Part shown: positions 1 to 64,000 of the stretch, piece by piece
Layout: each line of letters starts with the position of its first letter
How positions within the stretch are numbered: position 1 is the stretch's first letter
Origin: Planctomycetota bacterium
Lineage (GTDB): Bacteria; Planctomycetota; PLA2; JAEUHO01
DNA: 64,000 nt
Assembly: GCA_020851795.1 (NCBI GenBank)
Contig: JADZCA010000029.1
Coordinates: 49,271-113,270, forward strand
Reading direction: 5' to 3'
Translations under genes and position numbers: made by a program
The notes under the pieces: generated by a model
What the model was told of the DNA's origin: nothing
What the model saw: only the letters and a program-made list of their open reading frames with translations
The model's database searches: none

Positions 1-90
1 GCGCCCGACACGGCGCTCGAGCCCGACGCGCTCTGCACGCCGTCGGCAGACGCCCCCACCGCCGAGGCGCGAGCCCCCGACACGACGGCT

Positions 91-150
91 CCCGCCGGGT
101 CGGGCCCCGCTGGGTCGGGCCCCGCTGGGTCGGGGGTCGCCGGGTCGGGG
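91..150. repeat. Four imperfect tandem copies of a 15-bp unit (CCCGC[CT]GGGTCGGG[CG]); in frame with the imuA-like ORF they encode PAGSG pentapeptide repeats
   Basis: Read directly: cccgccgggtcgggc / cccgctgggtcgggc / cccgctgggtcgggg / gtcgccgggtcgggg. The same frame is open from window position 1 into the GTG at 151. Confidence 0.6.
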
Positions 151-1086
151 GTGGCTGGGCCTGCGGTCGTCGGGCCCGGACTCGCGGGGGGACCGCGGTC
201 GCCCCGCGCCCGCGCGGGCCCCGGGGCGATCGCGGGATGGGCCCCGCCGCTGTCGATTCTCCTCCACCTCGCGCACCGCGCGCTCGACGACGCGTCGGGG
301 GCCGACGTCCTCGACGACCGCTCTGCGCCCGACGGCGAGGGCCTGCGGCTCGGGGCGTCCCCGGCAGCACCCCGCGCGGCGACACGCGACGCGACAGGCG
401 GTCGCCGTCGCGCGCCGTCCGCCCACGACGCGCGACCGGTGCTCTGGGTCGGGCGTCGGGTGTGGCCCTACCCGCGCGGGCTCGTGCGCACCACGGCCGG
501 CGCGCGCAGCCGGTGGCTGCTCGAGCGCTCGCTGTTCGTGGACGCCGACGACGACGGCGCGCGCCTGTGGGCGATCGACCTCGCGCTGCGCTGCCGCGCG
601 CTCGCCGCCGTCGTCGCCGACGCCCACGGGCTGCCGATGGCGGCGAGCCGACGGCTGCAGCTCGCGGCCGAGGCGGGCGACACGCTCGCGCTGCTCGCGC
701 GCCCGCCCGACGAGCTCCACGCGCCTTCGGCGGCGGCGGTGCGCTGGCTCGTCGCGCGCGAGCCGGGCGAGGTGCGCCCCGCGTGGCGCGTCACGCTGCG
801 CCGCGCCAAGGGCGCCTCGAGCGCCGCGGCGCGGGAGGCGGCGCGGCCCTTCCTCCTCGAAGGGGATCCCGTCCATGGCGTCCTCGAGGGTGTTCTCCCT
901 CTTCCTGCCGACCCTCTCGACCGACCGCGTCCGCCGGCGCCTGCGCCGCGAGGCCGCGAGCGCCGCCGCCTCGACGACGACGTCGCACGACCGGGGCGCC
1001 CGACCGCCGCGGCCGGCGTCCCCGTCTTCGTCCGCCGCGCCGCGAAGGAGCGAGGCCTCCCTCGCACGCCCGACCCGGCGCCATGA
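151..1086 (+). CDS. ImuA-like (SulA/RecA-fold) mutasome accessory protein; N-terminus may extend upstream of the window; 3' end overlaps imuB out of frame
   Basis: Position immediately upstream of imuB and dnaE2. Conserved-looking core 'RPVLWVGRRVWPYPRGLVRTT...LWAIDLALRCRALAAVV' resembles ImuA. The frame has no stop from nt 1. The last ~70 codons (875-1086) are low complexity. Confidence 0.45.
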   Translation: MAGPAVVGPGLAGGPRSPRARAGPGAIAGWAPPLSILLHLAHRALDDASGADVLDDRSAPDGEGLRLGASPAAPRAATRDATGGRRRAPSAHDARPVLWVGRRVWPYPRGLVRTTAGARSRWLLERSLFVDADDDGARLWAIDLALRCRALAAVVADAHGLPMAASRRLQLAAEAGDTLALLARPPDELHAPSAAAVRWLVAREPGEVRPAWRVTLRRAKGASSAAAREAARPFLLEGDPVHGVLEGVLPLPADPLDRPRPPAPAPRGRERRRLDDDVARPGRPTAAAGVPVFVRRAAKERGLPRTPDPAP

Positions 1087-2677
1087 CGCGCGCGCCGCGA
1101 GCACCCGACCTGCAACGCACGCGGTGACGGGCGTCGCCACGGGGCCCGCGCCGTGGACACGGCCCGTCCTCCTCGTCGTCGAGGAGCGCGGACGCCTCGT
1201 CGTCGCACGCCGCTGCCCCGCGGCGGCGGGAGCGGGCGTCGCGATCGGGATGGGGCTCGCCGAGGCGCGGGCGCTGCTGCCCGACGTCGCGCCCGTCGTC
1301 GAGCCGCACGACCCGCGTCGCGACCTCGAGACGCTCCGCGCCGTCGCCGCGTGGGCCGACCGCTTCGCGCCGCTCGTCGCGCTCGACCCGCCCGACGGGC
1401 TGCTGCTCGACGGCACGGGCTGCGCGCCGCTCTTCCACGGCGAGGAGCCGTTGCTCGAAGCGCTCGTGCGCGGCGTCGCGCGCTCCGGGCTCGCCGCGCG
1501 CGCGGCCGCCGCGGCCACGGCCGGGTGCGCGTGGGCGGTCGCGCGCTTCGCGCCCGCGCCGCGCACCGTCGTCGCGACGGGGGCCGAGCGCGAGACGCTC
1601 TCGGGCCTCCCCGTCGTCGCGCTGCGCGTGGGCGCGCAGGACGCGGCGACGCTCGCCGAGGTCGGCGTCGAACGGGTCGGTGACCTGCTGGCGCTGCCGC
1701 GGTCGGAGGTCGCGGCCCGCGTGCCCGCGGCGGTGCTCGTGCGCCTCGACCAGGCGCTCGGGCACGCCGAGGAGGCGCTCGTGCCGTACCGGCCGCGGCC
1801 GGTGCCGCGCGTCGAGCACGCCTTCCCCGGGCCCGTGAGCAGCCTCGAAGGGGTGCGCGCGACGGTGCGCCGCCTGCTCGAGGCCCTCGTCGCCGAGCTC
1901 GTGCGGGCCGGCCTCGCCGCGCTCGCCGTCGAGGTGCTGCTCGACCGCGCCGACGCGCCGCCGGTGCGCCTCGTGCGCGCGCTGTCGCGCCGGACGACCG
2001 ACGCGCGCCACCTCGCCGCACTGCTCGACCCGGCGGTCGAGACGGCCCCGCTCGGCCACGGCGTGGACCGCGTCGAGGTGCTCGCCCCGCGCACGGCGAG
2101 GGCGGCGGGCGCGGCGACGGGGGCGCTCGACCCCGCCGTGGGCGAGCCCGACCACGACCCCGCGCGCGAGCCGGGCCCGGAGCTGGCCGCGCTCCTCGAC
2201 GCGCTCGCCGGGCGGCTGGGCCCGTCGCAGGTCGTGCGCGTCGAGCCGGTCGCGACGCACGTGCCCGAGGCCGCGTTCCGCACGGTGCCCGTGCTCGCCG
2301 CCGACGGCGCGGCCGACGAGGTGTGCGCGCCCGCGTCGGACGCGGCGCCCGTCGTCGCCGCCGAGCGACCGTCGCTGCTCTACGCCCCGCCGGAGGCCGT
2401 CGAGGTGCTCCCGCCGCCGCCGGCGTGCGCGGACGACGGCGACGACGCGGGGCCCGTGGCGATCGCCTGGCGCGGGGAGGTGCTCGTGCGCGCCCGCGCG
2501 ACGGGGCCCGAGCGCATCGCGCCGCGCTGGTGGGAGCACGGATGCGGGCCGTCCGCGCCGCCGTTCCCCGAGGGCGCGCGCGACTACGTCGTGTGGACCT
2601 CGACGCGCGGGCGGCGGCTGTGGCTCTACGGCGAGACCGCGACGGGCCGCTGGTTCGTCCACGGCGAGTGGGCGTGA
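875..2677 (+). CDS. imuB: ImuB, catalytically inactive Y-family polymerase-like mutasome subunit
   Basis: N-terminus 'VFSLFLPTLSTDRVRRRL' matches the ImuB/Y-family start (WL.L.LP.L..D). 'PVLLVVEERGRLVVARRCPAAAGAGVAIGMGLAEARALLP' is the typical ImuB block. Lies directly upstream of dnaE2 with an 11-bp gap. Contains a ~70-aa low-complexity insert after the first motif. Confidence 0.75.
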   Translation: MASSRVFSLFLPTLSTDRVRRRLRREAASAAASTTTSHDRGARPPRPASPSSSAAPRRSEASLARPTRRHDARAASTRPATHAVTGVATGPAPWTRPVLLVVEERGRLVVARRCPAAAGAGVAIGMGLAEARALLPDVAPVVEPHDPRRDLETLRAVAAWADRFAPLVALDPPDGLLLDGTGCAPLFHGEEPLLEALVRGVARSGLAARAAAAATAGCAWAVARFAPAPRTVVATGAERETLSGLPVVALRVGAQDAATLAEVGVERVGDLLALPRSEVAARVPAAVLVRLDQALGHAEEALVPYRPRPVPRVEHAFPGPVSSLEGVRATVRRLLEALVAELVRAGLAALAVEVLLDRADAPPVRLVRALSRRTTDARHLAALLDPAVETAPLGHGVDRVEVLAPRTARAAGAATGALDPAVGEPDHDPAREPGPELAALLDALAGRLGPSQVVRVEPVATHVPEAAFRTVPVLAADGAADEVCAPASDAAPVVAAERPSLLYAPPEAVEVLPPPPACADDGDDAGPVAIAWRGEVLVRARATGPERIAPRWWEHGCGPSAPPFPEGARDYVVWTSTRGRRLWLYGETATGRWFVHGEWA

Positions 2678-2687
2678 GGGGGGCACG

Positions 2688-5600
2688 GTGCCCGACCGCC
2701 CGGCCCCGAAGATCGTCCCGCACCCCGCGCGCCAGCGGCGCGCGTTCCGCCCGCCGCGCGGAGCGGGCGCGGGCGGGGACGGGGCCCGCGACGTCGAGGC
2801 GTCGTGGACGCGGCGCCGCCTGCCGGCGCGTCGCACGACCTACGCCGAGCTCGCCGTCACGAGCAACCTCTCCTTCCTCGAGGGCGCCAGCCACCCCGAG
2901 GAGCTCGTCGAGCGGGCGGCCGCGCTCGGGCTCGCCGGCGTCGCGCTCACCGACCGCGGCACGCTGGGCGGGATCGTCCGCGCGCACGTCGCGGCGAAGG
3001 CGCTCGGGTTCCCGCTCGCGGTGGGCGCGCGGCTCGCGCTCGCGCGCGACCGCGCCGACGCGGCCCCGCTCGAGGTGCTCGTCTACGCGACCGACCGCGC
3101 GTCGTACGGGCGCCTGTGCCGGCTCCTCACCGTGGGCAAGCGCCGCGCGGGCAAGGGCGGCTGCGACCTCGCGCTCGACGACCTCCTCGCGGCGCACGAG
3201 GGCCTGCTCGCGGTCGCGCTCGCGCCCGCCGCCCCCGACGCCGCCTTCCTCGACGCGCTGCGCCGGCTGCACGACGCCTTCGACGACGACCGTCTCTCGC
3301 TCGGCGCGCAGAGCCCGCTCGCCGGAGACGACCGCGGCCGCGTGCGCCGTGCCCGCGCGCTCGCGCGCGACGCGGGCACGCCGCTCGTCGCGGTCGGCGA
3401 CGTCGCCTACCACGACGCGGCGCGGCGCCCGCTCCACGACGTGCTCGCCGCGGTGCGCCTCGGCACGACGGTGGCGGCCGCCGGCTTCTCGCTCGCGCCC
3501 AACGCCGAGCGCCGCCTCCACGGCGTCGCGGAGGTCGCGGCGCGCTTCACCGACGCCCCCGAGGCGCTCGCGCGCACGGGCGAGGTGCTGCGCCGCGCGG
3601 CGGCGTTCTCCCTCGACGCGCTGCGCTACGAGTACCCCGACGAGACGGGCCCGCCCGGTGTGGCGCCGCGCGAGCACCTGCGCGCGCTCGTGCTCGCCGG
3701 GGCCGCTCGCCGCTACCCGCGCGGCGTGCCCGAGAAGGTGCGCGCGCAGGTCGAGCACGAGCTCGCCGTCGTCGCGGACCTGCGCTACGAGCCGTACTTC
3801 CTCACCGTGCACGAGCTCGTCGACTTCGCGCGCTCGCGGGGGATCCTCTGCCAGGGACGCGGGGCCGCGGCCAACTCGGCCGTGTGCTACTGCCTCGGCA
3901 TCACCGCGCTCGACCCCGACCGCATGGACGTGCTCTTCGAGCGCTTCGTGAGCCGCGAGCGCGCCGAGCCGCCCGACATCGACATCGACTTCGAGCACGA
4001 GCGGCGCGAGGAGGTGATCCAGCACGTCTACGCGCGCTGGGGCCGCGACCGCGCCGCGCTCACCGCCGAGGTGATCTCCTACCGCGGGCGCAGCGCGGTG
4101 CGCGAGGTCGGCAAGGCGCTCGGCCTCTCGCGCGACGCCGTCGAGCGCCTCGCGCGCGCGGTGGACGCGTGGGCCGACGACGTGGACGGCGACCGCCTGC
4201 TCGTCGAGGCGGGCCTCGACCCCGCCGAGCCGTCGATGCGGCGCCTGCTCGCGCTGTCGAAGGAGGTGCTCGGCTTCCCGCGCCACCGCAGCCAGCACGT
4301 CGGCGGCTTCGTGGTCACGCGGGGCCCGCTCTGCGAGACCGTGCCGCTCGAGGACGCCGCGATGCCGGGCCGCACCGTGATCGAGTGGGACAAGGACGAC
4401 ATCGAGGCGCTGGGCATCCTCAAGGTGGACGTGCTCGGCCTCGGGATGCTCACGTGCGTGCGCAAGGCCTTCGCGCACGTCGAGGGCCCGCGCGGCGACC
4501 GCGCGCTCGCGACGGTGACGCAGGCGGGCGACGCGTACGGCGCGCTCGCGATGCACACCGTGCCGCCCGAGGACCCCGCCGTCTACGACATGCTCTGCGC
4601 GGCCGACACGGTCGGCGTGTTCCAGGTGGAGTCGCGGGCGCAGATGGCGATGCTGCCGCGCCTGCGGCCCCGCACGCTCTACGACCTCGCCATCGAGGTG
4701 GCGATCGTCCGCCCGGGGCCGATCCAGGGCGACATGGTGCACCCCTACCTGCGCCGCCGCCGCGGCGAGGAGCCGGTCACCTACCCGAGCCCCGACGTCG
4801 AGAAGGTGCTCGGGCGCACGCTCGGCGTGCCGCTGTTCCAGGAGCAGGCGATGGCGCTCGCCATCGTCGCCGCGGGCTTCACGCCCGGCGAGGCCGACCG
4901 CCTGCGGCGCGCGATGGCCGCGTGGAAGCGCAAGAGCCGCGAGATCGAGGTGCTGGGGCGCCAGCTCGTCGAGGGGATGGTGGCCCGCGGCTACCCGCGC
5001 GAGTTCGCCGACCGCTGCCACCGCCAGATCCACGGCTTCTCCGAGTACGGCTTCCCCGAGTCGCACGCCGCGTCGTTCGCGCTGATCGTGTACGTCTCGG
5101 CGTGGCTCAAGCGCCACCACCCCGCCGCCTTCGCCGCCGCGCTGCTCGACAGCCAGCCGATGGGCTTCTACGCCCCCGCGCAGATCGTGCGCGACGCGCG
5201 CGCCCACGGGGTGGACGTGCGCCCGGTCGACGTCAACGCGAGCGGGTTCGACTGCCGCCTCGAGCGCGAGCCCGGCCGGCCGCCCGCGCTGCGCCTCGGG
5301 ATGCGGCTCGTCACGGGGCTGTCGCGCACGCACGGCGAGGCCGTGGCGGCCGCGCGCGCCGCGGGCGCGCCCTTCGCCGCCCTCCCCGAGGTGCGGCGGC
5401 GCGCGGGCGTCCCCGCCGCCGCGCTGCGCGCGCTCGCCGCGGCCGACGCGTTCCGCTCGCTCGGGCTCGCGCGGCGCGAGGCGCTCTGGCAGGCGCGCGC
5501 GCTGCGCGACGAGGTGCTGCCGCTCTTCGACGCCCCCGCCGACGACGGGCGCCCCGATGCGGGCGCCGGCGCCACGACGGCGGACCTCGCGCTCGCCGAC

Positions 5601-6053
5601 GAGGGCCGGGCGCTGCCGCGGGCCTCGCTCCCGGCGGAGGTGGTCGCCGACTACGCGACGACGGGCCTCTCGCTCAAGGCGCACCCGATGTCGTTTCCGC
5701 GCGCCGCGCTCGCGGCGCGCGGCGTCGTGACGGCGGCGACGCTGTCCGACGACGAGCGCGCCCCCGACGGGTCGCGGGTGGCGGTGGCGGGCCTCGTGCT
5801 GGTGCGCCAGCGGCCCGTGACGGCGCACGGGATCCTCTTCGTGACGCTCGAGGACGAGACGGGGATCGCGAACCTGATCGTGCGGCCTCGCGAGCAGGAG
5901 CGGTTCCGCGCGGCCGCCCGCCACGCCGGCGTCGTGCTGGCCGTGGGCACGGTCGAGCGCGACGGCGCGGTCGTGCACGTCCTCGTGCGCCGCCTCGTCG
6001 CCTTCACCTCGCTCGCGACCGACGTGGACGCGCCCCGCCGCGAGTTCCGCTGA
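2688..6053 (+). CDS. dnaE2: Error-prone DNA polymerase III alpha subunit DnaE2 (ImuC)
   Basis: N-terminal PHP domain 'YAELAVTSNLSFLEGASHPEELVERAAALGLAGVALTDRGTLGGIVRAHVAAKALGFPLAVGARL'. About 1100 aa. Follows imuB. True start is probably a GTG/TTG near 2800-2840. Confidence 0.9.
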   Translation: MPDRPAPKIVPHPARQRRAFRPPRGAGAGGDGARDVEASWTRRRLPARRTTYAELAVTSNLSFLEGASHPEELVERAAALGLAGVALTDRGTLGGIVRAHVAAKALGFPLAVGARLALARDRADAAPLEVLVYATDRASYGRLCRLLTVGKRRAGKGGCDLALDDLLAAHEGLLAVALAPAAPDAAFLDALRRLHDAFDDDRLSLGAQSPLAGDDRGRVRRARALARDAGTPLVAVGDVAYHDAARRPLHDVLAAVRLGTTVAAAGFSLAPNAERRLHGVAEVAARFTDAPEALARTGEVLRRAAAFSLDALRYEYPDETGPPGVAPREHLRALVLAGAARRYPRGVPEKVRAQVEHELAVVADLRYEPYFLTVHELVDFARSRGILCQGRGAAANSAVCYCLGITALDPDRMDVLFERFVSRERAEPPDIDIDFEHERREEVIQHVYARWGRDRAALTAEVISYRGRSAVREVGKALGLSRDAVERLARAVDAWADDVDGDRLLVEAGLDPAEPSMRRLLALSKEVLGFPRHRSQHVGGFVVTRGPLCETVPLEDAAMPGRTVIEWDKDDIEALGILKVDVLGLGMLTCVRKAFAHVEGPRGDRALATVTQAGDAYGALAMHTVPPEDPAVYDMLCAADTVGVFQVESRAQMAMLPRLRPRTLYDLAIEVAIVRPGPIQGDMVHPYLRRRRGEEPVTYPSPDVEKVLGRTLGVPLFQEQAMALAIVAAGFTPGEADRLRRAMAAWKRKSREIEVLGRQLVEGMVARGYPREFADRCHRQIHGFSEYGFPESHAASFALIVYVSAWLKRHHPAAFAAALLDSQPMGFYAPAQIVRDARAHGVDVRPVDVNASGFDCRLEREPGRPPALRLGMRLVTGLSRTHGEAVAAARAAGAPFAALPEVRRRAGVPAAALRALAAADAFRSLGLARREALWQARALRDEVLPLFDAPADDGRPDAGAGATTADLALADEGRALPRASLPAEVVADYATTGLSLKAHPMSFPRAALAARGVVTAATLSDDERAPDGSRVAVAGLVLVRQRPVTAHGILFVTLEDETGIANLIVRPREQERFRAAARHAGVVLAVGTVERDGAVVHVLVRRLVAFTSLATDVDAPRREFR

Positions 6054-6076
6054 AGGGCGCGCAAGGCGCGCCCTTC
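6052..6076. terminator. GC-rich hairpin (11-bp perfect stem GAAGGGCGCGC / GCGCGCCCTTC, loop AAG) between convergent dnaE2 and TIR-WD40 genes
   Basis: Inverted repeat read directly. It overlaps the dnaE2 stop codon. There is no U-tract, so it is a terminator-like structure only. Confidence 0.45.
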
Positions 6077-6199
6077 CAAGGGCCGAGCAGACGGGGAGCA
6101 GGCTGGGCGGCCGCGAGGCAGATCGGAGGAGCCCGACGCGAGGGCGGGCGATGGCCCGCCGCCGGGTCGACCGCCGAGCGCCCGTCGTCCCGAGGCCCC

Positions 6200-9100
6200 T
6201 CAGCGCCGGAGCGGGAGCGTGCTCACGTCGCGCGCGACCGCCGCGGCCGCGCGACGCTCCCTCCGCAGAGGCAGGCAACGCACCTTCGACGTCTCGACGA
6301 GGACGATCGCCGTGTCGTCCAGGAACCCCACGGCACTGCAGGGCGAGTCCGTCCGCCACGAGAGCGCGAGCCGGCCGCTCACGACGTCCCAGAGCCGCAC
6401 CCACTGGTCGCCGTGCGCAACGAGCAGGAACTCGCCTTGCCGGTCCGCCTCCATCGCCGTCACCGCGTGCGGTGCGGGTCCCATCGTGAACACCGGTGCG
6501 CGGAACGTGTTCGGGTCCTCGGCGCGCTCGCCCCGCACCACGAGCGCGTGGAGAAGCGCACCCGACCGACCGTCCCAGACGCGCACGGACCCGTCGCCCT
6601 CCGCGCTCAGCAGCCGCCGGCCCGTCGGGTCGAACGCCATCGAGGTCACCACGGTGGGGGTCCGCGACAGATGCGCGGGGGACGCGGCGCCGTCCAGCGA
6701 GAGCAGGTGCATCCGACCGCTGTCGTCCATCAGCGCGACGCGATCCTCCTCGGGGCTGAGGCAGGCGAGCGAAGGCCAACCCAACGGGTCGAGGTCGGGC
6801 GCAGCCTCCGCCGCGAACCCGCGCCCTCGGTCTCGCCAGAGCGTGACACGACCGCTACCCGATCGCGTGAGGAGGGTCGTGCCGAGGGCGCCCAGCACCG
6901 CCTGGCGGTCCTCGCGCGGGAACACCTGGAGCGGCCGACGGGCCTCCAGCGGGTCGAGCGACCACAGCGCGACCCCCGACGAGCCGAAAGACACCGCGCG
7001 CCCGCCCCGCGACGCCACGGCCGCCCAGACCGTCTCCATCCCGCCCACCCGCACCCCGCCGCCCGACGTCGCCTCCACGGGCGACAGGGACGCGACCTCG
7101 CCGAGCGTCCGAGCGTCCACGACGCGCAAGACGCCCGTGTAGTACGGCGCGAGCAGGAGCCGGCTCCCATCGGCAAAGGGGACGAAGCTCAGCAGCGGCC
7201 CGTCCGTCGCCCGCACCGAGAGCGGCGCCGCCTCTCCGTCCACGTCCCACGCGAGAAGCTCTCCGGTGTGCGCCGCGACGTGGACGGTGCGAGGCCTGGC
7301 GCCGACCACGACCCGCGAGATCCCCTGCGGCACCGGCAACGACCGCTCCCGCACCCCTTGGGCCTCGCGCCACGCCCAGACGCGCAGCGTGCCGTCGCGT
7401 CCCGCGGTGACGACCTGGTCCGGGTCGTGGCCGAACGCGAGCGTGCTGAGCCCCTCGGCGACGTCCCACGCTGCGACCGACGCGCCGTCGCGGACACGGA
7501 GGACCGCGACGTCGCCCGAGTCCGTGCCCCAGAGGAGGTGCTCTCCCCGCGCATCGAAGGCGGTCGGGACTCCGACGGCGAGCGCCGCGGGTGAGCCTCG
7601 TGCCGGCGCCGCCGCCGTGCGCCAGGTGAGGGACTGCGTGTCGAGCAGGTGGATCCTCCCGTCCACGTCGTGCAGCGCGAGCAAGGTGTCGTCCGGGGCG
7701 AAGGACCACGACAGCGGTCGCGCCTCCTCCGGGGCGCGCGCGGCCTCGGCTCCGGTCCCGGCGGACAGGACGCGAAGGTCGCCCGCCGCGCCGGGGCAGA
7801 CGATCCACGCGCCTCGCGGGCTGAATCCGGTCCCGCGCGCTCCGGCCCCCGTAGGTGGCTTGGGAAGCTCGGCGGTCGTCGCCCCCGTGGAGAGGTCTAC
7901 CAAGCGTGCCCCTTCCGCTGTGATCACGAGGCCGCGGTCGCCATCCGGCGCCTCCAAGAATCGCGGGGGCGTCCCGCTGACCCCGCCGAGGTCTGACCGG
8001 ACCGTCCCGTCTCGCGCGTCGCAGACCACCGATCGCGTCCGGCTCAGCAGCACGACGAGCGAGGACCCGCGAGCGAACGCGCCGGCGTCCCAAGGTCCGG
8101 AGATCTCGCGTCGCTTCTCGCCGGACTTCACGTCCCAGAGCAGCGCGTCGGGCGACGTCCTGCTCGCGTTGTCGTGGACCAGCGTGAGCAGGAGCGCGCC
8201 GTCGCCGCCGAGGACCGCGTGGACGACGTTCCCGCGCGCGTAGAATGCATGCGGGGACGGCTCGCCGCCGGGCAGCGTCACGACCTGCGCGCGCACCGAG
8301 TCGCCGTGCTGGCGCAGCGTGACCGCAAGGCGGCCGTCCTGGGTGGCCCAGCCCTCGACCGTCCCGAAGAGCATGTTGCGGACGGTGGCCACCGGCTCGG
8401 TGCGCGAGAGGTCCCACGCGACGACGGGTTGGCCCCACGTCGGGGCCGCGAAGAGGACGGACCCGTCGGCGGACGGCCGCAGCTGCTCGACCTGCTCGGG
8501 CCGCCCCGAGAGCGTCCGACGGAGCCCGCGTGTCCGCGCCAGCGCCTCCCCGAGCAGGACCTGGCGCGCGGGCGAGCCCGGCTGCTCCGCGTACGCGTCG
8601 AGGAGGAGTCGCGTCGCGCGATCGATGTCACCGCGCACGAGCGCGTCGCGTCCGGCCTCCTCGCGCAGGTCTCCGAGCCGTTCGCTCGCCACGAGCATGC
8701 TGGCCGCCACCCGGTCGCGCTCGTCCCGCACCTGGCTCCGCTGGTTCAACGCGTAGGCGGACAGCCCGCCCAGCGCCGAGGCGAGGGCGGCGAACAGCAC
8801 GGCCGTGCGGCGCGCGCGACGTCGCTGGCGCTCCTGGTCGCGCTGGCGGAGCTCGTCGAAGCGACATCCGAGCACCGGCGCCAGGATCCGGAGCAGCGCG
8901 AGCCGGCGTTGCGCGCTGCGCGACTCGCCGGCGACGGGACGTGCGTCGGCCGCGAGCGGCTCGGGGAAGTCCACCGCCGACGGCCCGCCGACGGGTCCGC
9001 CCGTCGGACGGATCGCCCGCAGAGCCTCGGGGAACGACGCCTCCGGTGAGCCGTCGATCAGGAGCGCGAGGACCCGGCTCGCACGCCCGCGGGTGCGGAA

Positions 9101-9409
9101 CTCCTCGATCTCCCGGTTGACCCACTTCGACGCGGGCGCGCGGGGTGAGCACACGACCACGAGGAACCTCGACTCGTCCAGCGCCTGCGTGATCTGCGCG
9201 CTCAGGCTGTCCGAGGCCCACACTTCCTCCTCGTCGCGGAACACCTTCCCGACGCGAGCCGGCAGCCCCTCCCGGCGGAGCCGCTCCGGGACCGTGTACG
9301 TCTCGAGCGCGTTGTGGAGCCATCGCGCCCAGCGCCGGTCGGGCTCCACGTGGCGATAGCTGATGAACGCTGCAAAGCGCGAGGGCGCGTCGCCGTCTTC
9401 GATCTCCAT
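6200..9409 (-). CDS. TIR-domain / transmembrane / WD40 beta-propeller repeat protein (1069 aa)
   Basis: N-terminus 'FAAFISYRHVEPDRRWARWLHNALE...FRDEEEVWASDSL...FLVVVCSPRAPASKWVNREIEEF' is TIR-like. Hydrophobic helix 'RRTAVLFAALASALGGLSAYAL'. Many WD40-like repeats ('TLRVWAW', 'VRVWDGRSG', 'VRLWDVVSG'). Amino-acid composition is protein-like, unlike the overlapping R/P-rich frames. Confidence 0.75.
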   Translation of the reverse strand: MEIEDGDAPSRFAAFISYRHVEPDRRWARWLHNALETYTVPERLRREGLPARVGKVFRDEEEVWASDSLSAQITQALDESRFLVVVCSPRAPASKWVNREIEEFRTRGRASRVLALLIDGSPEASFPEALRAIRPTGGPVGGPSAVDFPEPLAADARPVAGESRSAQRRLALLRILAPVLGCRFDELRQRDQERQRRRARRTAVLFAALASALGGLSAYALNQRSQVRDERDRVAASMLVASERLGDLREEAGRDALVRGDIDRATRLLLDAYAEQPGSPARQVLLGEALARTRGLRRTLSGRPEQVEQLRPSADGSVLFAAPTWGQPVVAWDLSRTEPVATVRNMLFGTVEGWATQDGRLAVTLRQHGDSVRAQVVTLPGGEPSPHAFYARGNVVHAVLGGDGALLLTLVHDNASRTSPDALLWDVKSGEKRREISGPWDAGAFARGSSLVVLLSRTRSVVCDARDGTVRSDLGGVSGTPPRFLEAPDGDRGLVITAEGARLVDLSTGATTAELPKPPTGAGARGTGFSPRGAWIVCPGAAGDLRVLSAGTGAEAARAPEEARPLSWSFAPDDTLLALHDVDGRIHLLDTQSLTWRTAAAPARGSPAALAVGVPTAFDARGEHLLWGTDSGDVAVLRVRDGASVAAWDVAEGLSTLAFGHDPDQVVTAGRDGTLRVWAWREAQGVRERSLPVPQGISRVVVGARPRTVHVAAHTGELLAWDVDGEAAPLSVRATDGPLLSFVPFADGSRLLLAPYYTGVLRVVDARTLGEVASLSPVEATSGGGVRVGGMETVWAAVASRGGRAVSFGSSGVALWSLDPLEARRPLQVFPREDRQAVLGALGTTLLTRSGSGRVTLWRDRGRGFAAEAAPDLDPLGWPSLACLSPEEDRVALMDDSGRMHLLSLDGAASPAHLSRTPTVVTSMAFDPTGRRLLSAEGDGSVRVWDGRSGALLHALVVRGERAEDPNTFRAPVFTMGPAPHAVTAMEADRQGEFLLVAHGDQWVRLWDVVSGRLALSWRTDSPCSAVGFLDDTAIVLVETSKVRCLPLRRERRAAAAVARDVSTLPLRR

Positions 9410-9488
9410 AGGGGCTCATGATACGCACCGCGCCCGCTGCGGACGAGGCCCTCGCCCGCGACCGATGGGGGTGCGGCGCGGCGCGGGC

Positions 9489-9983
9489 TCAGCTGGAGAA
9501 CGAGCGGGACGGCCGCAGCCGCAGTCGGAACGGCAACCCCACCGAGGCGAGCTCGAGCCCGCGCGACGTCCGACGGGCGACCGCCTCGCGCCGAGACCGG
9601 CGTCCGTCGAGCGAGGCCAGCACGCCGGACAGCACGACATCGGAACCGCGACGGGCCCAGCGGCCGAAGACGACGGCCACGCCGTCGCCGTGGTCGTCTC
9701 GCCGCCGGACGCGAACCTGGAAGCGAGCGGAGCGGAAGAGCACGAGGCACACGTCGTGGAGGCCGGGCCACGGACCGAAGAGGAGGAGGGCACGCAGCGA
9801 GCACGTCCGTCGCTCGCGCGCCAACGCGACCGGCAGCACCGGCTCGCGCCCCGTCTCGACGGCCGCCCGCCTCGCCCACCGCCGCACGGGCCCGAGGTCG
9901 AGCGCGTAGGCGCGGAACGACTCGCGGGGGAGCCCGAGCGGGTCGGCGTGCGCGGCCGCAAGCACGCGCTCCGACGCTTGCAC
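9489..9983 (-). CDS. Hypothetical protein (164 aa, GTG start)
   Basis: Minus-strand frame with balanced composition (F/L/V/W present) and GC3 near 100%, while overlapping plus frames are R/P/S-rich. 80 bp upstream of the TIR-WD40 start. No recognisable family. Confidence 0.3.
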   Translation of the reverse strand: MQASERVLAAAHADPLGLPRESFRAYALDLGPVRRWARRAAVETGREPVLPVALARERRTCSLRALLLFGPWPGLHDVCLVLFRSARFQVRVRRRDDHGDGVAVVFGRWARRGSDVVLSGVLASLDGRRSRREAVARRTSRGLELASVGLPFRLRLRPSRSFSS

Positions 9984-10079
9984 CGTCCTTCGCCTCCGTG
10001 AGCGGAAGGTCCTGTCCACGCGCGCAGCATCCCCGATCGTCCGAGCGACGTCGAGCCCTCCACGGATACACTCGGCGAC

Positions 10080-10478
10080 ATGAGCCAAGCCCCCACGCCT
10101 GCCGAGGTCGTCCAGCGCGTGTACGCCGCGTTCGGGAGCGGCGACGTGAAGGCGCTCGTGGCCCTCGCCTCCCCCACGTCCACGTGGACGCTGCATGGCC
10201 CCCGGGCGCACCCCTGGGCGGGCACGTACCGCGGGACCGAAGGCCTCGGGCAGTTCCTCGCCGCGATTGCCACCGCCGTCGAGATCTCGACCTTCGAGGT
10301 CGGGGAGACGGTCGCGGCCGGCGCCACCGTGGTTGTGTTCGGCCGGGAGGCGGGCCGGTGGCGCGCCAGCGGCAAGCCCTACGGGACGACGTGGGTCCAC
10401 CGCTTCCGCGTCGAGGGCGGGCGCGTCGCCGCCTTCGACGAGTGGCTCGACACCGCGAGCGTGCTCGCGTCGCGGTAG
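10080..10478 (+). CDS. SnoaL-like / NTF2-like (ketosteroid-isomerase-fold) protein
   Basis: 132 aa; 'VYAAFGSGDVKALVALASPTSTWTLHGP...TTWVHRFRVEGGRVAAFDEWLD' is typical of the SnoaL_2/DUF4440 fold. Confidence 0.75.
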   Translation: MSQAPTPAEVVQRVYAAFGSGDVKALVALASPTSTWTLHGPRAHPWAGTYRGTEGLGQFLAAIATAVEISTFEVGETVAAGATVVVFGREAGRWRASGKPYGTTWVHRFRVEGGRVAAFDEWLDTASVLASR

Positions 10479-10484
10479 GAGGGC

Positions 10485-10535
10485 GGTGCCAGGAACGTTG
10501 TTTCCACGCCGCGTGAAAACAATTTTCCTGGCACC
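10485..10535. terminator. Long imperfect hairpin (24-nt arms, 3-nt loop) with AT-rich arms between convergent genes; arms carry TGTTTCCACG / CGTGAAAACA
   Basis: ggtgccaggaacgttgtttccacg-ccg-cgtgaaaacaattttcctggcacc read directly, with 3 mismatches. Lies between the SnoaL gene (ends 10478) and the DUF151 gene (ends 10576). Confidence 0.5.
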
Positions 10536-10575
10536 GCGGCGCGGCCCCGCGCCCGCGCGGGCTCCGCGGTCGGCG

Positions 10576-10974
10576 TCAGGCCGTGGCGGACTCTTCGATG
10601 ACCGCCTCGGCGACGAAGATCGGCGCCTTCGCCGCCGTGGCGAGCGCGATCGCGTCGCTCGGCCGCGCGTCCACCTCGGCCGAGGTGCCGTCGCGGCGCG
10701 CGAAGTGCAGCGTGGCGTAGAAGGTCCCCTCCTTGAGGTGGGTGATCTCGACCTTCTCGATCGCCCCCCCGAGCGCCTCGACGACGGCCCCGAACAGGTC
10801 GTGCGTCATCGGGCGGGGGTACTTCTCGCCGTGCACGAAGCGCTGGATCGCCTGCGCCTCGAAGAAGCCGATCACGATCGGGAACGTCCGCTCGCCGTCC
10901 TTCTCCTTGAGGAAGATGTACTGCTGGTCGCTGGTCTCGCTGATCAGGATGCGGTGCAGGACCATCTCGACCAT
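10576..10974 (-). CDS. Bifunctional nuclease (BFN / DUF151) family protein
   Basis: 'VLHRILISETSDQQYIFLKEKDGERTFPIVIGFFEAQAIQRFVHGEKYPRPMTHDLF' matches the DUF151 pattern (V.L.E..G.R.LPIWIG..EA.AI...L.G...PRP.THDL). Confidence 0.8.
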   Translation of the reverse strand: MVEMVLHRILISETSDQQYIFLKEKDGERTFPIVIGFFEAQAIQRFVHGEKYPRPMTHDLFGAVVEALGGAIEKVEITHLKEGTFYATLHFARRDGTSAEVDARPSDAIALATAAKAPIFVAEAVIEESATA

Positions 10975-11105
10975 GGCGCGGGCTCCGGGGCGACCATCCT
11001 AACGAAGGCCGAGGCGACCCGAGTGCGCAACGCACGCCGGGTCCCCGTCCGGGCCCGCGCACCCGGCGGCTGGCCCTCAGCCGCGCCCGGTGGTTTCCTC
11101 TGGCG

Positions 11106-12104
11106 ATGCCCCGAAGCGAACCGCTCGTCCGCGTCTCCCGGGGAGGGCTCGACGAGTCCTCCCACGCCGGCACGATCGTCCTCGTCGAGGACGGCCGTCC
11201 CGTGGTCGTCCGCGGCGACCCCCACCGCGTCGTCTTCTACCGCAGCGCGAGCAAGCCGCTGCAGGCGCTCGAGCTGGTCCGCTGCGGCGCCGCCGACGCG
11301 TACGGCCTGTCCGACGCCGAGGTGGCGATCGCGGCCGGCAGCCACAGCGGCGAGCCGCGCCACCTCGACACGGTGCGGTCGCTGCTGCGCAAGGCCGGCG
11401 TCCCCGAGGACGCGCTCCGCTGCGGTGGCCACCGCAGCGTCAACGCCGACGTCGCGTTCGCCCAGCGCCGCGACGGGGTCCCGGTGACGTCGCTGCTGTC
11501 GAACTGCTCGGGCAAGCACGCGGGCATGCTCGCGGCCGCGCGCCACCGAGGCGACCCGCTCGACGGCTACCTCGAGCTCGCCCACCCCGTGCAGCAAGCC
11601 ATCGTCGGCCACGTCGCCGCGTGCGCGGGCCTCGCGCGCGAGGCGGTGCTCGCCGGCGTGGACGGCTGCGGCGCGCCCGCGCTCGCCGTGCCCCTCGTCG
11701 CGATGGCCCGCTCGATCGCGGCGTTCGCCGTGCCCGACGCGCTGCCCGCCGACCTCGCGGCCGCGGCGCGGCGCGTCGCCGCGGCGATGCGCGCGCACCC
11801 CGAGATGGTCGCGGGCGAGGAGCGCTTCGACACCGACCTCATGGTCGCGAGCGGGGGCCGCATCCTCGCCAAGGCCGGCGCCGAGGGCGTGCACGTCGTC
11901 GCGGTGCCCGACGCACGCGTCGCGCTCGCCGTGAAGGTGGACGACGGCGCCGACCGCGGCTACCGCGCGGTCGTCGTCGAGCTGCTCCGTCGCCGCGGCC
12001 TCCTCGACGACGCCGCCGCCGACGCGCTGCGCAAGAAGCACGCCCCAGCCGTCGTCACCAACATGGCGGGACGCGCCGTCGGCCGCCTCGACCTCGCGTT
12101 CTAG
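11106..12104 (+). CDS. Asparaginase II-family protein (Pfam Asparaginase_II-like)
   Basis: 'VRVSRGGLDESSHAG...VVFYRSASKPLQAL...LSNCSGKHAGMLAAA...GVDGCGAPALAVPL' conserved blocks of the L-asparaginase II (PF06089) family. 332 aa. Confidence 0.85.
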   Translation: MPRSEPLVRVSRGGLDESSHAGTIVLVEDGRPVVVRGDPHRVVFYRSASKPLQALELVRCGAADAYGLSDAEVAIAAGSHSGEPRHLDTVRSLLRKAGVPEDALRCGGHRSVNADVAFAQRRDGVPVTSLLSNCSGKHAGMLAAARHRGDPLDGYLELAHPVQQAIVGHVAACAGLAREAVLAGVDGCGAPALAVPLVAMARSIAAFAVPDALPADLAAAARRVAAAMRAHPEMVAGEERFDTDLMVASGGRILAKAGAEGVHVVAVPDARVALAVKVDDGADRGYRAVVVELLRRRGLLDDAAADALRKKHAPAVVTNMAGRAVGRLDLAF

Positions 12105-12156
12105 GCTGGCGCCCGCAGCGACCGCCGACGGGCGGCGGCCACGGGCCCCGCGCCGG

Positions 12157-13098
12157 GTGGTTCCATGGAACCGACGGGGCCCCGCCCGCGTCCCCCTTCC
12201 GACGAGGGGCCGCCGGGGCCCCCGCACGCCCATGAACACCCCCTCCGACCCCGCCCGCCCGACCTCGCACGCGCGCCCGCACGCGACGGAGCGGCGCCGC
12301 ATCGTGCACGTGTCCGACCTCCACTTCGGCAGCGAGGGCGTCGAGGAGCGCGCCGAGGCCGTGCTCGCCACGACCGCCGCGCTGCGGCCCGACGTGATCG
12401 CGGTGTCGGGCGACCTGACCAAGCGAGCCCGCCCCGAGCAGTTCCGCGCCGCGCGCCGCTTCCTCGACCGGCTCGAGGCGCACGCCCCCGTGGTGGTCGT
12501 GCCGGGCAACCACGACGTGCCGCTCCAGCCCTTCGTCCGCTTCCGCTCGCGGCTCGCGCGCTACCGCCGCTACGTGCACCCCGACCCGCAGCCGTTCTTC
12601 ACCGACGGCCACGTCGCGCTCGCGGGCCTCGACACGACGCGCGCGTTCGCCATCGACGGCGGCCGCGCCCGACGCGCGGGCCTCGCGCGGCTCGCCGAGC
12701 GCCTCGCCGACCTCCCGACGCACGCGTACCGCGTCGTCGTCGCGCACCACCCGTTCGCGCGCACGCCGGGCTTGCGGCTCGGGGCCGTCGTGCAGCGCGC
12801 CGACCGCGCGCTCGCCGCCTTCGAGGCGGTCGCGGTGGACGCCGTCCTCTGGGGCCACCGCCACGAGACCGTCGTCGCGCCGGCGGACACGCTCGCGCGC
12901 GGCGTGTCGCGGGCGTTCCTCCTCGTGCAGGCCGGCACGGCGACCACGCGGCGCGGCCGCCGCAGCGAGCGCGGCCAGAACACGTTCATGGCGCTCGACG
13001 TCGCCGCGCGCGACGTCACGGTCACGCGGCTCGCCTACGACGACGCCGCCTCCGGCTTCGCCGCCGACGCGACCTGGACCTTCGCGCGGCCGGCGTAG
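12157..13098 (+). CDS. Calcineurin-like metallophosphoesterase (start may be the ATG at 12232)
   Basis: 'RIVHVSDLHFG...AVSGDLTKRARPEQF...VVVVPGNHD...VVVAHHPF...VLWGHRHE' are MPP motifs (D-x-H, GD, GNHD, GH-x-H). Confidence 0.8.
   Translation: MVPWNRRGPARVPLPTRGRRGPRTPMNTPSDPARPTSHARPHATERRRIVHVSDLHFGSEGVEERAEAVLATTAALRPDVIAVSGDLTKRARPEQFRAARRFLDRLEAHAPVVVVPGNHDVPLQPFVRFRSRLARYRRYVHPDPQPFFTDGHVALAGLDTTRAFAIDGGRARRAGLARLAERLADLPTHAYRVVVAHHPFARTPGLRLGAVVQRADRALAAFEAVAVDAVLWGHRHETVVAPADTLARGVSRAFLLVQAGTATTRRGRRSERGQNTFMALDVAARDVTVTRLAYDDAASGFAADATWTFARPA
12159..12172. promoter_or_regulatory. Perfect 14-bp palindrome GGTTCCATGGAACC at the 5' end of the metallophosphoesterase gene
   Basis: Read directly. 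Its arms (GTTCC/GGAAC) are identical to the parS-like arms at 40858 and 40903. Confidence 0.4.
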
Positions 13099-13254
13099 GC
13101 AGCCGGACTCACGGACGACGCGGCGGGTCGAGCGCCGCACGCACGTCGGGCCCCGCCCGGCGCGCGCGCCGCGGGCGACGCCCCTCCGGGCTACCAACGA
13201 CCGAACGGGCCCCGCACGAACCGCGGCCGGGCCGCCCTCGCTATCCTGACGAGG

Positions 13255-14139
13255 ATGGCCGACGAGGCGCCCCTCCCGCCGATCCCGCCCCGCGCGCGCG
13301 ACGCCCACAAGGCGTCCGTCGGACGCGTCCTCGTCGTCGGCGGCTCGCTCGGGATGGCCGGGGCGCCGGCGCTGGCGGCGCGCGGCGCGCTCCGCGCGGG
13401 GGCAGGCCTCGTCACGGTCGCGGTGCCCCGTGCGGTGCAACCCGTCGTCGCCGGGTTCCTCGCGGAGGCGATGACCGCGCCGCTCCCGTGCGACGACTCG
13501 GGCGTGCTCGGGCCCGACGCGCTCGACGCGCTCGTCCCGCTCCTGCCGCGCGCGGACGCGGTGGTGCTCGGGCCGGGGCTCGCGCGCGCGGAGGCGACCG
13601 CGGCGTTCGTCCGCGAGGTGGTCACGACGGTGCGCGCCCCCCTCGTCGTGGACGCCGACGCGCTGCACGCGCTGCGCGGCCGCCTCGACCTGCTCGCCCG
13701 CCGCCCCGGCGCGACGGTGGTGACGCCGCACGAGGGCGAGGCGGCGGGGCTGCTCGGCGACGCGGGCGGCCTCACGCCGGCGAGCCGCGCGGAGCGCGCC
13801 GCCCGCATCGCCACGGCGGGGCGCTGCGTGTGCGTGCTCAAGGGACCCGGCACGGTCGTCACCGACGGGACCCGCACCCGCGTCAACGGCACCGGGAACG
13901 CGGTCCTCGCCACGGGCGGGACCGGTGACGTGCTGGCCGGGGTCGTGGCGGCGTTCCTCGCCGGGCTGCCCGACACCGGCGGCGACGCGTTCGGCGCGGC
14001 GGCGCTCGCGGTCCACGTCCACGGCCGCGCCGGCGACCTGCTCGCCGCGCGGCGCGGCGACCGGGGCGCGCTCGCCAGCGAGGTCGCGGACGCGCTGCCC
14101 GAGGCGGTCCGCGAGCGCGTCGAAGCGGCGCGCCCTTGA
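13255..14139 (+). CDS. nnrD: ADP-dependent NAD(P)H-hydrate dehydratase (YjeF C-terminal domain)
   Basis: 'ASVGRVLVVGGSLGMAGAPALAARGALRAGAGLVTVAVP...VLATGGTGDVLAGVVAAFLAG' matches the carbohydrate-kinase-like YjeF_C domain. Confidence 0.85.
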   Translation: MADEAPLPPIPPRARDAHKASVGRVLVVGGSLGMAGAPALAARGALRAGAGLVTVAVPRAVQPVVAGFLAEAMTAPLPCDDSGVLGPDALDALVPLLPRADAVVLGPGLARAEATAAFVREVVTTVRAPLVVDADALHALRGRLDLLARRPGATVVTPHEGEAAGLLGDAGGLTPASRAERAARIATAGRCVCVLKGPGTVVTDGTRTRVNGTGNAVLATGGTGDVLAGVVAAFLAGLPDTGGDAFGAAALAVHVHGRAGDLLAARRGDRGALASEVADALPEAVRERVEAARP

Positions 14140-17100
14140 CGTCGCGCCGCACCGCGCTCGGGATCGCGCTGGCGGCCGCGCTCGTGCCTGCGGTCGGCGT
14201 GCGGGCCGACGAGCCGGGCCCGTGCTACGCGCCCGTGCCGCCGACGGTCGCCGCCGTCGTCGGCTCGCCCGAGGAGGAGGCGCTGGCCGCACGCGCCGTC
14301 GCGGCGCTCCCCGACGCCGACGCCGAGACCCTGCGACGAGCCGAGCGCGAGCTGCTCGCCGCGGGGCCGTCGGGCGTGCGCCACGCGGTCGAGCGCCTCG
14401 CCGCCGGCGGGCTCGCGGCGCCGGCGCGGCTCGCGCTCCTCGACGTCGTCGCGGCGTCGCCGCTCGCCGACGCGGACCGCGTGCTGGCCGCGGCCGCCGA
14501 CGAGGCGACGCCCGAGGCCCGCGCGGTCGCCGCACGCGGGCTCTCCGCCGGGCGCAGCGGCCTCGCCGTCGAGGCGCTCGCCCGCCTCGCCCGCGACCCC
14601 ACGCCCGCCGTGCGGGCCGCCGCGTTGCGCGGGCTGTTCGCGATCCCGAGCCCCGCCGCCGTCGCCACGCGCACCGCGCTCCCCGCCGACCCGGTCCCCG
14701 CGGTCGAGGCGCTGCGGCTGCGGCTGCACCGCCTGCGCGGCGACGCGGGTCCCGAGGTGGCGGCGCACGCGCTGCTCGCGCTCTCGGCGTCGCCCGACGC
14801 GGCGGCGCGTCTCGAGGGCGCGCGTCTCGCCGTGGCCTGCGGCGACGACGTGCCCGAGGCGACGCGGCTCGTCGTGATGCTCGCCTTCGCCCCCGACCTC
14901 CGCACCGCCCTCGCCGCGCGCGCGGCGCTCCGCGCGCCGCTCGGCGGCTACGACGCGGAGGGCGCCGCGCTCGCCTTCGTCGAGGCGCTCGTCGCGTGGC
15001 TCGGGCGCCCGACGACGCGAGGCGCGGTCCGGGCGGCGCTCACCGACGTCGCGGCCGAGCGGCTCGCACGTCCCGTCCACGACGGGGGGCGCACGGTGGA
15101 CGGCGAGGCGCGCGAGCTGCTCGCGATGCGGCTGGGCGACGCGGGCCCCGCACTGGTCCCGCCGATCGTCGAGCGGCTGCGGACGGGGCGCTTCGAGGAC
15201 CCCGCCGACGGCGTCCGGGTGCTGCTCGCGCTCCCGCGCGACGCCGCGACGGCGGCGCTCGCGTGGCTCGCCACCTCCGACGCACCGGCCGACGTCGTGG
15301 CGCACGTCTCCGGCGGCCTGCGCGACCTCGGCCGCGTGGGCGACGAAACCACGGCGCGACGGCTGCTCGACCCGAGCCAGCCCACCGGGGTGCGGCGCGA
15401 CGTCGTGCTCGCGCTCGCGGGCGAGCCGGGCGCCTTCGCGCTGCCGTTGCTCGAGGCCGCACTGCGCGACGACGACGACGACCTCGCGGGCGCCGCCAAG
15501 GAGGCGCTGCTGTCGCGCGGGGACGCGCCGTCGCGCGCGGTGCTCGACGCCTCGCTCCTCGACGGCCGCTGGCGCCGCTTCGAGGCAGACCTGCTGCACG
15601 AGCGGGTGCGCGCGGCCGACGACGCGGCCTTCGACCTGCTCGACCGGCTCCTCGCGCGCGGGCCCGTCGTCGCGCGGGTCGCGGTGTTCGACGAGATGAA
15701 GAACCCGGCCTCGCGCCTGCGCGGGCCCCGCGCGCTCGCGATCGTGGAGCGGGCGGTCGCCGACCCCTCGCTCGGGCTCGACGCGACGAAGATCTCGTCG
15801 GCCTACACCGCCGTGGACGGGCCTCGAGGCACGGCGTACGTGCGGTCGTTCTGGGACCCTCGCAAGGACCCGCCGGTCCCGCCGATCATGCTGCGCAACC
15901 TCCGCGTCGTGCGCGCACGCGAGGCGCTCGATCTGGCGCTCGAGGTGGCGGCGGCGCTGCCCGACGGTCACCCCCTGCTCTCCGAGCTGGCGCTGGTGCT
16001 CTCCGAGGCGCCCGCGCAGGACCCGCGCCGCACCGACCCGTTCTGGCGCCGCCTGCTCACCCGCGGGACGCCGGTGCTCGTCGAGCTCGCGCTCGTCAAG
16101 CTGGCGCGGACCGAGCACGGGCCGCTCTCCGACCTGCTCGTGCCGATCCTCTCCGACCGCGGCCGCGACGCGCGGCTGCGCCAGGAGGCGCTCGTCGCGT
16201 GCACGGGCGAGCCCGGGCAGCCGCCGGCGGCGCTGCTGTGGTCGATCGCGTCGGACCGCACCGAGGACGAGGACCTGCGCGCGGCGGCCGCCGAGGCGCT
16301 GTCGGGGCGGCGCGACGCGGCGACGCGCGAGCGCGCGCTCGCCTGGCTCGCCGAGCGCGTGGACGAGGAGAGCGAGACCGTCGTGCGCGTCGCGGCGGTC
16401 GCGGCAGCGGGGGCGAGCACCGGCGAGGCCGCGGACCTGCTCCAGATGTTCGACGACGAGGTCGCCTCGCTCTACGAGACGCGGCCGTACTACCGCTCGC
16501 GCGAGGACGAGGGCCGCACCGCGCGACGCGCCCGCGCGGCCGCGCTCGCCGGCGCCGTCGTCGCGACCGGCGACGCCGCGGCGGCCGAGGCGCTCGCGTC
16601 GCGGCTCCTCGACCCGCGCTTCGCCGCCTACTCCGCGGAAGCGCGGCGTCACGGCGCCTTCGGCCGCGGGCGCGGCGGCGGGCCGCTCGCCGCGCTCTCG
16701 GACCCGCCCGAGGCCGAGATCCTCCTGCACCAGGCCGAGGCGAACCCGAACGCGACCCCGACGCCGGCCGTGCCGCGCGAGGCGTGGGCGATCGTGCGCG
16801 CGCTCGCACGCCGCGGCGGCGACGAGGCCCCGCGACGCGTGGCGCGCGCGCTCGCGGAGGCGCGCGCGTCGGGACGGCTGGCCGCGTTCTCCGACCTCTA
16901 CGTCGTCTGGCTCGCGCTGGGCGCACGCACGCCCGGCGCCGAGGAGGACGGCCGTCCGCCGGGCACGACCGAGGACGGGGTCGCATCCGCGCTGCTCTCG
17001 GCGCTGGACCGCACCTATCCCGCCGCCGGCGCGGAGGAGACGCTCGCCGCCGAGCTCGCGACCGCGCGCGCCGCGACCGCCGGCGCGTGGACGGCGGCCG

Positions 17101-17483
17101 CGGACGCGGCGGACGCGGTCGCCACGCTCGCGGCGCGCACCGGGCTCGCCGACCTCGCCGCGGCGCGCTGGCTCGATCGCGGGCGTCGCCCGCCGCCGAC
17201 GTGGCTCGCGCTGCGCGCGCGGGTGGACCTGTACCGGGCCGCCGCGGCCGCCGCCGCGGGCAAGCTCGAGGAGGCGCGCGACCTGCGCTCGCGCGCGCTC
17301 GCGCGGGCCCCCGACGACGCGGCGACGCTGCGGCTCGCCGCGTCGCTGCTCCTCGCCACGCGCACCGACCTCGCGCAGGCCGAGCGCGACGCCCGCCGCG
17401 CCGTCGAGCTCGAACGCCGCCGCGGCCGCACCGACGACGACGGCACGACGCTCGTCGCGCGCATCGAGGCCGCGCGCAGGTAG
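14136..17483 (+). CDS. Secreted HEAT/armadillo-like repeat protein (1115 aa), TTG start overlapping nnrD stop
   Basis: Signal-peptide-like N-terminus 'RRTALGIALAAALVPAVGVRA'. Ala/Leu-rich helical repeats with recurring 'AVRAAALRGL'-type HEAT units; the C-terminus is TPR-like. GC3 is consistent with coding. Confidence 0.55.
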   Translation: MTSRRTALGIALAAALVPAVGVRADEPGPCYAPVPPTVAAVVGSPEEEALAARAVAALPDADAETLRRAERELLAAGPSGVRHAVERLAAGGLAAPARLALLDVVAASPLADADRVLAAAADEATPEARAVAARGLSAGRSGLAVEALARLARDPTPAVRAAALRGLFAIPSPAAVATRTALPADPVPAVEALRLRLHRLRGDAGPEVAAHALLALSASPDAAARLEGARLAVACGDDVPEATRLVVMLAFAPDLRTALAARAALRAPLGGYDAEGAALAFVEALVAWLGRPTTRGAVRAALTDVAAERLARPVHDGGRTVDGEARELLAMRLGDAGPALVPPIVERLRTGRFEDPADGVRVLLALPRDAATAALAWLATSDAPADVVAHVSGGLRDLGRVGDETTARRLLDPSQPTGVRRDVVLALAGEPGAFALPLLEAALRDDDDDLAGAAKEALLSRGDAPSRAVLDASLLDGRWRRFEADLLHERVRAADDAAFDLLDRLLARGPVVARVAVFDEMKNPASRLRGPRALAIVERAVADPSLGLDATKISSAYTAVDGPRGTAYVRSFWDPRKDPPVPPIMLRNLRVVRAREALDLALEVAAALPDGHPLLSELALVLSEAPAQDPRRTDPFWRRLLTRGTPVLVELALVKLARTEHGPLSDLLVPILSDRGRDARLRQEALVACTGEPGQPPAALLWSIASDRTEDEDLRAAAAEALSGRRDAATRERALAWLAERVDEESETVVRVAAVAAAGASTGEAADLLQMFDDEVASLYETRPYYRSREDEGRTARRARAAALAGAVVATGDAAAAEALASRLLDPRFAAYSAEARRHGAFGRGRGGGPLAALSDPPEAEILLHQAEANPNATPTPAVPREAWAIVRALARRGGDEAPRRVARALAEARASGRLAAFSDLYVVWLALGARTPGAEEDGRPPGTTEDGVASALLSALDRTYPAAGAEETLAAELATARAATAGAWTAAADAADAVATLAARTGLADLAAARWLDRGRRPPPTWLALRARVDLYRAAAAAAAGKLEEARDLRSRALARAPDDAATLRLAASLLLATRTDLAQAERDARRAVELERRRGRTDDDGTTLVARIEAARR

Positions 17484-17585
17484 GCTCCGCGCGAGCGGGC
17501 ACGACCGGACGCCGAGGTCCCCTTGTTGTGAGCCCGACGTCCCGGTTCGGGGACGCCGGCGGCGGCCGACGGTAGAGTCGGCGCG

Positions 17586-18632
17586 GTGACGCTCGCTCTC
17601 GGCCCCGTACGGATCGCGCACCCGCTCGCGCAGGCGGCGCTGAGCGGGTACAGCGACGCGCCGATGCGGCGCGTCGCGCGCCGCCACGGGGCCGCGTACG
17701 CGCTGGCCGAGGTGCTCATCGACCGGTTCGCCGTGGAAGGACGGTCGAGGAGCTTCGTGCGCCGTCACCTCCACCTCGAAGACGACGACCACCCCGTCGG
17801 CGGGCAGCTCATGGGCTCCGACCCCGAGCAGTTCACCGTGGCCGCGCGTCGGCTCGTCGAGGCCGGCTTCGACGTGATCGACGTCAATTTCGGCTGCCCG
17901 TCACGCTCCGCCGTCGGCGGCTGCCGCGGCGGCTACCACCTCGGTCAGCCCGCGCAGGCCCTCGAGATCCTCGCGCGCGTGCGCGACGCCGTGCCGAGCG
18001 GCGTGCCGGTCACCGTCAAGATGCGCCGCGGCCTCGACGACTCCGCGGCGAGCCGCGACCGGTGCCTCGAGATCCTCGCCGGCGCGTTCGAGCGCGGCCT
18101 CGCGGCGGCGACGCTGCACGGGCGCACCGTCGCGCAGGGCTACGTCGGCCCGAGCCGGTGGGCGTTCCTGCGCGAGGCGCGGGCGGCGTTCCCGGGCCGC
18201 ACGCTGCTCGGCAGCGGGGACCTGTTCACCGCCCGCGACTGCGTGCGGATGCTCGCGGAGACGGGCGTGGACGGGCTCTCGGTCGCGCGCGGGGCGATCG
18301 GCAACCCGTGGATCTTCTCGAGCGCGGCGGCGTTGCTGCGCGGCGAGCCGCACCCGGCGCCGCCGCGCGTCCACGCGCAGCGCGCCGTGATCGCCGAGCA
18401 CCTCGCGCTCGCGCGCACCGCCCACGGCGACGACGCGTGCGCGCCGCCGCTGCGCAAGCACCTCGTCAAGTACGCGCGCCTCCATCCCGACCACGCGACC
18501 GTGCGCAGCGCGTTCGGCAAGGTGCTGCGCGTCGCCGACGTCGAGGCCGTGCTCGCGCTCCACTACGCCGACGACCGCGACGGCACCTGGGGCGACGCGG
18601 TCGAGGCGGAACCGCAGGCGGCGACCGCGTAG
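17586..18632 (+). CDS. tRNA-dihydrouridine synthase (Dus family)
   Basis: 'IAHPLAQAALSGYSDAPMRRVARRHGAAYALAEV...VIDVNFGCPSRS...VTVKMRRGLD' are Dus TIM-barrel motifs including NFGCP. Confidence 0.85.
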   Translation: MTLALGPVRIAHPLAQAALSGYSDAPMRRVARRHGAAYALAEVLIDRFAVEGRSRSFVRRHLHLEDDDHPVGGQLMGSDPEQFTVAARRLVEAGFDVIDVNFGCPSRSAVGGCRGGYHLGQPAQALEILARVRDAVPSGVPVTVKMRRGLDDSAASRDRCLEILAGAFERGLAAATLHGRTVAQGYVGPSRWAFLREARAAFPGRTLLGSGDLFTARDCVRMLAETGVDGLSVARGAIGNPWIFSSAAALLRGEPHPAPPRVHAQRAVIAEHLALARTAHGDDACAPPLRKHLVKYARLHPDHATVRSAFGKVLRVADVEAVLALHYADDRDGTWGDAVEAEPQAATA

Positions 18633-18725
18633 CCCGCGGGGCCCGAGCGCCGGCGAGGTCGGGGGCGCCGCCGTCCGTGCGTTCGGCGGGCCACGTCGTC
18701 GACGCCGGTCGCCGACCGCCGCGCG

Positions 18726-18941
18726 TCAGCCGGTCTCGTCGTCCCCGCGCGACCTCCACGCCAGCACGATCGCGACGGCGACGACGTTGGCCGCCACGGG
18801 CACCAGGTCGGCGGCCACCGCGCGCCACTCGAGCGACCGCCCCGCGAGCCCGCGTGCACCCACCGCGACGACGACCGCGACGAGCACGCCGACGATCAAC
18901 GCGAGCCCCAGCCGACGCACGAGCCGCGGCCGCGACCTCAC
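18726..18941 (-). CDS. Possible small two-TM membrane protein (71 aa), GTG start overlapping upstream stop as GTGA
   Basis: Translation 'VRSRPRLVRRLGLALIVGVLVAVVVAVGARGLAGRSLEWRAVAADLVPVAANVVAVAIVLAWRSRGDDETG' has two hydrophobic helices. The GTGA junction with gene 18938..19930 suggests coupling. Confidence 0.35.
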   Translation of the reverse strand: MRSRPRLVRRLGLALIVGVLVAVVVAVGARGLAGRSLEWRAVAADLVPVAANVVAVAIVLAWRSRGDDETG

Positions 18942-19930
18942 TTCGGCGCGAGCCAGGCGACCCACCACTTCGCGAGCGCGATCAGCGGCTCGATGGCCGA
19001 GACCTTGCGGTAGGCGTCCCAGTCGAGGTCGAGGAAGCCGCCGAGCCAGAGCACGCGCGTCGGCGTGCCCGAGGAGGCGACGACGGCCGGCATGCCACGG
19101 TCGCCCGCCGCGACCTCGACGAGCACCGAGGCGCCGGGCGCCGGACCGGTGACGACCGGCACGAACGGGGTCTTCCACGCCCCCTCGCCCTCGGTGCGGC
19201 GCTTCCAGAGCTTCTCGCTCCAGCCCGTGTAGGGCACGAGCCGCGTCGTCGGGTGCTTGGTGCCTTCGGCGGTGATGCGGAACGGTCGCGCCGGCGAGAG
19301 CACGCCGGGCACCGGCCCGCCGGGTGCGTCGGGCTTGAGCGGCCTGACGCCGGCGACCGGAGCGACGGATGCGAGGCTCGGCTGCGTGGCGAGCGCGTGC
19401 GCGTGGAGGTGGTCGGGCACGAAGAGCAGCCCCATGCGCCCGCTCTGCACGCGCTCGACGGTGCGCGACCACAGGTCGGCGGGGAGGCTCGCGGGATCGA
19501 GCCCGGCGAGGACGAGCACGTCGGTCGCGTCGAGGTCGGCGGCCTCGGGCGCGCGCTCGAGCGGCGCGACGCCCTCGGTCGCACGCGGCGCGCCATCGGG
19601 CAGCGGCATCGCGTACCACGAGCGCCACTCGACGTTGTCCATGTTGCCCCACGTCTGCTGCAGCCACACGACGAAGGGCGCCACCCGATCGCCCAGCACG
19701 AGCACGCGCACGAGCTTCTCGAGCACCGGCGTGTCGGGCTTGGGCTCGGCGAGCGGCTCGACCGCCGCGAGGTCGGTGGACGAGACGGTCGGCGCTGCGG
19801 GCGGCGGCGTGGGCGTCCCGGGCGTGGTGCCGGGCTCGACGGCTGGCGTCGGCTGGAACACGCCGAGGAACCAGAGGGCCACCGCGAGGGTCGCGAGGAA
19901 CGGTCCGACGATCAGGAGGACGCGCTTCAT
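18938..19930 (-). CDS. Membrane-anchored hypothetical protein (330 aa) with Pro/Thr linker and a putative class-I amidotransferase/ThuA-like domain
   Basis: Real start 'MKRVLLIVGPFLATLAVALWFLGVF' (TM anchor), then 'TTPGTPTPPPAAPT' linker, then 'VRVLVLGDR...ATDVLVLAGLDPASLPADLWSRTVERVQSGRMGLLFVPDH'. It is the C-terminal part of a 1637-aa shadow ORF whose remainder is antisense to plus-strand genes. Confidence 0.55.
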   Translation of the reverse strand: MKRVLLIVGPFLATLAVALWFLGVFQPTPAVEPGTTPGTPTPPPAAPTVSSTDLAAVEPLAEPKPDTPVLEKLVRVLVLGDRVAPFVVWLQQTWGNMDNVEWRSWYAMPLPDGAPRATEGVAPLERAPEAADLDATDVLVLAGLDPASLPADLWSRTVERVQSGRMGLLFVPDHLHAHALATQPSLASVAPVAGVRPLKPDAPGGPVPGVLSPARPFRITAEGTKHPTTRLVPYTGWSEKLWKRRTEGEGAWKTPFVPVVTGPAPGASVLVEVAAGDRGMPAVVASSGTPTRVLWLGGFLDLDWDAYRKVSAIEPLIALAKWWVAWLAPK

Positions 19931-20056
19931 GGAGAGGCGACGGTACCCGGAGCCGTTGGGAGCGCCAGCACCCCCCGGGCTGACCGACCAGGGACCGGGG
20001 GGAGTGCATCGGGGCGGGCCTGACGTTCTCATGGGCGTCGCCGTCGAGGAGGTCCC

Positions 20057-21298
20057 ATGGGCCGTCGTCTCGTGCTGCTCGCGTCGCTCTCGTTCACCGG
20101 GGGTCTCCCCGCGCTCGCCGACGTCGTCACGACCAGGGACGGGCTCGTCCTCGAGGGCACCGTCGAGCGCACCCCCGACGGCGGCGTGCGCGTGCGCACC
20201 GACGACGGCGACGTGCAGCTCTCCGCCGACGCGGTCGCGTCGGTCGCGCCGGGCGACGGCCCCCGCACCGAGGCCCGGCGCAGCCTCGCCACGCTGCCCG
20301 CGTCGGACGTGACCGGGCGCTACCGCGTGGCGGTGGCCGCGCAGGCCCGCGGCCTCGACGACGTCGCGCGCGACGCCTACGCCTCCGTCCTCGCGGCCGA
20401 GCCCGACCACCCCGCGGCGCGCCGCGCCCTCGGCTACGAGCGCGTGGACGGCCGGTGGATGACGACGGCGCAGGCCCGTGCGGCCGGCGGGCTCGTGCTC
20501 TACGAAGGCCGGTGGATGCTCCCGACCGAGGTGGACCTCGCGCTGCGCGGGCGGCGTCGGCAGGTCACCGTGCGGGCGACCGACCTCGTCACCGCGGCCA
20601 AGACCGCCGCGACGGGCGCCCCGGCGCTCGCCGCCGCCGCGGAGCGCAAGGTGCTCGCGGCCCCGCGCGGGGAGCGGCTCGAGACCGCGACGGGTCTCCT
20701 CGTCCACTCCGACGCGAAGGTGCGGACCTGGGCGGCGCGCGAGCTCGGGCGGCTCGTCGACGAGAGCGCGATGCGCCCGCTCTTCGCCGTCGCGGCCCGC
20801 GACCGCGACGAGGGCGTGCGTCACGCGGCGGTCGCGGCGCTGGCCGCCTACGGGCGCGACGACGTGGCGCTGCCCTTCGTGCGCGCGCTGTGGTCGGAGC
20901 ACCCGTCGGTGACCGCGCACGCCGCGCAGGCGCTCGCCTGGCTCGGCGACCCGCGCGCGGTCGTCTACGTCGTCAAGCGTGTCACGAGCCACGGCGGCTC
21001 GCCGCGCGCGAACTTCTCGACGATGTCGCAGCGTGCCTACGTGCAGGACTTCGACGTCGAGGTCGCGCAGACCTCCTACATCGCCGACCCGCAGATCGGC
21101 GTCGTCCAGGAGGGCGCCGTGCAGGACGTGCAGGTGCTCGACGCCTCGATCGAGACGACGTGGGTCGAGACCGTGCTCGTGCGCAGCGTCGCCTCGCTCG
21201 CCAAGGTCGAGCTCGCCGACCGCGCGGGGCTCGCCGCGTGGTGGAAGGAGAACGAGGCCCGCTTCCCCGGGTTCCCCCCCGTCGCCGCCCACCGCTAG
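20057..21298 (+). CDS. Secreted HEAT-repeat (PBS-lyase-like) protein
   Basis: Signal peptide 'RRLVLLASLSFTGGLPALA'. HEAT-like units 'AKVRTWAARELGRLVDESAMRPLFAVAARDRDEGVRHAAVAALAAYGRDD...HPSVTAHAAQALAWLGDPRAV'. Confidence 0.6.
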   Translation: MGRRLVLLASLSFTGGLPALADVVTTRDGLVLEGTVERTPDGGVRVRTDDGDVQLSADAVASVAPGDGPRTEARRSLATLPASDVTGRYRVAVAAQARGLDDVARDAYASVLAAEPDHPAARRALGYERVDGRWMTTAQARAAGGLVLYEGRWMLPTEVDLALRGRRRQVTVRATDLVTAAKTAATGAPALAAAAERKVLAAPRGERLETATGLLVHSDAKVRTWAARELGRLVDESAMRPLFAVAARDRDEGVRHAAVAALAAYGRDDVALPFVRALWSEHPSVTAHAAQALAWLGDPRAVVYVVKRVTSHGGSPRANFSTMSQRAYVQDFDVEVAQTSYIADPQIGVVQEGAVQDVQVLDASIETTWVETVLVRSVASLAKVELADRAGLAAWWKENEARFPGFPPVAAHR

Positions 21299-21778
21299 AT
21301 TGCGTCGCGCGCTGCGTTGAGGAGGGTGCGCCCGCGCTCGCTGAGGCCCGGGCCCCTCGGTCGCCCCGCGCTGCGCCGGCTCGCGCGGTGCGTGACGGGA
21401 CCCCGATCGTGTCTCGTCACCCCTCGGGGAATGCGGTCGTCGGGGCGCAGCGCCCCTCCGACCCTCCTCTCCGGCTCTCGCGCGCTGCGCTGGCTCGCGC
21501 GCTCGTGCCCGGCCCGACGGGCCGGGCACCGCCTCCGTAAGGTCGCAGACTCCTCGTCGTCGGGCCGCGGCTCGGCGTACGGCGGTGCGAGTACGCGGTC
21601 GCCGCGGCCGCTCCCGCGGGCCTGAGCGAATCGCGGGCGGCGCGAGAGGGTCACCCCCCGCGTCGAATTCGAACCCAAAGCGTCGAACGCACGTCAGGCC
21701 CCGGTCGGGGCTCGCGGATCCGACCCGCGCGGCCGGACGGCGGTCGGGGGCCCGCGGGACGGCCCGTACGATGACGGG

Positions 21779-23821
21779 ATGCCCGCCGCGTTCCTGCCGA
21801 CCACCGCCGACGAGATCCGCGCGCTCGGCTGGGAGCGCCCCGACGTCGTCCTCGTGTCCGGCGACGCGTACGTGGACCACCCGTCGTTCGCGGCGGCGGT
21901 GATCGGCCGCGTGCTCGAGGCGCGCGGGTGGAAGGTCGCCGTGCTCCCGCAGCCCGACTGGCGCAGCGCCGACGCGTGGCGCGCGCTCGGGCGGCCCCGG
22001 CTCTTCTGGGCCGTGAGCGCCGGGAACATGGACTCGATGATCAACCACTACACGGCGAACCGGAAGCGCCGCAACGACGACGCGTACTCGCCCGGCGGCC
22101 GCATCGGGCTGCGCCCGGACCGCCCCACCGCGATCTACGCGCAGCGGTGCCGCGAGGCGTTCCCGGGCGTGCCGGTGGTGCTCGGCGGCGTCGAGGCGTC
22201 GCTGCGCCGCATCGCGCACTTCGACTACTGGAGCGAGACCGTCCGGCCGTCGATGCTGGTCTCGAGCAAGGCCGACCTGCTCGTCTACGGCATGGGCGAG
22301 AAGCCGGTCGTCGAGATCGCACGGCGCCTCGACGCGGGCGAGCCGGTGACGGCGCTGCGCGACCTGCGCGGCGTCGCCTACCTGCTCGGGCGCACCGAGG
22401 CGCTCGCCGAGCACCGCTTCCCCGGCGCGAGCAACGACCCGCGCACCGTCGAGCTGCCCTCGCTCGAGGAGGTCTCCTCCGACCCGCGCGCGTTCGCGCG
22501 GATGACCGCGCTGCACCACCACGAGACGAGCCCGCTCAACGCGCGCCGCGTCGTGCAGCGCCACGGCGACCGGCTCCTCGTGCAGAACCCGCCGACCCTC
22601 CCGCTCACCGAGGCGGAGATGGACGCGGTGTACGACCTCCCCTACGCGCGCCGCCCGCACCCGCGCTACGCCGAGCCCGTGCCCGCGTTCGAGATGATCA
22701 AGGACTCTGTGACGATCATGCGCGGGTGCTTCGGCGGCTGCACGTTCTGCAGCATCACGATGCACCAGGGGCGCATCATCCAGAGCCGCAGCCCCGAGTC
22801 GGTGGTGCGCGAGGTCGAGCGCATCGCGAAGGACCCGGCGTTCCGCGGCACGATCAGCGACGTCGGCGGGCCGACGGCGAACATGTACCGCATGCGCTGC
22901 ACGAAGCCCGAGGTCGAGGCCAAGTGCCGGCGCCTCTCGTGCATCCACCCCGTCGTGTGCCCGCTGCTCGGGACCGACCACGGGCCCACGGTGGACCTGC
23001 TGCGCCGCACGCGCGCGGTGCCGGGCGTCAAGCGCGTGCACGTCGCCTCCGGCATCCGCATGGACCTCGCGGCGAAGGACGACGCCTACCTCGACGAGCT
23101 CGTGCGCCACCACGTCGGCGGCCACCTCAAGGTCGCGCCCGAGCACGTCAGCGACACCGTGCTCGAGAAGATGAAGAAGCCGCCGCAGGCGACCTTCGAG
23201 ACGTTCTCGGAGCGCTTCGCCGCGGCGAGCCGCCGCGCGGGCCGCGAGCAGTACCTCGTCCCCTACTTCATCGCCGGCCACCCGGGCTCGGGGGTCGCCG
23301 AGATGATCGAGCTCGCCGAGTTCCTGCGCCGCACCGGCTACCGTCCGCGGCAGGTGCAGGACTTCATCCCCGCGCCGATGGACATCGCGACGTGCATGTG
23401 GCACACGGGCCTCGACCCGTTCACGATGGAGCCCGTCACGTCGGCCAAGCGCCTGCGCGACCGCGTCGTGCAGCGCGCGCTGATGCAGTTCTTCGACCCC
23501 AAGCACTGGTTCACCGTGCGGCGCGCCTTGCTCGACGCAGGCCGCGGCGACCTGATCGGCGACGGGCCGCGCTGCCTGATCCCGTCGCACCCGCCCCCCG
23601 AGGCGCTCGAGGCGCGTCGTGCCGCGGCCGAGGCGGCGGCGCGCCGCGGGACGGCCGCGGAGGCGCGGGCACGGCTCGAGGGCGACGCCGACGAGGACCC
23701 GACGGGGGGCGAGGACGGCGGCGACGAGACCTACGTCCACGCGCAGGACGCGGGCACGTCCCCCACCGTCGGCTACCGTCCGGGTCGGCCCGGCGCCCGC
23801 CGCCGTCGCCCCGGCCGCTGA
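21779..23821 (+). CDS. ygiQ: YgiQ-family radical SAM protein (UPF0313)
   Basis: N-terminal '[39 protein letters not shown]' and radical-SAM core '[20 protein letters not shown]' are characteristic of YgiQ. Low-complexity C-terminal tail. Confidence 0.9.
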
Positions 23822-23916
23822 CGCACGCCGGACGGCAGGCCACGCCTCCACCCGGGCGGGCCGTGGGCGCTCCGGTTGTGCTTGCAGGCGCTGGGGGCCG
23901 GGCGTAGCAGGGAGGC

Positions 23917-26640
23917 ATGGCCGTCGCGCACCCCGCGTGGCACGCCCTCCCCGCCGCGGAGGCGGCGTCGCGCCTCGGGGTCCCGCCGGCCGTCGGGCTC
24001 TCGACGGCCGAGGCCTCGCTGCGGGCCGCGCGCCACGGGCCCAACGCGCTCCCCGAGCCCCGGTCGCGCTCGCGGGTCGCGATCTTCCTCGCGCAGGTGC
24101 GCAGCCCGCTCATCTACCTGCTGCTGGTCGCCGCCGCGGTGGCGGCCGCGATGGACGAGACGACCGACGCCGTCGTCATCGTCGCCGTGGTGCTCCTCAA
24201 CGCCGCCGTCGGTGCGTTCCAGGAGGGTCGCGCCGAGCGCAGCCTCGCGGCGCTGCGCCGGCTGGTCGTCGTGCGCACGCGCGTGCGGCGCGACGGCGCC
24301 GAGCGCGAGCTCGACGCGCGCGAGCTGGTCCCGGGCGACGTCCTCGTGCTCTCCACCGGCGACCGCGTGGGCGCCGACGCGCGCCTGCTCGAGGCCGAGG
24401 GCCTGCGCGCCGCCGAGGCCGCGCTGACCGGCGAGTCGCAGCCGGTGGACAAGGACCCCGCGCCGCTGCCCGAGACGACCGACCTCGCCGAGCGCCGCAA
24501 CATGGCCTACGCGGGGACGCACGTCACCGCCGGCCGCGGCACCGCGCTCGTGGTCGCCACGGGGCTCGGGACCGAGCTGGGCCGCATCGCCGCCTTGACC
24601 GCGGCGGCGGAGGAGCCGCCCACGCCGCTGGCGCGCCGCATCGACCGATTCAGCCGCTTCCTCCTCGTCGTCGCCGCGGTGCTGCTCGCCGTCGTGGTCG
24701 GCGGCGGCCTGCTGCGCGGGGTCGCGCTCGGCGACATCGTGCTCGTCGGCATCAGCCAGGTCGTCTCGCTGGTGCCCGAGGGGCTGCCCGTCGCGCTCAC
24801 GATCGCGCTCGCGGTCGGCGTGCGGCGCATGAGCCTGCGCGGCGCGATCGTGCGGCGCCTCTCCGCGGTCGAGACGCTGGGCTCGGTGACGACGATCTGC
24901 ACCGACAAGACCGGCACGCTGACGCGCAACGAGATGACGGTGGTCGAGGTGCGCCGGCCCGGCGCGGCGACCGTGGCGGTCGAGGGCCGCGGGTACGCGC
25001 CCGAGGGTCGCTTCGTCGTGGACGGCGCGCCGACGGACCCGCTCGCCGACGCCGACCTGCGCGCGCTGCTCGAGGCGTTCGCGCTGTGCAACGACGCGGT
25101 GCTCTCGCGCGATCCCGACGACCCGGCGCGCTGGCACGCGGTGGGCGACCCCACCGAGGCCGCCCTCGTCACGCTCGCCGAGAAGGCGGGGCTCGACGTG
25201 GCTGCGCTGCGCCGCGCCCGCCCGCGCACGGCCGAGGTGGCCTTCGACTCGACGACGCGGCGCATGGCGACGGCGCACGCGGGCGACGGCGGGCCCTGCG
25301 TGGTCGTCAAGGGCGCCCCCGACGCGGTGCTCGCGCTGTGCGGCGCGCTCCGCCGCGACGGTCGCGACGCGCCGCTCGACGACGCGGCTGCCCGCGACGT
25401 CCTCGCCGCGGTGGACGCGATGGCCGCGCGCGCGCTGCGCGTGCTCGCCGTCGCGCGCGTCGCCGACGCGACGCTCGCCGGTGGCGTCGCGCCGCTGCGG
25501 GGCCGCGGCGTGCTGCTCGGGCTCGTCGGCCAGATCGACCCGCCGCGCGCCGAGGTCGCGGCCGCGGTCGCCGAGTGCCGCACGGCGCGCGTGCGCCCGG
25601 TCATGGTGACCGGCGACCAGCTGGCGACGGGCGTCGCGGTCGCGCGCGAGATCGGGCTCGTGGACGGCCACGCGACCGCGCGGACGGGCGCCGACCTCGA
25701 CGCCGCGGGCCCCGCGGGGCTGGCCGCGGAGACGGCGCGCGTCGGCGTGTGGGCCCGCGTGCGGCCCGAGCAGAAGCTCCGCATCGTCGAGGCGCTGCAG
25801 GCGCGCGGCGAGGTCGTCGCGATGACCGGCGACGGCGTCAACGACGCCCCGGCGCTCGCGCGCGCCGACGTCGGCGTCGCGATGGGCCTCTCGGGGACCG
25901 AGGCGGCGCGCGAGGCGAGCAAGGTCGTCGTGACCGACGACAACTTCGCGACGATCGTCGCGGCCGTGCGCGAGGGGCGCATCGTCGGGCGCAACCTCCG
26001 CAAGGCGATCCTGCTGCAGCTCTCGACCTCGGTGGCCGAGGTGCTGATCCTGCTCGGCGCGCTGTTCCTGGGCTTCCCCGTGCCCTTCACGGCCGCGCAG
26101 ATCCTGTGGAACAACGTCGTGACCGAGACGGTCATCACGGTGAACCTCGTGCTCGAGCCCGCCGAGGGCGACGAGATGCGGACGGCCCCGCCGCCCGTGG
26201 ACGAGCCGCTGCTCCCCGGCTTCTCGCTGCTCCGGGCCGCGCTGATGGCGCTGGTGATCGCCGGGTCGGTGCTCGGCTTCTACGCGTGGCACCTCTCGCG
26301 CGACCTCCCCTTCGCGCAGACGCAGACCGCGACGTTCACGGTGCTCGCGGTGTGCGAGTGGGCCAACGTCCTCAACGTGCGCTCCGCGCGGCGCTCGGGC
26401 CTCGACCGCTCGATCTTCCTCAACCCGTGGCTCGTCGGCGGGCTCGTGGTCGCCAACCTCCTGCAGGCGGCGGTGGTCTTCGTGCCGGCGCTCAACGCCG
26501 TGTTCCGCACGACGCCGATCCCGTGGGGCGAGGTCGTCGCGATCGGGCTGGCGGGCAGCGTGGTCCTGTGGGTCGAGGAGGCCCGCAAGGCGGGCGCGCG
26601 GTGGCGGGACCGCCGGGCCGCGACGGGAGGTGCGACGTGA
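23917..26640 (+). CDS. P-type cation-transporting ATPase (type II, Ca2+/Mg2+-like)
   Basis: 'ICTDKTGTLTRNEM' phosphorylation motif, 'MTGDGVNDAPALARADVGVAMG' hinge motif, N-terminal Cation_ATPase_N-like segment; 907 aa. Confidence 0.9.
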   Translation: MAVAHPAWHALPAAEAASRLGVPPAVGLSTAEASLRAARHGPNALPEPRSRSRVAIFLAQVRSPLIYLLLVAAAVAAAMDETTDAVVIVAVVLLNAAVGAFQEGRAERSLAALRRLVVVRTRVRRDGAERELDARELVPGDVLVLSTGDRVGADARLLEAEGLRAAEAALTGESQPVDKDPAPLPETTDLAERRNMAYAGTHVTAGRGTALVVATGLGTELGRIAALTAAAEEPPTPLARRIDRFSRFLLVVAAVLLAVVVGGGLLRGVALGDIVLVGISQVVSLVPEGLPVALTIALAVGVRRMSLRGAIVRRLSAVETLGSVTTICTDKTGTLTRNEMTVVEVRRPGAATVAVEGRGYAPEGRFVVDGAPTDPLADADLRALLEAFALCNDAVLSRDPDDPARWHAVGDPTEAALVTLAEKAGLDVAALRRARPRTAEVAFDSTTRRMATAHAGDGGPCVVVKGAPDAVLALCGALRRDGRDAPLDDAAARDVLAAVDAMAARALRVLAVARVADATLAGGVAPLRGRGVLLGLVGQIDPPRAEVAAAVAECRTARVRPVMVTGDQLATGVAVAREIGLVDGHATARTGADLDAAGPAGLAAETARVGVWARVRPEQKLRIVEALQARGEVVAMTGDGVNDAPALARADVGVAMGLSGTEAAREASKVVVTDDNFATIVAAVREGRIVGRNLRKAILLQLSTSVAEVLILLGALFLGFPVPFTAAQILWNNVVTETVITVNLVLEPAEGDEMRTAPPPVDEPLLPGFSLLRAALMALVIAGSVLGFYAWHLSRDLPFAQTQTATFTVLAVCEWANVLNVRSARRSGLDRSIFLNPWLVGGLVVANLLQAAVVFVPALNAVFRTTPIPWGEVVAIGLAGSVVLWVEEARKAGARWRDRRAATGGAT

Positions 26641-27473
26641 CCGAAGGCCACGACGGACCGCGGCTCGACGCGCTGACGCCGCCGGAGATGGCCGAGCGCG
26701 CCGAAGCGGTGGGCGTCGCCAAGGCCTCGCTCCCGACGAGCACGACGTTCGTGCTCGCGGTGCTCGCGGGCGCCTTCATCGCGCTCGGCGGGATGTTCTC
26801 GCAGGCCGTCGCGGCGGGCGGGCCGGGCTCGCTGCCGTGGGGCGTGTGGCGGCTCGTCGTCGGGACGGCGTTCTCCCTCGGGCTCGTGCTCGTCGTGGTG
26901 GGCGGGGCCGAGCTCTTCACGGGCAACGTCCTGCTCGTGATGGCGTGGTCGTCGGGCCGGCTGCGGGCGGGGGCGGTGCTGCGCAACTGGGCGGTGGTCC
27001 TCCTCGGGAACGCGGTCGGGGCGCTGGGCACGGCGGCCCTCGCCGTCGCGGCGGGGCACCACCGCCTCGGCGCGGGCGCCGTGGGCGCGGCGGCGCTCGC
27101 GGCCGCGGAGGCGAAGTGCGACCTCCCCTTCGTGCGCGCGTTCGCGCTCGGGGTGCTCTGCAACACCCTCGTGTGCCTCGCGGTGTGGCTCAACATGAGC
27201 GCACGCACGGCGGCGGACCGCGTGCTCGTGACGATCCCGCCGATCGCCGCCTTCGTCACGTGCGGCTTCGAGCACAGCGTCGCCAACCTCTACCTCGTGC
27301 CGGTGGCGCTCCTCGCGCGCGACGTCGGCGGCCTCGACGCCGCCGCCGCCCCGCACCTCGCGTGGGACCGCTTCCTCGTGGGCAACCTCCTCCCCGTGAC
27401 GCTGGGCAACGTCGTCGGGGGCGCGGTGCTCGTGGGCGCCGTCTACGCGTTCGTCTACCTCCGACGCCGCTGA
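26637..27473 (+). CDS. Formate/nitrite transporter (FNT family) channel, GTG start overlapping ATPase stop (GTGA)
   Basis: 'FVLAVLAGAFIALGGMFS...GAELFTGNVLL...LLGNAVGALG...CGFEHSVANLYLVP' are FocA/NirC-type motifs. Listed in the track as the tail of a 1284-aa shadow ORF. Confidence 0.8.
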   Translation: MTEGHDGPRLDALTPPEMAERAEAVGVAKASLPTSTTFVLAVLAGAFIALGGMFSQAVAAGGPGSLPWGVWRLVVGTAFSLGLVLVVVGGAELFTGNVLLVMAWSSGRLRAGAVLRNWAVVLLGNAVGALGTAALAVAAGHHRLGAGAVGAAALAAAEAKCDLPFVRAFALGVLCNTLVCLAVWLNMSARTAADRVLVTIPPIAAFVTCGFEHSVANLYLVPVALLARDVGGLDAAAAPHLAWDRFLVGNLLPVTLGNVVGGAVLVGAVYAFVYLRRR

Positions 27474-27669
27474 ACGTCCGGCGCCGACGAGCCGCCGGAC
27501 GTCCCCGGCCGGCGCCCGGCCCGCCCGCGGCGGGCCGGGCCCCCTTCGTCCCCGAAGGCGGTCGGCTCGGTCACCCGCACAGGCGGCGCCCGCCGCGCGC
27601 TCTTTCGCGGACCCGGAACGCTCGCGCGCGGGAGCGTGCTCGTGCCGACGAGGCCTGCGGCGGTCGTCG

Positions 27670-28641
27670 CTATCCCTTCCACCACTCGACGCCGGCGGCG
27701 GAGACGGCCTTCCCCGCCTCGAGCAGCGCGCGGCGACGCTCGGGGTCGAGCGGCTTGGCTTCCGCCGCGACCCGCGCGGCGACGTCGACCTCCTCGGGCG
27801 TGGCGCAGCCGACCGCCGCGGTGGAGATGTCGAGGCCGTAGGCGAAGCGCAGGCAGTCCTCCGCCGGGAGCGCCGAGGGGCCCGCCAGCGCGCGTCCGGC
27901 GGCGAACACCTTCATCGCCACGCGCGCCACGCCCGCCGTGACGGCCGCGGGCAGCGTGCCGTCCACGAAGGACTGCTTGTGCACGTCCACCGGGCTCAGC
28001 GGCATGAGGATCGAGTCCCACGACCAGCGCTCGAGCGCGGCCTTCATCACGGCCGGGTCGCGGTGGCCCGTGACGCCCACGAAGCGCACGAGCCCCTCCT
28101 CCTTCGCGCGCAGGATCGCCGCGAGCGGGCCCCGGTCGGAGAGGATGCGGTCGAGCTCGGCGGCGTCGCGCACGCAGTGAACCTGCAGCAGGTCCACGTG
28201 GTCGGTCTTCAGGCGCGTCAGGCTCTGCTCGAGCTCGCGCCGCGCCGCGGTGCCGTCGCGCTCGAGCGTCTTCGTCGCGAGGAAGACGCGGTCGCGGCGG
28301 CCGGCGAGCGCGAGCCCGACGCGCCGCTCCGAGAGCCCGCGGACGTAGGAGGGCGCGGTGTCGAAGTACGTGCAGCCGCGCTCGAGGGCGCGCGCGACGA
28401 TGGCGACGCCGGCGTCGTCGTCGGCCGCCGCACCGACGTAGAAGCAGCCGAGCCCGAACACCGTCACCGTGCGCCCCGTGCGCCCGAACGGGCGCGTGGG
28501 CAGCGCGGGGGCGGGCGCCGGCGCAGGATCGGCGCGCAAGACCCGCGGCACCGCGAACGACGCCCCGACGCCGACGGCGGCCGACAGGACGTTCCGACGC
28601 GTGATCGCCGCGTCAGGGCGGGCGGGCGTGGGGTCGGGCAC
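27670..28641 (-). CDS. Aldo/keto reductase with twin-arginine (Tat) signal peptide
   Basis: 'ITRRNVLSAAVGVGASFAVP' Tat motif. 'TYFDTAPSYVRGLSERRVGLAL...DRVFLATK...DHVDLLQVHC' are AKR catalytic motifs. Confidence 0.85.
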   Translation of the reverse strand: MPDPTPARPDAAITRRNVLSAAVGVGASFAVPRVLRADPAPAPAPALPTRPFGRTGRTVTVFGLGCFYVGAAADDDAGVAIVARALERGCTYFDTAPSYVRGLSERRVGLALAGRRDRVFLATKTLERDGTAARRELEQSLTRLKTDHVDLLQVHCVRDAAELDRILSDRGPLAAILRAKEEGLVRFVGVTGHRDPAVMKAALERWSWDSILMPLSPVDVHKQSFVDGTLPAAVTAGVARVAMKVFAAGRALAGPSALPAEDCLRFAYGLDISTAAVGCATPEEVDVAARVAAEAKPLDPERRRALLEAGKAVSAAGVEWWKG

Positions 28642-28908
28642 GGGCGGCCTCGCGCAGGGAGGCTCGCAGCCTACCGGGCCGGAAGGCCCCGACCGCGCGC
28701 GCGCTCCGGATCGAGCCGCGTCCCGTCACGCCCGGGCCGAAGACGCCGCCCCGACCTCGTCGGCTCGTGAACTCGGCGGGCTAGGCCCGCGTCGCGTACG
28801 CACGGCCGTCCGGTCCGCAGCGCCGCTCGCGACACAAGCCCCCGCGCGGAGCCCCGACGAGGGACCGGGCCTAGGGGCCGAGCCTGGGGCCGAGACGAGG
28901 GGCCGAGA

Positions 28909-29034
28909 CTAGGGAAACGTGCCGTGGAGACGGCGGCGACGGTTGACGATCTTGCGCCCGTTCTTGGTCTTCATGCGAGCGCGGAAGCCGACGCGGCGGC
29001 GCTTCGTCTTCGAGTTGCGGACGTGGAGCCTCAT
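28909..29034 (-). CDS. rpmH: 50S ribosomal protein L34
   Basis: 'MRLHVRNSKTKRRRVGFRARMKTKNGRKIVNRRRRLHGTFP' matches the L34 core HGFRARM.TKNGR.V...RR.KGR. 41 aa. The C-terminus is atypical and no rnpA follows. Confidence 0.7.
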   Translation of the reverse strand: MRLHVRNSKTKRRRVGFRARMKTKNGRKIVNRRRRLHGTFP

Positions 29035-29231
29035 CGGCGGAATCTCCGGCCTCCCCCGAAGGGGAGCCCGGTGATGTTCGGGGGCGAGGGGCGGACCGTC
29101 AAGGCGGGGCACGGCCCCTCGCGCCCACCCACCCGACACGAACAACCTCGGAACGGCGGGCCGGTCCCGCGGCGAGCGCGCGGCGCGGGGCCCGGGCCCG
29201 GCGTCGACCGGGGCACCGGTGGATCCGTACG

Positions 29232-29828
29232 ATGGCGCCCATGGACGCAGGACGCTGCCGCTCGTGCGGACGGCCGTTCACCTCCGGCGAGGTGACCGGC
29301 GTGGGCATCCTGCGTCCGCGCCCGGCGACGGCCGGCGGTCCGTTCGTCGAGTTCGCCTGCCCGGGCTGCAAGACGGTGCTGCGCCTCGTGCCACACGGCC
29401 AAGGTCGCTACGGCGTGCCCGGCGCGCCGCCGCCACCTCCCCCGAGCGAAGACGCGCGCCGCGTCCCTTGGACGCGGGCCACGACCGGCACCGCCGAGCG
29501 CGAGGCGCCCGCGGCGCGGCCCGCGCCGCCCCCGCGCGCCGCCCGCGCGCACGACGAAGGGCCGGCCCCCGAGCCGGAACGCGCGCCGCCGCCGCGCCGC
29601 GAGGGCGCGGCGCCGACCGAGGAGGACCCGAAGGACGCGCTGGCCGCGCTCCGCGTGCTGGGCGTGCGCGAGACCGCGACGATCGCCGAGATCGAGAGCG
29701 CGTACCGCGACCTCGCGCTGCGCTGCCATCCCGACAAGGTCGCGCACCTCGACCCCGACTTCGTCGCGCTCGCCGAGCGCAAGTTCCGTCGTCTGCAGGC
29801 CGCGCGCGACCTGCTGCTCGGGTCCTGA
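29232..29828 (+). CDS. J-domain (DnaJ-like) protein with N-terminal MJ0042-type zinc ribbon
   Basis: 'CRSCGRPFTS...FACPGCKTVLRL' is CxxC...CxxC. C-terminal 'IAEIESAYRDLALRCHPDKVAHLDPDFVALAERKFRRLQAARDLL' is a J domain with HPD. Pro-rich linker. Confidence 0.65.
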   Translation: MAPMDAGRCRSCGRPFTSGEVTGVGILRPRPATAGGPFVEFACPGCKTVLRLVPHGQGRYGVPGAPPPPPPSEDARRVPWTRATTGTAEREAPAARPAPPPRAARAHDEGPAPEPERAPPPRREGAAPTEEDPKDALAALRVLGVRETATIAEIESAYRDLALRCHPDKVAHLDPDFVALAERKFRRLQAARDLLLGS

Positions 29829-29830
29829 CC

Positions 29831-31660
29831 ATGGACGCGATGCGCGTCGAGCGCTGCGGCGGATGCGGGGCCCGCTACAACGTGACGCGGCTCGCGCCGG
29901 GCTCGCGCTTCGCGTGCCGCCGCTGCGGCGGGGTCGTCGTCGTCAGCGTGACGCCGGACGCGTCGTCGCCGCCGCGCACGCCGCGCGCGCCGTTCGTCGT
30001 CGGCGGCCTGCTGCTCCTCGTCGCGGCGGTGGCGCGCTCGTGGCCGGGCGTCGTCGCCGGCGCGCCCGACGACCCGTGGGGCCGCGTCGTGCTCGGGCTC
30101 CCGCTCGTGGACGCGACCTCGCTCGCCTGGCTCGCGCTCACCGGCGGCCTCGCGCTCGCCGCCGCGGCGCCCGCCGCGGGACGCGGCCTGCACGGCGTGC
30201 TCGCCGTCGCCGCGCTGACGATGTTCCTGCGCTCGCACGCCCCCGACGGCGCGATGTTCCTGCTGCGGGCCCCCGCGCCGCTCGCGGGTGCGGCGCTCGC
30301 CGCGCTCGGCGCGGGCGCGCTCCTGCTCGGCGCCTCGGCGCCGACGGCCCGCGGCACGGCCCGCCCGTTCGTGCTCGGCGGTGCGCTCGCCTTCGTCGCG
30401 GCGCTCGCGACGACGCCGGGCGCGCACGGCGCGTCGTCGCTCGCGGCGCGGGCCGACGACGTGGTCGCCTGGCTCGTCGCCGTGTGGCGGGGCGACGAGG
30501 GACGCGACGCGGGGTCCGCGTGGCCCCACGCGCTGCCCGACACGCTGGTCGCGCTCGGCGCGCTCGCGGCCGGGCTCGCGGTCCTGTGGCCCGGGCGCCG
30601 GACCGGCGGCGTGTCGCGCACGGCGGGGCGGCTCGCCTACGCGGCGTTCCTCGTCGCGCTCGCCGCGCCGGGGCTCGCCGACGCGTGGGCCGTGCGTGAC
30701 CGGTGGCTCGCCGGCGACGGCGCGTCCGTCGTCGCCGCGCAGGTCGCGGCGACCGCGCTCGACCGCGGGCTCGCGCCGTGGCTCGTGCTCTCGGCGCTGG
30801 CCGCGACCGCGGCGCTCCCGCGGGGCGGCACGCCGCGCGGCACCGCCTCCACGGGGCTCGCGCACCTCGCGGTGGCCGGCGCGGCCGCGGCCCTGCTCGT
30901 CGCGGCGCGAGGCGCGGGGTCCGCGACGCTCGACGCCGTGCACGCGCTCGCCGCCGACGTCGCCCGGGCGCCGGCGACCGCGCAGCACACGGCCCTGCTC
31001 GTCGCCGGCGGCGCGGCGCTGCTGCTCGCGACGGTGCGCCCGCTGCGCCGTCGCGGCGGGCCCGCCTTCGGCGTGCTCGCGCTCGCGCTGGCGGCCACCG
31101 ACCTCGGCGTGCCCAGCGTCGGCGTGCCGCGGGCCGCGTGGGCCGTGCTCGTCGCGGCGGTCGGCGGTGCGATGGTGGCCCGGCGCGGCGCGCGCTGGGA
31201 CGGACGCGGGCGCGTCCCCGTGCTCGTCGCGGCCGGCACGCTCGTCGCGCTGCTCGCGTTCCCCGTCCACGGTCCCGAGGCCGAGGGCGGCGCGTACACG
31301 TCGGCGCTCTCGGCGCTCGTCGCCGCGTGCACGCCGACCGACGCCACGACGTCGTGGTGGACCGTCGCCCTCGACCCCGACGTCGCGCTCCCCGCGTGCG
31401 CGGCGGTCGCCGTGGCGGCCGCGCTCCTCGCGTCCGCGACCGGCCCGCGCACGCCCCTCGTCGGCCTCGCCGTGCTGGCCGCGGTCGTCGCCGCCGTGCA
31501 CGGCCCCGTGGCCGCGGCGGTGGGCGCCGCGGGCCCCGCGCCGACCCCGTGGGACGCGCTGCTCGCCGCCGCGGCGCACGCCGTCGGGGCGACCGCGGTC
31601 CCGGCCGCCCTCGGCGCCCTCGCGGCGTCGGGCGACGCCGTGGGCGGCCGGCCCGGCTGA
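29831..31660 (+). CDS. Zinc-ribbon (MJ0042-like) polytopic membrane protein (610 aa)
   Basis: 'MDAMRVERCGGCGARYNVTRLAPGSRFACRRCGGVVVV' followed by more than 10 hydrophobic segments. ATG is 2 nt after the J-protein stop. Same frame as the track's 813-aa ORF. Confidence 0.55.
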   Translation: MDAMRVERCGGCGARYNVTRLAPGSRFACRRCGGVVVVSVTPDASSPPRTPRAPFVVGGLLLLVAAVARSWPGVVAGAPDDPWGRVVLGLPLVDATSLAWLALTGGLALAAAAPAAGRGLHGVLAVAALTMFLRSHAPDGAMFLLRAPAPLAGAALAALGAGALLLGASAPTARGTARPFVLGGALAFVAALATTPGAHGASSLAARADDVVAWLVAVWRGDEGRDAGSAWPHALPDTLVALGALAAGLAVLWPGRRTGGVSRTAGRLAYAAFLVALAAPGLADAWAVRDRWLAGDGASVVAAQVAATALDRGLAPWLVLSALAATAALPRGGTPRGTASTGLAHLAVAGAAAALLVAARGAGSATLDAVHALAADVARAPATAQHTALLVAGGAALLLATVRPLRRRGGPAFGVLALALAATDLGVPSVGVPRAAWAVLVAAVGGAMVARRGARWDGRGRVPVLVAAGTLVALLAFPVHGPEAEGGAYTSALSALVAACTPTDATTSWWTVALDPDVALPACAAVAVAAALLASATGPRTPLVGLAVLAAVVAAVHGPVAAAVGAAGPAPTPWDALLAAAAHAVGATAVPAALGALAASGDAVGGRPG

Positions 31661-31745
31661 CCGGTCGCCAGATCCAGCGAACCCTCCACGCGGTCGGGCA
31701 CGTTTCAATGAAGGCCGGATCGGCACGCCCCCCGCTGGAGCCCTC

Positions 31746-33470
31746 GTGATCGTCCTGCGCATCGACGTCCGCGGTCACAGCGCCGACGTGCGGTGGTCGG
31801 GCGCCGAAGCCGTCGTCGGCGCCGGCGAGCGGGCGGCGATCCAGCGCGACGACGCCGGCTGGGCCCCTCGCGAAGCGGTCTTGATCCACCGGGGCGACGA
31901 GGTGCTGCTCGTGCCCGCCGACGGGCGCGACCCGGTCCGCCTGCGCGTCGGCGACTCGACCCGCCTCGGCGCGGCGACGCTCACGCTCGTCGGGCTCGTG
32001 CCGCTGCCGCCCGAGGCCGACGACGAGGAGGCGCCGACGCCCGTCGCGCGGGCCCGCACCGACCTCCCGACGCCGACGCCGGCCTTCGCGCTCGAGCCCG
32101 ACCCCCGCGCCGTGCCCGCGACGAGCGGCACGGCCGCCGCGAGCGCCGCGTCGGGCCCCGCCCCCGTGACGACGCCGTCTCCCGCCGGCGGCGCGGCGCC
32201 CGTCCCGCCGCGCACGCTGCGCCCGTCGAGCTTCGAGGACGAGCTCCTCAGCGTGCTGCGCCGCTCGCCGTGGTGGGCGATCTCCGTCGCCGTCCACGCC
32301 CTCGTGATCGTGGCGCTGATGCTGTTCGTGCCCGAACGGCCGCTGCGCGACCTGCGCCTGCCGACCTACGGGCTCGTCCACGCGACCGACCCCAACGAGG
32401 ACCCGCTGCTGTCGGGCGGCGTCGAGGACCCCGAGCCCACGGTCGAGGAGCCCGAGGAGCGGACGGCGCCCGAGCCCGAGCCCCTGCCGCCCACCGAGCG
32501 CGACCTCGAGCCCCTCCCCGACGTCTCGTCCCGCGACACGACGCCGGCGCCGATCGACCCGCCGCCGGAGGAGGACACGGCGCCGCCGGTCGTGCTCGTC
32601 GGCCCCTCGGGCGCGGCCCCGTCGCTGCGCGTCGCGCCGAAGAACGCGCTGTCGAAGCCGACGTCGAAGAACGACCTCGACGGCCTCAACGCCGACGAAC
32701 AGCGCGCGCTCGAGGTCAACCGGCAGGCGGCCGCGCGCGTGCGCGACGCGATCGAGCGCGGCGGCGGCGCGCTGGGCAAGGTGCTCAAGGGGCTGCGCTC
32801 GAGCGACGTGCTCGTCGTGCGCGGCACCTTCGACCACATGGAGACCGTGCTCGAGGAGCTCGGCGTCCCGTTCGTGCTGCGGGCGCCGTCCGAGGTCGCC
32901 GCCGAGGGCGGGCTCTCGCGCCACAAGGTCGTCTTCTGGAACTGCGGCGAGAACGTGCTCGCCCCCCACCTGCAGACCCGCGCCGTCGAGGCCGTGCGCG
33001 CGTTCGTGCGCGACGGCGGCTACTTGTTCACCACCGACTGGGCGCTCGCCAACCTCGTCATCCCCGCGTTCCCGGGCTTCCTCGCCACCGAGGGCCGCAT
33101 CCGCCCGCTCCCCGAGCTCATCGTCACGGTCGTCGCGCCGGCCGCGGCGCAGGGCCACGCCCTGCTCGACGGCGTGCTCGAGGAGGACGCGCCGCCGCGC
33201 TGGTGGCTCGAGTCGGCCTCGTTCGACGTGAAGGTGCTCAAGCGCGACGCGGTGGAGGTGCTGCTCGAGGCGCCCGCGCTGGAGCGCCCGCCGCTCCTCC
33301 GCAGCCCGGTCGTCGCGGCGACGTTCAGCTACGGGCGCGGGCGCGTGCTGCACGTGATGGGGCACTACTACCAGCAGAAGGGCAACCTCGCGGGCGCGGT
33401 CGGCGCCCAGCGCCTGCCGCTCAACTTCGTGCGCCTGCGGGTCGAGCAGGACAAGACGCCGACGCGCTGA
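31746..33470 (+). CDS. FHA-like domain membrane protein with C-terminal putative class-I amidotransferase/ThuA-like domain
   Basis: GGAG RBS 6 nt before the GTG. N-terminus 'VLRIDVRGHSADVRW...EAVLIHRGDEVLLVPADG...RLRVGDSTRLG' is FHA-like. TM 'WWAISVAVHALVIVALMLFV'. C-terminus 'HKVVFWNCGENVLAPHL...VRDGGYLFTTDWALANL...RVLHVMGHY'. Confidence 0.55.
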   Translation: MIVLRIDVRGHSADVRWSGAEAVVGAGERAAIQRDDAGWAPREAVLIHRGDEVLLVPADGRDPVRLRVGDSTRLGAATLTLVGLVPLPPEADDEEAPTPVARARTDLPTPTPAFALEPDPRAVPATSGTAAASAASGPAPVTTPSPAGGAAPVPPRTLRPSSFEDELLSVLRRSPWWAISVAVHALVIVALMLFVPERPLRDLRLPTYGLVHATDPNEDPLLSGGVEDPEPTVEEPEERTAPEPEPLPPTERDLEPLPDVSSRDTTPAPIDPPPEEDTAPPVVLVGPSGAAPSLRVAPKNALSKPTSKNDLDGLNADEQRALEVNRQAAARVRDAIERGGGALGKVLKGLRSSDVLVVRGTFDHMETVLEELGVPFVLRAPSEVAAEGGLSRHKVVFWNCGENVLAPHLQTRAVEAVRAFVRDGGYLFTTDWALANLVIPAFPGFLATEGRIRPLPELIVTVVAPAAAQGHALLDGVLEEDAPPRWWLESASFDVKVLKRDAVEVLLEAPALERPPLLRSPVVAATFSYGRGRVLHVMGHYYQQKGNLAGAVGAQRLPLNFVRLRVEQDKTPTR

Positions 33471-33505
33471 CGCGCGCGCGGCCCGGGCCCCGTACACTCG
33501 CCGAC

Positions 33506-34402
33506 GTGGACCCCAAGGCCGTCGTCGAGCTCGTCCGTCCCTTCACCATGCTGGCCCCCGCGGTGGGCGTGCTCTGCGGCGCCGGCGCCGCCGCGGCGCG
33601 CACGGGCACGCGCTTCGACCCCGGCCTCGTCGGGCTCGCGATCGCCGCCGCCGTGCTCGCCAACGGCGCGAGCAACGCGTGGAACCAGGCGTTCGACGCC
33701 GACATCGACCGCGTGAACAAGCCGCAGCGCCCGGTCCCGTCGGGCCGCGCGACGGTGCGCGGCGCGCTGCGCCTCGGTCACCTCTGCGCCGTCGGCGGGC
33801 TCGCGGTCGCGGCGCTGCACGCGCTCCTCGTCGGCCACCCGGCCTTCCTCGCGTGCGTCCTCGTGGGCGTCGTCGCGACGTGGGCGTACAGCGCACCGCC
33901 GCTGCGCACGAAGGCGCGCCTGTGGCTCGCCAACCCCACGATCGCGCTGCCGCGCGGCTTCCTCGTCCCCGTGGCCGGGTGGTCCGTGCTCGCGTGGCCG
34001 GGGACGCCCGAGCCGTTCGCGCTCGGGCTCGTGCCGGGGCTCTTCGTGCTCGGCGCCGCCACGACCAAGGACTTCGCCGACGTGGACGGCGACCGCGCGC
34101 ACGGCTGCCGGACGCTGCCCGTCGTGCTCGGGGCCGAGCGCGCGGCGCGGGTCGTCGCACCGTTCCTCGTCGCGCCGTTCGTGCTCTACCCGTTGCTCTC
34201 GCTCGCGGGCCTGCTCGCGCGGCCCTTCGTCGCGTGGGCGGCCGTCGGGACGCTGCTCGGCGCCGGCGGGGCGTGGACGGCGCGCGCGCTGCTCGCCGAC
34301 CCGCGCTCGCTCGCGACCGAGCGCAACCACCCGGCGTGGCGCGGGATGTACCTGCTGATGGTCGCCAACCAGCTCGCGGTGCTCGCCGTCTACGCGCTCT
34401 GA
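33506..34402 (+). CDS. UbiA-family prenyltransferase
   Basis: 'ELVRPFTMLAPAVGVLCGA' N-terminal helix. 'NAWNQAFDADIDRVNKPQRPVPSG' Asp-rich motif (NxxxDxxxD). Second motif 'KDFADVDGDRAHG'. 8-9 TM segments. Confidence 0.75.
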   Translation: MDPKAVVELVRPFTMLAPAVGVLCGAGAAAARTGTRFDPGLVGLAIAAAVLANGASNAWNQAFDADIDRVNKPQRPVPSGRATVRGALRLGHLCAVGGLAVAALHALLVGHPAFLACVLVGVVATWAYSAPPLRTKARLWLANPTIALPRGFLVPVAGWSVLAWPGTPEPFALGLVPGLFVLGAATTKDFADVDGDRAHGCRTLPVVLGAERAARVVAPFLVAPFVLYPLLSLAGLLARPFVAWAAVGTLLGAGGAWTARALLADPRSLATERNHPAWRGMYLLMVANQLAVLAVYAL

Positions 34403-34460
34403 GCGCGCGCGACGGGCCGCCGCCCGCGCGCGCCGACGGCGCGGGCGGGCGCCCGCGCCG

Positions 34461-35495
34461 TCAGGCGAGCTTCACGCAGCGGAAGCCGATGTTCTCGAAC
34501 TTGTCCTTGGCCGACTGCTCGAGGCGCGCGTCGGCGCGCAGGAACTCGGGCGTGTCGCTGTAGCAGCCGCCCTTGACGACGAGGAGGCCTTCGCCGTCGG
34601 CGGCGGGCGTGGACGTCCACTCCCACACGTTGCCCGCGAGGTCGAGCGCGCCGCACGGGCTCGCGCCGCGCACGCTCGCCTGCACCGGCGCGGTGCCGCC
34701 CGTCTCCGCGTCGCGGCCGAAGCACGCGTGCTCCTCGGTCGGCGCGGCCTCGCCCCACGGGAACGAGCGCCCGTCGGTGCCGCGCGCGGCCTTCTCCCAC
34801 TGCTCCTCGGTGGGCAGGTCCTTGCCGGCCCACTTGCAGTACTTGAGCGCGTCCGCGGCGCTGACGCCGACCACCGGCTGCTCCGGCCCGTTGAAGCGCG
34901 GGTCGGTCCAGCACTTGGGCCAGCGGTACTGCGTCGCGCGGCAGAACGCGCCGTACTGACGGTTCGTGACGGGGAACTTGTCCACGTAGAACGCGCCGAG
35001 CGACTTCGGCACGCGGTCCGCGCCGAAGAGGAACGGACCCGGCGCGACGAGCAGCATCGGGCCGTGCTCGTCGATCTCCTTCGGGAGCGTGACGGCGACG
35101 GGCGCCATCGGCGCGGGCGCGTCGCCCAGCGGCTCGAGCGCGACGCCGATGTCCTCGAAGAACCCTTCGATGTCGGCGAGCCGGTCGTCGACCGCGTCCC
35201 ACGCTTCACCGGAGAGCTTGCGGCTGTGCTCGAGCCACCAGCGCGCGCGGCGGAAGTAGTCGGCGCGCTTCGTCTCGTCGTCGAAGGCGAAGCCGAGCTC
35301 GAACAGCAGGATGCCGACGTAGTAGCACTCGGGGTTGTCGAGGTTGGCAGGGCGCCGGTAGTGCTCCTCGAGCACCCGCAGCGCGGCCTCCTCGTCGAGA
35401 ACGCCGTGCTCTCCGGGGTCGATGTACTTGAGGTACACGTACTCCGAGATCTTGCGAATCTGGTCGGTCACGAGCGCTCCGTCGGCCCCCGGCAT
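34461..35495 (-). CDS. Formylglycine-generating-enzyme (FGE-sulfatase / SUMF1) family protein with extra N-terminal domain
   Basis: C-terminal 'FLFGADRVPKSLGAFYVDKFPVTNRQYGAFC...GNVWEWTS...GGCYSDTPEFLRADAR' matches the FGE-sulfatase domain. Confidence 0.8.
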   Translation of the reverse strand: MPGADGALVTDQIRKISEYVYLKYIDPGEHGVLDEEAALRVLEEHYRRPANLDNPECYYVGILLFELGFAFDDETKRADYFRRARWWLEHSRKLSGEAWDAVDDRLADIEGFFEDIGVALEPLGDAPAPMAPVAVTLPKEIDEHGPMLLVAPGPFLFGADRVPKSLGAFYVDKFPVTNRQYGAFCRATQYRWPKCWTDPRFNGPEQPVVGVSAADALKYCKWAGKDLPTEEQWEKAARGTDGRSFPWGEAAPTEEHACFGRDAETGGTAPVQASVRGASPCGALDLAGNVWEWTSTPAADGEGLLVVKGGCYSDTPEFLRADARLEQSAKDKFENIGFRCVKLA

Positions 35496-35894
35496 CGAGG
35501 CGAAGAGGGCCCACGGTAGGAGGGCCGCGGACGGTCGTCAAAGCCCGACCCGAGCGGGTGTCCCCGACCGGTGTCCCCTCCCGGACCCATCCGCCGCACA
35601 GAACGAGCGGCGCCGCACGGTCGGCGGCCGCCGGCCCACCCTCCGAGGGGGGATGCGCGCCCGCCCGCGGTCCGAGCGAGGGCCCCGGGCGACCGTTTCG
35701 TCGCAACCTGTTGCCGGGCCATTGGTTACGTAAGACCGACGCCACTTGAAGGCCGCCCACCCCGCCGCGGGCGACGCTCCGAGGCGGATTCTCTGTGACC
35801 CGAGACGGCTTCCGCGCGTCTGAAAGGGTGCGCGCGCGGCGCAACACCTCCGTCGCCCGGCCCGTCGTCGGCCCCCTCGGGCCCCGGCAGAGCT

Positions 35895-35910
35895 TGGCAC
35901 AGGGGTTGCT
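35895..35910 (+). promoter_or_regulatory. Candidate sigma-54 (RpoN) promoter TGGCAC-N5-TTGCT, ~35 nt upstream of the DUF2203 gene
   Basis: cTTGGCACaggggTTGCTcc read directly. It fits the -24/-12 consensus TGGCAC-N5-TTGCW exactly. Confidence 0.45.
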
Positions 35911-35945
35911 CCAATGCCGCTGTCCGGCCCGTTTGGAGTCCCGCC

Positions 35946-36359
35946 ATGAAAGGCAAGATCTTCACCGTCGACGAGGCGAACCGCATGCTGCCGTTGGTCG
36001 CCCGGATCGCGGACGACATCGTCCGCACGTACGGGGAGGTCAACACGGCGCTCCAGGCCTACGAGGCGGCCAAGGCGGCCGCCGGCGGGGACGACGCGAG
36101 CGAGGCCGAGCTGCGCCGGCGCGACGCCGAGGTGGGCGAGGTCCTCGACCGCTTCCAGGCCCTGATCCAGGAGATCGAGGCCCTCGGCGGCACCGTCAAG
36201 GACTACGAGCGCGGGTTCATCGACTTCTACGGCGACGTCGCCGGAGAGATCGTCTACCTCTGCTGGACCCGCGGCGAGACCTCGATCGGCCACTGGCACC
36301 GCCTCGAAGAGGGCTACGCCAAGCGTCGGGCGCTGCCCGTGCTGGGCGCGGCCGCCTGA
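35946..36359 (+). CDS. DUF2203-family protein
   Basis: 'MKGKIFTVDEANRMLPLVARIADDIV...FQALIQEIEALGGTVKDYERGFIDFYGDVAGEIVYLCWTRGETSIGHWH' resembles the DUF2203 family. Confidence 0.65.
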   Translation: MKGKIFTVDEANRMLPLVARIADDIVRTYGEVNTALQAYEAAKAAAGGDDASEAELRRRDAEVGEVLDRFQALIQEIEALGGTVKDYERGFIDFYGDVAGEIVYLCWTRGETSIGHWHRLEEGYAKRRALPVLGAAA

Positions 36360-36483
36360 CGCCTTCCGGGACCGCCCCCCCGGGTCGGCGGTCGCCGCGC
36401 GCCTGTCCGGTTCGCGGCGCCGCCCTATACTCCGCCGCTCCGTGCGACCCTCGGGCCGAGGCTCGCCGGAGCGGGAGGTTGCC

Positions 36484-37728
36484 GTGGACCCGAGCCTGAC
36501 GCCGTCGGCGCAGACCTGGAAGGAGAAGGCGCGCGAGTTCTCCGAGCGCTTCGTCCGGCCGGTCGCGGCCAAGTACGACCGCCTCCAGGAGTACCCCTGG
36601 GAGGTGAAGAGCAAGCTCGCCGAGCACGGCTTCATGGGGGTCTGGATCCCCAAGGAGTACGGCGGCCAGGGCGGCGGCGTGCTCGACCTCTGCGTGGTCG
36701 TCGAGGAGATCGCGCGCGGCTGCGGCGGCATGGGCGTCATGTACGCCGTCAACGCGCTCGGCTCGTTCCCGATCATCCTCGGCGGCACGGAGGCGCAGAA
36801 GCGCAAGTACCTCCCCGAGATCGCCGCGGGCCGCAAGCTCATCGCGTTCGGGCTCTCCGAGCGCGGTGCCGGCTCGGACGCGGGCGGGCTCTCGACGCGC
36901 GCGGTCGTCGACGGCGGCACGATCACCGTGGACGGCGACAAGAAGTGGACGACCAACGGCGGCGCCGCCGACGTCTACACCGTCTTCGCGGTGTCCGACC
37001 CCGAGTCGCGCAGCCGCCGCATCAGCGGCGTGATCGTCGAGAAGGGCGACCCGGGCTTCGAGATCGGGCGCGCCGAGGACAAGATGGGCATCCGCTGCGT
37101 GCCCGTCGTCGAGCTGCACTTCCGCGGCTGCAAGGTGTCGACGGACCGCCTCCTCGGCGGCGAGCGCGGCTACGGCTTCAAGCACGCGATGATGACGCTC
37201 GACTGCGCACGCCCCGGCGTCGCAGCACAGGCGGTGGGCCTCGCGCAGGGCGCGCTCGAGTACGCGCTCGTCTACACGCAGAACCGCCAGCAGTTCGGCC
37301 AGCCCATCTCGAGCTTCCAGATGGTGCAGCAGATGCTCGCGGACATGGCGACGCGCGTCGAGGCGGCGCGCCAGCTCGTCTACGCGGCCGCGCGCGCGCT
37401 CGACGCGGGCCCCTCGGCGGGCGGCAACCCGACCAAGCTCGCGGCGCAGGCCAAGCTCTTCGCCACCGACGTCGCGATGGAAGTCACGACGAACGCGGTG
37501 CAGCTGCTCGGCGGGTACGGCTACATGCGCGACTACCCCGTCGAGAAGTACATGCGCGACGCGAAGATCACGCAGATCTACGAGGGCACCAACCAGGTGC
37601 AGCGCCTCGTCGTCGCCCGCGCCCTGCTCAAGGAGGCCATGGGGCTCGACGGCCTCAAGGCCTACATGCCGCTGCCGGACCACCCGAACACGGCGCTCGA
37701 CCGCGACCGCGCGGCCGGGCGCGCCTGA
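36484..37728 (+). CDS. Acyl-CoA dehydrogenase
   Basis: 'GFMGVWIPKEYGGQGGG...LSERGAGSDAGGL...KKWTTNGGAADVYTVFA...QLLGGYGYMRDYPVEKYMRDAKITQIYEGTNQVQRLVVAR' ACAD motifs. GGGAGG RBS 5 nt before GTG 36484. Confidence 0.85.
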   Translation: MDPSLTPSAQTWKEKAREFSERFVRPVAAKYDRLQEYPWEVKSKLAEHGFMGVWIPKEYGGQGGGVLDLCVVVEEIARGCGGMGVMYAVNALGSFPIILGGTEAQKRKYLPEIAAGRKLIAFGLSERGAGSDAGGLSTRAVVDGGTITVDGDKKWTTNGGAADVYTVFAVSDPESRSRRISGVIVEKGDPGFEIGRAEDKMGIRCVPVVELHFRGCKVSTDRLLGGERGYGFKHAMMTLDCARPGVAAQAVGLAQGALEYALVYTQNRQQFGQPISSFQMVQQMLADMATRVEAARQLVYAAARALDAGPSAGGNPTKLAAQAKLFATDVAMEVTTNAVQLLGGYGYMRDYPVEKYMRDAKITQIYEGTNQVQRLVVARALLKEAMGLDGLKAYMPLPDHPNTALDRDRAAGRA

Positions 37729-37779
37729 CCGAACCGACCCCCTCCGCGCGCCCAAGCGCCCGGACCCGGAGCCGTCCCG

Positions 37780-39093
37780 ATGGCCGACACCGCCTCCACC
37801 GCCAAGCCCGACGAGCACGCGCCGACGCTCGACCCGGCGCTCGCCCGCAAGGTCCGTCGCGTCGCGTGGATCGCGGCCGCCGCCCTCGTCGCCGGCACCG
37901 CGTGGTTCGTCTTCCGCGCCGTCAACGACACGAAGAGCGCGGAGCGCTGGGAGGCCCTCGACCGGGTCGAGCGGCGCTACTTCGACGACTCGACGCGCTC
38001 GTGGCTGCTGCCGACGACGTCGCCGGTGGACGCCCGCTCGCGCGACGAGCACGTGCGCGAGCTCGAGGAGTTCCTCGCCAAGAGCGAGGACGACGACGCG
38101 CTCGCCGCGCACCTGCATGCGCGCATCGCCGAGCTGCTCCTCACGCAGGTCTTCGGCCTCACCGCCGGCGGCTCGCGCGAGCCGCTCGCGCCGCGCATGG
38201 ACGCCGCCAAGCGCCACCTCGAGACGCTGCGCGACCGCTACCCCGACGCGCAGGTGAACTGGAGCGCGTTCGCGCGCGGGCGCGCGGGCTCGGTCGTGCG
38301 CCTCGCGCTCGACACGCTCGAGCAGAACCGCCGCTGGTACGACAAGTACGGCCTCAAGTCCGTCGAGCCCGACGCGGACAACGTCGTCGTCCTGCGCACG
38401 ACCGAGGGCGACCTCGTCCTGCGCCTCTACGCGACGGCGAGCCCCGCCGCGGCGAAGGCGTTCCTCGACCTCGTCTGCTCCGGCGGCCTCGACGGCGTGC
38501 GGATCTTCGAGCGTCGCGACGACACCGACGAGTCGTGGGTGCGCGTCGGCGACGCGCGCACGAAGAAGGCCGACCCGACCGAGCAGGACCGCATCGCGTG
38601 GGCGGACGCGTCGCCGGGCGAGTCGCGCAACGCCGACGTCGGTCGCTACCGCGTGCTCCACACCAAGGGCGTCGTGACGTCCTGGCACGCGCCCGGTGAG
38701 CCCAACGACGACGCGCAGCAGTTCCTCTTCGTCACGAAGGACAGCCCGGGCCTCGACTTCGTCCACACGCCGTTCGCGCGCGTGGTGGACGGCCCGTCGA
38801 TGGCCACGCTCGAGCGCATCGCCGCGCGCGACACGCAGGTGAAGGCGACGCCCGACCTGCGCACCGACCCGAAGCGCTCGGCGCTCGCCGACCAGCTCGT
38901 CACGCCGGTCGTGATCAAGAAGGCGCTCGCCTACGAGAAGGGCGCGCTCCGCGCGTGCCACGACGCGTCGAAGGTGGACGCCGACGAGAAGTCGCTCGAC
39001 GGCTTGGTCGCCGACCGCCTCCGCGAGACGCCGCCGGCCCCGCCGGCCCCGCCGGCCGCGCCGCCCGCCGGCGGTGATGCCGCGATGAAGTAG
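37780..39093 (+). CDS. Membrane-anchored protein with cyclophilin-type peptidyl-prolyl isomerase-like domain
   Basis: TM 'VAWIAAAALVAGTAWFVF'. 'VVLRTTEGDLVLRLYATASPAAAKAFLDLVCSGGLDGVRIFER...WVRVGD...QFLFVTKDSPGLDFVHTPFARVVDG' is a cyclophilin-like fold. Confidence 0.6.
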   Translation: MADTASTAKPDEHAPTLDPALARKVRRVAWIAAAALVAGTAWFVFRAVNDTKSAERWEALDRVERRYFDDSTRSWLLPTTSPVDARSRDEHVRELEEFLAKSEDDDALAAHLHARIAELLLTQVFGLTAGGSREPLAPRMDAAKRHLETLRDRYPDAQVNWSAFARGRAGSVVRLALDTLEQNRRWYDKYGLKSVEPDADNVVVLRTTEGDLVLRLYATASPAAAKAFLDLVCSGGLDGVRIFERRDDTDESWVRVGDARTKKADPTEQDRIAWADASPGESRNADVGRYRVLHTKGVVTSWHAPGEPNDDAQQFLFVTKDSPGLDFVHTPFARVVDGPSMATLERIAARDTQVKATPDLRTDPKRSALADQLVTPVVIKKALAYEKGALRACHDASKVDADEKSLDGLVADRLRETPPAPPAPPAAPPAGGDAAMK

Positions 39094-39953
39094 CGCGCGG
39101 GTCGCGCACGCGCCCCGCCCGTTCGCCTCGCCCATGGGCCCGCCGAGGCGGAGCCCTGCCCACCGAGCGCGCACGCGGCGACGTGGGACGACCGAAACGG
39201 GACCGCGGGCGTCGCGCAAAGGACGCCCGTTGACCGGTGCGCCGATCGCTCGTGGCCGCCCAAGGCCCGACCCCCTCCCCCACCGCGATGCCGACCTCGC
39301 GTACGGTCGCCCCCACGTTCCGGACTCGCGCCCGCGCCGGCGCCCGCTCCCGCGTCGTCCCGCGGTTCCCGCCCGCCGCGGCGCGGACACCCTGCGAAAT
39401 ACGAACAGCATACGAACATCACCCGCCGCACCTCGAAGCCCGCGTCGCGAATCGGGTCCCGCGCCCGCCCTCGGGCACGTCGCCGCCGGACGCCCCTCCG
39501 CACGCGACCGGGCGAGCGCGACCGTGGCCTGATCGAGCGCCGCGCCGAGGAGGGCGCCGACGCCCACCGTCGCAGCGAGCTGGGCTTCCCGATCTCCCGC
39601 CGACCCTCCAGAGGTCGTACGGCCCTTCGAGCCGAGCGGTCCCGCCGATGGACGATGCGGCCCCCATGACACCCTCGGGCCCCCCAACGCCCCGGCCACC
39701 GCGGTCGCCACGGAAGCCTCGGCCGACATTGGCCGAGCCGCCCCACCGCGATCCCGATCGAGTCGCCCGGCGCCGTCCGCCCTACGCGACGCGGCGGAGG
39801 GCACGGTCGCCGCAGCCGCCGCGCGACTGTAGCGCCGCGAGAGGGGCCGCAGCGTCCAGACCGTGCGGCCGCCCTGCCGACATCCCGCGCCGTCCCACGA
39901 GCCACGCGCTCGCGTCCGACGGTCCGCCGATCCGCCGATCCGGCGGTGGCCCG

Positions 39954-40808
39954 CTACGAGACCCCCCAACGCTCAAGGATCGCGTCGAGCTGCGTGCTGT
40001 CGGCGTAGTCCACCTCGATGGTGCCCCCACGGCCCCGGCCTCGCACGCGGACCGACGCCCCGAGCGCCCGGCGAATCCGGTCCTCGATGTCCTTGAGGAA
40101 CGGGTCTGCCGCCTTCCCCGCCTTGCGCTTCGCGCCGGGCGCAAGCTGCGCGAGGCGCTCGATGTCACGCACGGACCACTGCTTCTCGATCGTCCAGGTC
40201 GCCACTTGGCTGCGCTTGGCGTCCGTCGGGAACTGGAGGATCGCCTTCGCCTGGCTCGCGGAGAGCCGCCCGTCCTCCAGGGCGAGCCTCACGTCCTCGG
40301 GGAGCTCGAGCAGGCGCAGCAGGTTGGCGACGGTCGCACGGTCCTTCCCCACGCGCTCCGCGACGCCCTCCTGCGTCAGCCCCTGCGTGTCCATCATGGC
40401 CTTCAGCGCACGCGCCTTCTCCAGCGCGTTCAGGTCGGCCCGCTGGAGGTTCTCCACGATCGCGAGCGTCTGCATGCCGGCGTCGTCCACGTCGCGCACG
40501 ACGGCGCGGATCCGGCTCCAGCCGAGCGCGCGGCACGCCCGCAGGCGGCGCTCGCCCGCGACCACCTCGTAGCCCCCCAAGGGCCCGCGGCGCACGACAA
40601 TGGGTTGCAGGAGGCCGTGCGCGGCGATGGAGGCCCGCAACTCCTCGAGGGCGTCCGGGTCGAAGACGCGCCGAGGCTGGTAGGGGTTGGCGCGGATCTC
40701 CTGCACCGGGAGCTCGTCGGCCGCCCGCGCCTCCTCGGCGCTCGGCTCGGCCACGGTGCTCTGGATCAGACCGCCGAGTCCACGGCCCAGACGTCGAGGT
40801 TGGTTCAT
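39954..40808 (-). CDS. parB: Chromosome partitioning protein ParB (Spo0J)
   Basis: Start 'MNQPRRLGRGLGGLI'. CTP-binding 'VVAGERRLRACRALG'. HTH 'QEGVAERVGKDRATVANLLRLLELP'. C-terminal dimerisation segment. The track ORF has a 47-aa spurious N-terminal extension. Confidence 0.9.
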   Translation of the reverse strand: MNQPRRLGRGLGGLIQSTVAEPSAEEARAADELPVQEIRANPYQPRRVFDPDALEELRASIAAHGLLQPIVVRRGPLGGYEVVAGERRLRACRALGWSRIRAVVRDVDDAGMQTLAIVENLQRADLNALEKARALKAMMDTQGLTQEGVAERVGKDRATVANLLRLLELPEDVRLALEDGRLSASQAKAILQFPTDAKRSQVATWTIEKQWSVRDIERLAQLAPGAKRKAGKAADPFLKDIEDRIRRALGASVRVRGRGRGGTIEVDYADSTQLDAILERWGVS

Positions 40809-40857
40809 GGGGGGGCTCCTTCGCGACCACCCCAAGATAGGCGATCCCGGCGACAGG

Positions 40858-40873
40858 TGTTCCCCGTGGAACA
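40858..40873. promoter_or_regulatory. parS-like site TGTTCCCCGTGGAACA (1 mismatch to TGTTCCACGTGGAACA)
   Basis: Read directly, 50 bp upstream of the parB start codon. Confidence 0.6.
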
Positions 40874-40902
40874 TCGATGGCCCGGGCGGCTCGGCCGCGC
40901 GA

Positions 40903-40918
40903 TGTTCCCCGTGGAACA
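40903..40918. promoter_or_regulatory. Second identical parS-like site TGTTCCCCGTGGAACA
   Basis: Read directly. 45 bp from the first copy, in the parB / membrane-protein divergent region. Confidence 0.6.
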
Positions 40919-40947
40919 TCACCGCGGGGCGCGTACACTCCCCGCCC

Positions 40948-41610
40948 ATGCTGCCTCGCGCCGCCTTCCCTTGGAGCCGACACCGCGCCGCGCGGGCGCT
41001 CCGCGCGCCCGGGCTGTGGGTCGCCGCAGGCCTGGGCGCGACCGCGGTCGTGGTCGGCTTCGGCCTCGACCTCCTCGCGTTCGATCACCCGGGCCAGCGG
41101 GGATGGTCCCTCGCGGTCTCGACGGCCACCGTGGTGTTCATCGCGTGGTGCCTCTGGGACCCGGAACTCCAAGACGAACAAGCCGACCGGTCGGTCCTTG
41201 AGGCATCGGCTCTCGGCGACGTCGGCCGATGGGCGGGCGCTCTCGCCGCCCGGAGCGCTTGGGCCGGGGCCCTAGCGGCGATGTGCCTGCTCTTAGCAAC
41301 TGTATTCTGCAAGCAAATGGGGGAGAGCGACGCTCCGAGCGTCCACGGGCTGGCCTGCGTTGCACTCGCGGCCTTCCCGGTGGTGGGGTGGGCGCACGCC
41401 ATCGCGGCCTGGCGCCCCGGGCCGACCGGGGCGGTGGTCGCGCTCGCGGCGTGGGTCGCCGGCCATGCGCTGCCCCCGCACGGCGTCGCGGCCCTGCTGC
41501 CGGCCCCCGCCGCGCCATCCGTGGATGCCGCGGCCGCGGCGCGTGGGGTCCTCGTGACCGCGGGCACGCTCCTCGTCGCCGCCGCCGGTCGACTCCGCCG
41601 TCGCGCGTGA
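40948..41610 (+). CDS. Hypothetical polytopic membrane protein (about 220 aa)
   Basis: 'GLWVAAGLGATAVVVGFGLDLLAF', 'VSTATVVFIAWCLW', 'LAAMCLLLATVF', 'LACVALAAFPVVGWAHAIAAW' are hydrophobic helices. ATG at 40948 chosen inside a 307-aa track ORF. Confidence 0.45.
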   Translation: MLPRAAFPWSRHRAARALRAPGLWVAAGLGATAVVVGFGLDLLAFDHPGQRGWSLAVSTATVVFIAWCLWDPELQDEQADRSVLEASALGDVGRWAGALAARSAWAGALAAMCLLLATVFCKQMGESDAPSVHGLACVALAAFPVVGWAHAIAAWRPGPTGAVVALAAWVAGHALPPHGVAALLPAPAAPSVDAAAAARGVLVTAGTLLVAAAGRLRRRA

Positions 41611-41685
41611 CGGCGCTTCGCGGGTGCTCGGCGCCCGCGCCGGTAGGCTGTCGCGCCCGGCGCCGACGCCGGCAGGTTCCCGCTC

Positions 41686-42411
41686 GTGCGCTACGCGATC
41701 CTCGGTGACATCCACTCCAACGTCGAAGCCCTCGAGGCCGTGCTCGACGCCCTCGACGGCGAGCGCGTGAGCACCGTGCTGTGCACGGGCGACATCGTCG
41801 GCTACGGGGCCGCCCCGCGCGAGTGCATCCGCCTCGTGCGCGAGCTCTCGCCGCACCTGCTGGTGGGCGGCAACCACGACTGGGCCGCCGCGGGGCGGCT
41901 CGAGCTCGAGTACTTCAACCCGTACGCACGCGAGGCCATCGAGTGGACGCGCTCGGTGCTCGACCCCACCGAGCTCGCGTGGCTGGGCGCGCACCCGGCG
42001 CTCGCCACCGACGGCTCGGTCACCGTGGCGCACGGCACGATCCACGACCCCGAGGCGTTCGACTACCTGCAGAGCGCCTACGACGCGCACCTCTCGTTCG
42101 CGCACCTCAAGACGCCGTACGCGTTCGTCGGCCACAGCCACGTGCCGGTCACCTTCCGCAGCGGCGCCGCGGTCACCTACGTGCTCGGCGACCTCGTCGA
42201 GCTCGGCGACGCGGCGCAGGCCGTGATGAACGTCGGCAGCGTCGGCCAGCCCCGCGACGAGGACCCTCGCGCCGCGTACGGCGTGTTCGACGACGACGCA
42301 CGCGTGCTGCGCATCGAGCGCGTGCCCTACGACGTGGAAGCCGCCGTCGCGCGCATCCGCCGCGCACGTCTCCCCGAGTTCCTCGGGGACCGCCTGCGCA
42401 TCGGCCGCTGA
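41686..42411 (+). CDS. Metallophosphoesterase (YfcE/MPP superfamily)
   Basis: 'MRYAILGDIHSNVEALEAVL...VLCTGDIVGYG...LLVGGNHD...AFVGHSHVP' MPP motifs. Confidence 0.8.
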   Translation: MRYAILGDIHSNVEALEAVLDALDGERVSTVLCTGDIVGYGAAPRECIRLVRELSPHLLVGGNHDWAAAGRLELEYFNPYAREAIEWTRSVLDPTELAWLGAHPALATDGSVTVAHGTIHDPEAFDYLQSAYDAHLSFAHLKTPYAFVGHSHVPVTFRSGAAVTYVLGDLVELGDAAQAVMNVGSVGQPRDEDPRAAYGVFDDDARVLRIERVPYDVEAAVARIRRARLPEFLGDRLRIGR

Positions 42412-42476
42412 GCGCGCACCCGCGGCGGCGTGACGACGGCCACGCCGGCGTCACGGCGCGCGCGGTCGCGCCGCGC

Positions 42477-42983
42477 TCAGCCCGCGCGACGCGCGCGCTT
42501 GGACGGGATCTCGACCTGCACGGTCACTTCGCGCGGACGGCCGCGACGGCCCACGAAGCCGCGCACGACGCGCGCGCGCCCCGCGCCACCGCCCGACACG
42601 AGGAACACGTACGACACGTCCACCGGCCTGCCTTCGCCGCCCGCCGCGCGCGACGCGGAGAGCAGGCCCGCGGCGTCCGACTCCGACAGGCGCGCGGGGC
42701 CGCGCAGGTGGCCGTGCCACACGCCGACCACCGTGAGGCCGCGCTCGCGCGCGTCGCGCGCGGCCGCGACCGCCCCCGACGCGGGGAGGAGGAACGCGCG
42801 GTCGGGGTTGGCGTGCACGTTCTCGAGGACCTTGACCTCGGCGATGCGGACCGCGGTGGGCGCGGTGGTGCCGAGCATGAGCCCGCACGGCTCCTTCGCG
42901 CCGCCGACCGCCGCCTGGTGCGCGGCGAGGACACGCGCCATCGCGTCCGCGGAGATGAAGACTTTGGGCGGGGGCGTGCGCAC
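42477..42983 (-). CDS. JAB/MPN (JAMM) metalloprotease-family protein
   Basis: 'KEPCGLMLG...GVWHGHLRGPARLSESD' fits the JAMM motif E-x(n)-H-x-H-x(7)-S-x2-D. 168 aa. Confidence 0.7.
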   Translation of the reverse strand: MRTPPPKVFISADAMARVLAAHQAAVGGAKEPCGLMLGTTAPTAVRIAEVKVLENVHANPDRAFLLPASGAVAAARDARERGLTVVGVWHGHLRGPARLSESDAAGLLSASRAAGGEGRPVDVSYVFLVSGGGAGRARVVRGFVGRRGRPREVTVQVEIPSKRARRAG

Positions 42984-43034
42984 GGGGACCTCGATCGGTG
43001 GAGGAGCGCCGCGAGAAGACGCGGTGCGAAGCCC

Positions 43035-44417
43035 CTAGGATGGCCTCGTCGGCTCTCGAAGGTAAGCGAGGGACGAGGGCAAGTGCTCGAAACCGTCCTC
43101 GCCCAGGCGATGGGCGAACAGCGCCTCGAGGTCGGACAAGGGACGTTCGTCCCCCCGGAACCGGACGGTGGTCGCGGCCGGGTTGCCGGCGGCGAGCAGG
43201 ATGACGTCCATCAGCTGTCGGGCGTCCACCGACTGCTCGCCCATCGCCATCTCGACCGGGAGCCCGTGCCGCTGCACGACTCGCACGATGAGACCCGCGG
43301 GGCGCAGGTGGAGCTTCCTGCCGGGGGGGAGGGCGAGCTCGACCTCGCGCACCCGGCTGTACCCGTCGAGCAACGCCTTCGCCACCGCGCGCGCCTCGGC
43401 GAAGCACGCCGCCGCGTTGCGCACGCCGAAGTGCAGCGCACGCCGCAGCACGTCGCGGTGGGGGAGGAGCTCGTCGAGACGGAGGCGCGCGGGCGTCGCC
43501 TTCGGGGCGGCGGACACGCGGCCCCACAACGTCAGCAGGTACGCCACCGCCTCGAGCAGGTGCAGCAGGATGCTCACGTAGCCGCGGAACGTGCGCAGGC
43601 GCGGGTCCACCGCCTCGAGCACGCTGCCGGCGACCGCCGCGTCGTAGCCGGACTGCACGGCGTGCATGCGCACGCGCACCTCGTGCGCGGCCGCGTCGCC
43701 GAAGGCACCCCGCGCGACCGCCTCGAGCCCGTCGTCGTCGTCGGGCACGCGGACCGCCTCGACCGCGTCGGCGACGCGGAGGAACGCCGCGGCCGCGGCA
43801 CGCACGCGGTCGCGCTCGTCGCCCTCCTCGGGCACCTCCGCGTCCTGCGGGAGGCGCCAGCGCGCCTCCTCGCCCCGCAGCGCGGCGGGGTCGAAGGGCA
43901 CGTCGGGCGCGCGCATCGCCAGCCGGTCGGCCTCGGCGCGCAGCGACGCGAGCACCGCCTCGACGCGGTCCGACAGCCACGCGACCTGCACGTCGAGGTC
44001 GTGCCGGAACGTCGCGAGGTCGGCCCGGTCGCCCAGGTAGCGCCGGATGCGCCCGCGCAGGTGCAGCAGCGCGTGCAGCGTCTTCGCCGCGACGCGCAGC
44101 GCCGAGACCGCCTCGGCGAAGAACGCGTACCGTCGGTTGCCGCGCGCCCCGACCTCGAGCAGGCCCTGCTCGAGCCGCTCCGCGTCCTCGGCGACGCGGA
44201 GGCAGAACCGCCGCGAGAGGTCGCCCTCCACCCCGCCGCGCAGGTAGAGCTCGAGCGAGAGCAGCTCGGCCGCCTCCGCGGCGAGCCGGTCGCGGTACTC
44301 CGCCTCGGGCAGCACGCGGTCGAACGCCGCCGCCGCCGTCTCCCCCTCGACGGCGATCCGCCGCGCCGCGGGGGCGGACGCGTCGGGCCGGTCGGCAGGC
44401 GGCCTCGGGGCGTTCAT
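43035..44417 (-). CDS. Hypothetical 460-aa protein with C-terminal HPr-like (PTS phosphocarrier fold) domain
   Basis: C-terminus 'GRKLHLRPAGLIVRVVQRHGLPVEMAMGEQSVDARQLMDVILLAAGNPAATTVRFRGDE' aligns with HPr 'GIHARPATVLVQ...VNLKSIMGVMSLG...'. His15 equivalent is present and Ser46 is replaced by Gln. The N-terminal ~360 aa are helical with no recognised family. Confidence 0.55.
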   Translation of the reverse strand: MNAPRPPADRPDASAPAARRIAVEGETAAAAFDRVLPEAEYRDRLAAEAAELLSLELYLRGGVEGDLSRRFCLRVAEDAERLEQGLLEVGARGNRRYAFFAEAVSALRVAAKTLHALLHLRGRIRRYLGDRADLATFRHDLDVQVAWLSDRVEAVLASLRAEADRLAMRAPDVPFDPAALRGEEARWRLPQDAEVPEEGDERDRVRAAAAAFLRVADAVEAVRVPDDDDGLEAVARGAFGDAAAHEVRVRMHAVQSGYDAAVAGSVLEAVDPRLRTFRGYVSILLHLLEAVAYLLTLWGRVSAAPKATPARLRLDELLPHRDVLRRALHFGVRNAAACFAEARAVAKALLDGYSRVREVELALPPGRKLHLRPAGLIVRVVQRHGLPVEMAMGEQSVDARQLMDVILLAAGNPAATTVRFRGDERPLSDLEALFAHRLGEDGFEHLPSSLAYLREPTRPS

Positions 44418-44543
44418 CGGGAGGGCGGTCAGACCTCGCTACCTCGCGCCGCACGGGGCCGTCGGCGCGAACGACCCCCGGATCGTACCGCCCCGGTACG
44501 CCGCCCGGCCACGGTGCGCCGCGGCGGGGGCTCGCCCCACGCT

Positions 44544-44573
44544 TCGTCGGCCCTGCGCTTGCCCCGTAGAATC
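44544..44573 (+). promoter_or_regulatory. Putative sigma-70-type promoter (TTCGTC -18 nt- TAGAAT) upstream of small ORF 44600
   Basis: TAGAAT is an unusually AT-rich hexamer for this genome. GGAG RBS 8 nt upstream of ATG 44600. Confidence 0.4.
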
Positions 44574-44599
44574 CCGCGCCCCGCCCTCGGAGTAACGAC

Positions 44600-45088
44600 A
44601 TGGCCCCCGGAGAGACCGTCTTCCGCTTCGCTGCGGAGGGGATCGACCTCGAGTTCGCCGGCAGCGAGGAGTTCGTCGAGAAGCAGCTCGCGCGCTTCCA
44701 GCCGTTCCTCCGCCACGCCGTCGGCGGCGGGGACTCGGCCCCGGCGGCGAGCCCGGCCGCCCCGAGCGCGCCGTCGGCCGCGCCCAAGGAGAGCCTCGAG
44801 GCGTTCTACGCGGCGCGTCCGCTGCGCGAGGGTCGCGGCGCGATCCAGGACCGCATCCTGCTCTTCATCCACTACCTCCAGCACGTGCAGGGCAAGCGCG
44901 AGGTCTCGGGCGACGACATCGTGTGGTGCTTCCAGCAGCTCGGCATCCCCGAGCCGAAGAACCTCCACAACGCGCTCGGGATCCTCAAGCGCAAGATCGG
45001 CCACCTCCAGGAGGGGAGCAAGCGCGGCCTCTACTCGCTCTCGCCCGAGGGCATCACCTACGTCGAGGGCCGCTTCCGCACGCGCTGA
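44600..45088 (+). CDS. Hypothetical two-domain small protein (162 aa)
   Basis: High GC3, good RBS and promoter. N-terminal 45 aa, A/P/S linker, C-terminal 'ILLFIHYLQHVQGKREVSGDDIVWCFQQLGIPEPKNLHNALGILKRKIGHLQEGSKRGLYSLSPEGITYVEG' which may be winged-helix-like. No family recognised. Confidence 0.6.
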   Translation: MAPGETVFRFAAEGIDLEFAGSEEFVEKQLARFQPFLRHAVGGGDSAPAASPAAPSAPSAAPKESLEAFYAARPLREGRGAIQDRILLFIHYLQHVQGKREVSGDDIVWCFQQLGIPEPKNLHNALGILKRKIGHLQEGSKRGLYSLSPEGITYVEGRFRTR

Positions 45089-45141
45089 GCGTGGGCGCGC
45101 CGACGGACCGCGGGGGTGCGCTCCGCGGTCCGCCCGCCGGC

Positions 45142-46293
45142 TCAGCCTCGCGCGTCGTCCTCGTCGGGCACGAAGTCCACGAGCACGGCGTTGAGGACGT
45201 CGATCCCCGCCGGCGTGCACCGCAGGCGGTCGCCGTCCCGTTCGAGGCGCCCGGCGACGACGTGGCGCTCGATGGCGTCGCGGTGCTCGACGCGCGGGTC
45301 CACGCCGTGGCGCGCCGCCAGCGCCGCGAGGTCCACGCCCTCGTCGACGAGGCGCAGGCCCATCATCAGCGACTCGAACAGCGCGCTGCGCGGCGCCGGC
45401 TGCTCCTCCCACGCGACGGCCTCGCCCGCCGCCGCGACGCGCGCCGCGTAGGCCGCGGGGTCGTCCACGTTCTTCCACCGGCGGCCGCCGACGTGGGAGT
45501 GCGCCCCGGCGCCGAGCCCGAGCCACTGCGCGTTGCGCCAGTAGCCGAGGTTGTGCCGACACTCCGCGCCCGGCTTGGCGTGGTTGGACACCTCGTAGCG
45601 ACGGTAGCCCGCGGCGGCGAGGTCTTCGCACGCGGCGCGCAGGTGCGCGAGGTCGCGTCCCTCGATGGGCGCCTCGAGGCGGCCCTCCTCGAGCGACTTC
45701 GTGAACGCCGTGCCCTCCTCGAAGGTGAGGACGTACGTGCTCACGTGCTCGGGGCCCAGCGCGACCGCGCGCGCCACGTCGCGGCGCTGCTCGCCGACCG
45801 ACTGGCCCGGCGTGGCGAGGATCAGGTCGAGCGAGACCCGCTCGACGCCGCCGTCGCGCAGCACCTCGACGCTGCGCACGGTGTCGCGCGCGTCGTGCGC
45901 GCGGCCGAGGACCCGCAGGCGCCGCTCGTCGAACGACTGCGCCCCGAGGCTGACGCGCGTCACGCCGTGGCGGCGCAGGACGCGCACCTTCTCGGGCGTG
46001 AGCGTGCCGGGGTTCGCCTCGACGGTCACCTCGGTCAGCCGCGACGTCGTCACCGCCGACATCACGCCGTCGAGCATGCGGTCGATCGCCTCCGCCGACG
46101 GCCACGTCGGCGTGCCGCCGCCGACGAACACCGTGGCGGGGGCGACGTCACGCGCCCGCGCGCGCGCCTCCGCGACGAGCGCCTCGACGTAGGCCGGCAC
46201 CTCCCCGTCGCGGCCCGCGTGCGAGTTGAAGTCGCAGTAGGGGCACTTCGACGCGCAGAAGGGGACGTGGACGTAGAGGTGGTCGACCGGCAC
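45142..46293 (-). CDS. hemW: Radical SAM heme chaperone HemW (coproporphyrinogen-III-oxidase-like)
   Basis: 'LYVHVPFCASKCPYCDFNS' CxxxCxxC plus HemN-like C-terminal domain. 383 aa. Confidence 0.9.
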   Translation of the reverse strand: MPVDHLYVHVPFCASKCPYCDFNSHAGRDGEVPAYVEALVAEARARARDVAPATVFVGGGTPTWPSAEAIDRMLDGVMSAVTTSRLTEVTVEANPGTLTPEKVRVLRRHGVTRVSLGAQSFDERRLRVLGRAHDARDTVRSVEVLRDGGVERVSLDLILATPGQSVGEQRRDVARAVALGPEHVSTYVLTFEEGTAFTKSLEEGRLEAPIEGRDLAHLRAACEDLAAAGYRRYEVSNHAKPGAECRHNLGYWRNAQWLGLGAGAHSHVGGRRWKNVDDPAAYAARVAAAGEAVAWEEQPAPRSALFESLMMGLRLVDEGVDLAALAARHGVDPRVEHRDAIERHVVAGRLERDGDRLRCTPAGIDVLNAVLVDFVPDEDDARG

Positions 46294-46384
46294 CCGCCCA
46301 TCCTCGCAGGCGCCCCGGGCCCCGCGCCGGACCGACCCGGCCGCCGCGCGCCCGGGCCGGGCCCGCGGGCCCCGACGGCGTCCC

Positions 46385-47296
46385 TCAGGCGTCGAGCGAG
46401 CCGCGCAGGCGCTCGAGGGCCGAGCGCTCGAGCTGGCGCACGCGCTCGCGCGACAGCCCGAGGTGGCGGCCGATCTCGCGCAGCGTGAGGCTCTTGCCCT
46501 CGGTGCCGACGCCGAGCCCGAAGCGCAGCCGCAGCACCTCGGCCTCGCGCGGCTCGAGCCGGCCGAGCGCGTCGCGGACGCGCTCGACGTCGCTCGCGTC
46601 GAGGTCGGCGGCGACCGGGTCGGTCGCGCGCGGGTCGGCCACGCGCTGGTCCTCGTCGAAGAGCGCGTCGAGCGACACGGTCGCGCCGGAGAGCCCGACG
46701 CTCGCGTAGACGCGCTGGAGGATCCGGCGGCGCGCCGCCGAACCGGGCATCGCGCGCGCCACCTCCTCGGCGTCGGGCGCGCGCCCCTCGCGCTGCTCGA
46801 AGCGGCGGGCCCACTCGCGCCAGCGCGCGAGCTCCTGCGACATGTGGCGCGGGATGCGGACCGTGCGCACGCTGTGCACGAGCGCGCGCCGGATCGCCTG
46901 GCGGATCCACCACGTCGCGTACGTCGAGAAACGGATGTTTCGCGCCGGGTCGAAGAGCTCGACCGCGTGGTAGAGGCCGACGTTGCCCTCCTCGACGAGG
47001 TCGGGGAGCGAGAGGCCGCGCGAGGTCCACCGCTTGGCCTCGGCGACGACGAGGCGCAGGTTGCGCACCGTGAGCTCGAAGCGGGCCTCCTGCGCGCGCT
47101 GCTCGTCCACCATCGCCTGCAGCGCGGCGAGCGGCGACGCCTCGGCGGCCTTGCGGCGGCGCCCGAAGCCCGCGCTCGTCGGCGAGGCGACCTGGATGCG
47201 GCGCGCGAGGTCCTTCTCCTCGTCGGCGGTGAGGAGCGGGTAGGCCCGGATCTCCCGCAGGTAGGTGTCGAAGGGAGACTCGGCCCGGCGCGGCAT
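46385..47296 (-). CDS. Sigma-70 family RNA polymerase sigma factor (303 aa)
   Basis: Region 2 '[40 protein letters not shown]'. Region 4 '[29 protein letters not shown]'. The track ORF is 541 aa with a spurious N-terminal part. Confidence 0.85.
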
Positions 47297-47307
47297 GGCC
47301 GCAGAGC

Positions 47308-48462
47308 CTACGCGCCCGCGGCCGGGGGCGAAGCGGCGCCTGCGCCGCCGACCGCCCGCCGGTACACCGCCTCGTAGAGCGGCACGACGCGGTCCCGGCC
47401 GAAGCGCTCGACGGCCCCCGCGCGGGCGGCCTCGGAGAGCTCCCGGAGGCGGGCGGGCGCGCCGAGCAGGTCGAGCACCGCGCGCGCCATCGCCGCGTCG
47501 TCGCAGGGCGGCAGCAGCCGCCCGTCCACCCCGTCGCGGACGACCTCGGGGAGGCCGCCGGCCTCGAACGCCACGGCCGGCGTCCCGCACGCCATCGACT
47601 CGAGCACCGCGAGCCCGAACGACTCGAACTCGCTGGGCAGCAGGAACAGGTCGGCGAGCGGGAGCAGCGTCTCGACCTCGGTCTGCGCGCCGACGAAGCG
47701 GACGCGGTCGCGCACGCCGAGCTCGCGCGCGCGGGCCTCGCAGGCGGCGCGGTCGGGGCCCTCGCCGACCATGAGCAGCACCGCGGGGCGCTCGGCGTGG
47801 ACCTTCGCGAGCACCTCGACGGCCGACACGGCGCGCTTGACGGGGCGGAAGTTGCTCACGTGCACGAGCAGCGCGTCGTCGGGCCGCGCGAACGCGCGGC
47901 GGCGCGCGCGGTCGGGCTGCGGCGCGAAGCGGACGGGGTCGACGAAGTTCGGCACGACGTCGATCTCGCGCGTCGGCCCGAAGACGCGGTCGGTCTCCGC
48001 ACGCAGCCACCCCGACACCGACGTCACGGCGTCGGAGGCGCGGATCGCGTGGCGGGTCATGCGCGCGTACGCGCGGTCCTGGCCGACGATGGTGATGTCG
48101 GTCCCGTGGAGCGTCGTGACCACCGGGAGCCGCCGCGGCGCGACGACCTCGCGCGCGAGCACCGCCGCGAGCGCGTGCGGGATCGCGTAGTGCACGTGGA
48201 CGACGTCGAGGCCCTCCTCCTCCGCGGTCTCGGCGATGCGCGAGGCGAGGGCCGCGTCGTAGGGCGGGTAGCGGAACAGCGGGTAGCTGGTGACCTCGAC
48301 CTCGTGGTAGCGGATGCGGTCGTCGAAGGCCGGCAGCCGCAGCGGCGGGGCGTAGGAGAGCACGTGCAGCGCGTGCCCGCGGTCGGCCAGCGCCATCGCG
48401 AGCTCGGTGGCGACGACGCCGGACCCGCCGGCGGTCGGGTAGCAGACGACGCCGATCCTCAC
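47308..48462 (-). CDS. bshA: BshA-like GT4 glycosyltransferase (N-acetyl-alpha-D-glucosaminyl L-malate synthase)
   Basis: '[30 protein letters not shown]...[16 protein letters not shown]...[11 protein letters not shown]...TTLHGTDIT' closely parallels B. subtilis BshA blocks. GTG start overlaps the bshB1 stop (GTGA). Confidence 0.85.
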
Positions 48463-49208
48463 CGCACCATCCCGTCGCGCTTGCGCAGCGCCGCCACCGG
48501 GTCGTCGAGCGGGACGACGCGGTCGGCGAGGAAGGGCTCGCCGAACTCCGCGCCGATGCGCGAGCCCCAGTAGCGGTAGCGCGCCTCGACGCGCGCGAGG
48601 AACGCGGGCGAGGTCAGGTTCGTGGCCGGGCCCTTCGCGCCGTCGAGGCCGAGCTGCGACGCGTAGCAGCGCATCACCTCGAGGCGCTCCTCCCACACCG
48701 CGCTGACGTCCACGACGAAGGTGGGGGTCGTCTCCTGGTGCCCGAAGTAGTGGATCAGCGCGTCGGGGCGGTGGGCCGGCAGCTCGCCGCCCTTGGCCTT
48801 GCCCACCGTGGCGAGGTAGTACGCGCGACGCACGAGCGTCGCCGCCTCGACGTGGTCGGGGTGCAGGTCCACGGGGCACGGTGCGACGACGAGGCGCGGG
48901 CGCCAGCGGCGGATCGCGGCGACCACCGGCTCGGTGGCGGCGGCGGTGGCCTCGACGGCGCCGTCGGGCATCCCGAGGTTCTCGCGCCCGACGAGCCCGA
49001 GCCGGCGCGACGCCTCCGCGGTCTCGGCGGCGCGCGTCTCCGGCGTCCCGCGCGAGCCCGCCTCGCCGCGCGTGAGGTCCACGACCGCGCAGCGGTAGCC
49101 CGCCTTGCGCAGCGTGAGCATGAGCCCGCCCGCGCAGAACTCCACGTCGTCGGGGTGGGGCCCGAACGCGAGGACGTCGGCGGGCTCGGGCAGGGCGGGC
49201 GCGGACAT
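48459..49208 (-). CDS. bshB1: BshB1-like PIG-L/LmbE-family deacetylase
   Basis: '[20 protein letters not shown]...HPDHVEA' are PIG-L motifs. Lies between bshC and bshA. Confidence 0.85.
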
Positions 49209-49270
49209 GGACGGGCCATCCTACGCGCCCCGCAGGCGCCCCGGGCGCCCGACCGGCCCGCGGCCGCGCG

Positions 49271-50710
49271 TCACACGACGACGAAGTCGTCCGCGGCCGC
49301 GACCGCCTCGAGCCCCTGCCGCACCCCCTCGACGCCCCGTCGGGCCACGATCGACACCGGCGACAGGACCCGCTCCTGCGCGCGCCCGCGCGGGCGCAGC
49401 GCCTCGACCGCGCGCCGCCGCCGCGCCACGGCGCGCTCGGCGTCGGCGCCGAGCGCCCGCCGGTGGGCCTCGGCCGCGTCGCGCAGGCCGCGCACCGCCC
49501 CGCCGAGCGCGTGCGCGACGCCCGGCTCGCGCGAGAGCCGCGCGAGCACCGCCTCGACCTCGTCGGCGGTGCGCCGCAGCGCCGCGGCCTCGTCGTCGTC
49601 GGGCGTGGCGACCTCGAGCGCCGCGGCGGGGACCGGCGCGCCCCGCGCGACCGCGCGCGCGTCGAGCCCGGCCTCGGCGAGCGCGGCGAGCGCCCGCTCG
49701 TCGGCCCACGCGCCGCTCGGCCGCGCCACGACCTCGGGGGCGCCGAGCCCGAGCACGGCGTGCGCGGGCGCCACCGCGGCCACGTAGGCCGCCTCGGTGG
49801 GGCCCGCGACCTGCGCGACGACGGGCAGCAGCGCGTCCTGCAGCAGCACGCGGCCGACGACGTCGGCGCTGCCGAGGCTCGGGTCGCGCTCGAGCGCCGC
49901 GGCGAGCGTCGCGCGGTCGAACGCGCTCGGCTCGCCGCGCAGCCGCACGCGCGCACCGTCGAAGCCGACGCGCAGGCGCGGGCCCCGGGGCGCCGACCGC
50001 ACGAACAGCGGCGCCTCGTCGGGTCGCGGGTCCACGGGCACCGCGAGGCCGGCCGCGCGGCGGCGGCCGACCTCGGCGCGCACCGCGTCGCCGATGGCGT
50101 CGGCGTGCCGCACGAGCGCGGCGAGGGCCGGTCCCGACCACGGCGCCAGCACGCGCGGCTCGACGAAGACGAGGCCGACGTCGCCGAGCACGCGGGCGAG
50201 CACCTCGGTGGACCACGTCGCGAGGTCGGTGGTCTCCGACGACGGCCGCGCCAGCGCCAGCGCCTCGCGGCCCCGCTCGGTGGCCGGGAGCGCCGCGGCG
50301 AGCGCGTCGAGGACGCGCCCCGTCGCCGCCGGGTCGAGCGGCACGTCGGCGACGCTGCGCCCCGCGCCGTCCACGCCGAGCGAGAGCACGCGCGGCGCGC
50401 CCACGGCGTCGAGCACCGTCGCGGTGTCCATCTCGTCCCAGTCGTGGTCGTCGGAGGCGACCCAGAACACGGCGACGACGGGCGCTCCGGGCCGGCTGCG
50501 CCGGCGGGCCTGCGCGAGCGCGCCGACGGCCTTGTGCAGCGAGAGCAGCGGGCCACCGAGGAGCCCCGGCTGCTGTCCCGTCGCGACCACCGTCGCGCCG
50601 TCGAGCAGCGCGCGCGCCGCACGCTCCGCCGCCGGGCCGGCGCCGACGCGGCGCTGGTGCGCGACGAGCGCGTCCACGAGCGCCGCGGGGACGGGCGGAC
50701 GGCCGCTCAC
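49271..50710 (-). CDS. bshC: BshC-like bacillithiol biosynthesis cysteine-adding enzyme
   Basis: 'VVATGQQPGLLGGPLLSLHK' and 'VFWVASDDHDWDE' match the recalled BshC/YllA blocks VVGGQQAGLLTGPLYTIHK / IFWVAGEDHDLDE. Start assigned to the GTG overlapping the methyltransferase stop (GTGA). The upstream part of the 730-aa track ORF is shadow. Confidence 0.8.
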   Translation of the reverse strand: MSGRPPVPAALVDALVAHQRRVGAGPAAERAARALLDGATVVATGQQPGLLGGPLLSLHKAVGALAQARRRSRPGAPVVAVFWVASDDHDWDEMDTATVLDAVGAPRVLSLGVDGAGRSVADVPLDPAATGRVLDALAAALPATERGREALALARPSSETTDLATWSTEVLARVLGDVGLVFVEPRVLAPWSGPALAALVRHADAIGDAVRAEVGRRRAAGLAVPVDPRPDEAPLFVRSAPRGPRLRVGFDGARVRLRGEPSAFDRATLAAALERDPSLGSADVVGRVLLQDALLPVVAQVAGPTEAAYVAAVAPAHAVLGLGAPEVVARPSGAWADERALAALAEAGLDARAVARGAPVPAAALEVATPDDDEAAALRRTADEVEAVLARLSREPGVAHALGGAVRGLRDAAEAHRRALGADAERAVARRRRAVEALRPRGRAQERVLSPVSIVARRGVEGVRQGLEAVAAADDFVVV

Positions 50711-51513
50711 CGGCCGGCCCGCCGCCGCGCGACCCGCACGAAGCGCGGGGCCTGCGCCGAGGCCGGCGCGCCGAGCAGGTCGCCGCACGGCTCGCCGACC
50801 GGCTCGAGGCCCGCCGCGACGAGCAGCCGGTCGATCGACGCGCGGTCGTGGACGCGCACGCGCTCCTCGACGTCGAACACGTCGCGGCCCGTGCGCAGGT
50901 CGGAGACGACGATTCGCTTGCGCACGTACGGGCCGCCCGGTGTCGTCGGGTCGAGGCGGCGACGGAACGTCACCCGCCACGGTGGCCGCAGGTCCTCGCC
51001 GTCGGCGTCGGGGGCGGCGAGCACCGCCTCCGCGTTGAGCACGTCGAGGAGGAAGCGGCCGCCGGGCACGAGCGCGCGCGCCACCGACGCCACGACGCGC
51101 GCGTCGTCCTCGGGGCGCTCGAAGTAGCCGAACGACGTGAACAGGCTGACGGCGCCGTCGAACTGCGGGCCGAAGGGGAGGTCGCGCATGTCGGCGCGCA
51201 CGTAGGTGGGCGCGCCCGGCAGCCCGGGCGAGCGCCTTCTCGCCTGCGCGAGCAGCGCCTCGGAGAGGTCCACGCCCGTGACGCGCAGGCCGAGCGCGGC
51301 GAGCGCGCGGGCGTAGCGCCCGGCTCCGCAGCCGACGTCGAGCACGCGCGCGCCCGGCGGGAGCGCGAGCAGGCGCGCGATCCCGGGCGCGTTGCGCGTC
51401 GCCTCGGCGTCGTCGCGGTGCGCGTAGACGACCGGGTACCACGCGCCGAACGCGCGCACCCACCAGGGCGCGCCGTCGCCGCCGGGCTCAGACGACGCGA
51501 CGTCGCGCGGCAT
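50707..51513 (-). CDS. Class I SAM-dependent methyltransferase (Methyltransf_11-like)
   Basis: 'VLDVGCGAGRYARALAALGLRVTGVDLSEALL...GAVSLFTSFGY' SAM-binding motifs. Coupled to bshC. Confidence 0.75.
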   Translation of the reverse strand: MPRDVASSEPGGDGAPWWVRAFGAWYPVVYAHRDDAEATRNAPGIARLLALPPGARVLDVGCGAGRYARALAALGLRVTGVDLSEALLAQARRRSPGLPGAPTYVRADMRDLPFGPQFDGAVSLFTSFGYFERPEDDARVVASVARALVPGGRFLLDVLNAEAVLAAPDADGEDLRPPWRVTFRRRLDPTTPGGPYVRKRIVVSDLRTGRDVFDVEERVRVHDRASIDRLLVAAGLEPVGEPCGDLLGAPASAQAPRFVRVARRRAGR

Positions 51514-52372
51514 CGAGCTCCTCCTTCGCCGCCCGCGCGGCCGCCTCGACGGCGGCGCGCCACGGCGTGGTCGGGTCCTTCGGCGTCGGGAACGTCACGC
51601 TGCGGGAGGCGTTGACGACGGCGCCGCGCCCGCCGGCGAGGTGGGCCGCCGCGGTGTCGGCGGCGGTGGCGCCCTGCGCGCCGTAGCCGGGGACGAGGAA
51701 CGGCGTCGTGGGCAGCGCCGCACGGAGCGCGCGCAGCTGCTCGGGCCACGTCGCGCCGACGACGGCCCCGACGCACGAGAGCCCGCTCCGCCCGCGGTGG
51801 CGCTCGCCCACCGCGCGCACCATCGCCGCCGTGCGCTCGTAGACGCGGGCGCCGCCGACGTCGAGGTCCTGGAGGTCGGCCGCGCCGGGGTTGCTGGTGC
51901 GCACGAGCACGTAGAGCCCCTTGCCGTGGGCGGCCGCCACCTCCACGAACGGCGCGAGCGAGTCGGCGCCCATGTAGGGGGCGACCGTGAGGGCGTCCAC
52001 CTCGAAGTCGCCGCCGGGCGCGAGGTGCGCCTGCGCGTACGCCTCCGCCGTCGTCGAGAGGTCGCCGCGCTTGCCGTCGCCGATCACGAGCAGCCCGCGC
52101 GTGCGCGCGCCCGCGACGATGCCGGCGTAGGCGGCGAGCCCGCCGAGGCCGAACGCCTCGAAGAAGCCGAGGTTGGGCTTGACGCAGGCGGCGTGCGGCG
52201 CGACGAGGTCGAGCACCTCGAGGCCGAAGCGCAGCAGCGCCTTGCCGGGATCGCCGCCTGCCGCGGCGCGGACGTCGGCGGGGAGCTTGTCGAGCCGCGG
52301 GTCGAGGCCCACGCACAGCGGAGACGACTTCGAGGTGATCGCGGCTTCGAGGCGGTCGGCGTACGCGTCCAT
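51488..52372 (-). CDS. pyrF: Orotidine 5'-phosphate decarboxylase (type 2, long form)
   Basis: 'LCVGLDPRLDKLP...VKPNLGFFEAFG...LVIGDGKRGDLSTT' are type-2 PyrF motifs. 294 aa. Confidence 0.85.
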   Translation of the reverse strand: MDAYADRLEAAITSKSSPLCVGLDPRLDKLPADVRAAAGGDPGKALLRFGLEVLDLVAPHAACVKPNLGFFEAFGLGGLAAYAGIVAGARTRGLLVIGDGKRGDLSTTAEAYAQAHLAPGGDFEVDALTVAPYMGADSLAPFVEVAAAHGKGLYVLVRTSNPGAADLQDLDVGGARVYERTAAMVRAVGERHRGRSGLSCVGAVVGATWPEQLRALRAALPTTPFLVPGYGAQGATAADTAAAHLAGGRGAVVNASRSVTFPTPKDPTTPWRAAVEAAARAAKEELDAARRRVV

Positions 52373-52516
52373 GCCGACGATCGTACCGGCGCGACGGCGC
52401 GTCCCGGCACCGCGCCGCGGAGCGGACGACGCGTCGCGGGGCGACCCACGTCGCCCCCGGGCCCCGCGCCGCGCCGACGTCTTCGGGTCGTGCGCCCGGT
52501 GGGCCGGGAGCCCGCG

Positions 52517-53188
52517 TCAGCGGACGACCCGCGCCCGTCGGGCCGGCAGTCCGCACGAGGCGAGGAACGCCGAGAGCAGACGCGTCCCGTGCGGCGTCAG
52601 ATACGACTCGGGGTGGAACTGCACGCCGACGACCGGAAGGGTGCGGTGCGCGAGCGCCATGATCTCGCCCTCGGGCGACCACGCGTGCGCCTCGAGCACC
52701 GTCGGCAGCGCGTGCGGCGAGACGACGAGGCTGTGGTAGCGCGCGGCGGGGAACGGGTCGGGCAGGCCTGCGAGGACGCCGTGCCCATCGTGGCGGACGG
52801 GGAGCGCACGACCGTGCACGGGGACGCGGGCGCGGACGACCCGCGCGCCGAAGGCCGCCCCGATCGCCTGGTGGCCGAGGCACACGCCGAGCAGCGGCAC
52901 CGGCTCGTCGGCGCCGGCGCACGCGCGCACGAGCGGCACGCAGATCCCCGCCTCGGTGGGCGAGAGCGGCCCCGGCGAGAGGACCACACCGCGCGGCCGC
53001 GCCGCGAGCACGTCGGCGACGCTCACCTCGTCGTGGCGGACGACCTGCACGTCCGCGCCGAGCTGCGCGAGCAGGTGCGCGAGGTTGAGCGTGAACGAGT
53101 CGTAGTTGTCCACGAGCACGACGCCGCGCGCCCCGGCCCGCTCGAGGACGGGGGCACGACGGAGGCGACCGGGGACGGCGTCGGGCAC
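52517..53188 (-). CDS. Class I glutamine amidotransferase TrpG/PabA-type (anthranilate/aminodeoxychorismate synthase component II); start uncertain
   Basis: 'VVLVDNYDSFTLNLAHLL...GVCLGHQAIGAAFG...VGVQFHPES' triad motifs. N-terminal 240 aa of the track ORF are antisense to the cysteine desulfurase gene. Start set to GTG 53188. Confidence 0.75.
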   Translation of the reverse strand: MPDAVPGRLRRAPVLERAGARGVVLVDNYDSFTLNLAHLLAQLGADVQVVRHDEVSVADVLAARPRGVVLSPGPLSPTEAGICVPLVRACAGADEPVPLLGVCLGHQAIGAAFGARVVRARVPVHGRALPVRHDGHGVLAGLPDPFPAARYHSLVVSPHALPTVLEAHAWSPEGEIMALAHRTLPVVGVQFHPESYLTPHGTRLLSAFLASCGLPARRARVVR

Positions 53189-53255
53189 GGGGGCGATCTC
53201 GGCGGGCTCTCGCGCCCGCCACCGTATCCTCGCGCCCGCCTCCGTGCCTCCCCCG

Positions 53256-54401
53256 ATGTCCCCGCGCCTCGACCTCGACCGCAACGCGACCGCGCCCACC
53301 GACCCCACGGTCGTCGAGGCGATGGTGCGCCTGCTCGGCGAGCCGCTGGGCAACCCGAGCTCGCCCCACACGGCGGGGCGGCGGGCGCGCGACGTGCTCG
53401 AGGCCGCGCGCGACGGCGTGGCGCGCACGCTCGGCTGCCGCGCGAGAGAGATCGTCTTCACCAGCGGCGGGACCGAGGCGTGCCACCTCGCGGTGCAGGG
53501 CGCCGCGCGCGCCCGCGTGGGCTCGGGCCGGCGCCTCGTCGTGTCCGCGGTCGAGCACCCCGCCGTGCTCGACGCGGCCGACGCGCTCGTCCCCGAGGGC
53601 TTCGAGGTCGTCCGGGTGGCCCCGGGCCCCGACGGGCAGGTGGACGCGGCGCGCTTCGTCGCCGCGTGCGGGCCGGGGACGACCGTCGCGGCGCTCATGC
53701 TCGCCAACCACGAGACGGGCGCGTTGCAGCCCGTCCGCGAGGTGGCGGCGGCGCTGCGCCCCCGGGGCGTCACCACGGTGTGCGACGCCGCGCTCGCGCC
53801 GGGGCTGCTCGAGGTGGCCCCCGAAGCGCTCGGCGTGGACCTCCTCGCGCTCTCGTCGCACAAGGTGGGCGGTCCGACGGGCGTGGGGGCGCTCTACGTC
53901 CGCCGCCGCACGCGTCTCGTGCCGTTGCAGCGAGGGGGCGTCCAGGAGGACCGCGTCCGGGGCGGCACCGAGAACGTGGTGGGCGCCCACGGCTTCGCCC
54001 TCGCCCTGGCGCGTGCCGTCGCGGCGCGTCCCGCGCGCGCCGCGGCGTGCGCCGCCCTGCGCGCCCGCCTGCTCGAACGGGTGCTCGCGCTCCCGGGGAC
54101 CCGGCTCGTCGGGCCGCACGACGGGCTGCCGAGCACCGCGACGGTCGCGTTCGAGGGCTGCGAGGGCGAGTCGATGCTCGTCAACCTCGACCTCGAGGGG
54201 ATCGCCGTCAGCACCGGGAGCGCGTGCGCGGTGGGGGGCACGGAGGCGAGCCCGGTGCTGCTCGCCATGGGTCTCTCCCCGCGCGTCGCGGCCTCCACGC
54301 TGCGCTTCAGCGTCGGCGACGACCTCCGTCTCGACGACGTGGATCGGGTGGGCGTCGTCGTCGCTCGCGTCGTCGGTCGGCTCCGCTCGCTCTCGCGGTG
54401 A
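53256..54401 (+). CDS. Cysteine desulfurase (class V aminotransferase, IscS/NifS-like)
   Basis: 'GNPSSPHTAGRRARDVLEAARDGVA...EIVFTSGGTEACHLA...LSSHKVGGPTGVGALYV...STGSACA' PLP-lysine and active-site Cys motifs. Confidence 0.85.
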   Translation: MSPRLDLDRNATAPTDPTVVEAMVRLLGEPLGNPSSPHTAGRRARDVLEAARDGVARTLGCRAREIVFTSGGTEACHLAVQGAARARVGSGRRLVVSAVEHPAVLDAADALVPEGFEVVRVAPGPDGQVDAARFVAACGPGTTVAALMLANHETGALQPVREVAAALRPRGVTTVCDAALAPGLLEVAPEALGVDLLALSSHKVGGPTGVGALYVRRRTRLVPLQRGGVQEDRVRGGTENVVGAHGFALALARAVAARPARAAACAALRARLLERVLALPGTRLVGPHDGLPSTATVAFEGCEGESMLVNLDLEGIAVSTGSACAVGGTEASPVLLAMGLSPRVAASTLRFSVGDDLRLDDVDRVGVVVARVVGRLRSLSR

Positions 54402-54495
54402 CGCCGGGGAAGGCGCGTCGCCCACCCCGATCGTGGGGCCGTCGTAGTGAACACCGAGTTCTCTGACCGCATCTTCGCGGCTTGTGCGCCCGACG

Positions 54496-54524
54496 TTGAC
54501 GACCCGTCCCGACGCCCGTAGGTT
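54496..54524 (+). promoter_or_regulatory. Candidate sigma-70 promoter for dnaA: TTGACG -17 nt- TAGGTT
   Basis: gTTGACGacccgtcccgacgcccgTAGGTTc read directly, about 50 nt upstream of the dnaA start. Confidence 0.4.
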
Positions 54525-54575
54525 CCGCGCCCCGCTCGGCGGAACGACCCGCGAGCCCGACCACGGACGCCCCGA

Positions 54576-56018
54576 ATGACGGCCTCGAACGACCCGCGCT
54601 CCGACCTGCAGCGCCGGATCCTCGAGGCGGTGCGGCGGCGGCTCAAGAAGCGCCAGTTCGAGACGTGGTTCGCCCGGGCCTCCGTGCTGCGCCTGACGGA
54701 GGCCGAAGTCGTCGTGGGGGTCCCGAACTCCTTCCAGCAGGAGTGGATGACGAAGGAGTTCACCGGGGTGGTGTCCCAGGCCGCCCTCGAGATCACCGGG
54801 GCCCCGGTGGCCGCCCGGTTCGAGGTCGAGGGGGGCGCTGCCCCCCGGTCGGCCGACTCACCGGCGCCGCCCCCGACCCCGCACGACGTGCCCGCGCCCG
54901 TCGCGCCGGCCGTCGAGCCGATCGAGCCGGCCCGCCACGGCCGCCCGGCGCCCGCCGCCGCGCCGGTCCCGCCGCCGCCCCCCGACGCGACGGCCCCGCT
55001 GCCGCTCCAGCCGCACTACACGTTCGACCACTTCGTCGTCGGCCCGAGCAACCAGTTCGCCCACGCGGTCGCCCGCGCCGTCGCCGACCACCCGGGCGGC
55101 GAGAACAACCCGCTCTTCCTCTACGGCTCGGTCGGGCTCGGCAAGACGCACCTGCTCCAGGCGATCTGCCACGAGATCCTGCGCCGCAACCCGACGCTGC
55201 GGATCGGCTACCTCTCCTGCGAGCAGTTCACCAACGAGTACGTGTCGGCGGTGCAGCGCAACGCCACCGAGGCCTTCCGCGCGCGCCTGCGCAACGTGGA
55301 CATGCTCGTCATCGACGACATCCACTTCCTGGCGAACAAGGAACGGACGCAGGAAGAGTTCTTCCACACGTTCAACTCGCTCTACCACCAGCGCAAGCCG
55401 ATCATCCTGTCGAGCGACGCCGCGCCCAACGAGATCCCCACGCTCCAGGAGCGCCTCGTGTCGCGGTTCCGCTGGGGCGTCGTCGCGCAGCTCGAGCCGC
55501 CCGAGGTCGAGACCCGCATGGCGATCGTGCGGCGCAAGGCGGAACAGACCGGCCTGCAGCTGCCGCCCGACGTCGTGGAGTTCATGGCCACGAGCGTGCG
55601 CAACAACGTGCGCGAGCTCGAGGGCGCCCTCGCGAGCATCCGCAGCCGCGCGGCGATCGAGCAGCGCCCGATCGACCTCACGCTCGCCCGCACGGCGCTC
55701 GAGCCGCTGCTCCGCCAAGAGCCGACGCCGGTCTCGATCGAGCGGATCACCGAGACCGTCGCCGGCCACTTCGGCCTCAAGCTCTCCGACCTGCGGTCCT
55801 CCAAGCGCACGAAGAGCGTGTCGCAGCCCCGCCAGGTCGCGATGTGGCTCGCCCGCGAGCTCACGTCGCTCTCCTTGGTCGAGATCGGCGACTACTTCGG
55901 CGGCCGCGACCACACGACCGTGCTCTACGCCGTCGAGCGGACGGCGGACCGCGTCGCACAGCACGACGGGCTGCGGCAGACGGCCGAGCGGCTGCGCGAC
56001 CGGTTGCGCGCCCGCTGA
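54576..56018 (+). CDS. dnaA: Chromosomal replication initiator DnaA
   Basis: 'NPLFLYGSVGLGKTHLLQAICHEI' Walker A. 'MLVIDDIHFLANKERTQEEFFHTFN' box. C-terminal DNA-binding 'RQVAMWLARELTSLSLVEIGDYFGGRDHTTVLYA'. Confidence 0.95.
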   Translation: MTASNDPRSDLQRRILEAVRRRLKKRQFETWFARASVLRLTEAEVVVGVPNSFQQEWMTKEFTGVVSQAALEITGAPVAARFEVEGGAAPRSADSPAPPPTPHDVPAPVAPAVEPIEPARHGRPAPAAAPVPPPPPDATAPLPLQPHYTFDHFVVGPSNQFAHAVARAVADHPGGENNPLFLYGSVGLGKTHLLQAICHEILRRNPTLRIGYLSCEQFTNEYVSAVQRNATEAFRARLRNVDMLVIDDIHFLANKERTQEEFFHTFNSLYHQRKPIILSSDAAPNEIPTLQERLVSRFRWGVVAQLEPPEVETRMAIVRRKAEQTGLQLPPDVVEFMATSVRNNVRELEGALASIRSRAAIEQRPIDLTLARTALEPLLRQEPTPVSIERITETVAGHFGLKLSDLRSSKRTKSVSQPRQVAMWLARELTSLSLVEIGDYFGGRDHTTVLYAVERTADRVAQHDGLRQTAERLRDRLRAR

Positions 56019-56543
56019 CCGAACGGGTCACGGCGTTCCCCGACCGACCGCCCTGTTGGGCGGCGGGATTCCCCATGCCCATGCCGATGCAACTCGTTGG
56101 CCACCGGGCGGTTGGGTTGATCTCCCACGGACTTTCCACAGCCGCTGCCGCTGCGTCCTCCCACACGGTCGCCCCCGGCTCGATCGCCGCGAGCACCCCT
56201 ACGGCTAGCGGTCCTCTCGGTGCGATTCTTGGGGAAGGCGGGCGGAGCCGCGGGGACGTTCTCGGGACAGTCGGCGCGGCCCCGACACGACCCCGAGAAG
56301 GGGTCCTGCGAAGTCCCGAATTCGTTGTCAGCGTCCCCCTCGTCTCCGTACAATCCGTCCCCGGATCGAGGCCGTCTGGAACCCCGGTTGGACTCGTCGT
56401 AACCCCTTTGAATAAAGGGGGATAGGGCGAATGAGACAGCCGTGTTTCCACGAACGGACAGGGCTCAGGGAGACGAGGGAGAGAACCCAGAGTTCTCCCT
56501 CTCTTCCGGGACCCAGAGCAACCCGCTCCGACGAGAGGCAGTC
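56019..56543. other. Putative oriC (dnaA-dnaN intergenic, 525 bp) with DnaA-box-like 9-mers and an AT-rich inverted repeat
   Basis: CTTTCCACA at 56132-56140, TCTCCCACG at 56121-56129, TGTTTCCACG at 56443-56452, and CCCCTTTgaatAAAGGGG inverted repeat at 56403-56420. It is the longest intergenic region next to dnaA. Confidence 0.5.
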
Positions 56544-57656
56544 ATGCGCCTGAACGTCCCGACCGCCCCGCTGCTCGAAGCCGTCGGACTCGCCTCGGCG
56601 GTGGCCGCCTCGAAGAGCCCCAAGCGCATCCTCGAATGCGTGGCGCTCCGTGCGTCGCGGGCCGACGGGATCCGAGTCGAAGCGAGCGACCTCGACGTCA
56701 CCATCGCGATGCGCCTCGATGCGGGCGAGGTGGTCGAGGACGGCGTGGTCGCCGTGCCCGCGACGCGGCTCGTCAGCGTGCTGCGCGAGGTGGGCGAGGG
56801 CCGCAAGGACCTCACGCTCGTCGGGCAGGGCGGCCGGCTCGAGGTGGACACCCCCGACTGCCAGTTCCGCATCCACGGCGAGGACCCACAGGAGCTGCAC
56901 CCGTCCGAGGCCTTCCCCGGCGCCGCCGCGGCCACGCTGCCGTTCTCGGTGCTGCGCTCGATGATCGACCGGACCCAGTTCGCCACCGCGCGCGAGCCGG
57001 GTCGCTTCGCGCTGCACGGCGTGCAGTTCCGCTTCACGTCGAAGGAGCTCGAGGTCGTCGCCACCGACGGCCGCCGCTTGGCGAAAGCCGTGCACCCCGT
57101 GGCCTCCGGCCCGGCGACCGAGCTCAAGGTGATCGTGGGCACGAAGCCCCTCGCGCTCGTCTCGCGCCTGGCGGCCGACCCGACCGCGCAGGTCGAGGTC
57201 GCCGTCCACGACCGGCGGATCTACTTCCGCGTCGGACGCTGCCTGCTCTCCTCGCGCCTGATCGACGGCGCCTTCCCGCCGTACGAGCAGGTGATCCCGC
57301 AGTCGAGCGCCAAGGGCTTCGTGGCGAAGGCCGAGCGGCTCGCGACCGCGCTGCGCCGCGCCTCGCTGCTGACGACGCGCGAGATGCGCTCGGTCACGCT
57401 CGACTTCGGGCCCAACCTCCTCGTGCTCTCCTCGCGCGCCCCCGACGTCGGCGAGGCGAAGGTCTCGCTCGAGGTCCCCTACACCGAGGCTCCCGAGAAG
57501 CTCGGCTTCAACCCCGACTACCTGCTCGACGCGCTCAAGGTGATGGACCCGCAGGCGGACGTCCGCTTCGAGGTGACCTCGGCGCGCTCGCCCGGCAAGC
57601 TCACCGCGGGCGACGGCTACGTCTACGTCGTCAGCCCGGTGTCGGTGACGGAGTGA
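56544..57656 (+). CDS. dnaN: DNA polymerase III beta sliding clamp
   Basis: 'MRLNVPTAPLLEAVGLASAVAASKSPKRILECVALRA...' three-domain clamp. GAGAGG RBS before ATG 56544. 370 aa. Confidence 0.9.
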   Translation: MRLNVPTAPLLEAVGLASAVAASKSPKRILECVALRASRADGIRVEASDLDVTIAMRLDAGEVVEDGVVAVPATRLVSVLREVGEGRKDLTLVGQGGRLEVDTPDCQFRIHGEDPQELHPSEAFPGAAAATLPFSVLRSMIDRTQFATAREPGRFALHGVQFRFTSKELEVVATDGRRLAKAVHPVASGPATELKVIVGTKPLALVSRLAADPTAQVEVAVHDRRIYFRVGRCLLSSRLIDGAFPPYEQVIPQSSAKGFVAKAERLATALRRASLLTTREMRSVTLDFGPNLLVLSSRAPDVGEAKVSLEVPYTEAPEKLGFNPDYLLDALKVMDPQADVRFEVTSARSPGKLTAGDGYVYVVSPVSVTE

Positions 57657-58015
57657 CCGGAGCCCGGGCCCCGACCCCGACCGGTCCGTCGCGCGAGCCT
57701 GCGAGGGGCGGCCCCGCCCGCGCGATCGGGCAGGTGCTGCCGACGGCGATGCGCGGCCTCGGCCTGCCGCCGCGGGCGCTCGTGCACCGCGTCGAGGAAG
57801 CCTGGAAGGCCGTGGCCGACCCGGCGTGGGCGGCGCGCACGCGCATCGTCGCGCTGCAGCACGGCACGCTCCTCGTCGGCGTCGCCTCCGCGCCGCTGCG
57901 CGACGAGCTCGCCCGATTCCACGCCGAGCGCCTCCTCGAGGCGATGCGCGCCCGGCTGACCAAGGACCCGCTGGTGGCGCTGCGCTTCGTCGCGGCGGCC
58001 GAGGAACCCCGATGA
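57653..58015 (+). CDS. DUF721-domain protein (DciA-like), start uncertain (GTG 57653 / GTG 57734 / ATG 57749)
   Basis: 'AIGQVLPTAMRGLGLPPRALVHRVEEAWKAVADPAWAARTRIVALQHGTLLVGVASAPLRDELARFHAERLLEAMRARL' resembles DUF721. Sits at the dnaN-gyrB position. GTGA overlap with dnaN and ATGA overlap with gyrB. Confidence 0.6.
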   Translation: MTGARAPTPTGPSREPARGGPARAIGQVLPTAMRGLGLPPRALVHRVEEAWKAVADPAWAARTRIVALQHGTLLVGVASAPLRDELARFHAERLLEAMRARLTKDPLVALRFVAAAEEPR

Positions 58016-60639
58016 GCGTGCCCCCGAAGAAGCGCGACGACGCCCGCAAGCCCGCCGAGGAGCCGAAGGACCGGGCGCCGGCCTCGAAGGACGGCGCGGG
58101 GGCCAAGGACGCCGCCCCGCGACGCGACGAGCCGCCCGCCGCCCCGCCCAAGGACGACGCGGAGTACGGCGCCGACAAGATCCAGGTGCTCGAGGGGCTC
58201 GAGGCGGTGCGTCGCCGCCCGGGCATGTACATCGGCGACACGACGACCCGCGGGCTCCACCACCTCGTCTACGAGATCGTGGACAACTCGGTGGACGAGC
58301 ACCTCGCCGGCCACGCGCGCACGATCCAGGTGCGCGTCACGGCCGACGACGGCATCGTCGTCACCGACGACGGGCGAGGCATCCCGACCGACGAGGTCCC
58401 GGGCCAGGGGCTCTCGGGCGTCACGGTCGCGTACACGAAGCTGCACGCGGGCGGCAAGTTCGACCACGGCGCCTACAAGGTCTCCGGCGGCCTCCACGGC
58501 GTCGGCGCGAGCGTGGTCAACGCGCTCTCCGAGCGCTGCGAGGTCGAGGTCTACCAGCGCGGCAAGGTGCACTTCCAGGCGTTCGAGCGCGGTCGCGCGC
58601 TCACCAAGCTCGAGGTGCGCGGGCGGACCGACAAGCGCGGCACGAAGGTCTACTTCAAGCCCGACCCGAAGATCTTCCCGGTGACGAAGTTCGACGCCGG
58701 GACGATCGCGACGCGCCTGCGCGAGCTCGCGTTCCTCAACAAGGGCCTCGAGATCCTCTTCACCGACGAGCGCAACGACCCGCCCAAGGAGGAACGTTTC
58801 CGCTACGAGGGCGGCATCAAGGAGTTCGTCACCTGGCTCAACGAGGGCAAGGAGACGCTCCACAACGACGTCTTCTACATGGACCGCGAGCAGGACGGCG
58901 TCCGGGTCGAGATCGCGTTCCAGTTCAACAACGGGTTCAGCCAGGTCGAGCAGACCTTCGCCAACAACATCCACACGGTGGAGGGCGGGACGCACCTGTC
59001 CGGCTTCCGCACCGCGCTCACGCGGCGCCTGGCCGACTACAGCAAGCGCGAGAAGTACTTCTCGCCCGACGAGAAGCCGAGCGGCGACCACTTCCGCGAG
59101 GGGCTCACCGCGGTCATCTCGGTGAAGGTGCCCGACCCGCAGTTCGAGGGCCAGACCAAGACCAAGCTCGGCAACGGCGAGGTCGAGGGCATCGTCAACA
59201 GCGCCTTCGGCGACGCGCTCGCGACCTTCCTCGAGGAGAGCCCGCGCGCCGCCAAGTCGATCTGCGAGAAGGCGGTGCTCGCCTTCCGCGCCTACGAGGC
59301 GGCCCGCAAGGCCAAGGACCTCGTGCGCCGCAAGGGCGCGCTCGCCAGCGGCAACCTGCCGGGCAAGCTCGCCGACTGCCAGAACCGCGACCTCGAGTCC
59401 ACCGAGCTGTTCATCGTCGAGGGCGAGTCCGCCGGCGGCACCGCCAAGAGCGGCCGCGACCGCACGACGCAGGCGATCCTGCCGCTGCGCGGCAAGATCC
59501 TCAACGTCGAGAAGGCGCGCCTCGACAAGATGCTCGGGCACGAGGAGATCCGCACGCTGATCCAGGCGATCGGCACCGGGATCGGCCGCGAGGAGCCTGC
59601 CGGCGAGGGCTTCGACCTCTCGCGCCTGCGCTACGGCAAGGTCATCATCATGACCGACGCCGACGTGGACGGCAGCCACATCCGCACGCTGCTGCTCACG
59701 TTCTTCTTCCGCCACATGCTGCCGCTGGTCGAGGCGGGACGCGTCTACGTCGCGCAGCCGCCGCTGTTCAAGGTCGCGCGCAAGAAGTCGGAGGAGTACG
59801 TCTTCGAGGAGCGCGCCCTGCGCGCCAAGCTCCTCAAGCTCGGCTGCGAGAGCGCGCGCTTCGAGCCCGCGGGCCCGAAGGCCACCGCGGTGCAGGGCAA
59901 GGACTTCGCCGCGCTCGTCGAAGGCCTCGCCAAGCTCGAGGAGCTCGCGCGCGCCGTCGAGCGGCGCAGCGTCCCGCTCGCCACCTACCTCGCGGCGGAG
60001 AAGGACGGCCGGCTGCCGCTCGCGATCTGGCGCCCGGGCAAGGCCTCCGGCGGCGGCGCGGGCAAGGCCGCCCCGACCGAGCTCGACTTCGTGCGGACCG
60101 AGGACGGCATGAAGCGCCGGCTCGAGGAGCTCAAGGGGAAGCTCGGCCGCGACCCCGTGATCTTCGAGGAGGGCGACGACCCCAAGACGCGCGACAACGC
60201 CGACGTCGCGCTGACGCGCATCTACGAGCACGCCGAGATCGCGCGTGCCGCGAAGGCGCTCGAGCGCTTCGGCGTGGACCCGCGCACGTGGACGGTGCCG
60301 CTCGGGCCCGACGGCAAGCCCGCCAAGGCGCTCGGCCGCCTCGTGGTCGAGGGCGCCGACCCCGTGGACGTGGGCAGCCTGCGCGACCTGCTCGTCGAGG
60401 TGCGCAAGGCCGGCCAGCGCGGCGTGGACGTCCAGCGCTACAAGGGGCTCGGCGAGATGAACGCCGACCAGCTCAAGAGCACGACGATGGACCCCGAGCG
60501 GCGCACGCTCCTGCAGGTGCGGCTCTCCGACGTGGCCGAGTCCGACCGGCTCTTCGGGCTGCTCATGGGCGAGAGCGTCGAGCCGCGCAAGGTGTTCATC
60601 GAGGCGCACGCGCTCGAGGTGACCAACCTCGACGTCTGA
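58012..60639 (+). CDS. gyrB: DNA gyrase subunit B, with ~55-aa Lys/Asp/Pro-rich N-terminal extension
   Basis: 'YGADKIQVLEGLEAVRRRPGMYIGDT', 'LHAGGKFD', 'ELFIVEGESAGGTAK', 'PLRGKILNVEKA', 'IIMTDADVDGSHIRTLLLTFF', 'QRYKGLGEMN'. Confidence 0.95.
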   Translation: MSVPPKKRDDARKPAEEPKDRAPASKDGAGAKDAAPRRDEPPAAPPKDDAEYGADKIQVLEGLEAVRRRPGMYIGDTTTRGLHHLVYEIVDNSVDEHLAGHARTIQVRVTADDGIVVTDDGRGIPTDEVPGQGLSGVTVAYTKLHAGGKFDHGAYKVSGGLHGVGASVVNALSERCEVEVYQRGKVHFQAFERGRALTKLEVRGRTDKRGTKVYFKPDPKIFPVTKFDAGTIATRLRELAFLNKGLEILFTDERNDPPKEERFRYEGGIKEFVTWLNEGKETLHNDVFYMDREQDGVRVEIAFQFNNGFSQVEQTFANNIHTVEGGTHLSGFRTALTRRLADYSKREKYFSPDEKPSGDHFREGLTAVISVKVPDPQFEGQTKTKLGNGEVEGIVNSAFGDALATFLEESPRAAKSICEKAVLAFRAYEAARKAKDLVRRKGALASGNLPGKLADCQNRDLESTELFIVEGESAGGTAKSGRDRTTQAILPLRGKILNVEKARLDKMLGHEEIRTLIQAIGTGIGREEPAGEGFDLSRLRYGKVIIMTDADVDGSHIRTLLLTFFFRHMLPLVEAGRVYVAQPPLFKVARKKSEEYVFEERALRAKLLKLGCESARFEPAGPKATAVQGKDFAALVEGLAKLEELARAVERRSVPLATYLAAEKDGRLPLAIWRPGKASGGGAGKAAPTELDFVRTEDGMKRRLEELKGKLGRDPVIFEEGDDPKTRDNADVALTRIYEHAEIARAAKALERFGVDPRTWTVPLGPDGKPAKALGRLVVEGADPVDVGSLRDLLVEVRKAGQRGVDVQRYKGLGEMNADQLKSTTMDPERRTLLQVRLSDVAESDRLFGLLMGESVEPRKVFIEAHALEVTNLDV

Positions 60640-60694
60640 CGTCGAAGCGGGGCCGCCCGGGGGCACCCGGGTTCAAGGCGGAGGCTCCCCCCGG

Positions 60695-60704
60695 CCGATA
60701 TCGG
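60695..60704. promoter_or_regulatory. Perfect 10-bp palindrome CCGATATCGG, 15 nt upstream of the MshEN-like gene
   Basis: Read directly. AT-rich centre in GC-rich context. GGAG RBS follows. Confidence 0.3.
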
Positions 60705-60718
60705 TCGCGGAGCCACCC

Positions 60719-61252
60719 GTGGACCCCTACGAGAAGTTCCTGCGCCGCCCCCTCGACGAGGTCCTCGTCGCCCAGGGGGTCCTCAACCGCGAGACCGCCG
60801 ACCAGCTGCGCGAGAGCGCGGAGGCGGCCGGCGAGCCGTTCGCGACCGCCGTGCTCGACTCCGGCGCGCTCACCCCGTGGGACCTCGCGCGCCTGATCGC
60901 CGTCCACTACCAGATCCCGGTCCACCCGCTCACGGGCTTCAAGTTCGGCAAGGAGCTCTTCGAGGGCACGCGCGCGGACCTGCTCCACCGCTACCAGTTC
61001 GTGCCGGTGGGCGTGTTCGGGGCGACGCGCACGTTCGCGGTCCTCGAGCCGCCGCCGCGGTCGCTCGTCGAGGAGCTGCGCGGCAACCACGGCGAGAACG
61101 TCTTCTTCTTCGTCTCGGAGAGCACCGAGATCGCGCGCGCCCTGTCCAACGAGGTCAAGGTCGTCGACACCGAGTCCGACCGCGGCTGGCAGAAGCTCTT
61201 CGACAGCGCCGAGGCGGAGATCTCCCGCAACGGCGAGGAGTCCACGAGCTGA
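60719..61252 (+). CDS. Small protein with MshEN / T2SSE_N-like (putative c-di-GMP-binding) domain
   Basis: 'RPLDEVLVAQGVLNRETADQLRES' fits motif RLGxxLLxxGxLxxxxLxxALxxQ. 'ALTPWDLARLIAVHYQIPVHPL' fits the second half-motif (LxxxLAxxxGxPxxxL). 177 aa. Confidence 0.6.
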   Translation: MDPYEKFLRRPLDEVLVAQGVLNRETADQLRESAEAAGEPFATAVLDSGALTPWDLARLIAVHYQIPVHPLTGFKFGKELFEGTRADLLHRYQFVPVGVFGATRTFAVLEPPPRSLVEELRGNHGENVFFFVSESTEIARALSNEVKVVDTESDRGWQKLFDSAEAEISRNGEESTS

Positions 61253-61299
61253 CGCGCTTCGGCGCGCGCCCGGCTCGGCTCGGGTCGCGCCGCGCCGGG

Positions 61300-61695
61300 T
61301 CAGACCGGCGGCGGGTCGTCGTCGTACGGCGCGCGCGTCGGCGCGTCGGACGTGCGCGGCGGCGCCGCCGTGCGCGGCTCCGCAATCGGCGCCGTCACCG
61401 GCGCGGGCGGCGGGGCCGCCGACGCCACGGGCCCCGTGCCGAGGCGCGGGTCGGGCCCGGGCGCGAAGGTCGTCGCCGCGGGCGTCGGCGGCGTCGGGCG
61501 ATACGGCGGGCGCGCCACCGCGTCCGGCTTCATCACGTTGCGCGAGAGGTCGTCGAAGCCGCGTCGGAACGTGCGGTACGCGCCGCCGAGCGAGCGCATG
61601 ACCTCGGGGAGCCGCCCGCCGAAGAGCAGCAGCGCGACGATGCCGACGACGACCATCTCGCCGAAGCCGATGTCGAAGAACGCGAGCGGCGTCAT
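61300..61695 (-). CDS. tatA: Twin-arginine translocase subunit TatA/E with Pro-rich C-terminal tail
   Basis: 'MTPLAFFDIGFGEMVVVGIVALLLFGGRLPEVMRSLGGAYRTFRRG' is the TatA TM plus amphipathic helix. 131 aa. ATGA overlap with the upstream gene. Confidence 0.8.
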   Translation of the reverse strand: MTPLAFFDIGFGEMVVVGIVALLLFGGRLPEVMRSLGGAYRTFRRGFDDLSRNVMKPDAVARPPYRPTPPTPAATTFAPGPDPRLGTGPVASAAPPPAPVTAPIAEPRTAAPPRTSDAPTRAPYDDDPPPV

Positions 61696-63980
61696 TTCTT
61701 GGGCAGCCCCATGACGAAGTCGGCGCCCTCGACGTCGGCGGCGCCGGTCCGCGTGTCGTAGGAGAAGCGGCGGCCCCGCCCCGAGAAGCCCGGGCGGTCC
61801 ACGAGCACGCCGTCGCGGCCGGTGAGCTCGAGCTTGCCCGTGCGGCCCTCGTAGACGAGCCGGTCGCCCGCGGCGCGCGTGGACGTGCCACCGGCGCCCG
61901 CGCCCGTCTCGATGCGCGTGCCGGGCCCTTCGGCGACGAAGCGCTCGACCTCGGTGCGGCTCGCGCCGAAGCCGCCCGTCGTCGTGAGCTCGATGCGCGG
62001 GGTCGCGAGCGCCACCGACCCTCCGAACTCCGTCTTGCCGTCCTCGCGCACGGTGCGCGTGACGAGCACCGGCGTCGCGGCGCTGCCCTCGATCACCACG
62101 CGGCCGACGGCGTCGAGGGTGAGCGGGCCCGCCTCGGAGCGCAGGACGAGGCGCTCGGTGCGCTTGGCCTTGGCGTCGCGGGCGTGGACGAGCGCCGAGA
62201 CGGGCGCGGCGAAGCGCGCGCCGACGAGCGACGTCCCCGAGACGTCGAACTCGACGGTGGGGGACGCGATGCGCTGCGGGAGGTCGGGCTGGTCGGCCGA
62301 CACGAGCGCGCGTCCGCCCGGCCGCGCCTCGAGCCGGCCGCGCAGCAGCCCGCCGTCGGAGCGGACCGACAGACGCTCGCCGTCGAAGCGGCGCGTCCCG
62401 CCGTCGTCGCCCGCGCCGGTGGCGCGCACGCCGCCGGTCGCGTCGAGCCGACGCAGCGCGTCGGCCCCGCGGTCGCCGGGCCCCGTCGCGACCTCGACCT
62501 CGAGGGTCGCGCAATCGAGCGTCCACCGCGTGGCGTCGACGGGCGCGGGGCGGCGAGCGGTCGGGTCCGCCTTCGGCTTGCCGGCGGCCGGGGACGCGGG
62601 GCCCGCCGTCGGCGCGGCCGCCGCGGTCGGCTCCGCGGTCTTCGGCGCGGCGCGCTCGACGAGCACCACGCTGATCGTCGTCGCCGAGACGCGGTCGGCC
62701 GGCGCGCCGTCCACGCGGTTCTCGAGCGAGGCCCCGTCCCGCGCGCGCACGACGACGGTGCGCTCGCCCGCGCCCGTGCGGCCCGCGCTCGCCTCGAGGC
62801 CCGAGCCGGCGCGCAGCGCGACGCTGCGGCGCCCCTTGCCGGGCCGTCCGCGGCGGTCGAGGTCGGCCCCCGTCCAGACGACCGCGCGCGCGCCGTCGCG
62901 CGCCCACAGCGATGCGGTGCTCGTCCCGAGGCGGAAGCCGACCACCGGCGCTTCGATCGACTGGTCGCGGCCGCGCTCCCCGGGGTACGTCAGCACCGCC
63001 GGCCGCTCCTTCGAGCCGCGCAGCTCGCCGCCGTCGGCGGCGGCGTAGGTGAGGGAGTCGCCGGTGAACGAGACCGGCAGGTCGCCCGGCCGCGGCGAGA
63101 GGGAGCCCCGCACCTGACCGACGGCGTCGAGGCGGTCGGGGGCCCACGCCCCGCGTTCGCGGCGCGACGCCTTCTTGCCCTTGCCGTCGTCGGAGGCCGA
63201 GGCGCCGTCCTTGGCGTCGGGCTTCTTCGCGCGCGCGCGCGGGGCCGTCGCGTCCTCGGTCACCTCGACCCAGGCGTCGGGCCCCGTCACGACGAGTCGC
63301 CACGCGTCGTCGCGGTCGAGGTCGAACGCCTTCATCTCGCGGGCGCGGCCGACCACCGTCGGCCCCGAGAGGCGCACGTCGCCGCCGGAGGCCACGAACG
63401 CGATCGCGACGCGGTCCTCGGGGCGGTTGCGCGCGGCCGGCGTGGGGGAGCCGCGCTTCTCGTCGGGCGCGTCGGTCGCGCGGCGCAGGAAGAGGCGGAT
63501 CCGGTCGGCCTCGATGCGCTGACGCTCGCCGTCGGCGGTCTCCGAGCCCTCGATGCGCACGGCGCCGACGAGGTCCACCACCGCGTCGCAGCCCTGCGGG
63601 GCGTCCGAGCCCGGGGCGGGCGGCGCGTAGGAGAGGCGCTCGCGGCACGTCGCGGTCACGAAGCCGCGGCGCGCGCCGCCGCCGGGGAGCGAGAGGTCGC
63701 CGTGGTAGCGCAGCGTCGTCGCGCCCTCGAGCAGCGCGGTGCCGCCGCCGTCGTCGTCGAAGCGGCCGACGAGGCGGTCCGTCTGCAGCGACACGGACCG
63801 CACGACCTCGTGCGACGGGCCCTCGCGCGTGCGGCTCTCGGCCGACACGGCGCCGTCCGCGGTGATCCGCGCCAGCCGGAAGCGGCCGCGGTCGCCCGCG
63901 AGCAGCGGGGCCCCGGCCACCGCGGCGTCCTTCGCCGCGGGCCGCGGCGCGGCGTCGCCGCGGGGCTCGAGGACGAGCAC
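61692..63980 (-). CDS. Large hypothetical beta-rich (D/G/T/V-rich) probably periplasmic protein; frame is open to the window edge so the gene may extend past 64000
   Basis: Frame composition is protein-like ('ERLVLRSEAGPLTLDAVGRVVIEGSAATPVLVTRTV', 'GRTGKLELTGRDGVLVD'), unlike the overlapping Arg-rich frame 61300..63648. Coupled to tatA. Confidence 0.45.
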   Translation of the reverse strand: MLVLEPRGDAAPRPAAKDAAVAGAPLLAGDRGRFRLARITADGAVSAESRTREGPSHEVVRSVSLQTDRLVGRFDDDGGGTALLEGATTLRYHGDLSLPGGGARRGFVTATCRERLSYAPPAPGSDAPQGCDAVVDLVGAVRIEGSETADGERQRIEADRIRLFLRRATDAPDEKRGSPTPAARNRPEDRVAIAFVASGGDVRLSGPTVVGRAREMKAFDLDRDDAWRLVVTGPDAWVEVTEDATAPRARAKKPDAKDGASASDDGKGKKASRRERGAWAPDRLDAVGQVRGSLSPRPGDLPVSFTGDSLTYAAADGGELRGSKERPAVLTYPGERGRDQSIEAPVVGFRLGTSTASLWARDGARAVVWTGADLDRRGRPGKGRRSVALRAGSGLEASAGRTGAGERTVVVRARDGASLENRVDGAPADRVSATTISVVLVERAAPKTAEPTAAAAPTAGPASPAAGKPKADPTARRPAPVDATRWTLDCATLEVEVATGPGDRGADALRRLDATGGVRATGAGDDGGTRRFDGERLSVRSDGGLLRGRLEARPGGRALVSADQPDLPQRIASPTVEFDVSGTSLVGARFAAPVSALVHARDAKAKRTERLVLRSEAGPLTLDAVGRVVIEGSAATPVLVTRTVREDGKTEFGGSVALATPRIELTTTGGFGASRTEVERFVAEGPGTRIETGAGAGGTSTRAAGDRLVYEGRTGKLELTGRDGVLVDRPGFSGRGRRFSYDTRTGAADVEGADFVMGLPKK

Positions 63981-64000
63981 GACCTCGCGGGCTTCGAGGC

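Follow-up and report, generated by a model that had tools for sequence, protein, structure and literature searches.

Is a bacterial protein that joins a TIR domain to a large repeat domain through a single hydrophobic helix a receptor, and if so, what would it do with the cue that it receives? The question is raised by one gene in a 64-kb window, by which we mean the whole stretch of 64,000 nucleotides that was analysed. Bacterial TIR immunity (Thoeris, CBASS, Pycsar, pAgo and Avs effectors) has been presented as answering infection, and none of the papers on those systems that we consulted describes a TIR protein with an outside sensor. We report that the gene belongs to a very large family in which a TIR-transmembrane (TM) module carries a variable sensor, predicted to lie outside, and for which we found no published description. 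The gene and the cassette that faces it are as follows.

875-2677, + strand: imuB-like gene, convergent with the TIR gene
2688-6053, + strand: dnaE2, convergent with the TIR gene
6200..9409, - strand: TIR gene, complete, from the ORF list; ATG start, 1069 aa

The codon-position GC of the gene (0.76/0.57/0.91) matches that of real genes in this window of 75-82% GC, with the third-position value at the low end within the window, and the ORFs that overlap it in other frames show non-coding GC patterns. Its product is 100% identical to the database protein MCC7137809.1 (“TIR domain-containing protein”, Planctomycetota MAG) and is encoded in two further samples, which makes three independent samples in all. 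The Planctomycetota label of that identical protein overturns the placement in Myxococcota made by the initial annotation, and the word “giant” used there is too strong for a protein that is large at 1069 aa. Convergence with an SOS mutasome cassette was correctly noted, as the imuB-like gene and dnaE2 both face the TIR gene from the + strand. This convergence is positional only; a functional tie to imuB-dnaE2 is unsupported, and the neighbours differ at other family loci. The window copy is solo and well-formed, its surroundings in the 64-kb window are housekeeping genes with no defence island, and no paralogue of either the TIR domain or the propeller was found elsewhere in the window. Along the protein, the following features were delimited.

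8870..9376, - strand: TIR domain, aa 12-180 (Pfam TIR_2, AF2 model, Foldseek)
9110..9112, - strand: codon of Glu100, the residue that aligns with the catalytic glutamate in NAD-cleaving TIR domains (codon checked)
8807..8869, - strand: conserved juxtamembrane helix, aa 181-201, GCRFDELRQRDQERQRRRARR (alignments, AF2)
8741..8806, - strand: single TM helix, aa 202-223, TAVLFAALASALGGLSAYALNQ (hydropathy)
8531..8740, - strand: post-membrane helical stalk and small helical bundle, aa 224-293 (AF2)
6269..8524, - strand: tandem WD40-type beta-propellers, aa 296-1047, predicted extracytoplasmic (Pfam, AF2, Foldseek)

The N-terminal TIR domain had first been proposed from three motifs, all of which are there (FISYRH at aa 15-20, FRDEEE at aa 57-62 and WVNRE at aa 96-100), and the HMM check bears the proposal out: Pfam TIR_2 (PF13676) matches aa 15-122 with an E of 4e-12 and 47.1 bits against a gathering score of 28. 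The protein also scores 33.5 bits with ThsB_TIR (gathering score 21.2) and 21.4 with TIR PF01582 (threshold 21.3). An AF2 model of aa 1-245 (pLDDT 89.2, pTM 0.80) has the flavodoxin-like fold of five parallel strands (12-17, 56-58, 80-87, 113-117 and 153-155) with flanking helices. When searched against PDB with Foldseek, it matches many solved TIR domains with a probability of 1.00, with Roq1, SARM1 and RUN1 at the top. The catalytic glutamate position is occupied by E100 in the motif S94-x-W96-V-N-x-E100, on the helix after strand C, where it aligns with the Glu of S-S-W-C-L-D-E-L in the plant TIR chain 3jrn. E100 is invariant in two family alignments (A1, 23 sequences; A2, 36 sequences) and at least 90% conserved in a third (A3, 50 species loci). 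W96, four residues before it, is also family-invariant, and every family-invariant TIR and juxtamembrane residue is kept in the 1069-aa protein.

Immediately after the TIR domain, the family shares the juxtamembrane consensus LGCRFDDLRQREQERRxRR, in which D185, R190 and R194 are invariant (L187 too in A1) and both F184 and R188 reach a conservation of 90% or more. In the AF2 model residues 184-293 are helical, TM segment included, and the juxtamembrane and TM segments form one unbroken helix (184-258), followed by helices at 262-275 and 280-293 (pLDDT about 75-85). That there is one hydrophobic helix agrees with the hydropathy profile, where aa 202-223 are the sole peak of at least 1.6 in the protein. 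This helix is Ala/Gly-rich and moderately hydrophobic (Kyte-Doolittle 1.84), while those of homologues reach 2.0-3.0, the typical TM range. An equivalent helix was found in 117 of 120 homologues, and in 116 of these 117 the flank on the N-side holds more K/R than that on the C-side (mean 6.1 on the TIR side and 3.4 on the repeat side). On the basis of hydropathy and the positive-inside rule, we predict an inner-membrane protein with TIR in the cytoplasm and repeats outside (N-in, C-out).

The repeat domain itself is modelled by AlphaFold2 as 61 beta-strands over aa 296-1047, corresponding to about 15 blades of degenerate repeats, with many blocks at pLDDT 80-94. Pfam WD40 (PF00400) scores 57.8 bits against a gathering score of 27, many other beta-propeller families match as well, and the top Foldseek matches of the region are the double propellers 2ymu, Utp21 and Apaf-1 (E 1e-27 to 1e-25), so that the more than 700 aa of WD40-like repeats first described are seen by HMMs and structure prediction alike. 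The full-length model has a pTM of 0.45, leaving the relative arrangement of the domains uncertain, which counts against reading the protein as a receptor. So does the degeneracy of the repeats relative to homologues, with just two Pfam WD40 stretches, which could reflect relaxed constraint. When the ectodomain served as the only query, 11 further relatives came up at E<=1e-10. Most share about 25% identity with it, and Pkinase-bearing proteins and cytoplasmic NACHT/nSTAND-WD40 proteins are among them; with so few and such remote relatives, close sharing of the ectodomain with other receptors is not demonstrable.

How common is this arrangement? The family is defined here by an N-terminal TIR domain with EPLAADxR, the motif LGCRFDDLRQRExERR and a TM helix immediately after. 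The 1069-aa protein has EPLAADAR at aa 150-157 along with the other two features, and matches the family profile with an E of 3.7e-95, from a profile alignment that includes the protein itself. At E<=1e-30, the TIR-juxtamembrane-TM module forms at least 8,296 clusters (50% identity) from many phyla. A pattern search with the juxtamembrane motif as query recovered at least 279 species genomes/loci from Planctomycetota, Verrucomicrobiota, Proteobacteria, Myxococcota, Acidobacteriota, Clostridia and others. The module is constant, with 50-60% identity across phyla, and in the C-terminal part WD40, TPR and FGE-sulfatase domains are interchanged or the sequence has diverged to about 25% identity; precomputed Pfam lists for the C-termini of homologues add LysM, PD40, PQQ-like and type II secretion pseudopilin domains. 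To judge from the sequences, a constant signalling module with a variable sensor describes the family. Ectodomain swapping and rapid divergence on a constant module are typical of immune receptors, and also of sensor kinases. The initial annotation had called the architecture uncharacterised, and with regard to function this stands, as our full-text literature search found no description of a TIR-TM-WD40 protein, the nearest published work being that on kinase-TM-WD40 receptors (PMC11032199) and the preprint that expanded Thoeris (bioRxiv 10.64898/2025.12.03.692087); a rarity it is not. Likewise, of the alternative raised there, a common housekeeping family with a known function, the commonness was found and the known function was not.

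The earlier statement that no Thoeris or CBASS partner lies nearby holds for the entire 64-kb window, in which homologues of SLATT, TPR-S and RyR partners were also not found, and this too counts against a receptor. The window copy has neither an adjacent signal-binding effector (SLOG, Macro, SLATT, TPR and the like) nor a defence-island location or curated-model match, which are among the criteria for Thoeris. PADLOC returned weak, generic matches to short TIR stretches (best PDC-S66, E 4e-5; ThsB, 1.5e-3), NCBIfam likewise gave weak generic TIR matches, and assignment to a known defence system was rejected. No phage matches to the family were found and the similarity to plasmids, ten large plasmids/chromids, is confined to the TIR domain, so there is no mobile-element signature.

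Elsewhere in the family the picture is more varied. In an all-against-all comparison of neighbouring ORFs across 80 species loci, a candidate signal-sensing partner lies within 8 kb in 16 loci and within 600 bp in 11. Among them are membrane proteins with a SLATT domain (46.7 and 41.3 bits with NCBIfam SLATT_1, whose cutoff is 41), a protein that combines TPR-S with a nucleotide cyclase, and TM-TrkA_N-RyR channel-like proteins. The same effector classes are used by Thoeris types VII, VIII and X, of which type VII consists of a TIR protein and the SLATT effector ThsH with a cADPR signal (bioRxiv 10.64898/2025.12.03.692087). The partner-bearing loci are dispersed through the family and include members 53-56% identical to the TIR module of the window, and the partner classes suggest a signal-generating role in part of the family. 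Solo loci make up 80% of those sampled, which again counts against the receptor reading, and no universal neighbour was found across the 80 loci, where partners occur in subsets only. The largest neighbour cluster, an ABC transporter ATPase at 14 loci, was discarded as chance because its positions are scattered; signalling proteins (nucleotide cyclase, RelA/SpoT, response regulator) are among the neighbours at other loci.

We give even chances to the reading that the protein is a receptor-type TIR enzyme, through which a cue from outside the cytoplasm leads to NAD+ cleavage or signalling. It would be a single-pass inner-membrane protein (N-in, C-out) whose cytoplasmic TIR domain carries the predicted catalytic Glu, and its basic juxtamembrane helix, running into the TM helix, would link this domain to the outside stalk and double propeller. 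An event at the propellers, whether the binding of a ligand, contact with a component of a phage or foreign cell, or a disturbance of the envelope, would gather receptor molecules within the membrane. TIR enzymes are active only as oligomers, as established for SARM1, plant TIRs, AbTir and ThsB, and clustering would thus turn on NAD+ cleavage. The outcome might be direct NAD+ depletion, or a cADPR-type nucleotide acting on an effector encoded elsewhere. More tentatively, and as a possibility about which we are rather doubtful, the family may be a “transmembrane Thoeris” of surface receptors with a propeller, TPR or lectin-like sensor. Such receptors would detect a phage particle, a component of a predator or competitor, or envelope damage, before or without the entry of foreign DNA. 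The signal, passing through the juxtamembrane and TM helix, would assemble the TIR domains to make a cADPR-type messenger or to drain NAD+. On this view, thousands of lineages of bacteria would possess a functional equivalent of the Toll-like receptor, one whose TIR domain is an enzyme.

With the ThsB-type sensors of Thoeris, the protein shares a TIR domain with Glu at the catalytic position and the match to Pfam ThsB_TIR, and candidate partners of the three Thoeris effector classes adjoin its relatives at the 16 loci above. It differs in that its TIR domain is fused to a TM helix and large repeats predicted to lie outside, with no adjacent effector. The described ThsB proteins are presented as phage-infection sensors, and standalone TIR proteins were excluded from the study that expanded Thoeris (bioRxiv 10.64898/2025.12.03.692087); as far as we found, the ThsB literature does not describe a version that has a TM helix and repeats outside the cell. 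In structure, the TIR domain comes closest to SARM1 and the plant TNL and TIR-only NADases (Roq1, RUN1, RPS4, L6), with which it shares the S-x-W-x-x-x-E helix, but these are controlled through cytosolic ARM/SAM or NB-ARC-LRR modules, whereas control here would cross a membrane helix. The single-pass layout and the menu of predicted periplasmic repeats recall receptors of Planctomycetota and myxobacteria in which a kinase is followed by one TM helix and WD40, TPR or FGE-sulfatase domains, placed in the periplasm by DeepTMHMM in the Planctomycetota Ser/Thr kinases (PMC11032199), although the cytoplasmic output is TIR and not a protein kinase. An N-terminal TIR domain and C-terminal repeats are also found in the bacterial NLR-like TIR-STAND-WD40/TPR proteins (Avs, bNACHT, AP-ATPase). 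Unlike these, the 1069-aa protein has no NTPase switch domain, as no NTPase family (NB-ARC, NACHT) is among its Pfam or NCBIfam matches; a TM helix stands there instead, and by this replacement sensor and effector would come to lie on opposite sides of the membrane.

The layout that the TM helix and its charge bias lead us to predict here, with a repeat sensor outside, a cytoplasmic TIR domain and one TM helix between them, would be that of animal TLRs, whose sensor is an extracellular solenoid or repeat domain. The order is inverted, with an N-terminal TIR and a type II orientation as opposed to type I; the sensor, C-terminal to the TM helix, is a WD40 propeller and not leucine-rich repeats; and the TIR domain resembles enzymatic rather than scaffold TIRs. 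Nothing indicates common descent of the whole TLR-like architecture. A 2024 survey noted that TLR-like features, TM plus LRR, seem absent from bacterial TIR systems (PMC11350192).

Several other explanations compete with a receptor-type TIR enzyme. The one we take most seriously, while considering it unlikely, is a general transmembrane receptor with no immune role. It would do with a TIR output what the Ser/Thr kinase-TM-WD40/TPR receptors, which are expanded in both Planctomycetota and myxobacteria, do with a kinase. In response to a cue from the environment or from other cells, an NAD+-derived second messenger would be produced that serves ordinary physiology. The ectodomain repertoire and predicted topology match those of Planctomycetota kinases (PMC11032199). 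Pkinase domains in some remote ectodomain relatives, the location among housekeeping genes and outside any defence island, the lack of a link to phages or plasmids, and the cyclase, RelA/SpoT and response regulator neighbours elsewhere all fit as well. What speaks against it is that the partners which recur belong to effector classes of the cell-killing type (SLATT) from Thoeris systems that have been validated, and that, to our knowledge, every characterised bacterial TIR enzyme acts in defence or as a toxin; the ectodomain swapping and fast divergence look immune-receptor-like, though sensor kinases show them too. We find it improbable that the TIR domain is a non-catalytic interaction module and the protein a membrane scaffold, as in animal TLRs and their adaptors, whose TIR domains are regarded as scaffolds. 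The family profile does pick up plant and TLR TIR chains by sequence, TLR1 and TLR2 are among the sequence and structure matches, and the TLR2 chain also has Glu at the position of E100, so this residue alone is no proof of catalysis. However, the best structural matches (Roq1, SARM1, RUN1) are enzymatic, WVNxE and FISYR are presumably similar to SARM1 active-site strings, E100 and W96 are conserved across thousands of divergent members, and the window encodes no second TIR protein that could be recruited.

The two remaining alternatives concern the helix and the state of the gene. If the helix were an anchor only, or did not span the membrane, the propellers would be cytoplasmic and read an intracellular cue, as in NLR-like TIR-STAND-WD40 proteins. 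Classical WD40 propellers are indeed mostly cytoplasmic, the helix is Ala/Gly-rich with modest hydropathy, and NACHT/STAND-WD40 proteins are among the remote relatives of the ectodomain. Yet with one span and no signal peptide the two large domains cannot lie on the same side; the helices of homologues are more hydrophobic, the charge bias is nearly universal, and members with FGE-sulfatase, LysM, PD40 or pseudopilin domains fit an outside location, so that we see little chance for this explanation. We rate as very improbable that the gene is a paralogue which has been orphaned or is decaying and no longer serves a function. Its degenerate repeats, an ectodomain with no close relative, the lack of a partner gene and the low GC3 would all agree with decay, but the 3.2-kb frame is unbroken and shows the GC pattern of coding sequence along its whole length, none of the residues that are invariant in the TIR domain and juxtamembrane helix of the family has been lost, the propeller is modelled confidently, and an identical protein occurs in three independent samples.

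If the receptor-type reading is true, outside-in sensing would join NAD+-based signalling in bacteria, and the family would offer a simple system for the activation of TIR enzymes across a membrane. The question of whether the TLR layout has a single origin or several would be touched as well. The message of this window is a smaller one, that of a family member found solo in the very GC-rich MAG of an uncultured representative of Planctomycetota.

A minor observation concerns the upstream side of the gene. A scan of 5900-10600 for promoters and terminators found none, which is uninformative given the GC content of the region. The gene had been described as lying between dnaE2 and a small ORF (9489-9983); the former neighbour is confirmed, and the latter is disrupted in two near-identical strains by the loss of the following segment.

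9517..9913, no strand: 397-bp segment missing from two near-identical strains; inside ORF 9489-9983, outside the TIR system

Because of this deletion and because a Pfam search of the ORF gave no family match, it is not conserved and probably not a gene, and was set aside as a candidate partner. In a blastn comparison of the two strains (L001 and L002) with the window, identity is 99.9% up to the break on the side of the TIR gene and drops to 94-97% past it, and the junction of the 397-bp deletion has only a short run of shared bases.

The protein encoded on the minus strand at 6200-9409 of the window belongs to a family in which an N-terminal TIR domain is followed by a basic juxtamembrane helix, a transmembrane (TM) helix and a variable C-terminal part (hereafter the TIR-JM-TM family). 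The interest lies in the large size of this family, the gene in the window being an ordinary solo member. Because the GC content of the window is extremely high (0.72-0.83 when taken per 1 kb), long spurious ORFs are plentiful in every frame. The frame at 6200-9409, which translates to 1069 aa, has a codon-position GC of 0.76/0.57/0.91, the same pattern as its clearly real neighbour dnaE2 (0.81/0.53/0.99), and the patterns of overlapping ORFs in other frames are inverted. An in-frame stop lies only two codons upstream of the ATG, which leaves no doubt about the start. Among 5.8 billion proteins searched there was an identical entry, MCC7137809.1, a “TIR domain-containing protein” on a 177-kb contig of a Planctomycetota MAG, and the Myxococcota context assumed in the initial annotation is amended accordingly. 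A GC content of 72-83%, with GC3 up to 0.99, is unusually high for DNA filed under Planctomycetota, and the MAG label may deserve checking. The convergent position of the gene beside the dnaE2 cassette was confirmed:

237-1127, plus strand, possible imuA-like ORF, no Pfam match
875-2677, plus strand, imuB-like Y-family polymerase homologue, weak IMS matches
2688-6053, plus strand, dnaE2
6200-9409, minus strand, TIR gene

The TIR-like motifs quoted in the initial annotation are present in the translation, and its reading of a TIR domain, one hydrophobic helix and WD40 repeats is borne out by a lone hydropathy peak at aa 202-223 and by the following Pfam matches, which include a significant TIR hit:

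aa 15-122, TIR_2, 47.1 bits against a gathering score of 28
ThsB_TIR, 33.5 bits against a gathering score of 21.2
WD40, 57.8 bits against a gathering score of 27, together with many beta-propeller families

Modelling of aa 1-245 with AlphaFold2 from an alignment of 23 family members gave a confident structure (pLDDT 89.2, pTM 0.80) that consists of a TIR fold with five strands (aa 12-180) followed by a single long helix starting at aa 184. Foldseek against the PDB ranked the TIR domains of Roq1, SARM1, RUN1, RPV1 and RPS4 at the top, with TLR1, TLR2, AbTir and BtpA lower. Plant TIR chains were matched at the sequence level by the family profile, which aligned the family motif S-x-W-V-N-x-E to S-S-W-C-L-D-E-L of chain 3jrn. 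The Glu of this motif, established as the catalytic residue in plant TIRs and SARM1, is present in the query as E100 (codon 9110-9112); in the Foldseek listing, PDB entry 7s2z is titled as a RUN1 “E100A mutant” bound to NAD. The query is a TIR superfamily member with the hallmark of enzymatic TIRs, and its TIR domain is probably catalytically competent.

Hundreds of relatives were found among the 5.8 billion proteins. Their first 200-300 residues are 45-60% identical to the query, and the remainder is either 25-30% identical or a different domain (TPR, FGE-sulfatase or, from precomputed Pfam lists, LysM). Of 1.84 billion cluster representatives compared with a TIR-juxtamembrane-TM profile, 21,120 matched at E<=1e-3, 15,892 at E<=1e-10 and 8,296 at E<=1e-30, nearly all of the best 150 matches covering almost the whole profile. 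Scanning a single genome for each species gave at least 279 carriers, from Planctomycetota, Verrucomicrobiota, Alpha-, Beta-, Gamma- and Deltaproteobacteria, a Nannocystis (Myxococcota), Acidobacteriota, Thermoleophilia, Bacteroidota, Cloacimonadota and Clostridia/Lachnospiraceae. TIR_2 was matched by 49 of 50 carrier proteins and WD40 propellers were present in 28-29 of the 50; Firmicutes members are likewise TIR-TM-WD40.

The initial annotation was correct in its overall reading, the amendments being to rarity, taxonomy and the upstream ORF. Its view of the architecture as uncharacterised stands in so far as full-text searches of the literature gave no description of TIR-TM-WD40, although papers beyond that coverage could exist; with 8,296 cluster representatives at E<=1e-30, the architecture is not rare. 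Bacterial TIRs with an NBD plus WD40, TPR or LRR appear in a review of TIR architectures, which does not list TIR-TM-WD40. According to a 2024 survey, bacterial TIR systems seem to lack membrane features of the TLR kind (PMC11350192). The query differs from NLR-like TIR proteins in the absence of the defining NTPase, and from TLRs in the absence of LRR and in its inverted domain order; it can be likened to a ThsB-type TIR set in a TLR-like layout.

To look for partner genes, the flanking ORFs of 80 species loci were compared all against all. No universal neighbour was found across the 80 loci, and in two individual homologue loci the neighbours are unrelated; three partner classes recur. The first is a 500-700-aa protein whose soluble N-terminal part has weak SLOG-family matches and whose 2-4 TM helices match DUF4231 and SLATT_1 (NCBIfam SLATT_1, 46.7 and 41.3 bits, cutoff 41). 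Nine loci from five or more phyla have it, six of them with the gene within 240 bp of the TIR gene. The second, a TPR-S plus nucleotide-cyclase protein, occurs in seven loci, and the third, TM-TrkA_N-RyR or RelA/SpoT-SLOG-RyR proteins, in eight. Representative loci are:

L070:7971-12143 (Alkalibacter mobilis M17, a cultured isolate), L069, L044, L009, L028 and L076, loci with an adjoining SLATT gene
L041:5912-7951, L063:5872-7911 and L084:5873-7849, ~680-aa protein with TPR-S (sensor TPR), a MAP3K TRAF-binding-like region and an adenylate/guanylate cyclase
L025:4241-6103, L044:488-2155, L076:5286-7454, L055:4034-6748 and 13369-15216, TM helices with TrkA_N (RCK/NAD-binding) and a C-terminal RyR

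The SLATT protein lies directly after or before the TIR-TM-WD40 gene, at 4-240 bp; in L070 the SLATT gene comes second, 4 bp behind the TIR-TM-WD40 gene. A further cultured carrier of the family is beta proteobacterium AAP51 (L013). The three ~680-aa cyclase proteins are encoded in the same orientation as the TIR-TM-X gene and end 19-23 bp before it. One protein of the RyR set carries RelA/SpoT, SLOG (LSDAT_prok) and RyR. At least one partner class lies within 8 kb in 16 of the 80 loci and within 600 bp in 11, and such loci occur throughout the family, some of them in members 53-56% identical to the query module.

Thoeris types validated in a preprint of December 2025 include type VII, in which a TIR signals through cADPR to a SLATT effector, type VIII, in which cADPR carries the signal to a TPR-bearing effector, and type X, in which a TIR signals to an ion channel; standalone TIR proteins were discarded there (bioRxiv 10.64898/2025.12.03.692087). 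The SLATT-adjoining loci are similar in arrangement to type VII, but their TIR is of the membrane-receptor type. As the same preprint notes, cADPR gates ryanodine-receptor channels in animals, which makes an RyR domain near family members suggestive. Since the partner classes are effector classes of validated Thoeris types, the comparison argues for generation of a signal by the family TIR in at least some lineages. No homologue of the partner classes was found in the window. In 11 loci a TIR paralogue adjoins the family gene.

In a full-length model of the query (pLDDT 77.1, pTM 0.45), a single helix at aa 184-258 spans the juxtamembrane motif, TM segment and stalk, followed by a small helical bundle (aa 262-293) and 61 beta-strands forming about 15 four-stranded blades (aa 296-1047). 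Foldseek matched the propeller part to the tandem double propellers 2ymu (Nostoc), Utp21 and Apaf-1 (E 1e-27 to 1e-25). The relative placement of domains is not readable from this model, owing to its low pTM. A rival reading would leave the propellers in the cytoplasm. Against it, 117 of 120 relatives have a hydrophobic helix at the equivalent place, with a conserved basic helix (consensus LGCRFDDLRQREQERRxRR) in front of it in every case, and Lys/Arg are richer in the 15 residues before it than in the 15 after in 116 of 117 homologues (means 6.1 and 3.4). By the positive-inside rule this would place the TIR in the cytoplasm, in keeping with the dependence of a TIR enzyme on cytoplasmic NAD+, and the repeats outside. 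An outside C-terminal part is consistent with the confirmed FGE-sulfatase domain of some members, as well as with the LysM, PD40/PQQ-like and pseudopilin domains of others (precomputed Pfam annotation). Planctomycetota Ser/Thr kinases have the same layout, with a cytoplasmic kinase and WD40, TPR or sulfatase-modifying-enzyme domains predicted to be periplasmic behind a single TM helix (PMC11032199), and the ectodomain logic is common to both. We regard the predicted architecture and topology as very probable. The FGE-sulfatase domain that replaces WD40 in some members also occurs in the window without TIR, in a separate 358-aa protein (34461-35537, minus strand).

The most likely reading is that the query is a single-pass receptor. 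An extracytoplasmic cue would act on the propellers and change the association state of the receptor in the membrane, so that the cytoplasmic TIR domains would come together as an active oligomer; this would lead to NAD+ depletion or to a cADPR-type nucleotide acting on an unlinked effector. Receptor-type activation of this TIR is proposed tentatively, at slightly less than even chances. Against the rival of a non-catalytic scaffold, E100 is invariant in the 23-member and 36-member alignments, and in 50 members from different species its conservation is at least 90%. A decaying paralogue is another rival: the query ectodomain is a family outlier, matching only 11 other proteins at E<=1e-10 when searched alone (most ~25% identical); on the other side stand the intact frame and its coding pattern. 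Between a defence receptor and an ordinary signalling receptor, the Thoeris-like partners of relatives speak for the former. The query locus itself differs from Thoeris in the defining features tested, having neither an adjacent effector nor a defence context. Its surroundings are not a defence island: upstream lie SnoaL-like and bifunctional-nuclease-domain genes, asparaginase II and NAD(P)HX dehydratase, and further on Dus, a radical-SAM protein, a P-type ATPase, HEAT-repeat proteins and acyl-CoA dehydrogenase. A role specifically in defence is rather doubtful.

The small ORF at 9489-9983, singled out in the initial annotation as a neighbour, was rejected as a partner gene: it has no family match, and 397 bp of it (9517-9913) are absent from two assemblies of other samples encoding the identical TIR protein (loci L001 and L002, near-identical strains). 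At this insertion/deletion polymorphism, identity to these assemblies is 99.9% towards the gene and 94-97% on the far side; the junction has only a short stretch of shared bases, and the window holds no second copy of the segment save a 16-base chance match. In the SOS-mutagenesis-type cassette (151-6053, plus strand), the imuA-like and imuB-like candidate ORFs overlap by ~250 bp and their true starts are ambiguous. A few kb away from the TIR gene are two HEAT-repeat proteins of 1115 aa (14136-17483) and 424 aa (20024-21298), both on the plus strand. The P-type cation ATPase (23908-26640, plus strand) is 14.5 kb away, and a related ATPase lies ~0.7-2.8 kb (mostly ~2.7 kb) upstream of the TIR-TM-WD40 gene in five loci (L052, L053, L062, L068 and one more), most of them apparently Clostridia; this proximity probably reflects chance together with local synteny between closely related loci.

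Follow-up and report, generated by a model that had tools for sequence, protein, structure and literature searches.

A planctomycete gene cluster joining a putative TonB-like anchored protein with a GATase1-like domain to a UbiA-family prenyltransferase gene

The cluster and its genomic setting

The window analysed here is a stretch of 64,000 nucleotides from a Planctomycetota MAG, not from the Myxococcota in which an earlier note on this DNA had placed it. It covers a replication-origin region, with dnaA, dnaN, gyrB, parB and rpmH. Beside rpmH lie four genes on the forward strand, here called g1 to g4, of which the earlier note had described the first three.

28909-29034, reverse strand: rpmH (ribosomal protein L34, from the ORF translation), divergent from g1
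29232-29828, forward strand: g1, 198 aa, ribbon and J-domain protein
29831-31660, forward strand: g2, 609 aa, polytopic membrane protein
31746-33470, forward strand: g3, 574 aa, FHA-fold, TM helix and GATase1-like protein
33506-34402, forward strand: g4, 298 aa, UbiA family

Start scans gave the models of g1, g2 and g3 and left 2 nt between g1 and g2 and 85 nt between g2 and g3; GC3 is 0.9-1.0 in the proposed frames. All three are real genes, and their orthologues keep this order at 17 separate loci in Planctomycetota. In these loci the gaps or overlaps are small (4 nt of overlap between g1 and g2 in L001) and g1 lies upstream of g2 and g3. The earlier observation of three consecutive co-directional genes separated by 2-85 nt is thus confirmed, and the interpretation built upon it is, as a whole, partly supported. 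The fourth co-directional gene, g4, begins 35 nt after g3. An Rfam search and a promoter and terminator scan of this 77% GC DNA were empty or uninformative, and PADLOC anti-phage defence models matched none of the proteins of g1 to g4, nor the protein encoded at 18938-19930.

In all close relatives rpmH forms the upstream border of the cluster; PF00468 genes, with local L34 profile matches, lie there in L001 to L006. Throughout the close set the 12-kb neighbourhood from rpmH to the PPIase and ParB genes is preserved whole, opposite-strand genes included, so the linkage of g1, g2 and g3 could be inherited order. Across the 17 loci that keep the order, g3 is only 33-56% identical, the UbiA gene is inverted and the upstream genes differ. 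Conservation of the three genes together holds for these 17 loci but fails further out: in distant relatives the g1 orthologue is about 6-7 kb from g3, g2 was not detected, neither is next to g3, and MurJ, XdhC and TPR genes lie upstream of the g3-like genes in place of g1 and g2.

The ribbon proteins g1 and g2

29256-29369, forward strand: zinc ribbon of g1 (C9, C12, C43 and C46)
29655-29816, forward strand: C-terminal J domain of g1 (aa 142-195, PF00226)
29855-29926, forward strand: N-terminal CxxC…CxxC ribbon of g2 (C9, C12, C29 and C32)

The g1 product is soluble, with no TM helix. The arrangement proposed for it earlier, a CxxC...CxxC ribbon, a Pro-rich linker and a J domain with HPD, was borne out in every part. 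PF00226 scored 41.2 bits, above the Pfam gathering cut-off of 27.8, and the HPD tripeptide (CHPDKV) at residues 166-168 is kept in all orthologues, which also share the motifs CxxC…GILR…GGP.vEF.CPGC and CHPDKVAHLD. The best NCBIfam match was the J region of DjlA, at 34.2 bits against a cut-off of 162, and the full-length DnaJ_bact model was likewise below threshold (29.9 bits; cut-off 377). Like DjlA, the membrane-anchored type III J protein of E. coli, g1 has a C-terminal J domain with HPD, but it carries an N-terminal Cys4 ribbon in place of the TM helix and scores far below the DjlA cut-off. Recruitment of DnaK to the membrane is the role attributed to DjlA. The 64-kb window and the surroundings of g3 in the loci examined yielded no gene for DnaK or for a Ser/Thr kinase, and a Ser/Thr kinase gene lies nearby in some g3-family loci of other phyla. 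Apparent DnaK and GrpE neighbours in Vulcanimicrobiota loci were rejected, as they are GGDEF, Ser/Thr kinase, NT5C and nucleotidyl transferase genes.

After its ribbon, g2 has about 12-14 hydrophobic segments on the Kyte-Doolittle scale. The earlier description of an MJ0042-like ribbon on a domain of ten or more TM helices stands as to the ribbon and the membrane segments, but the MJ0042 identity lacks HMM support: the models TIGR02098 and PF13717-19 gave no NCBIfam match at E<=0.1, though CxxC…CxxC is present, and the L002 orthologue reached Zn_ribbon_4 at E=0.094. The protein matched no Pfam or NCBIfam family. Nine orthologues gave nothing above noise in Pfam, with weak and non-recurrent matches to PigN and TgpA_N, and a profile search of the PDB returned chance-level matches (E of 0.08 or worse). 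Four homologues were found in databases. Only four of 18 orthologues have the ribbon, and polar residues are conserved almost nowhere. In most relatives g2 is split into two translationally coupled genes, g2a and g2b, which overlap by 4 nt in L002, L004, L005 and L006.

Architecture of g3

31746-32009, forward strand: FHA-fold domain, cytoplasmic (residues 1-88)
32232-32327, forward strand: juxtamembrane segment and TM helix (residues 163-194; RRSPWWAISVAVH, with P175, S180 and H184)
32328-32660, forward strand: disordered tether, presumed periplasmic (residues 195-305)
32661-33470, forward strand: C-terminal alpha/beta domain with a class-I-GATase-like fold (residues 306-574 and stop)

A structure match of the g3 model identified an FHA beta-sandwich at the N-terminus. 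The earlier note had called this an FHA-like phosphothreonine-binding domain; the fold is there, but the contact residues are gone. Where OdhI and canonical relatives have GR and SxxH, g3 has GA and A-P-R-E, and it lacks the NG loop; the FHA module of g3 is not a phosphothreonine binder. All close orthologues likewise have other residues in place of the GR arginine and the SxxH serine and histidine, and they too have lost the NG loop with its contact Asn. PF00498 did not match g3 at E<=0.1; distant g3 relatives retain the canonical residues and match it at E=5.5e-12, and nine of 26 family members match Yop-YscD_cpl (PF16697), a degenerate FHA model. The cytoplasmic domain of YscD and PrgH is also an FHA fold without the phosphothreonine residues, placed just before a single inner-membrane TM helix, as in g3. 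In YscD, however, ring-building domains follow in the periplasm and the protein is part of an injectisome, whereas the g3 locus has no secretion genes.

The TM helix noted earlier in g3 is present, and it carries a TonB-like signature that had been overlooked. Its S180 and H184 align with S16 and H20 of TonB. This S-x3-H pattern is found in 103 of 105 family representatives, and the P, S and H are invariant across 45 aligned TM segments of the family. Along the TM helix and the Pro-rich stretch the g3 family profile matches E. coli TonB (9ddo_F) at E=0.059, and among 9294 ORF translations the TonB TM segment was the best match to the TM profile outside the family, at 9.0 bits. As a profile of the short TM motif found no matches in the PDB, the link to TonB rests on the family-profile match, the S-x3-H count and the TM-profile ranking, and the likeness of the helix to that of TonB is weak. 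Lys and Arg together average 2.44 on the N side of the helix and 1.56 on the C side. The tether that follows is 23% Pro and 21% Asp plus Glu. Its pLDDT is below 50 at residues 202-229, 251-267 and 269-305 and about 61-67 at residues 231-250; the median linker length in the family is about 104 residues.

TonB and TolA span the membrane once with the N-terminus inside, carry S-x3-H on their TM helix and have a periplasmic spacer rich in Pro, a layout that g3 probably shares. It differs from them in having no TonB_C (PF03544 did not match) or TolA C-terminal domain, a GATase1-like fold taking that position, and in its extra N-terminal FHA fold. It differs also in the absence of exbBD or tolQR nearby. 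Pfam scans of candidate ORFs found none of ExbB, ExbD, TolQ or TolR in the 64-kb window or in 61 loci; motif searches for ExbD/TolR and ExbB/TolQ signatures, a weak negative, found none either. A further parallel is GltG of the Myxococcus xanthus Agl-Glt gliding machinery (PMC11761067), in which one or more FHA domains are followed by a TM helix that binds the TolQ/ExbB-like AglR, a disordered stretch in the periplasm and a globular C-terminus. Both proteins have a cytoplasmic FHA domain, one TM helix, a long disordered segment and a globular end. That end is a TonB-CTD-like domain in GltG and a GATase1-like domain in g3, which further differs in its degenerate FHA domain, its UbiA partner and the lack of agl or glt genes at the locus.

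For the C-terminal domain, the resemblance to class-I amidotransferases and ThuA-like proteins reported earlier holds at the level of fold, as structure matches of the model place it in the GATase1 alpha/beta fold, but not at the level of sequence family. Pfam, including PF00117, gave no match, and hhalign against the window's own PF00117 protein returned a probability of 0.56%. ThuA-like PF06283 and DUF4159 (PF13709) did not match g3 either; DUF4159 matched one of 26 relatives, at E=0.0075. The top structural neighbours include ThuA-like proteins, STM3548, IFT52, OST48 and a GH42 domain, all of them uncharacterised or with no known catalytic role, and MetA and true glutaminases also rank high. 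The motifs of the domain are VVV.G.FD, FWNC, GGYLFTTDW, WWLE and GRGRVLH..GHYYQ. Only the g3 family has the combination FWNC, TTDW, WWLE and VLH..GH, which sets it apart from the ThuA-like proteins, STM3548 (2gk3), a Planctomyces GATase1-like protein (3rht) and DUF4159.

This domain defines a family of 1920 clusters at 50% identity that match neither Pfam nor NCBIfam. In 180 representatives (clusters at 50% identity) D363, C400, D431, E489, H536 and H540 are conserved at 98-100%. They follow the beta strands of the model at residues 355-358, 395-398, 426-430, 485-488 and 532-537. Class I glutamine amidotransferases have a Cys at the nucleophile elbow, and a His-Glu pair besides. Judged by secondary-structure position in the model, the g3 elbow, between strand 426-430 and helix 433-441, would be occupied by the invariant Asp431, with Cys400 on the loop after strand 395-398 and H540 after the last core strand. 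The near-invariant D, C, D, E, H and H suggest an enzyme or metal site. Some family members have the domain fused to a GGCT-like one. It is repeatedly found together with FHA domains and with a membrane anchor of TonB type, and in seemingly cytoplasmic proteins as well. An exact look-up of the g3 sequence returned no record, and the literature searched for an architecture of FHA domain, TonB-like anchor and GATase-like domain held nothing relevant. The invariant polar residues of the domain had escaped the earlier note.

The g3-g4 pair and its possible role

The g4 protein matches PF01040 at 134 bits (cut-off 34.2), and both Asp-rich motifs, NQAFDADID and KDFADVDGD, are kept. It shares the UbiA superfamily and these two motifs with ChlG, BchG and DGGGP synthase, and among solved structures it comes nearest to chlorophyll a synthase (9sau, E=8e-23) and DGGGP synthase (6m31, E=3.6e-11). 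Unlike ChlG and BchG it stays below the equivalog cut-offs, with 131 bits against both NCBIfam models (cut-offs 313 and 212), and no photosynthesis genes were seen in the window.

The UbiA gene g4 is the most constant genomic partner of g3. It adjoins g3 in the close loci, and a UbiA gene lies directly downstream of a g3-like gene in nine others (L028, L030, L032, L037, L039, L041, L043, L045 and L061). The adjacency occurs in four flank contexts: g3-UbiA in the window and the close set; TPR-g3-DUF92-UbiA-4TM, with 4-nt overlaps; direct g3-UbiA in L039, L043 and L045; and L061, with a gap of 12 nt. A search of the literature on a DUF92-UbiA operon found nothing relevant. The small 4-TM gene that follows UbiA in distant loci was considered as a prenol kinase and dropped, having no Pfam support.

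We tentatively favour the view that g3 and g4 form the core of a conserved inner-membrane module in an uncultured Planctomycetota lineage, with g3 best read as an envelope-spanning adaptor or enzyme that would work with the prenyl-lipid enzyme. The g3 protein would be bitopic and N-in, built like TonB, TolA or GltG, and in this lineage its degenerate FHA fold may, like those of YscD and PrgH, serve for docking that does not depend on phosphorylation. The Pro/acidic tether of about 110 residues would be long enough to cross the periplasm. The head would then be periplasmic, and its near-invariant Asp, Cys, Asp, Glu, His and His would sit at the location of the glutaminase active site of true amidotransferases; in our reading it is probably a catalytic or metal-binding pocket and not a glutamine amidotransferase. 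As a ChlG/DGGGPS-like enzyme, g4 may make a prenylated membrane compound, and g3 could act on, escort or regulate this step across the membrane. The docking partner of the g3 TM face might be g4 itself or a proton motor of ExbB/TolQ type whose genes lie elsewhere. The operon of this lineage would have gained g1 and g2, g1 perhaps bringing DnaK to the complex and g2 acting as a poorly conserved polytopic scaffold. The analysis establishes the gene models, folds, conserved motifs and gene order; the topology, the catalytic role, the coupling to g4, the docking to a motor and the recruitment of Hsp70 are inferred. We count against this explanation that motor, DnaK and kinase genes were not found nearby, that TonB is matched only weakly (E=0.059, 9 bits), and that the domain has structural neighbours without a catalytic role and occurs in seemingly cytoplasmic proteins.

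How far the module extends is one point of doubt. The functional pair may be g3 and g4, with g1 and g2 adjacent merely through origin-proximal gene order and no complex between g1 or g2 and g3. The conserved rpmH-PPIase-ParB block with its opposite-strand genes, the presence of dnaA, dnaN, gyrB and parB within the window, and the MurJ, XdhC and TPR genes found upstream of distant g3-like genes, with g1 some kilobases away, all speak for such a division. We nevertheless hold it somewhat unlikely, as the gaps in the window are just 2 and 85 nt, g1 and g2 overlap by 4 nt in L001 and g2a and g2b do so elsewhere, and the order survives in 17 loci despite the divergence of g3, the UbiA inversion and the changed upstream genes. 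Similarly doubtful is a g3 whose S-x3-H face docks g4 or g2 and not an ExbB/TolQ/MotA-type motor, which would make it an accessory or regulatory prenyltransferase subunit that transduces no energy. In favour are the tight and often translationally coupled pairing of g3 with UbiA in several clades, the lack of motor genes near g3 in any locus examined, and the weak TonB similarity. TonB-family genes are, however, often unlinked to exbBD. Moreover, the N-in bitopic layout, the P-W…S-x3-H helix, the Pro/acidic tether and the globular head match TonB, TolA and GltG (PMC11761067).

The role of the head and the nature of its input also allow other readings. The C-terminal domain could be a non-catalytic binder or scaffold, comparable to the GIFT domains of GldG and IFT52, to OST48 or to the trimerisation domain of GH42, and what it holds in the periplasm might be a glycan, a partner protein or an intermediate linked to a lipid. 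Six near-invariant charged or nucleophilic residues over 180 clusters are unusual for a scaffold, and with the GGCT-like fusions in the family they lead us to regard this as unlikely. At the other extreme, the g3 family might be a new class of TonB-like transducer, in which an ExbB/TolQ-type proton motor pulls the S-x3-H anchor and so drives or switches a periplasmic Cys/Asp/His enzyme that processes the prenyl-lipid made by g4. FHA/phosphothreonine input would gate the motor, a task that the J protein and DnaK would have in this lineage. We rate this a long shot; if true, it would mean energy-coupled envelope lipid chemistry, not transport or motility. An interpretation along the lines of the earlier note, a phosphothreonine-dependent g3 that reads a kinase signal, an amidotransferase or ThuA-type enzyme and a J protein that recruits chaperones, seems to us very improbable. 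The FHA and GATase1-like folds are real, distant members have a canonical FHA, a Ser/Thr kinase lies near some loci of other phyla, and the J domain has its HPD. In g3 and all close orthologues, however, the contact residues are replaced and the NG loop is deleted, and the Pfam FHA model does not match g3; neither Pfam nor hhalign relates the head to class-I GATases by sequence, and by its position after strand 426-430 the elbow residue would be Asp431 and not Cys.

What our preferred reading, a g3-g4 core in the inner membrane, would mean depends on the coupling of the two proteins. The analysis defines a widespread domain, of roughly 1900 clusters at 50% identity, that matched none of the Pfam or NCBIfam models and whose Asp/Cys/Asp/Glu/His/His site is sharply conserved. 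In non-phototrophs the anchored form of the domain has a genetic link to a ChlG-like prenyltransferase. Were the coupling real, it would point to an unexplored route of regulated or energised envelope-lipid chemistry in Planctomycetota and would extend the TonB/TolA/GltG design to an enzyme-like head. Were it not, the cluster would still be a well-delimited target for Pfam curation and structural genomics.

One peripheral conserved neighbour had been linked to g3 through its C-terminal domain.

18938-19930, reverse strand: 330 aa protein with an N-terminal TM helix, a Pro-rich linker and a GATase1-like domain

The earlier note had suggested that the two C-terminal domains are paralogous. They share a fold, but pairwise alignment detected no sequence homology: BLASTP against g3 returned nothing, and hhalign gave a probability of 0.35%, or 13.9% with an 18-sequence profile. 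We place the two domains in the same fold superfamily only. In most relatives the gene lies one to two genes upstream of rpmH.

Gene layout and gene order at the origin

The G+C content of the window is 75-82%, so ORF lists for it are noisy. Frames were chosen by third-position GC, which lies at 0.9-1.0 in one frame per stretch, and starts were taken from start scans. This gave four co-directional genes with gaps of 2, 85 and 35 nt, while the neighbouring rpmH was read from its ORF translation.

28909-29034, minus strand: rpmH, divergent from g1
29232-29828, plus strand: g1, ribbon-J-domain gene
29831-31660, plus strand: g2, polytopic membrane gene
31746-33470, plus strand: g3, FHA-TM-GATase1-like gene
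33506-34402, plus strand: g4, UbiA prenyltransferase gene

The earlier note had described g1-g3 as co-directional with 2-85 nt spacing and omitted g4. Frames and start scans bear out that observation, and its interpretation stands only in part.

Every homologue of g3 is from an uncultured member of the Planctomycetota; the window, too, belongs to a 'Planctomycetes bacterium' MAG. In 17 distinct loci of close relatives rpmH (minus) is followed by g1, g2 in two halves (g2a, g2b) and g3 (plus), and beyond g3 by genes for UbiA, FGE-sulfatase, DUF2203, ACAD, PPIase and ParB. UbiA adjoins g3 in both orientations: it is co-directional in the window and in loci L001, L007 and L008, whereas the other close relatives have it turned round, converging on g3 and reading in the same direction as the FGE-sulfatase gene (L002 9871-10425, L004 9927-10877 and L006 10009-10899, all minus).

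Because dnaA, dnaN, a DciA-like gene (57653-58015) and gyrB are also present, at 54576-60639, the window is a chromosomal origin region; parB (39954-40874) lies about 14 kb from this group. Much of the conservation in the close set could thus be inherited gene order, and distant relatives were judged more informative.

In the window rpmH stands alone, and the gene that follows it is an aldo/keto reductase gene in place of rnpA. Several genes separate it from a minus-strand gene at 18938-19930, which encodes a membrane protein with a GATase1-like domain, both in the window (20057-28641: HEAT/TPR, YgiQ-type radical SAM, P-type ATPase, formate/nitrite transporter and aldo/keto reductase) and in the nearest relative, L001. 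Most other relatives (L002, L004 and L006 were compared) have no more than one gene between the two.

The J protein, the membrane protein and the anchor of g3

The g1 protein has a Cys4 ribbon (C9/C12…C43/C46), a Pro-rich linker and a C-terminal J domain with HPD, scoring 41.2 bits against a Pfam threshold of 27.8. By the NCBIfam equivalog models it is neither DnaJ nor DjlA; its orthologues keep the ribbon, with a GILR…GGP insert, and a CHPDKVAHLD motif. The g2 protein starts with a ribbon (C-x2-C-x16-C-x2-C), which only 4 of 18 orthologues keep; about 12-14 hydrophobic segments follow it. No HMM supports the label 'MJ0042-like' that had been given to the ribbon. In the window, as in the nearest relatives L001 and L008, g2 is a single ORF of 609 aa; all others have it as a pair of genes that overlap by 4 nt (e.g. 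L002 5728-7895, L004 5890-7829, L006 5932-7847), a difference due to gene fusion or fission. As it matched no family in Pfam, NCBIfam or PDB, has almost no conserved polar residues and is split or loses its ribbon in relatives, we read g2 as a probable scaffold-type membrane protein.

An AlphaFold2 model of g3, built on 26 homologues, contains a beta-sandwich (residues 1-88), a helix (163-194), an alpha/beta domain (310-570) and two disordered linkers. The earlier note saw a phosphothreonine-binding FHA-like domain in g3, but Pfam FHA did not match it, and in alignment with OdhI and canonical relatives GR has become GA, SxxH has become A-P-R-E and the NG loop is deleted. A degenerate YscD-type model matched 9 of the 26 family members, while more distant relatives retain a canonical FHA (PF00498, E=5.5e-12). 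As far as its motifs predict, the FHA module of g3 is not a phosphothreonine reader.

Among PDB sequences the top match of the g3 family profile was E. coli TonB (E=0.059), with the family's RSPW…S…H aligned to TonB RFPWPTLLSVCIH, that is to S16 and H20. P175, S180 and H184 are near-invariant in the family, and the TM S-x3-H was found in 103 of 105 representatives, one per 50%-identity cluster. With a TM-only profile the TonB helix was the best non-family match among 9294 ORF translations, at just 9 bits; in PDB that short profile matched nothing. The 111 residues after the TM are 23% Pro and 21% acidic, and the Lys/Arg bias favours a predicted N-in topology. TonB, TolA and GltG share this overall layout. 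Myxococcus GltG is built to the same plan as g3: it has an FHA domain, a TMH binding to the TolQ-like AglR, a disordered segment in the periplasm and a domain at its C-terminus (PMC11761067). No ExbB/D, TolQ/R, DnaK or kinase genes were found within the 64-kb window.

The C-terminal domain family

The C-terminal domain of the window's g3 had no significant match in Pfam or NCBIfam. Its profile, searched against 1.84 billion representatives, found 1920 clusters at E<=1e-3, of which 388 reached E<=1e-30. The domain occurs alone, after a canonical FHA and the S-x3-H TM, between a signal peptide and SH3 (P0096/P0098/P0110), fused to a GGCT-like (GGCT/AIG2-like) module, before a C-terminal canonical FHA, and after PBZ-like zinc fingers; P0166, P0119 and P0149/P0191 are further matches among the PBZ-like, GGCT/AIG2-like and C-terminal FHA fusions. 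The PBZ-like fingers are repeats of C-x5-C…H-x5-H, in a low-complexity, eukaryote-like protein.

Nine residues (D363, C400, D431, W432, W486, W487, E489, H536 and H540) are 97-100% conserved over 180 representatives, and the model places the conserved residues after core strands. By position in the model, D431 would occupy the nucleophilic Cys site of class-I amidotransferases and C400 would lie on the oxyanion-hole loop, while H540 follows the last core strand. From these positions we infer a new kind of pocket that would be catalytic or bind metal. In sequence the domain shows no relation to the true GATase encoded in the window. The suggested paralogy with the 18938-19930 protein was not borne out: BLASTP found no similarity, and hhalign gave a probability of 0.35% with the single sequence and 13.9% with an 18-member profile.

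The proposed prenyltransferase partner

In distant relatives, whose g3-like proteins have C-terminal domains 31-39% identical, MurJ, XdhC and a TPR protein are encoded upstream instead of g1 and g2; a ribbon-plus-J g1 orthologue lies about 6-7 kb off in three of these loci. UbiA directly follows the g3-like gene in L039, L043 and L045, is 12 nt from it in L061, and is separated from it by a DUF92 gene, with 4-nt overlaps, in L028, L030, L032, L037 and L041. The solved structures nearest to g4 are those of chlorophyll synthase (9sau, E=8e-23) and also DGGGP synthase, but g4 scores under both the ChlG and BchG cut-offs.

In our best reading g3 would span the envelope in the manner of TonB and GltG, carry an enzyme-like head of a new type and form a functional pair with a ChlG-like prenyltransferase; in the lineage of the window this pair would be joined by a J protein and by a polytopic membrane protein serving as scaffold. 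Defence-system, RNA and literature searches on the cluster gave no match.

In a sister clade (L037/L060 650-4575; L028, L030, L032, L041) a g3-like gene with a canonical FHA leads an operon of g3-like, DUF92, UbiA and small 4-TM protein genes, with 4-nt overlaps, that adjoins MurJ. DUF92 (PF01940) is the family to which VTE6 phytyl-phosphate kinase belongs.

Two other parts of the window were noted. Genes for a GT4 glycosyltransferase, a PIG-L deacetylase and a BshC-like protein stand in a row at 47308-50788 (minus), an arrangement that resembles the bshA-bshB-bshC set for bacillithiol biosynthesis, here in a planctomycete. At 1124-6053 (plus) a fragment of an ImuB-like Y-family polymerase, with IMS domains, precedes a polymerase alpha subunit of DnaE type, as in an apparent imuB-dnaE2 mutagenesis cassette.

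Follow-up and report, generated by a model that had tools for sequence, protein, structure and literature searches.

The N-methyl-bacillithiol (N-Me-BSH) pathway is already known, with predictions that include planctomycetes, and the cluster described here adds another case. In C. tepidum, the methyltransferase NmbA (CtNmbA; CT1040) is a class I SAM-dependent enzyme of ~266 aa with an N-terminal and an inserted four-strand Cap (PMC6282198, PMC12719100, 9RI2), and the protein reported here is of the same class and similar length, with a Cap that is probably comparable. CtNmbA and P. polymyxa NmbA methylate bacillithiol (BSH) in vitro, and the deposited crystal structure, 9RI2, displays an unusual narrow-basket Cap-domain topology (Hammerstad et al. 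2025, PMC12719100). C. tepidum nmbA co-occurs with bshA, bshB and bshC, but the genes are scattered (CT0548, CT1419, CT1558, CT1040). B. subtilis has the same three Bsh families, encoded at two loci, mgsA-bshB1-bshA-cca-birA and panE-bshC (Chandrangsu et al. 2018, PMC5790435). Planctomycetes were placed by Hiras et al. (2018, PMC6282198) among the major lineages without a documented or predicted low-molecular-weight thiol. Hammerstad et al. (2025, PMC12719100, Supplementary Dataset 1) have since predicted a full N-Me-BSH gene set for two planctomycetes in culture, Engelhardtia mirabilis and Saltatorellus ferox. The E. mirabilis row of that dataset ends in two successive accessions, WP_419191964.1 and WP_419191963.1, a hint that the genes are neighbours. 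A keyword search of the main texts of Hiras et al. (2018) and Hammerstad et al. (2025) returned no mention of gene order, operons or linkage.

We analyzed a 64-kb stretch of DNA, termed the window, which derives, unlike the genomes of cultured E. mirabilis and S. ferox, from an uncultured Planctomycetota lineage of ~77% GC. The same four genes predicted in those species are present here, clustered within 4.2 kb. A preliminary description had reported a bshC-bshB1-bshA cluster preceded by a methyltransferase gene and followed by genes for a sigma factor and HemW, and every one of these was found, all on the minus strand. The limits given for the cluster are exact: the methyltransferase ATG is at 51513, and the bshA stop codon ends at 47308. 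In order of transcription, the features are as follows.

52517..53188, minus strand: glutamine amidotransferase, TrpG/PabA-like (ORF translation; PF00117 GATase on the L081-L083 homologue)
51488..52372, minus strand: pyrF, orotidine-5'-phosphate decarboxylase, 294 aa (TIGR02127)
50707..51513, minus strand: nmbA-like class I SAM-dependent methyltransferase, 268 aa; candidate bacillithiol N-methyltransferase
49271..50710, minus strand: bshC, short form, 479 aa; putative cysteine-adding enzyme (TIGR03998, PF10079)
48459..49208, minus strand: bshB1, GlcNAc-malate deacetylase, 249 aa (TIGR04001, Pfam PIG-L)
47308..48462, minus strand: bshA, N-acetylglucosaminyl-L-malate synthase, 384 aa (TIGR03999)
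46385..47296, minus strand: sigma-70-family factor, group 1/2 type without region 1.1, 303 aa
45142..46293, minus strand: hemW, radical-SAM heme chaperone, 383 aa (TIGR00539)

The Bsh proteins were scored with NCBIfam equivalog models and their trusted cut-offs. BshA matched TIGR03999 over its full length (471 bits versus a cut-off of 273.7) and carries GT4 domains by Pfam, while BshB1 scored 243.8 bits against TIGR04001 (cut-off 182.5), covering positions 2-223 of 226. PyrF (TIGR02127, 271.4 bits versus 110.6) and HemW (TIGR00539, 279 bits versus 205.4) likewise exceeded their cut-offs. The bshB1-bshA adjacency and order are those of B. subtilis, where bshC sits at a separate locus and nmbA is absent; here bshC is joined to nmbA. 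The bsh neighbours also differ, being CoA and methylglyoxal genes in B. subtilis and pyrF, the sigma gene and hemW in the window.

Gene junctions are tight, although not uniformly to the 12 nt or less originally proposed. The methyltransferase stop and bshC GTG start share a 4-nt GTGA overlap, as do the bshB1 stop and bshA GTG start, and the sigma gene begins 11 nt past bshA; bshC and bshB1, however, are separated by 62 nt. An earlier bshB1 start is ruled out because an in-frame TAG lies 12 nt upstream of its ATG. The gap between the sigma gene and hemW is 91 nt. A GC3-based coding scan independently gave the same starts for bshC, bshB1, bshA, the sigma gene and hemW. AAGGAGGAG lies ahead of the methyltransferase ATG, and the protein agrees with homologues at its N-terminus.

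The unit does not begin at the methyltransferase gene, as had been supposed. The overlooked pyrF lies directly upstream and extends 26 nt past the methyltransferase start, so that the two genes probably share a transcript. An overlap of 20-26 nt between these genes also occurs in the related loci L001 and L081-L083. Upstream of pyrF by 144 nt and on the same strand is the glutamine amidotransferase gene, with which the unit may begin; GTG codons at 53188 and 53119 are alternative candidates for the start of that gene. Closer relatives have all eight genes in this order. Scanning 44900-54700 for promoters and terminators yielded no sites; as none were expected in shuffled sequence either, the scan is uninformative at 77% GC. 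RNA folding gave no evidence of a structured element in either the bshC-bshB1 or the sigma-hemW gap (z -0.25 and -0.60). Alignment to the intergenic gaps of L081 and L083 brought out a single short common segment, GCGTAGGATG, which precedes bshB1 and is shared with L081.

Several comparisons address the identity of the methyltransferase, which Pfam assigns to Methyltransf_25/11. Hammerstad et al. (2025, PMC12719100) define NmbA orthologs by E ≤ 1e-20, identity >25-30%, coverage >80% and similar length. In a one-way comparison, BLASTP of the window protein against CT1040 fell within all of these limits, with 34% identity over essentially the full length (E 2e-37; 94% coverage, residues 11-263 of 268) and lengths of 268 versus 266 aa. 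Among solved structures the best match was 9RI2 (E 3.9e-30), again over the full length and including Cap-domain segments, at 108 bits versus 55 for the runner-up. A profile of 43 planctomycete homologues gave 192.7 bits for 9RI2 versus 87.3 for the next methyltransferase. In the opposite direction, an HMM built only from 35 reference homologues of Chlorobi, Bacteroidota, Ignavibacteria and Paenibacillus gave the window protein 180.9 bits versus 77-97 for 1WZN, 3D2L and DesVI. A gap of ~100 bits thus separates NmbA from every other methyltransferase with a solved structure, whichever way the profile search is run.

Residue conservation is consistent with these scores. The window protein and CtNmbA have in common the motifs W..F...Y..VY.HR, VLD..CG.GR, DMR and SFGYF, along with K199, E217 and R257. 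Of the class I SAM-binding motifs I-VI, VLDVGCGAGR, D82, D108 and SFGYF align with CtNmbA, with Y130/F131 corresponding to the CtNmbA aromatic pair Y134/F135; in motif I, the window protein has G where CtNmbA has A (VLDVGCGAG versus VLDIACGAG). All 33 signature positions, defined as those conserved at ≥90% in the family, are kept, among them R66, F128, G129, K199 and E217, which differ in outgroups. Phylogeny, proposed earlier as a check, placed the window protein inside the NmbA family by neighbor joining, with a bootstrap of 58/100 for its grouping with CtNmbA against three outgroup methyltransferases taken from PDB alignments. Homologues of the window methyltransferase occur in the same phyla as reported NmbA holders.

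Genomic context gives a further line of evidence. The methyltransferase gene is followed directly, in the same orientation, by bshC in 32 of 83 related loci, and these 32 represent at least 7 phyla, including Planctomycetota, Gemmatimonadota, Acidobacteriota, Chloroflexota, Calditrichota and Krumholzibacteriota. Wherever the two genes are paired, nmbA precedes bshC, and 18 of 33 junctions are overlaps of exactly 4 nt. Collectively, sequence and linkage support the suggestion that the methyltransferase is NmbA-like and a member of that family, and it very likely converts bacillithiol to N-methyl-bacillithiol.

We therefore regard it as likely that all four enzymes leading to N-Me-BSH are encoded in the cluster. 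BshA would join UDP-GlcNAc to L-malate, BshB1 would remove the acetyl group, and BshC would add cysteine to yield bacillithiol, whose cysteine amino group would then be methylated by the NmbA-family enzyme with SAM as donor. The genes are probably co-transcribed in the order (GATase-)pyrF-nmbA-bshC-bshB1-bshA-sigma-hemW, and the start/stop overlaps at pyrF/nmbA, nmbA/bshC and bshB1/bshA would couple their translation. A Pfam scan of the 37 window proteins found no bacilliredoxin, Bdr/YpdA or BstA.

An alternative is that the cluster makes plain bacillithiol, with the methyltransferase being an NmbA-family paralogue that uses a different amine or small-molecule substrate (for example a precursor or conjugate of BSH, or an unrelated metabolite) and lies beside bshC for shared expression only. 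Substrates change readily among class I methyltransferases, the bootstrap is weak, and the 180.9-bit score against the reference HMM is among the lowest of the ingroup; Hammerstad et al. (PMC12719100) themselves caution that outlying NmbA homologues may methylate other acceptors. Nor does the fold help, as an AlphaFold2 model of the window protein (pLDDT 91.5), searched with Foldseek against the PDB, ranked 9RI2 first by E-value but gave it TM-scores of 0.66/0.76 versus ~0.75/0.82 for the N-methyltransferases CcbJ and CypM. The search does not discriminate NmbA from other N- and C-methyltransferases, and AlphaFold mispredicts the Cap topology of NmbA, even that of CtNmbA itself (PMC12719100). 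The ~100-bit gap and the complete set of signature residues, Cap-region ones included, nevertheless argue for the NmbA assignment, and a 4-nt overlap with bshC across many phyla is hard to square with an unrelated substrate. As to a precursor as substrate, Hiras et al. (PMC6282198) did not find N-methyl-cysteine in C. tepidum, which argues that methylation follows the BshC step. On balance, a cluster that stops at plain bacillithiol is unlikely.

The sigma gene had been taken to suggest redox-linked regulation, and a sigma factor devoted to redox or thiol stress and linked in function to the bsh genes would fit both the 11-nt spacing and the adjacency of bshA and the sigma gene in 8 of 8 planctomycete loci, even those where the methyltransferase is only 37-40% identical. 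This adjacency, however, is confined to Planctomycetota, being absent from all non-planctomycete nmbA-bshC(-bshB1-bshA) loci. It also falls within a conserved block of pyrF, hemW, the GATase gene, a cysteine desulfurase gene and dnaA-dnaN-gyrB. Because that block holds housekeeping genes and dnaA-dnaN-gyrB, the adjacency may reflect lineage synteny near the replication origin. No DnaA box (TTATCCACA, ≤1 mismatch) was present in the window. The protein contains Pfam sigma regions 1.2, 2 and 4, with region 3 weak, and scores 150-175 bits against SigA, RpoD, RpoS and SigB alike; this equal likeness to primary and alternative factors means that it could be of housekeeping type. Furthermore, a Pfam scan identified neither an anti-sigma gene nor a redox-sensing domain. 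A regulatory role of this kind is accordingly quite improbable, and the earlier suggestion is not upheld.

BshC, unlike BshA and BshB1, scores below its curated cut-off. TIGR03998 was its sole family match (E 1.3e-66), and PF10079 was recognized at 156 bits, but the TIGR03998 score of 225.6 bits is under the 265.8 cut-off. The match spans positions 44-518 of 529, leaving positions 1-43 unmatched. At 479 aa versus 539 aa in B. subtilis, the protein is without ~45-52 N-terminal residues present in L001 and B. subtilis BshC, and aligns with residues 62-439 of the latter (4WBD). A longer bshC frame reaching into the methyltransferase gene was rejected: its upstream translation is off-frame, rich in Arg/Ala/Gly/Pro and unlike the L001 BshC N-terminus, and the coding signal begins at 50710. 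Given the sole family match, PF10079, the 4WBD alignment and conserved synteny, we treat the protein as a divergent short-form BshC. That this form is inactive, leaving a broken pathway that ends at GlcN-malate, is highly improbable, for although its score is below the cut-off and most nmbA-linked loci encode 40-56 more N-terminal BshC residues, the protein can be aligned to 4WBD across the conserved GQQPGL segment and the remainder of the Rossmann-like domain, and ~25 of the closest relatives, at 49-66% identity, have the same short form (479-495 aa), which with an intact frame and strong coding signal (GC3 0.98) points to purifying selection.

The pairing of nmbA with bshC may also be read more boldly, as a physical or kinetic partnership in which NmbA methylates BSH in the course of its synthesis, accompanied in this planctomycete clade by loss of the first ~45 BshC residues. 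We consider this very doubtful. If true, co-expressed NmbA-BshC pairs would be a possible new route into the BshC reaction, one yet to be reconstituted in vitro (PMC5790435).

Understanding of the N-Me-BSH pathway itself is unchanged by this cluster. Annotation pipelines currently label an NmbA-type protein merely as "class I SAM-dependent methyltransferase". Coupling of nmbA to bshC offers a simple annotation rule for NmbA and, because it extends across phyla, independent genomic-context support for the assigned function of the enzyme. Together with hundreds of metagenomic homologues, the window suggests that a whole planctomycete clade uses N-methyl-bacillithiol and encodes the pathway as one compact unit beside the replication origin.

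Eight genes make up the cluster around the bacillithiol biosynthesis genes, in a window of about 77% GC content, and all genes of interest are carried by the minus strand. In order of transcription they are:

about 52517-53188, minus strand: TrpG/PabA-like glutamine amidotransferase (GATase) gene, first in transcription order
51488-52372, minus strand: pyrF, above its NCBIfam curated cut-off
50707-51513, minus strand: class I SAM methyltransferase gene
49271-50710, minus strand: bshC, NCBIfam 225.6 bits (E 1.3e-66), below the 265.8 cut-off
48459-49208, minus strand: bshB1, NCBIfam 243.8 bits versus a 182.5 cut-off
47308-48462, minus strand: bshA, NCBIfam 471 bits versus a 273.7 cut-off
46385-47296, minus strand: sigma-70-family gene, Pfam regions 1.2, 2 and 4
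45142-46293, minus strand: hemW, last in transcription order, above its NCBIfam curated cut-off

The BshC family was the sole NCBIfam match for bshC, though under the curated cut-off. A Pfam search was consistent with the NCBIfam assignments, and a codon-position GC scan independently gave the same starts for bshC, bshB1, bshA, sigma and hemW.

Measured junctions were +144 nt (GATase to pyrF), -26 nt (pyrF to methyltransferase), -4 nt (methyltransferase to bshC), +62 nt (bshC to bshB1), -4 nt (bshB1 to bshA), +11 nt (bshA to sigma) and +91 nt (sigma to hemW). Both -4 nt overlaps are the GTGA overlaps of the preliminary description, whose short bshA-sigma gap was also borne out; its claim that all junctions were 12 nt or less fails at the bshC-bshB1 gap. 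No earlier bshB1 start is possible, since an in-frame TAG stands 12 nt before the ATG, and relatives show a similar gap of 39-56 nt. The overlap of pyrF with the methyltransferase start is missing from the preliminary description, and is also present in relatives (20-26 nt). AAGGAGGAG precedes the methyltransferase ATG, and the protein's N-terminus (MPR...) aligns with those of homologues (MPP/MPR).

The bshC-bshB1 and sigma-hemW intergenic gaps, the cluster's two larger ones, share an element confined to them: an exact 15-mer, CCCGGGGCGCCTGCG, at 49231-49245 and 46305-46319 (minus strand), followed each time by AGGATGG (49216-49222 and 46298-46304, minus strand) 7-10 nt ahead of the start codons of bshB1 and hemW. 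The pattern CTGCG-N(0-9)-AGGATGG was observed twice versus 0.05 expected. RNA folding at the two gaps revealed no significant structure, and only GCGTAGGATG is common to the window and L081, a related planctomycete locus. The repeat may serve both genes as a ribosome-binding or internal promoter element.

Curated libraries (NCBIfam, Pfam) place the methyltransferase only in generic class I, the best NCBIfam match being far under cut-off. Among all solved structures, the top match by a wide margin was 9RI2 (E 3.9e-30, 108 bits; residues 10-264 aligned to 9RI2 residues 9-261), the crystal structure of the bacillithiol N-methyltransferase NmbA (CT1040) of Chlorobaculum tepidum (CtNmbA; Hammerstad et al. 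2025, PMC12719100); the second-best structure scored 55 bits over the Rossmann core only. N-methylation of bacillithiol in vitro was shown for CtNmbA and for the homologue from Paenibacillus polymyxa (Hammerstad et al. 2025, PMC12719100). By BLASTP, the window protein and CtNmbA are 34% identical (E 2e-37) with near-full coverage and almost equal lengths, which places the methyltransferase within the ortholog definitions of Hammerstad et al. 2025 (PMC12719100) and Hiras et al. 2018 (PMC6282198). A profile of 43 planctomycete homologues, built without CtNmbA, found 9RI2 at 192.7 bits, with 1WZN next among methyltransferases at 87.3. Conversely, a reference-only HMM of 35 homologues from Chlorobi, Bacteroidota, Ignavibacteria, Kapaibacteria and Paenibacillus-type taxa, containing no planctomycete and no bshC-linked sequence, scored the window methyltransferase at 180.9 bits, 45 other family members at 179-283 and three class I outgroups (1WZN, 3D2L, DesVI) at 77-97. 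The window protein retains all 33 signature positions, defined as alignment columns at least 90% conserved among 80 family members; R66, F128, G129, K199 and E217 are among those differing in the outgroups, in which N-terminal W17/F22 have no aligned counterpart. When one genome per species was scanned, homologues came from Bacteroidota, Paenibacillus and relatives, Gemmatimonadota, Ignavibacteriota, Acidobacteriota, Chlamydiota and Planctomycetota, the phyla already reported to hold NmbA.

A neighbor-joining tree placed the methyltransferase in a planctomycete clade within the family, with the outgroups outside; the close planctomycete clade was recovered in 98 of 100 replicates, and the split of the window protein plus CtNmbA from all three outgroups in only 58. 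Foldseek with a confident AlphaFold model (pLDDT 91.5) ranked 9RI2 first by E-value, with TM-scores (0.66/0.76) no better than those for CcbJ or CypM. The crystal Cap topology is not reproduced by AlphaFold even for CtNmbA (Hammerstad et al. 2025, PMC12719100). Because of this and the undiscriminating TM-scores, comparison of the modeled fold confirms the methyltransferase class, the NmbA-specific Cap being beyond its reach. Collectively, the best match to 9RI2, the profiles and the signature positions uphold the main point of the preliminary description, an NmbA-like methyltransferase coupled to bshC.

This coupling extends across phyla. In 32 of 83 related loci carrying methyltransferase homologues, bshC follows immediately on the same strand (29 of the 70 whose downstream sequence is long enough), and three more show near-variants. 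Linked loci belong to Planctomycetota, Gemmatimonadota and Longimicrobiales, to Thermoanaerobaculia, Holophagae and other Acidobacteriota, and to Chloroflexota, Calditrichota and Krumholzibacteriota; the linkage is absent from Bacteroidota, Paenibacillus and Ignavibacteria loci. Counted back from the end of the methyltransferase stop codon, 18/33 linked loci have a start codon at exactly 4 nt, far above the roughly 5% expected per position despite our choice of the start nearest the stop, which biases toward small gaps; in 29/33 the closest in-frame start is no more than 20 nt away. The four pathway genes are scattered in C. tepidum (Hammerstad et al. 2025, PMC12719100). Two loci, L020 and L037 (Kapaibacteria and Bacteroidota), carry bshC on the opposite strand at a distance of about 2-3 kb. 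Keyword searches of the main texts of Hiras et al. 2018 and Hammerstad et al. 2025 returned no mention of the linkage; consecutive accession numbers in a supplementary table hint at it (Hammerstad et al. 2025, PMC12719100).

Gene order pyrF-nmbA-bshC-bshB1-bshA-sigma was present in 8/8 planctomycete loci (L001, L002, L010, L017, L061, L081-L083), with a hemW match downstream in six; the L017 and L002 loci end at or before hemW. Closer loci also carry a divergent cysteine desulfurase gene and dnaA-dnaN-(dciA)-gyrB, matching the window's neighbors. Outside Planctomycetota, no linked locus carries pyrF, sigma or hemW alongside. Thus, what recurs across phyla is the module nmbA-bshC(-bshB1-bshA), and the sigma gene belongs to a synteny block near the origin that is lineage-specific. 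The full nmbA-bshC-bshB1-bshA order without pyrF, sigma or hemW occurs in Chloroflexota, Holophagae and some unclassified MAGs (L041, L036, L058, L056 and others). The sigma protein has Pfam regions 1.2, 2 and 4, lacks region 1.1, and matches SigA, RpoD, RpoS and SigB alike at 150-175 bits; it could act as an alternative sigma factor, or even as the principal one. With these equal scores and a lineage-specific adjacency, nothing points to the redox-linked regulation first proposed for it.

The window spans a replication-origin neighborhood with parB, dnaA, dnaN, gyrB and dnaE (39954-41084, minus strand; 54576-60639 and 1839-6053, plus strand). No canonical DnaA box TTATCCACA with up to 1 mismatch was found anywhere in the window; the 526-nt dnaA-dnaN gap (56019-56543) is a candidate origin. 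Beside hemW, 42477-44417 (minus strand) encodes a pair of proteins, a Prok-JAB protein and one of 460 aa whose sole recognizable part is a C-terminal HPr-like domain, and a 162-aa protein without family match lies on the opposite strand (44600-45088, plus); all three are conserved beside hemW in L081. Elsewhere, a 1071-aa protein (6200-9415, minus strand) joins an N-terminal TIR domain (TIR_2/ThsB_TIR, residues 17-124) to WD40 beta-propeller repeats, an architecture resembling TIR-containing defense or signaling proteins. ORFs at 32166-33470 (plus), 61692-63998 (minus) and 18938-19726 (minus) have strong coding signal (GC3 at least 0.96) and no Pfam match at E ≤ 1e-5.

The start of the window BshC corresponds to about residue 50 in the L001 protein and residue 47 in that of Bacillus subtilis. 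Window-clade proteins lack about 45-52 N-terminal residues relative to B. subtilis and deeper planctomycete BshC; the extra residues number 40-56 in most linked loci and 0-1 in L081-L083. The 4-nt overlap with nmbA is kept in the window and L081-L083 despite the short BshC. A longer bshC frame overlapping the methyltransferase gene is implausible, the coding scan start agreeing with the short form. Because the closest ~25 database relatives are likewise 479-495 aa (deeper planctomycete relatives, 520-559 aa), the short form is neither an artefact of assembly nor a pseudogene but a trait of the clade on which selection acts.

The main point of the finding holds; the literature had already anticipated it, and its interest is modest. 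Planctomycetes were named as a lineage without a predicted low-molecular-weight thiol (Hiras et al. 2018, PMC6282198); two planctomycete species were later listed, both with the full gene set for N-methyl-bacillithiol (N-Me-BSH; Hammerstad et al. 2025, PMC12719100). The window adds an uncultured, high-GC relative to these. Many of the 1382 database homologues of the methyltransferase (E ≤ 0.001) are labeled Planctomycetota, which suggests that the N-Me-BSH gene set is clade-wide. Only two points, the conserved coupling of nmbA to bshC and the short form of BshC, go slightly beyond published work. Evidence for NmbA as a partner of BshC is here gene order alone; because the BshC reaction is still unreconstituted (PMC5790435), any natural partner of BshC is worth attention.
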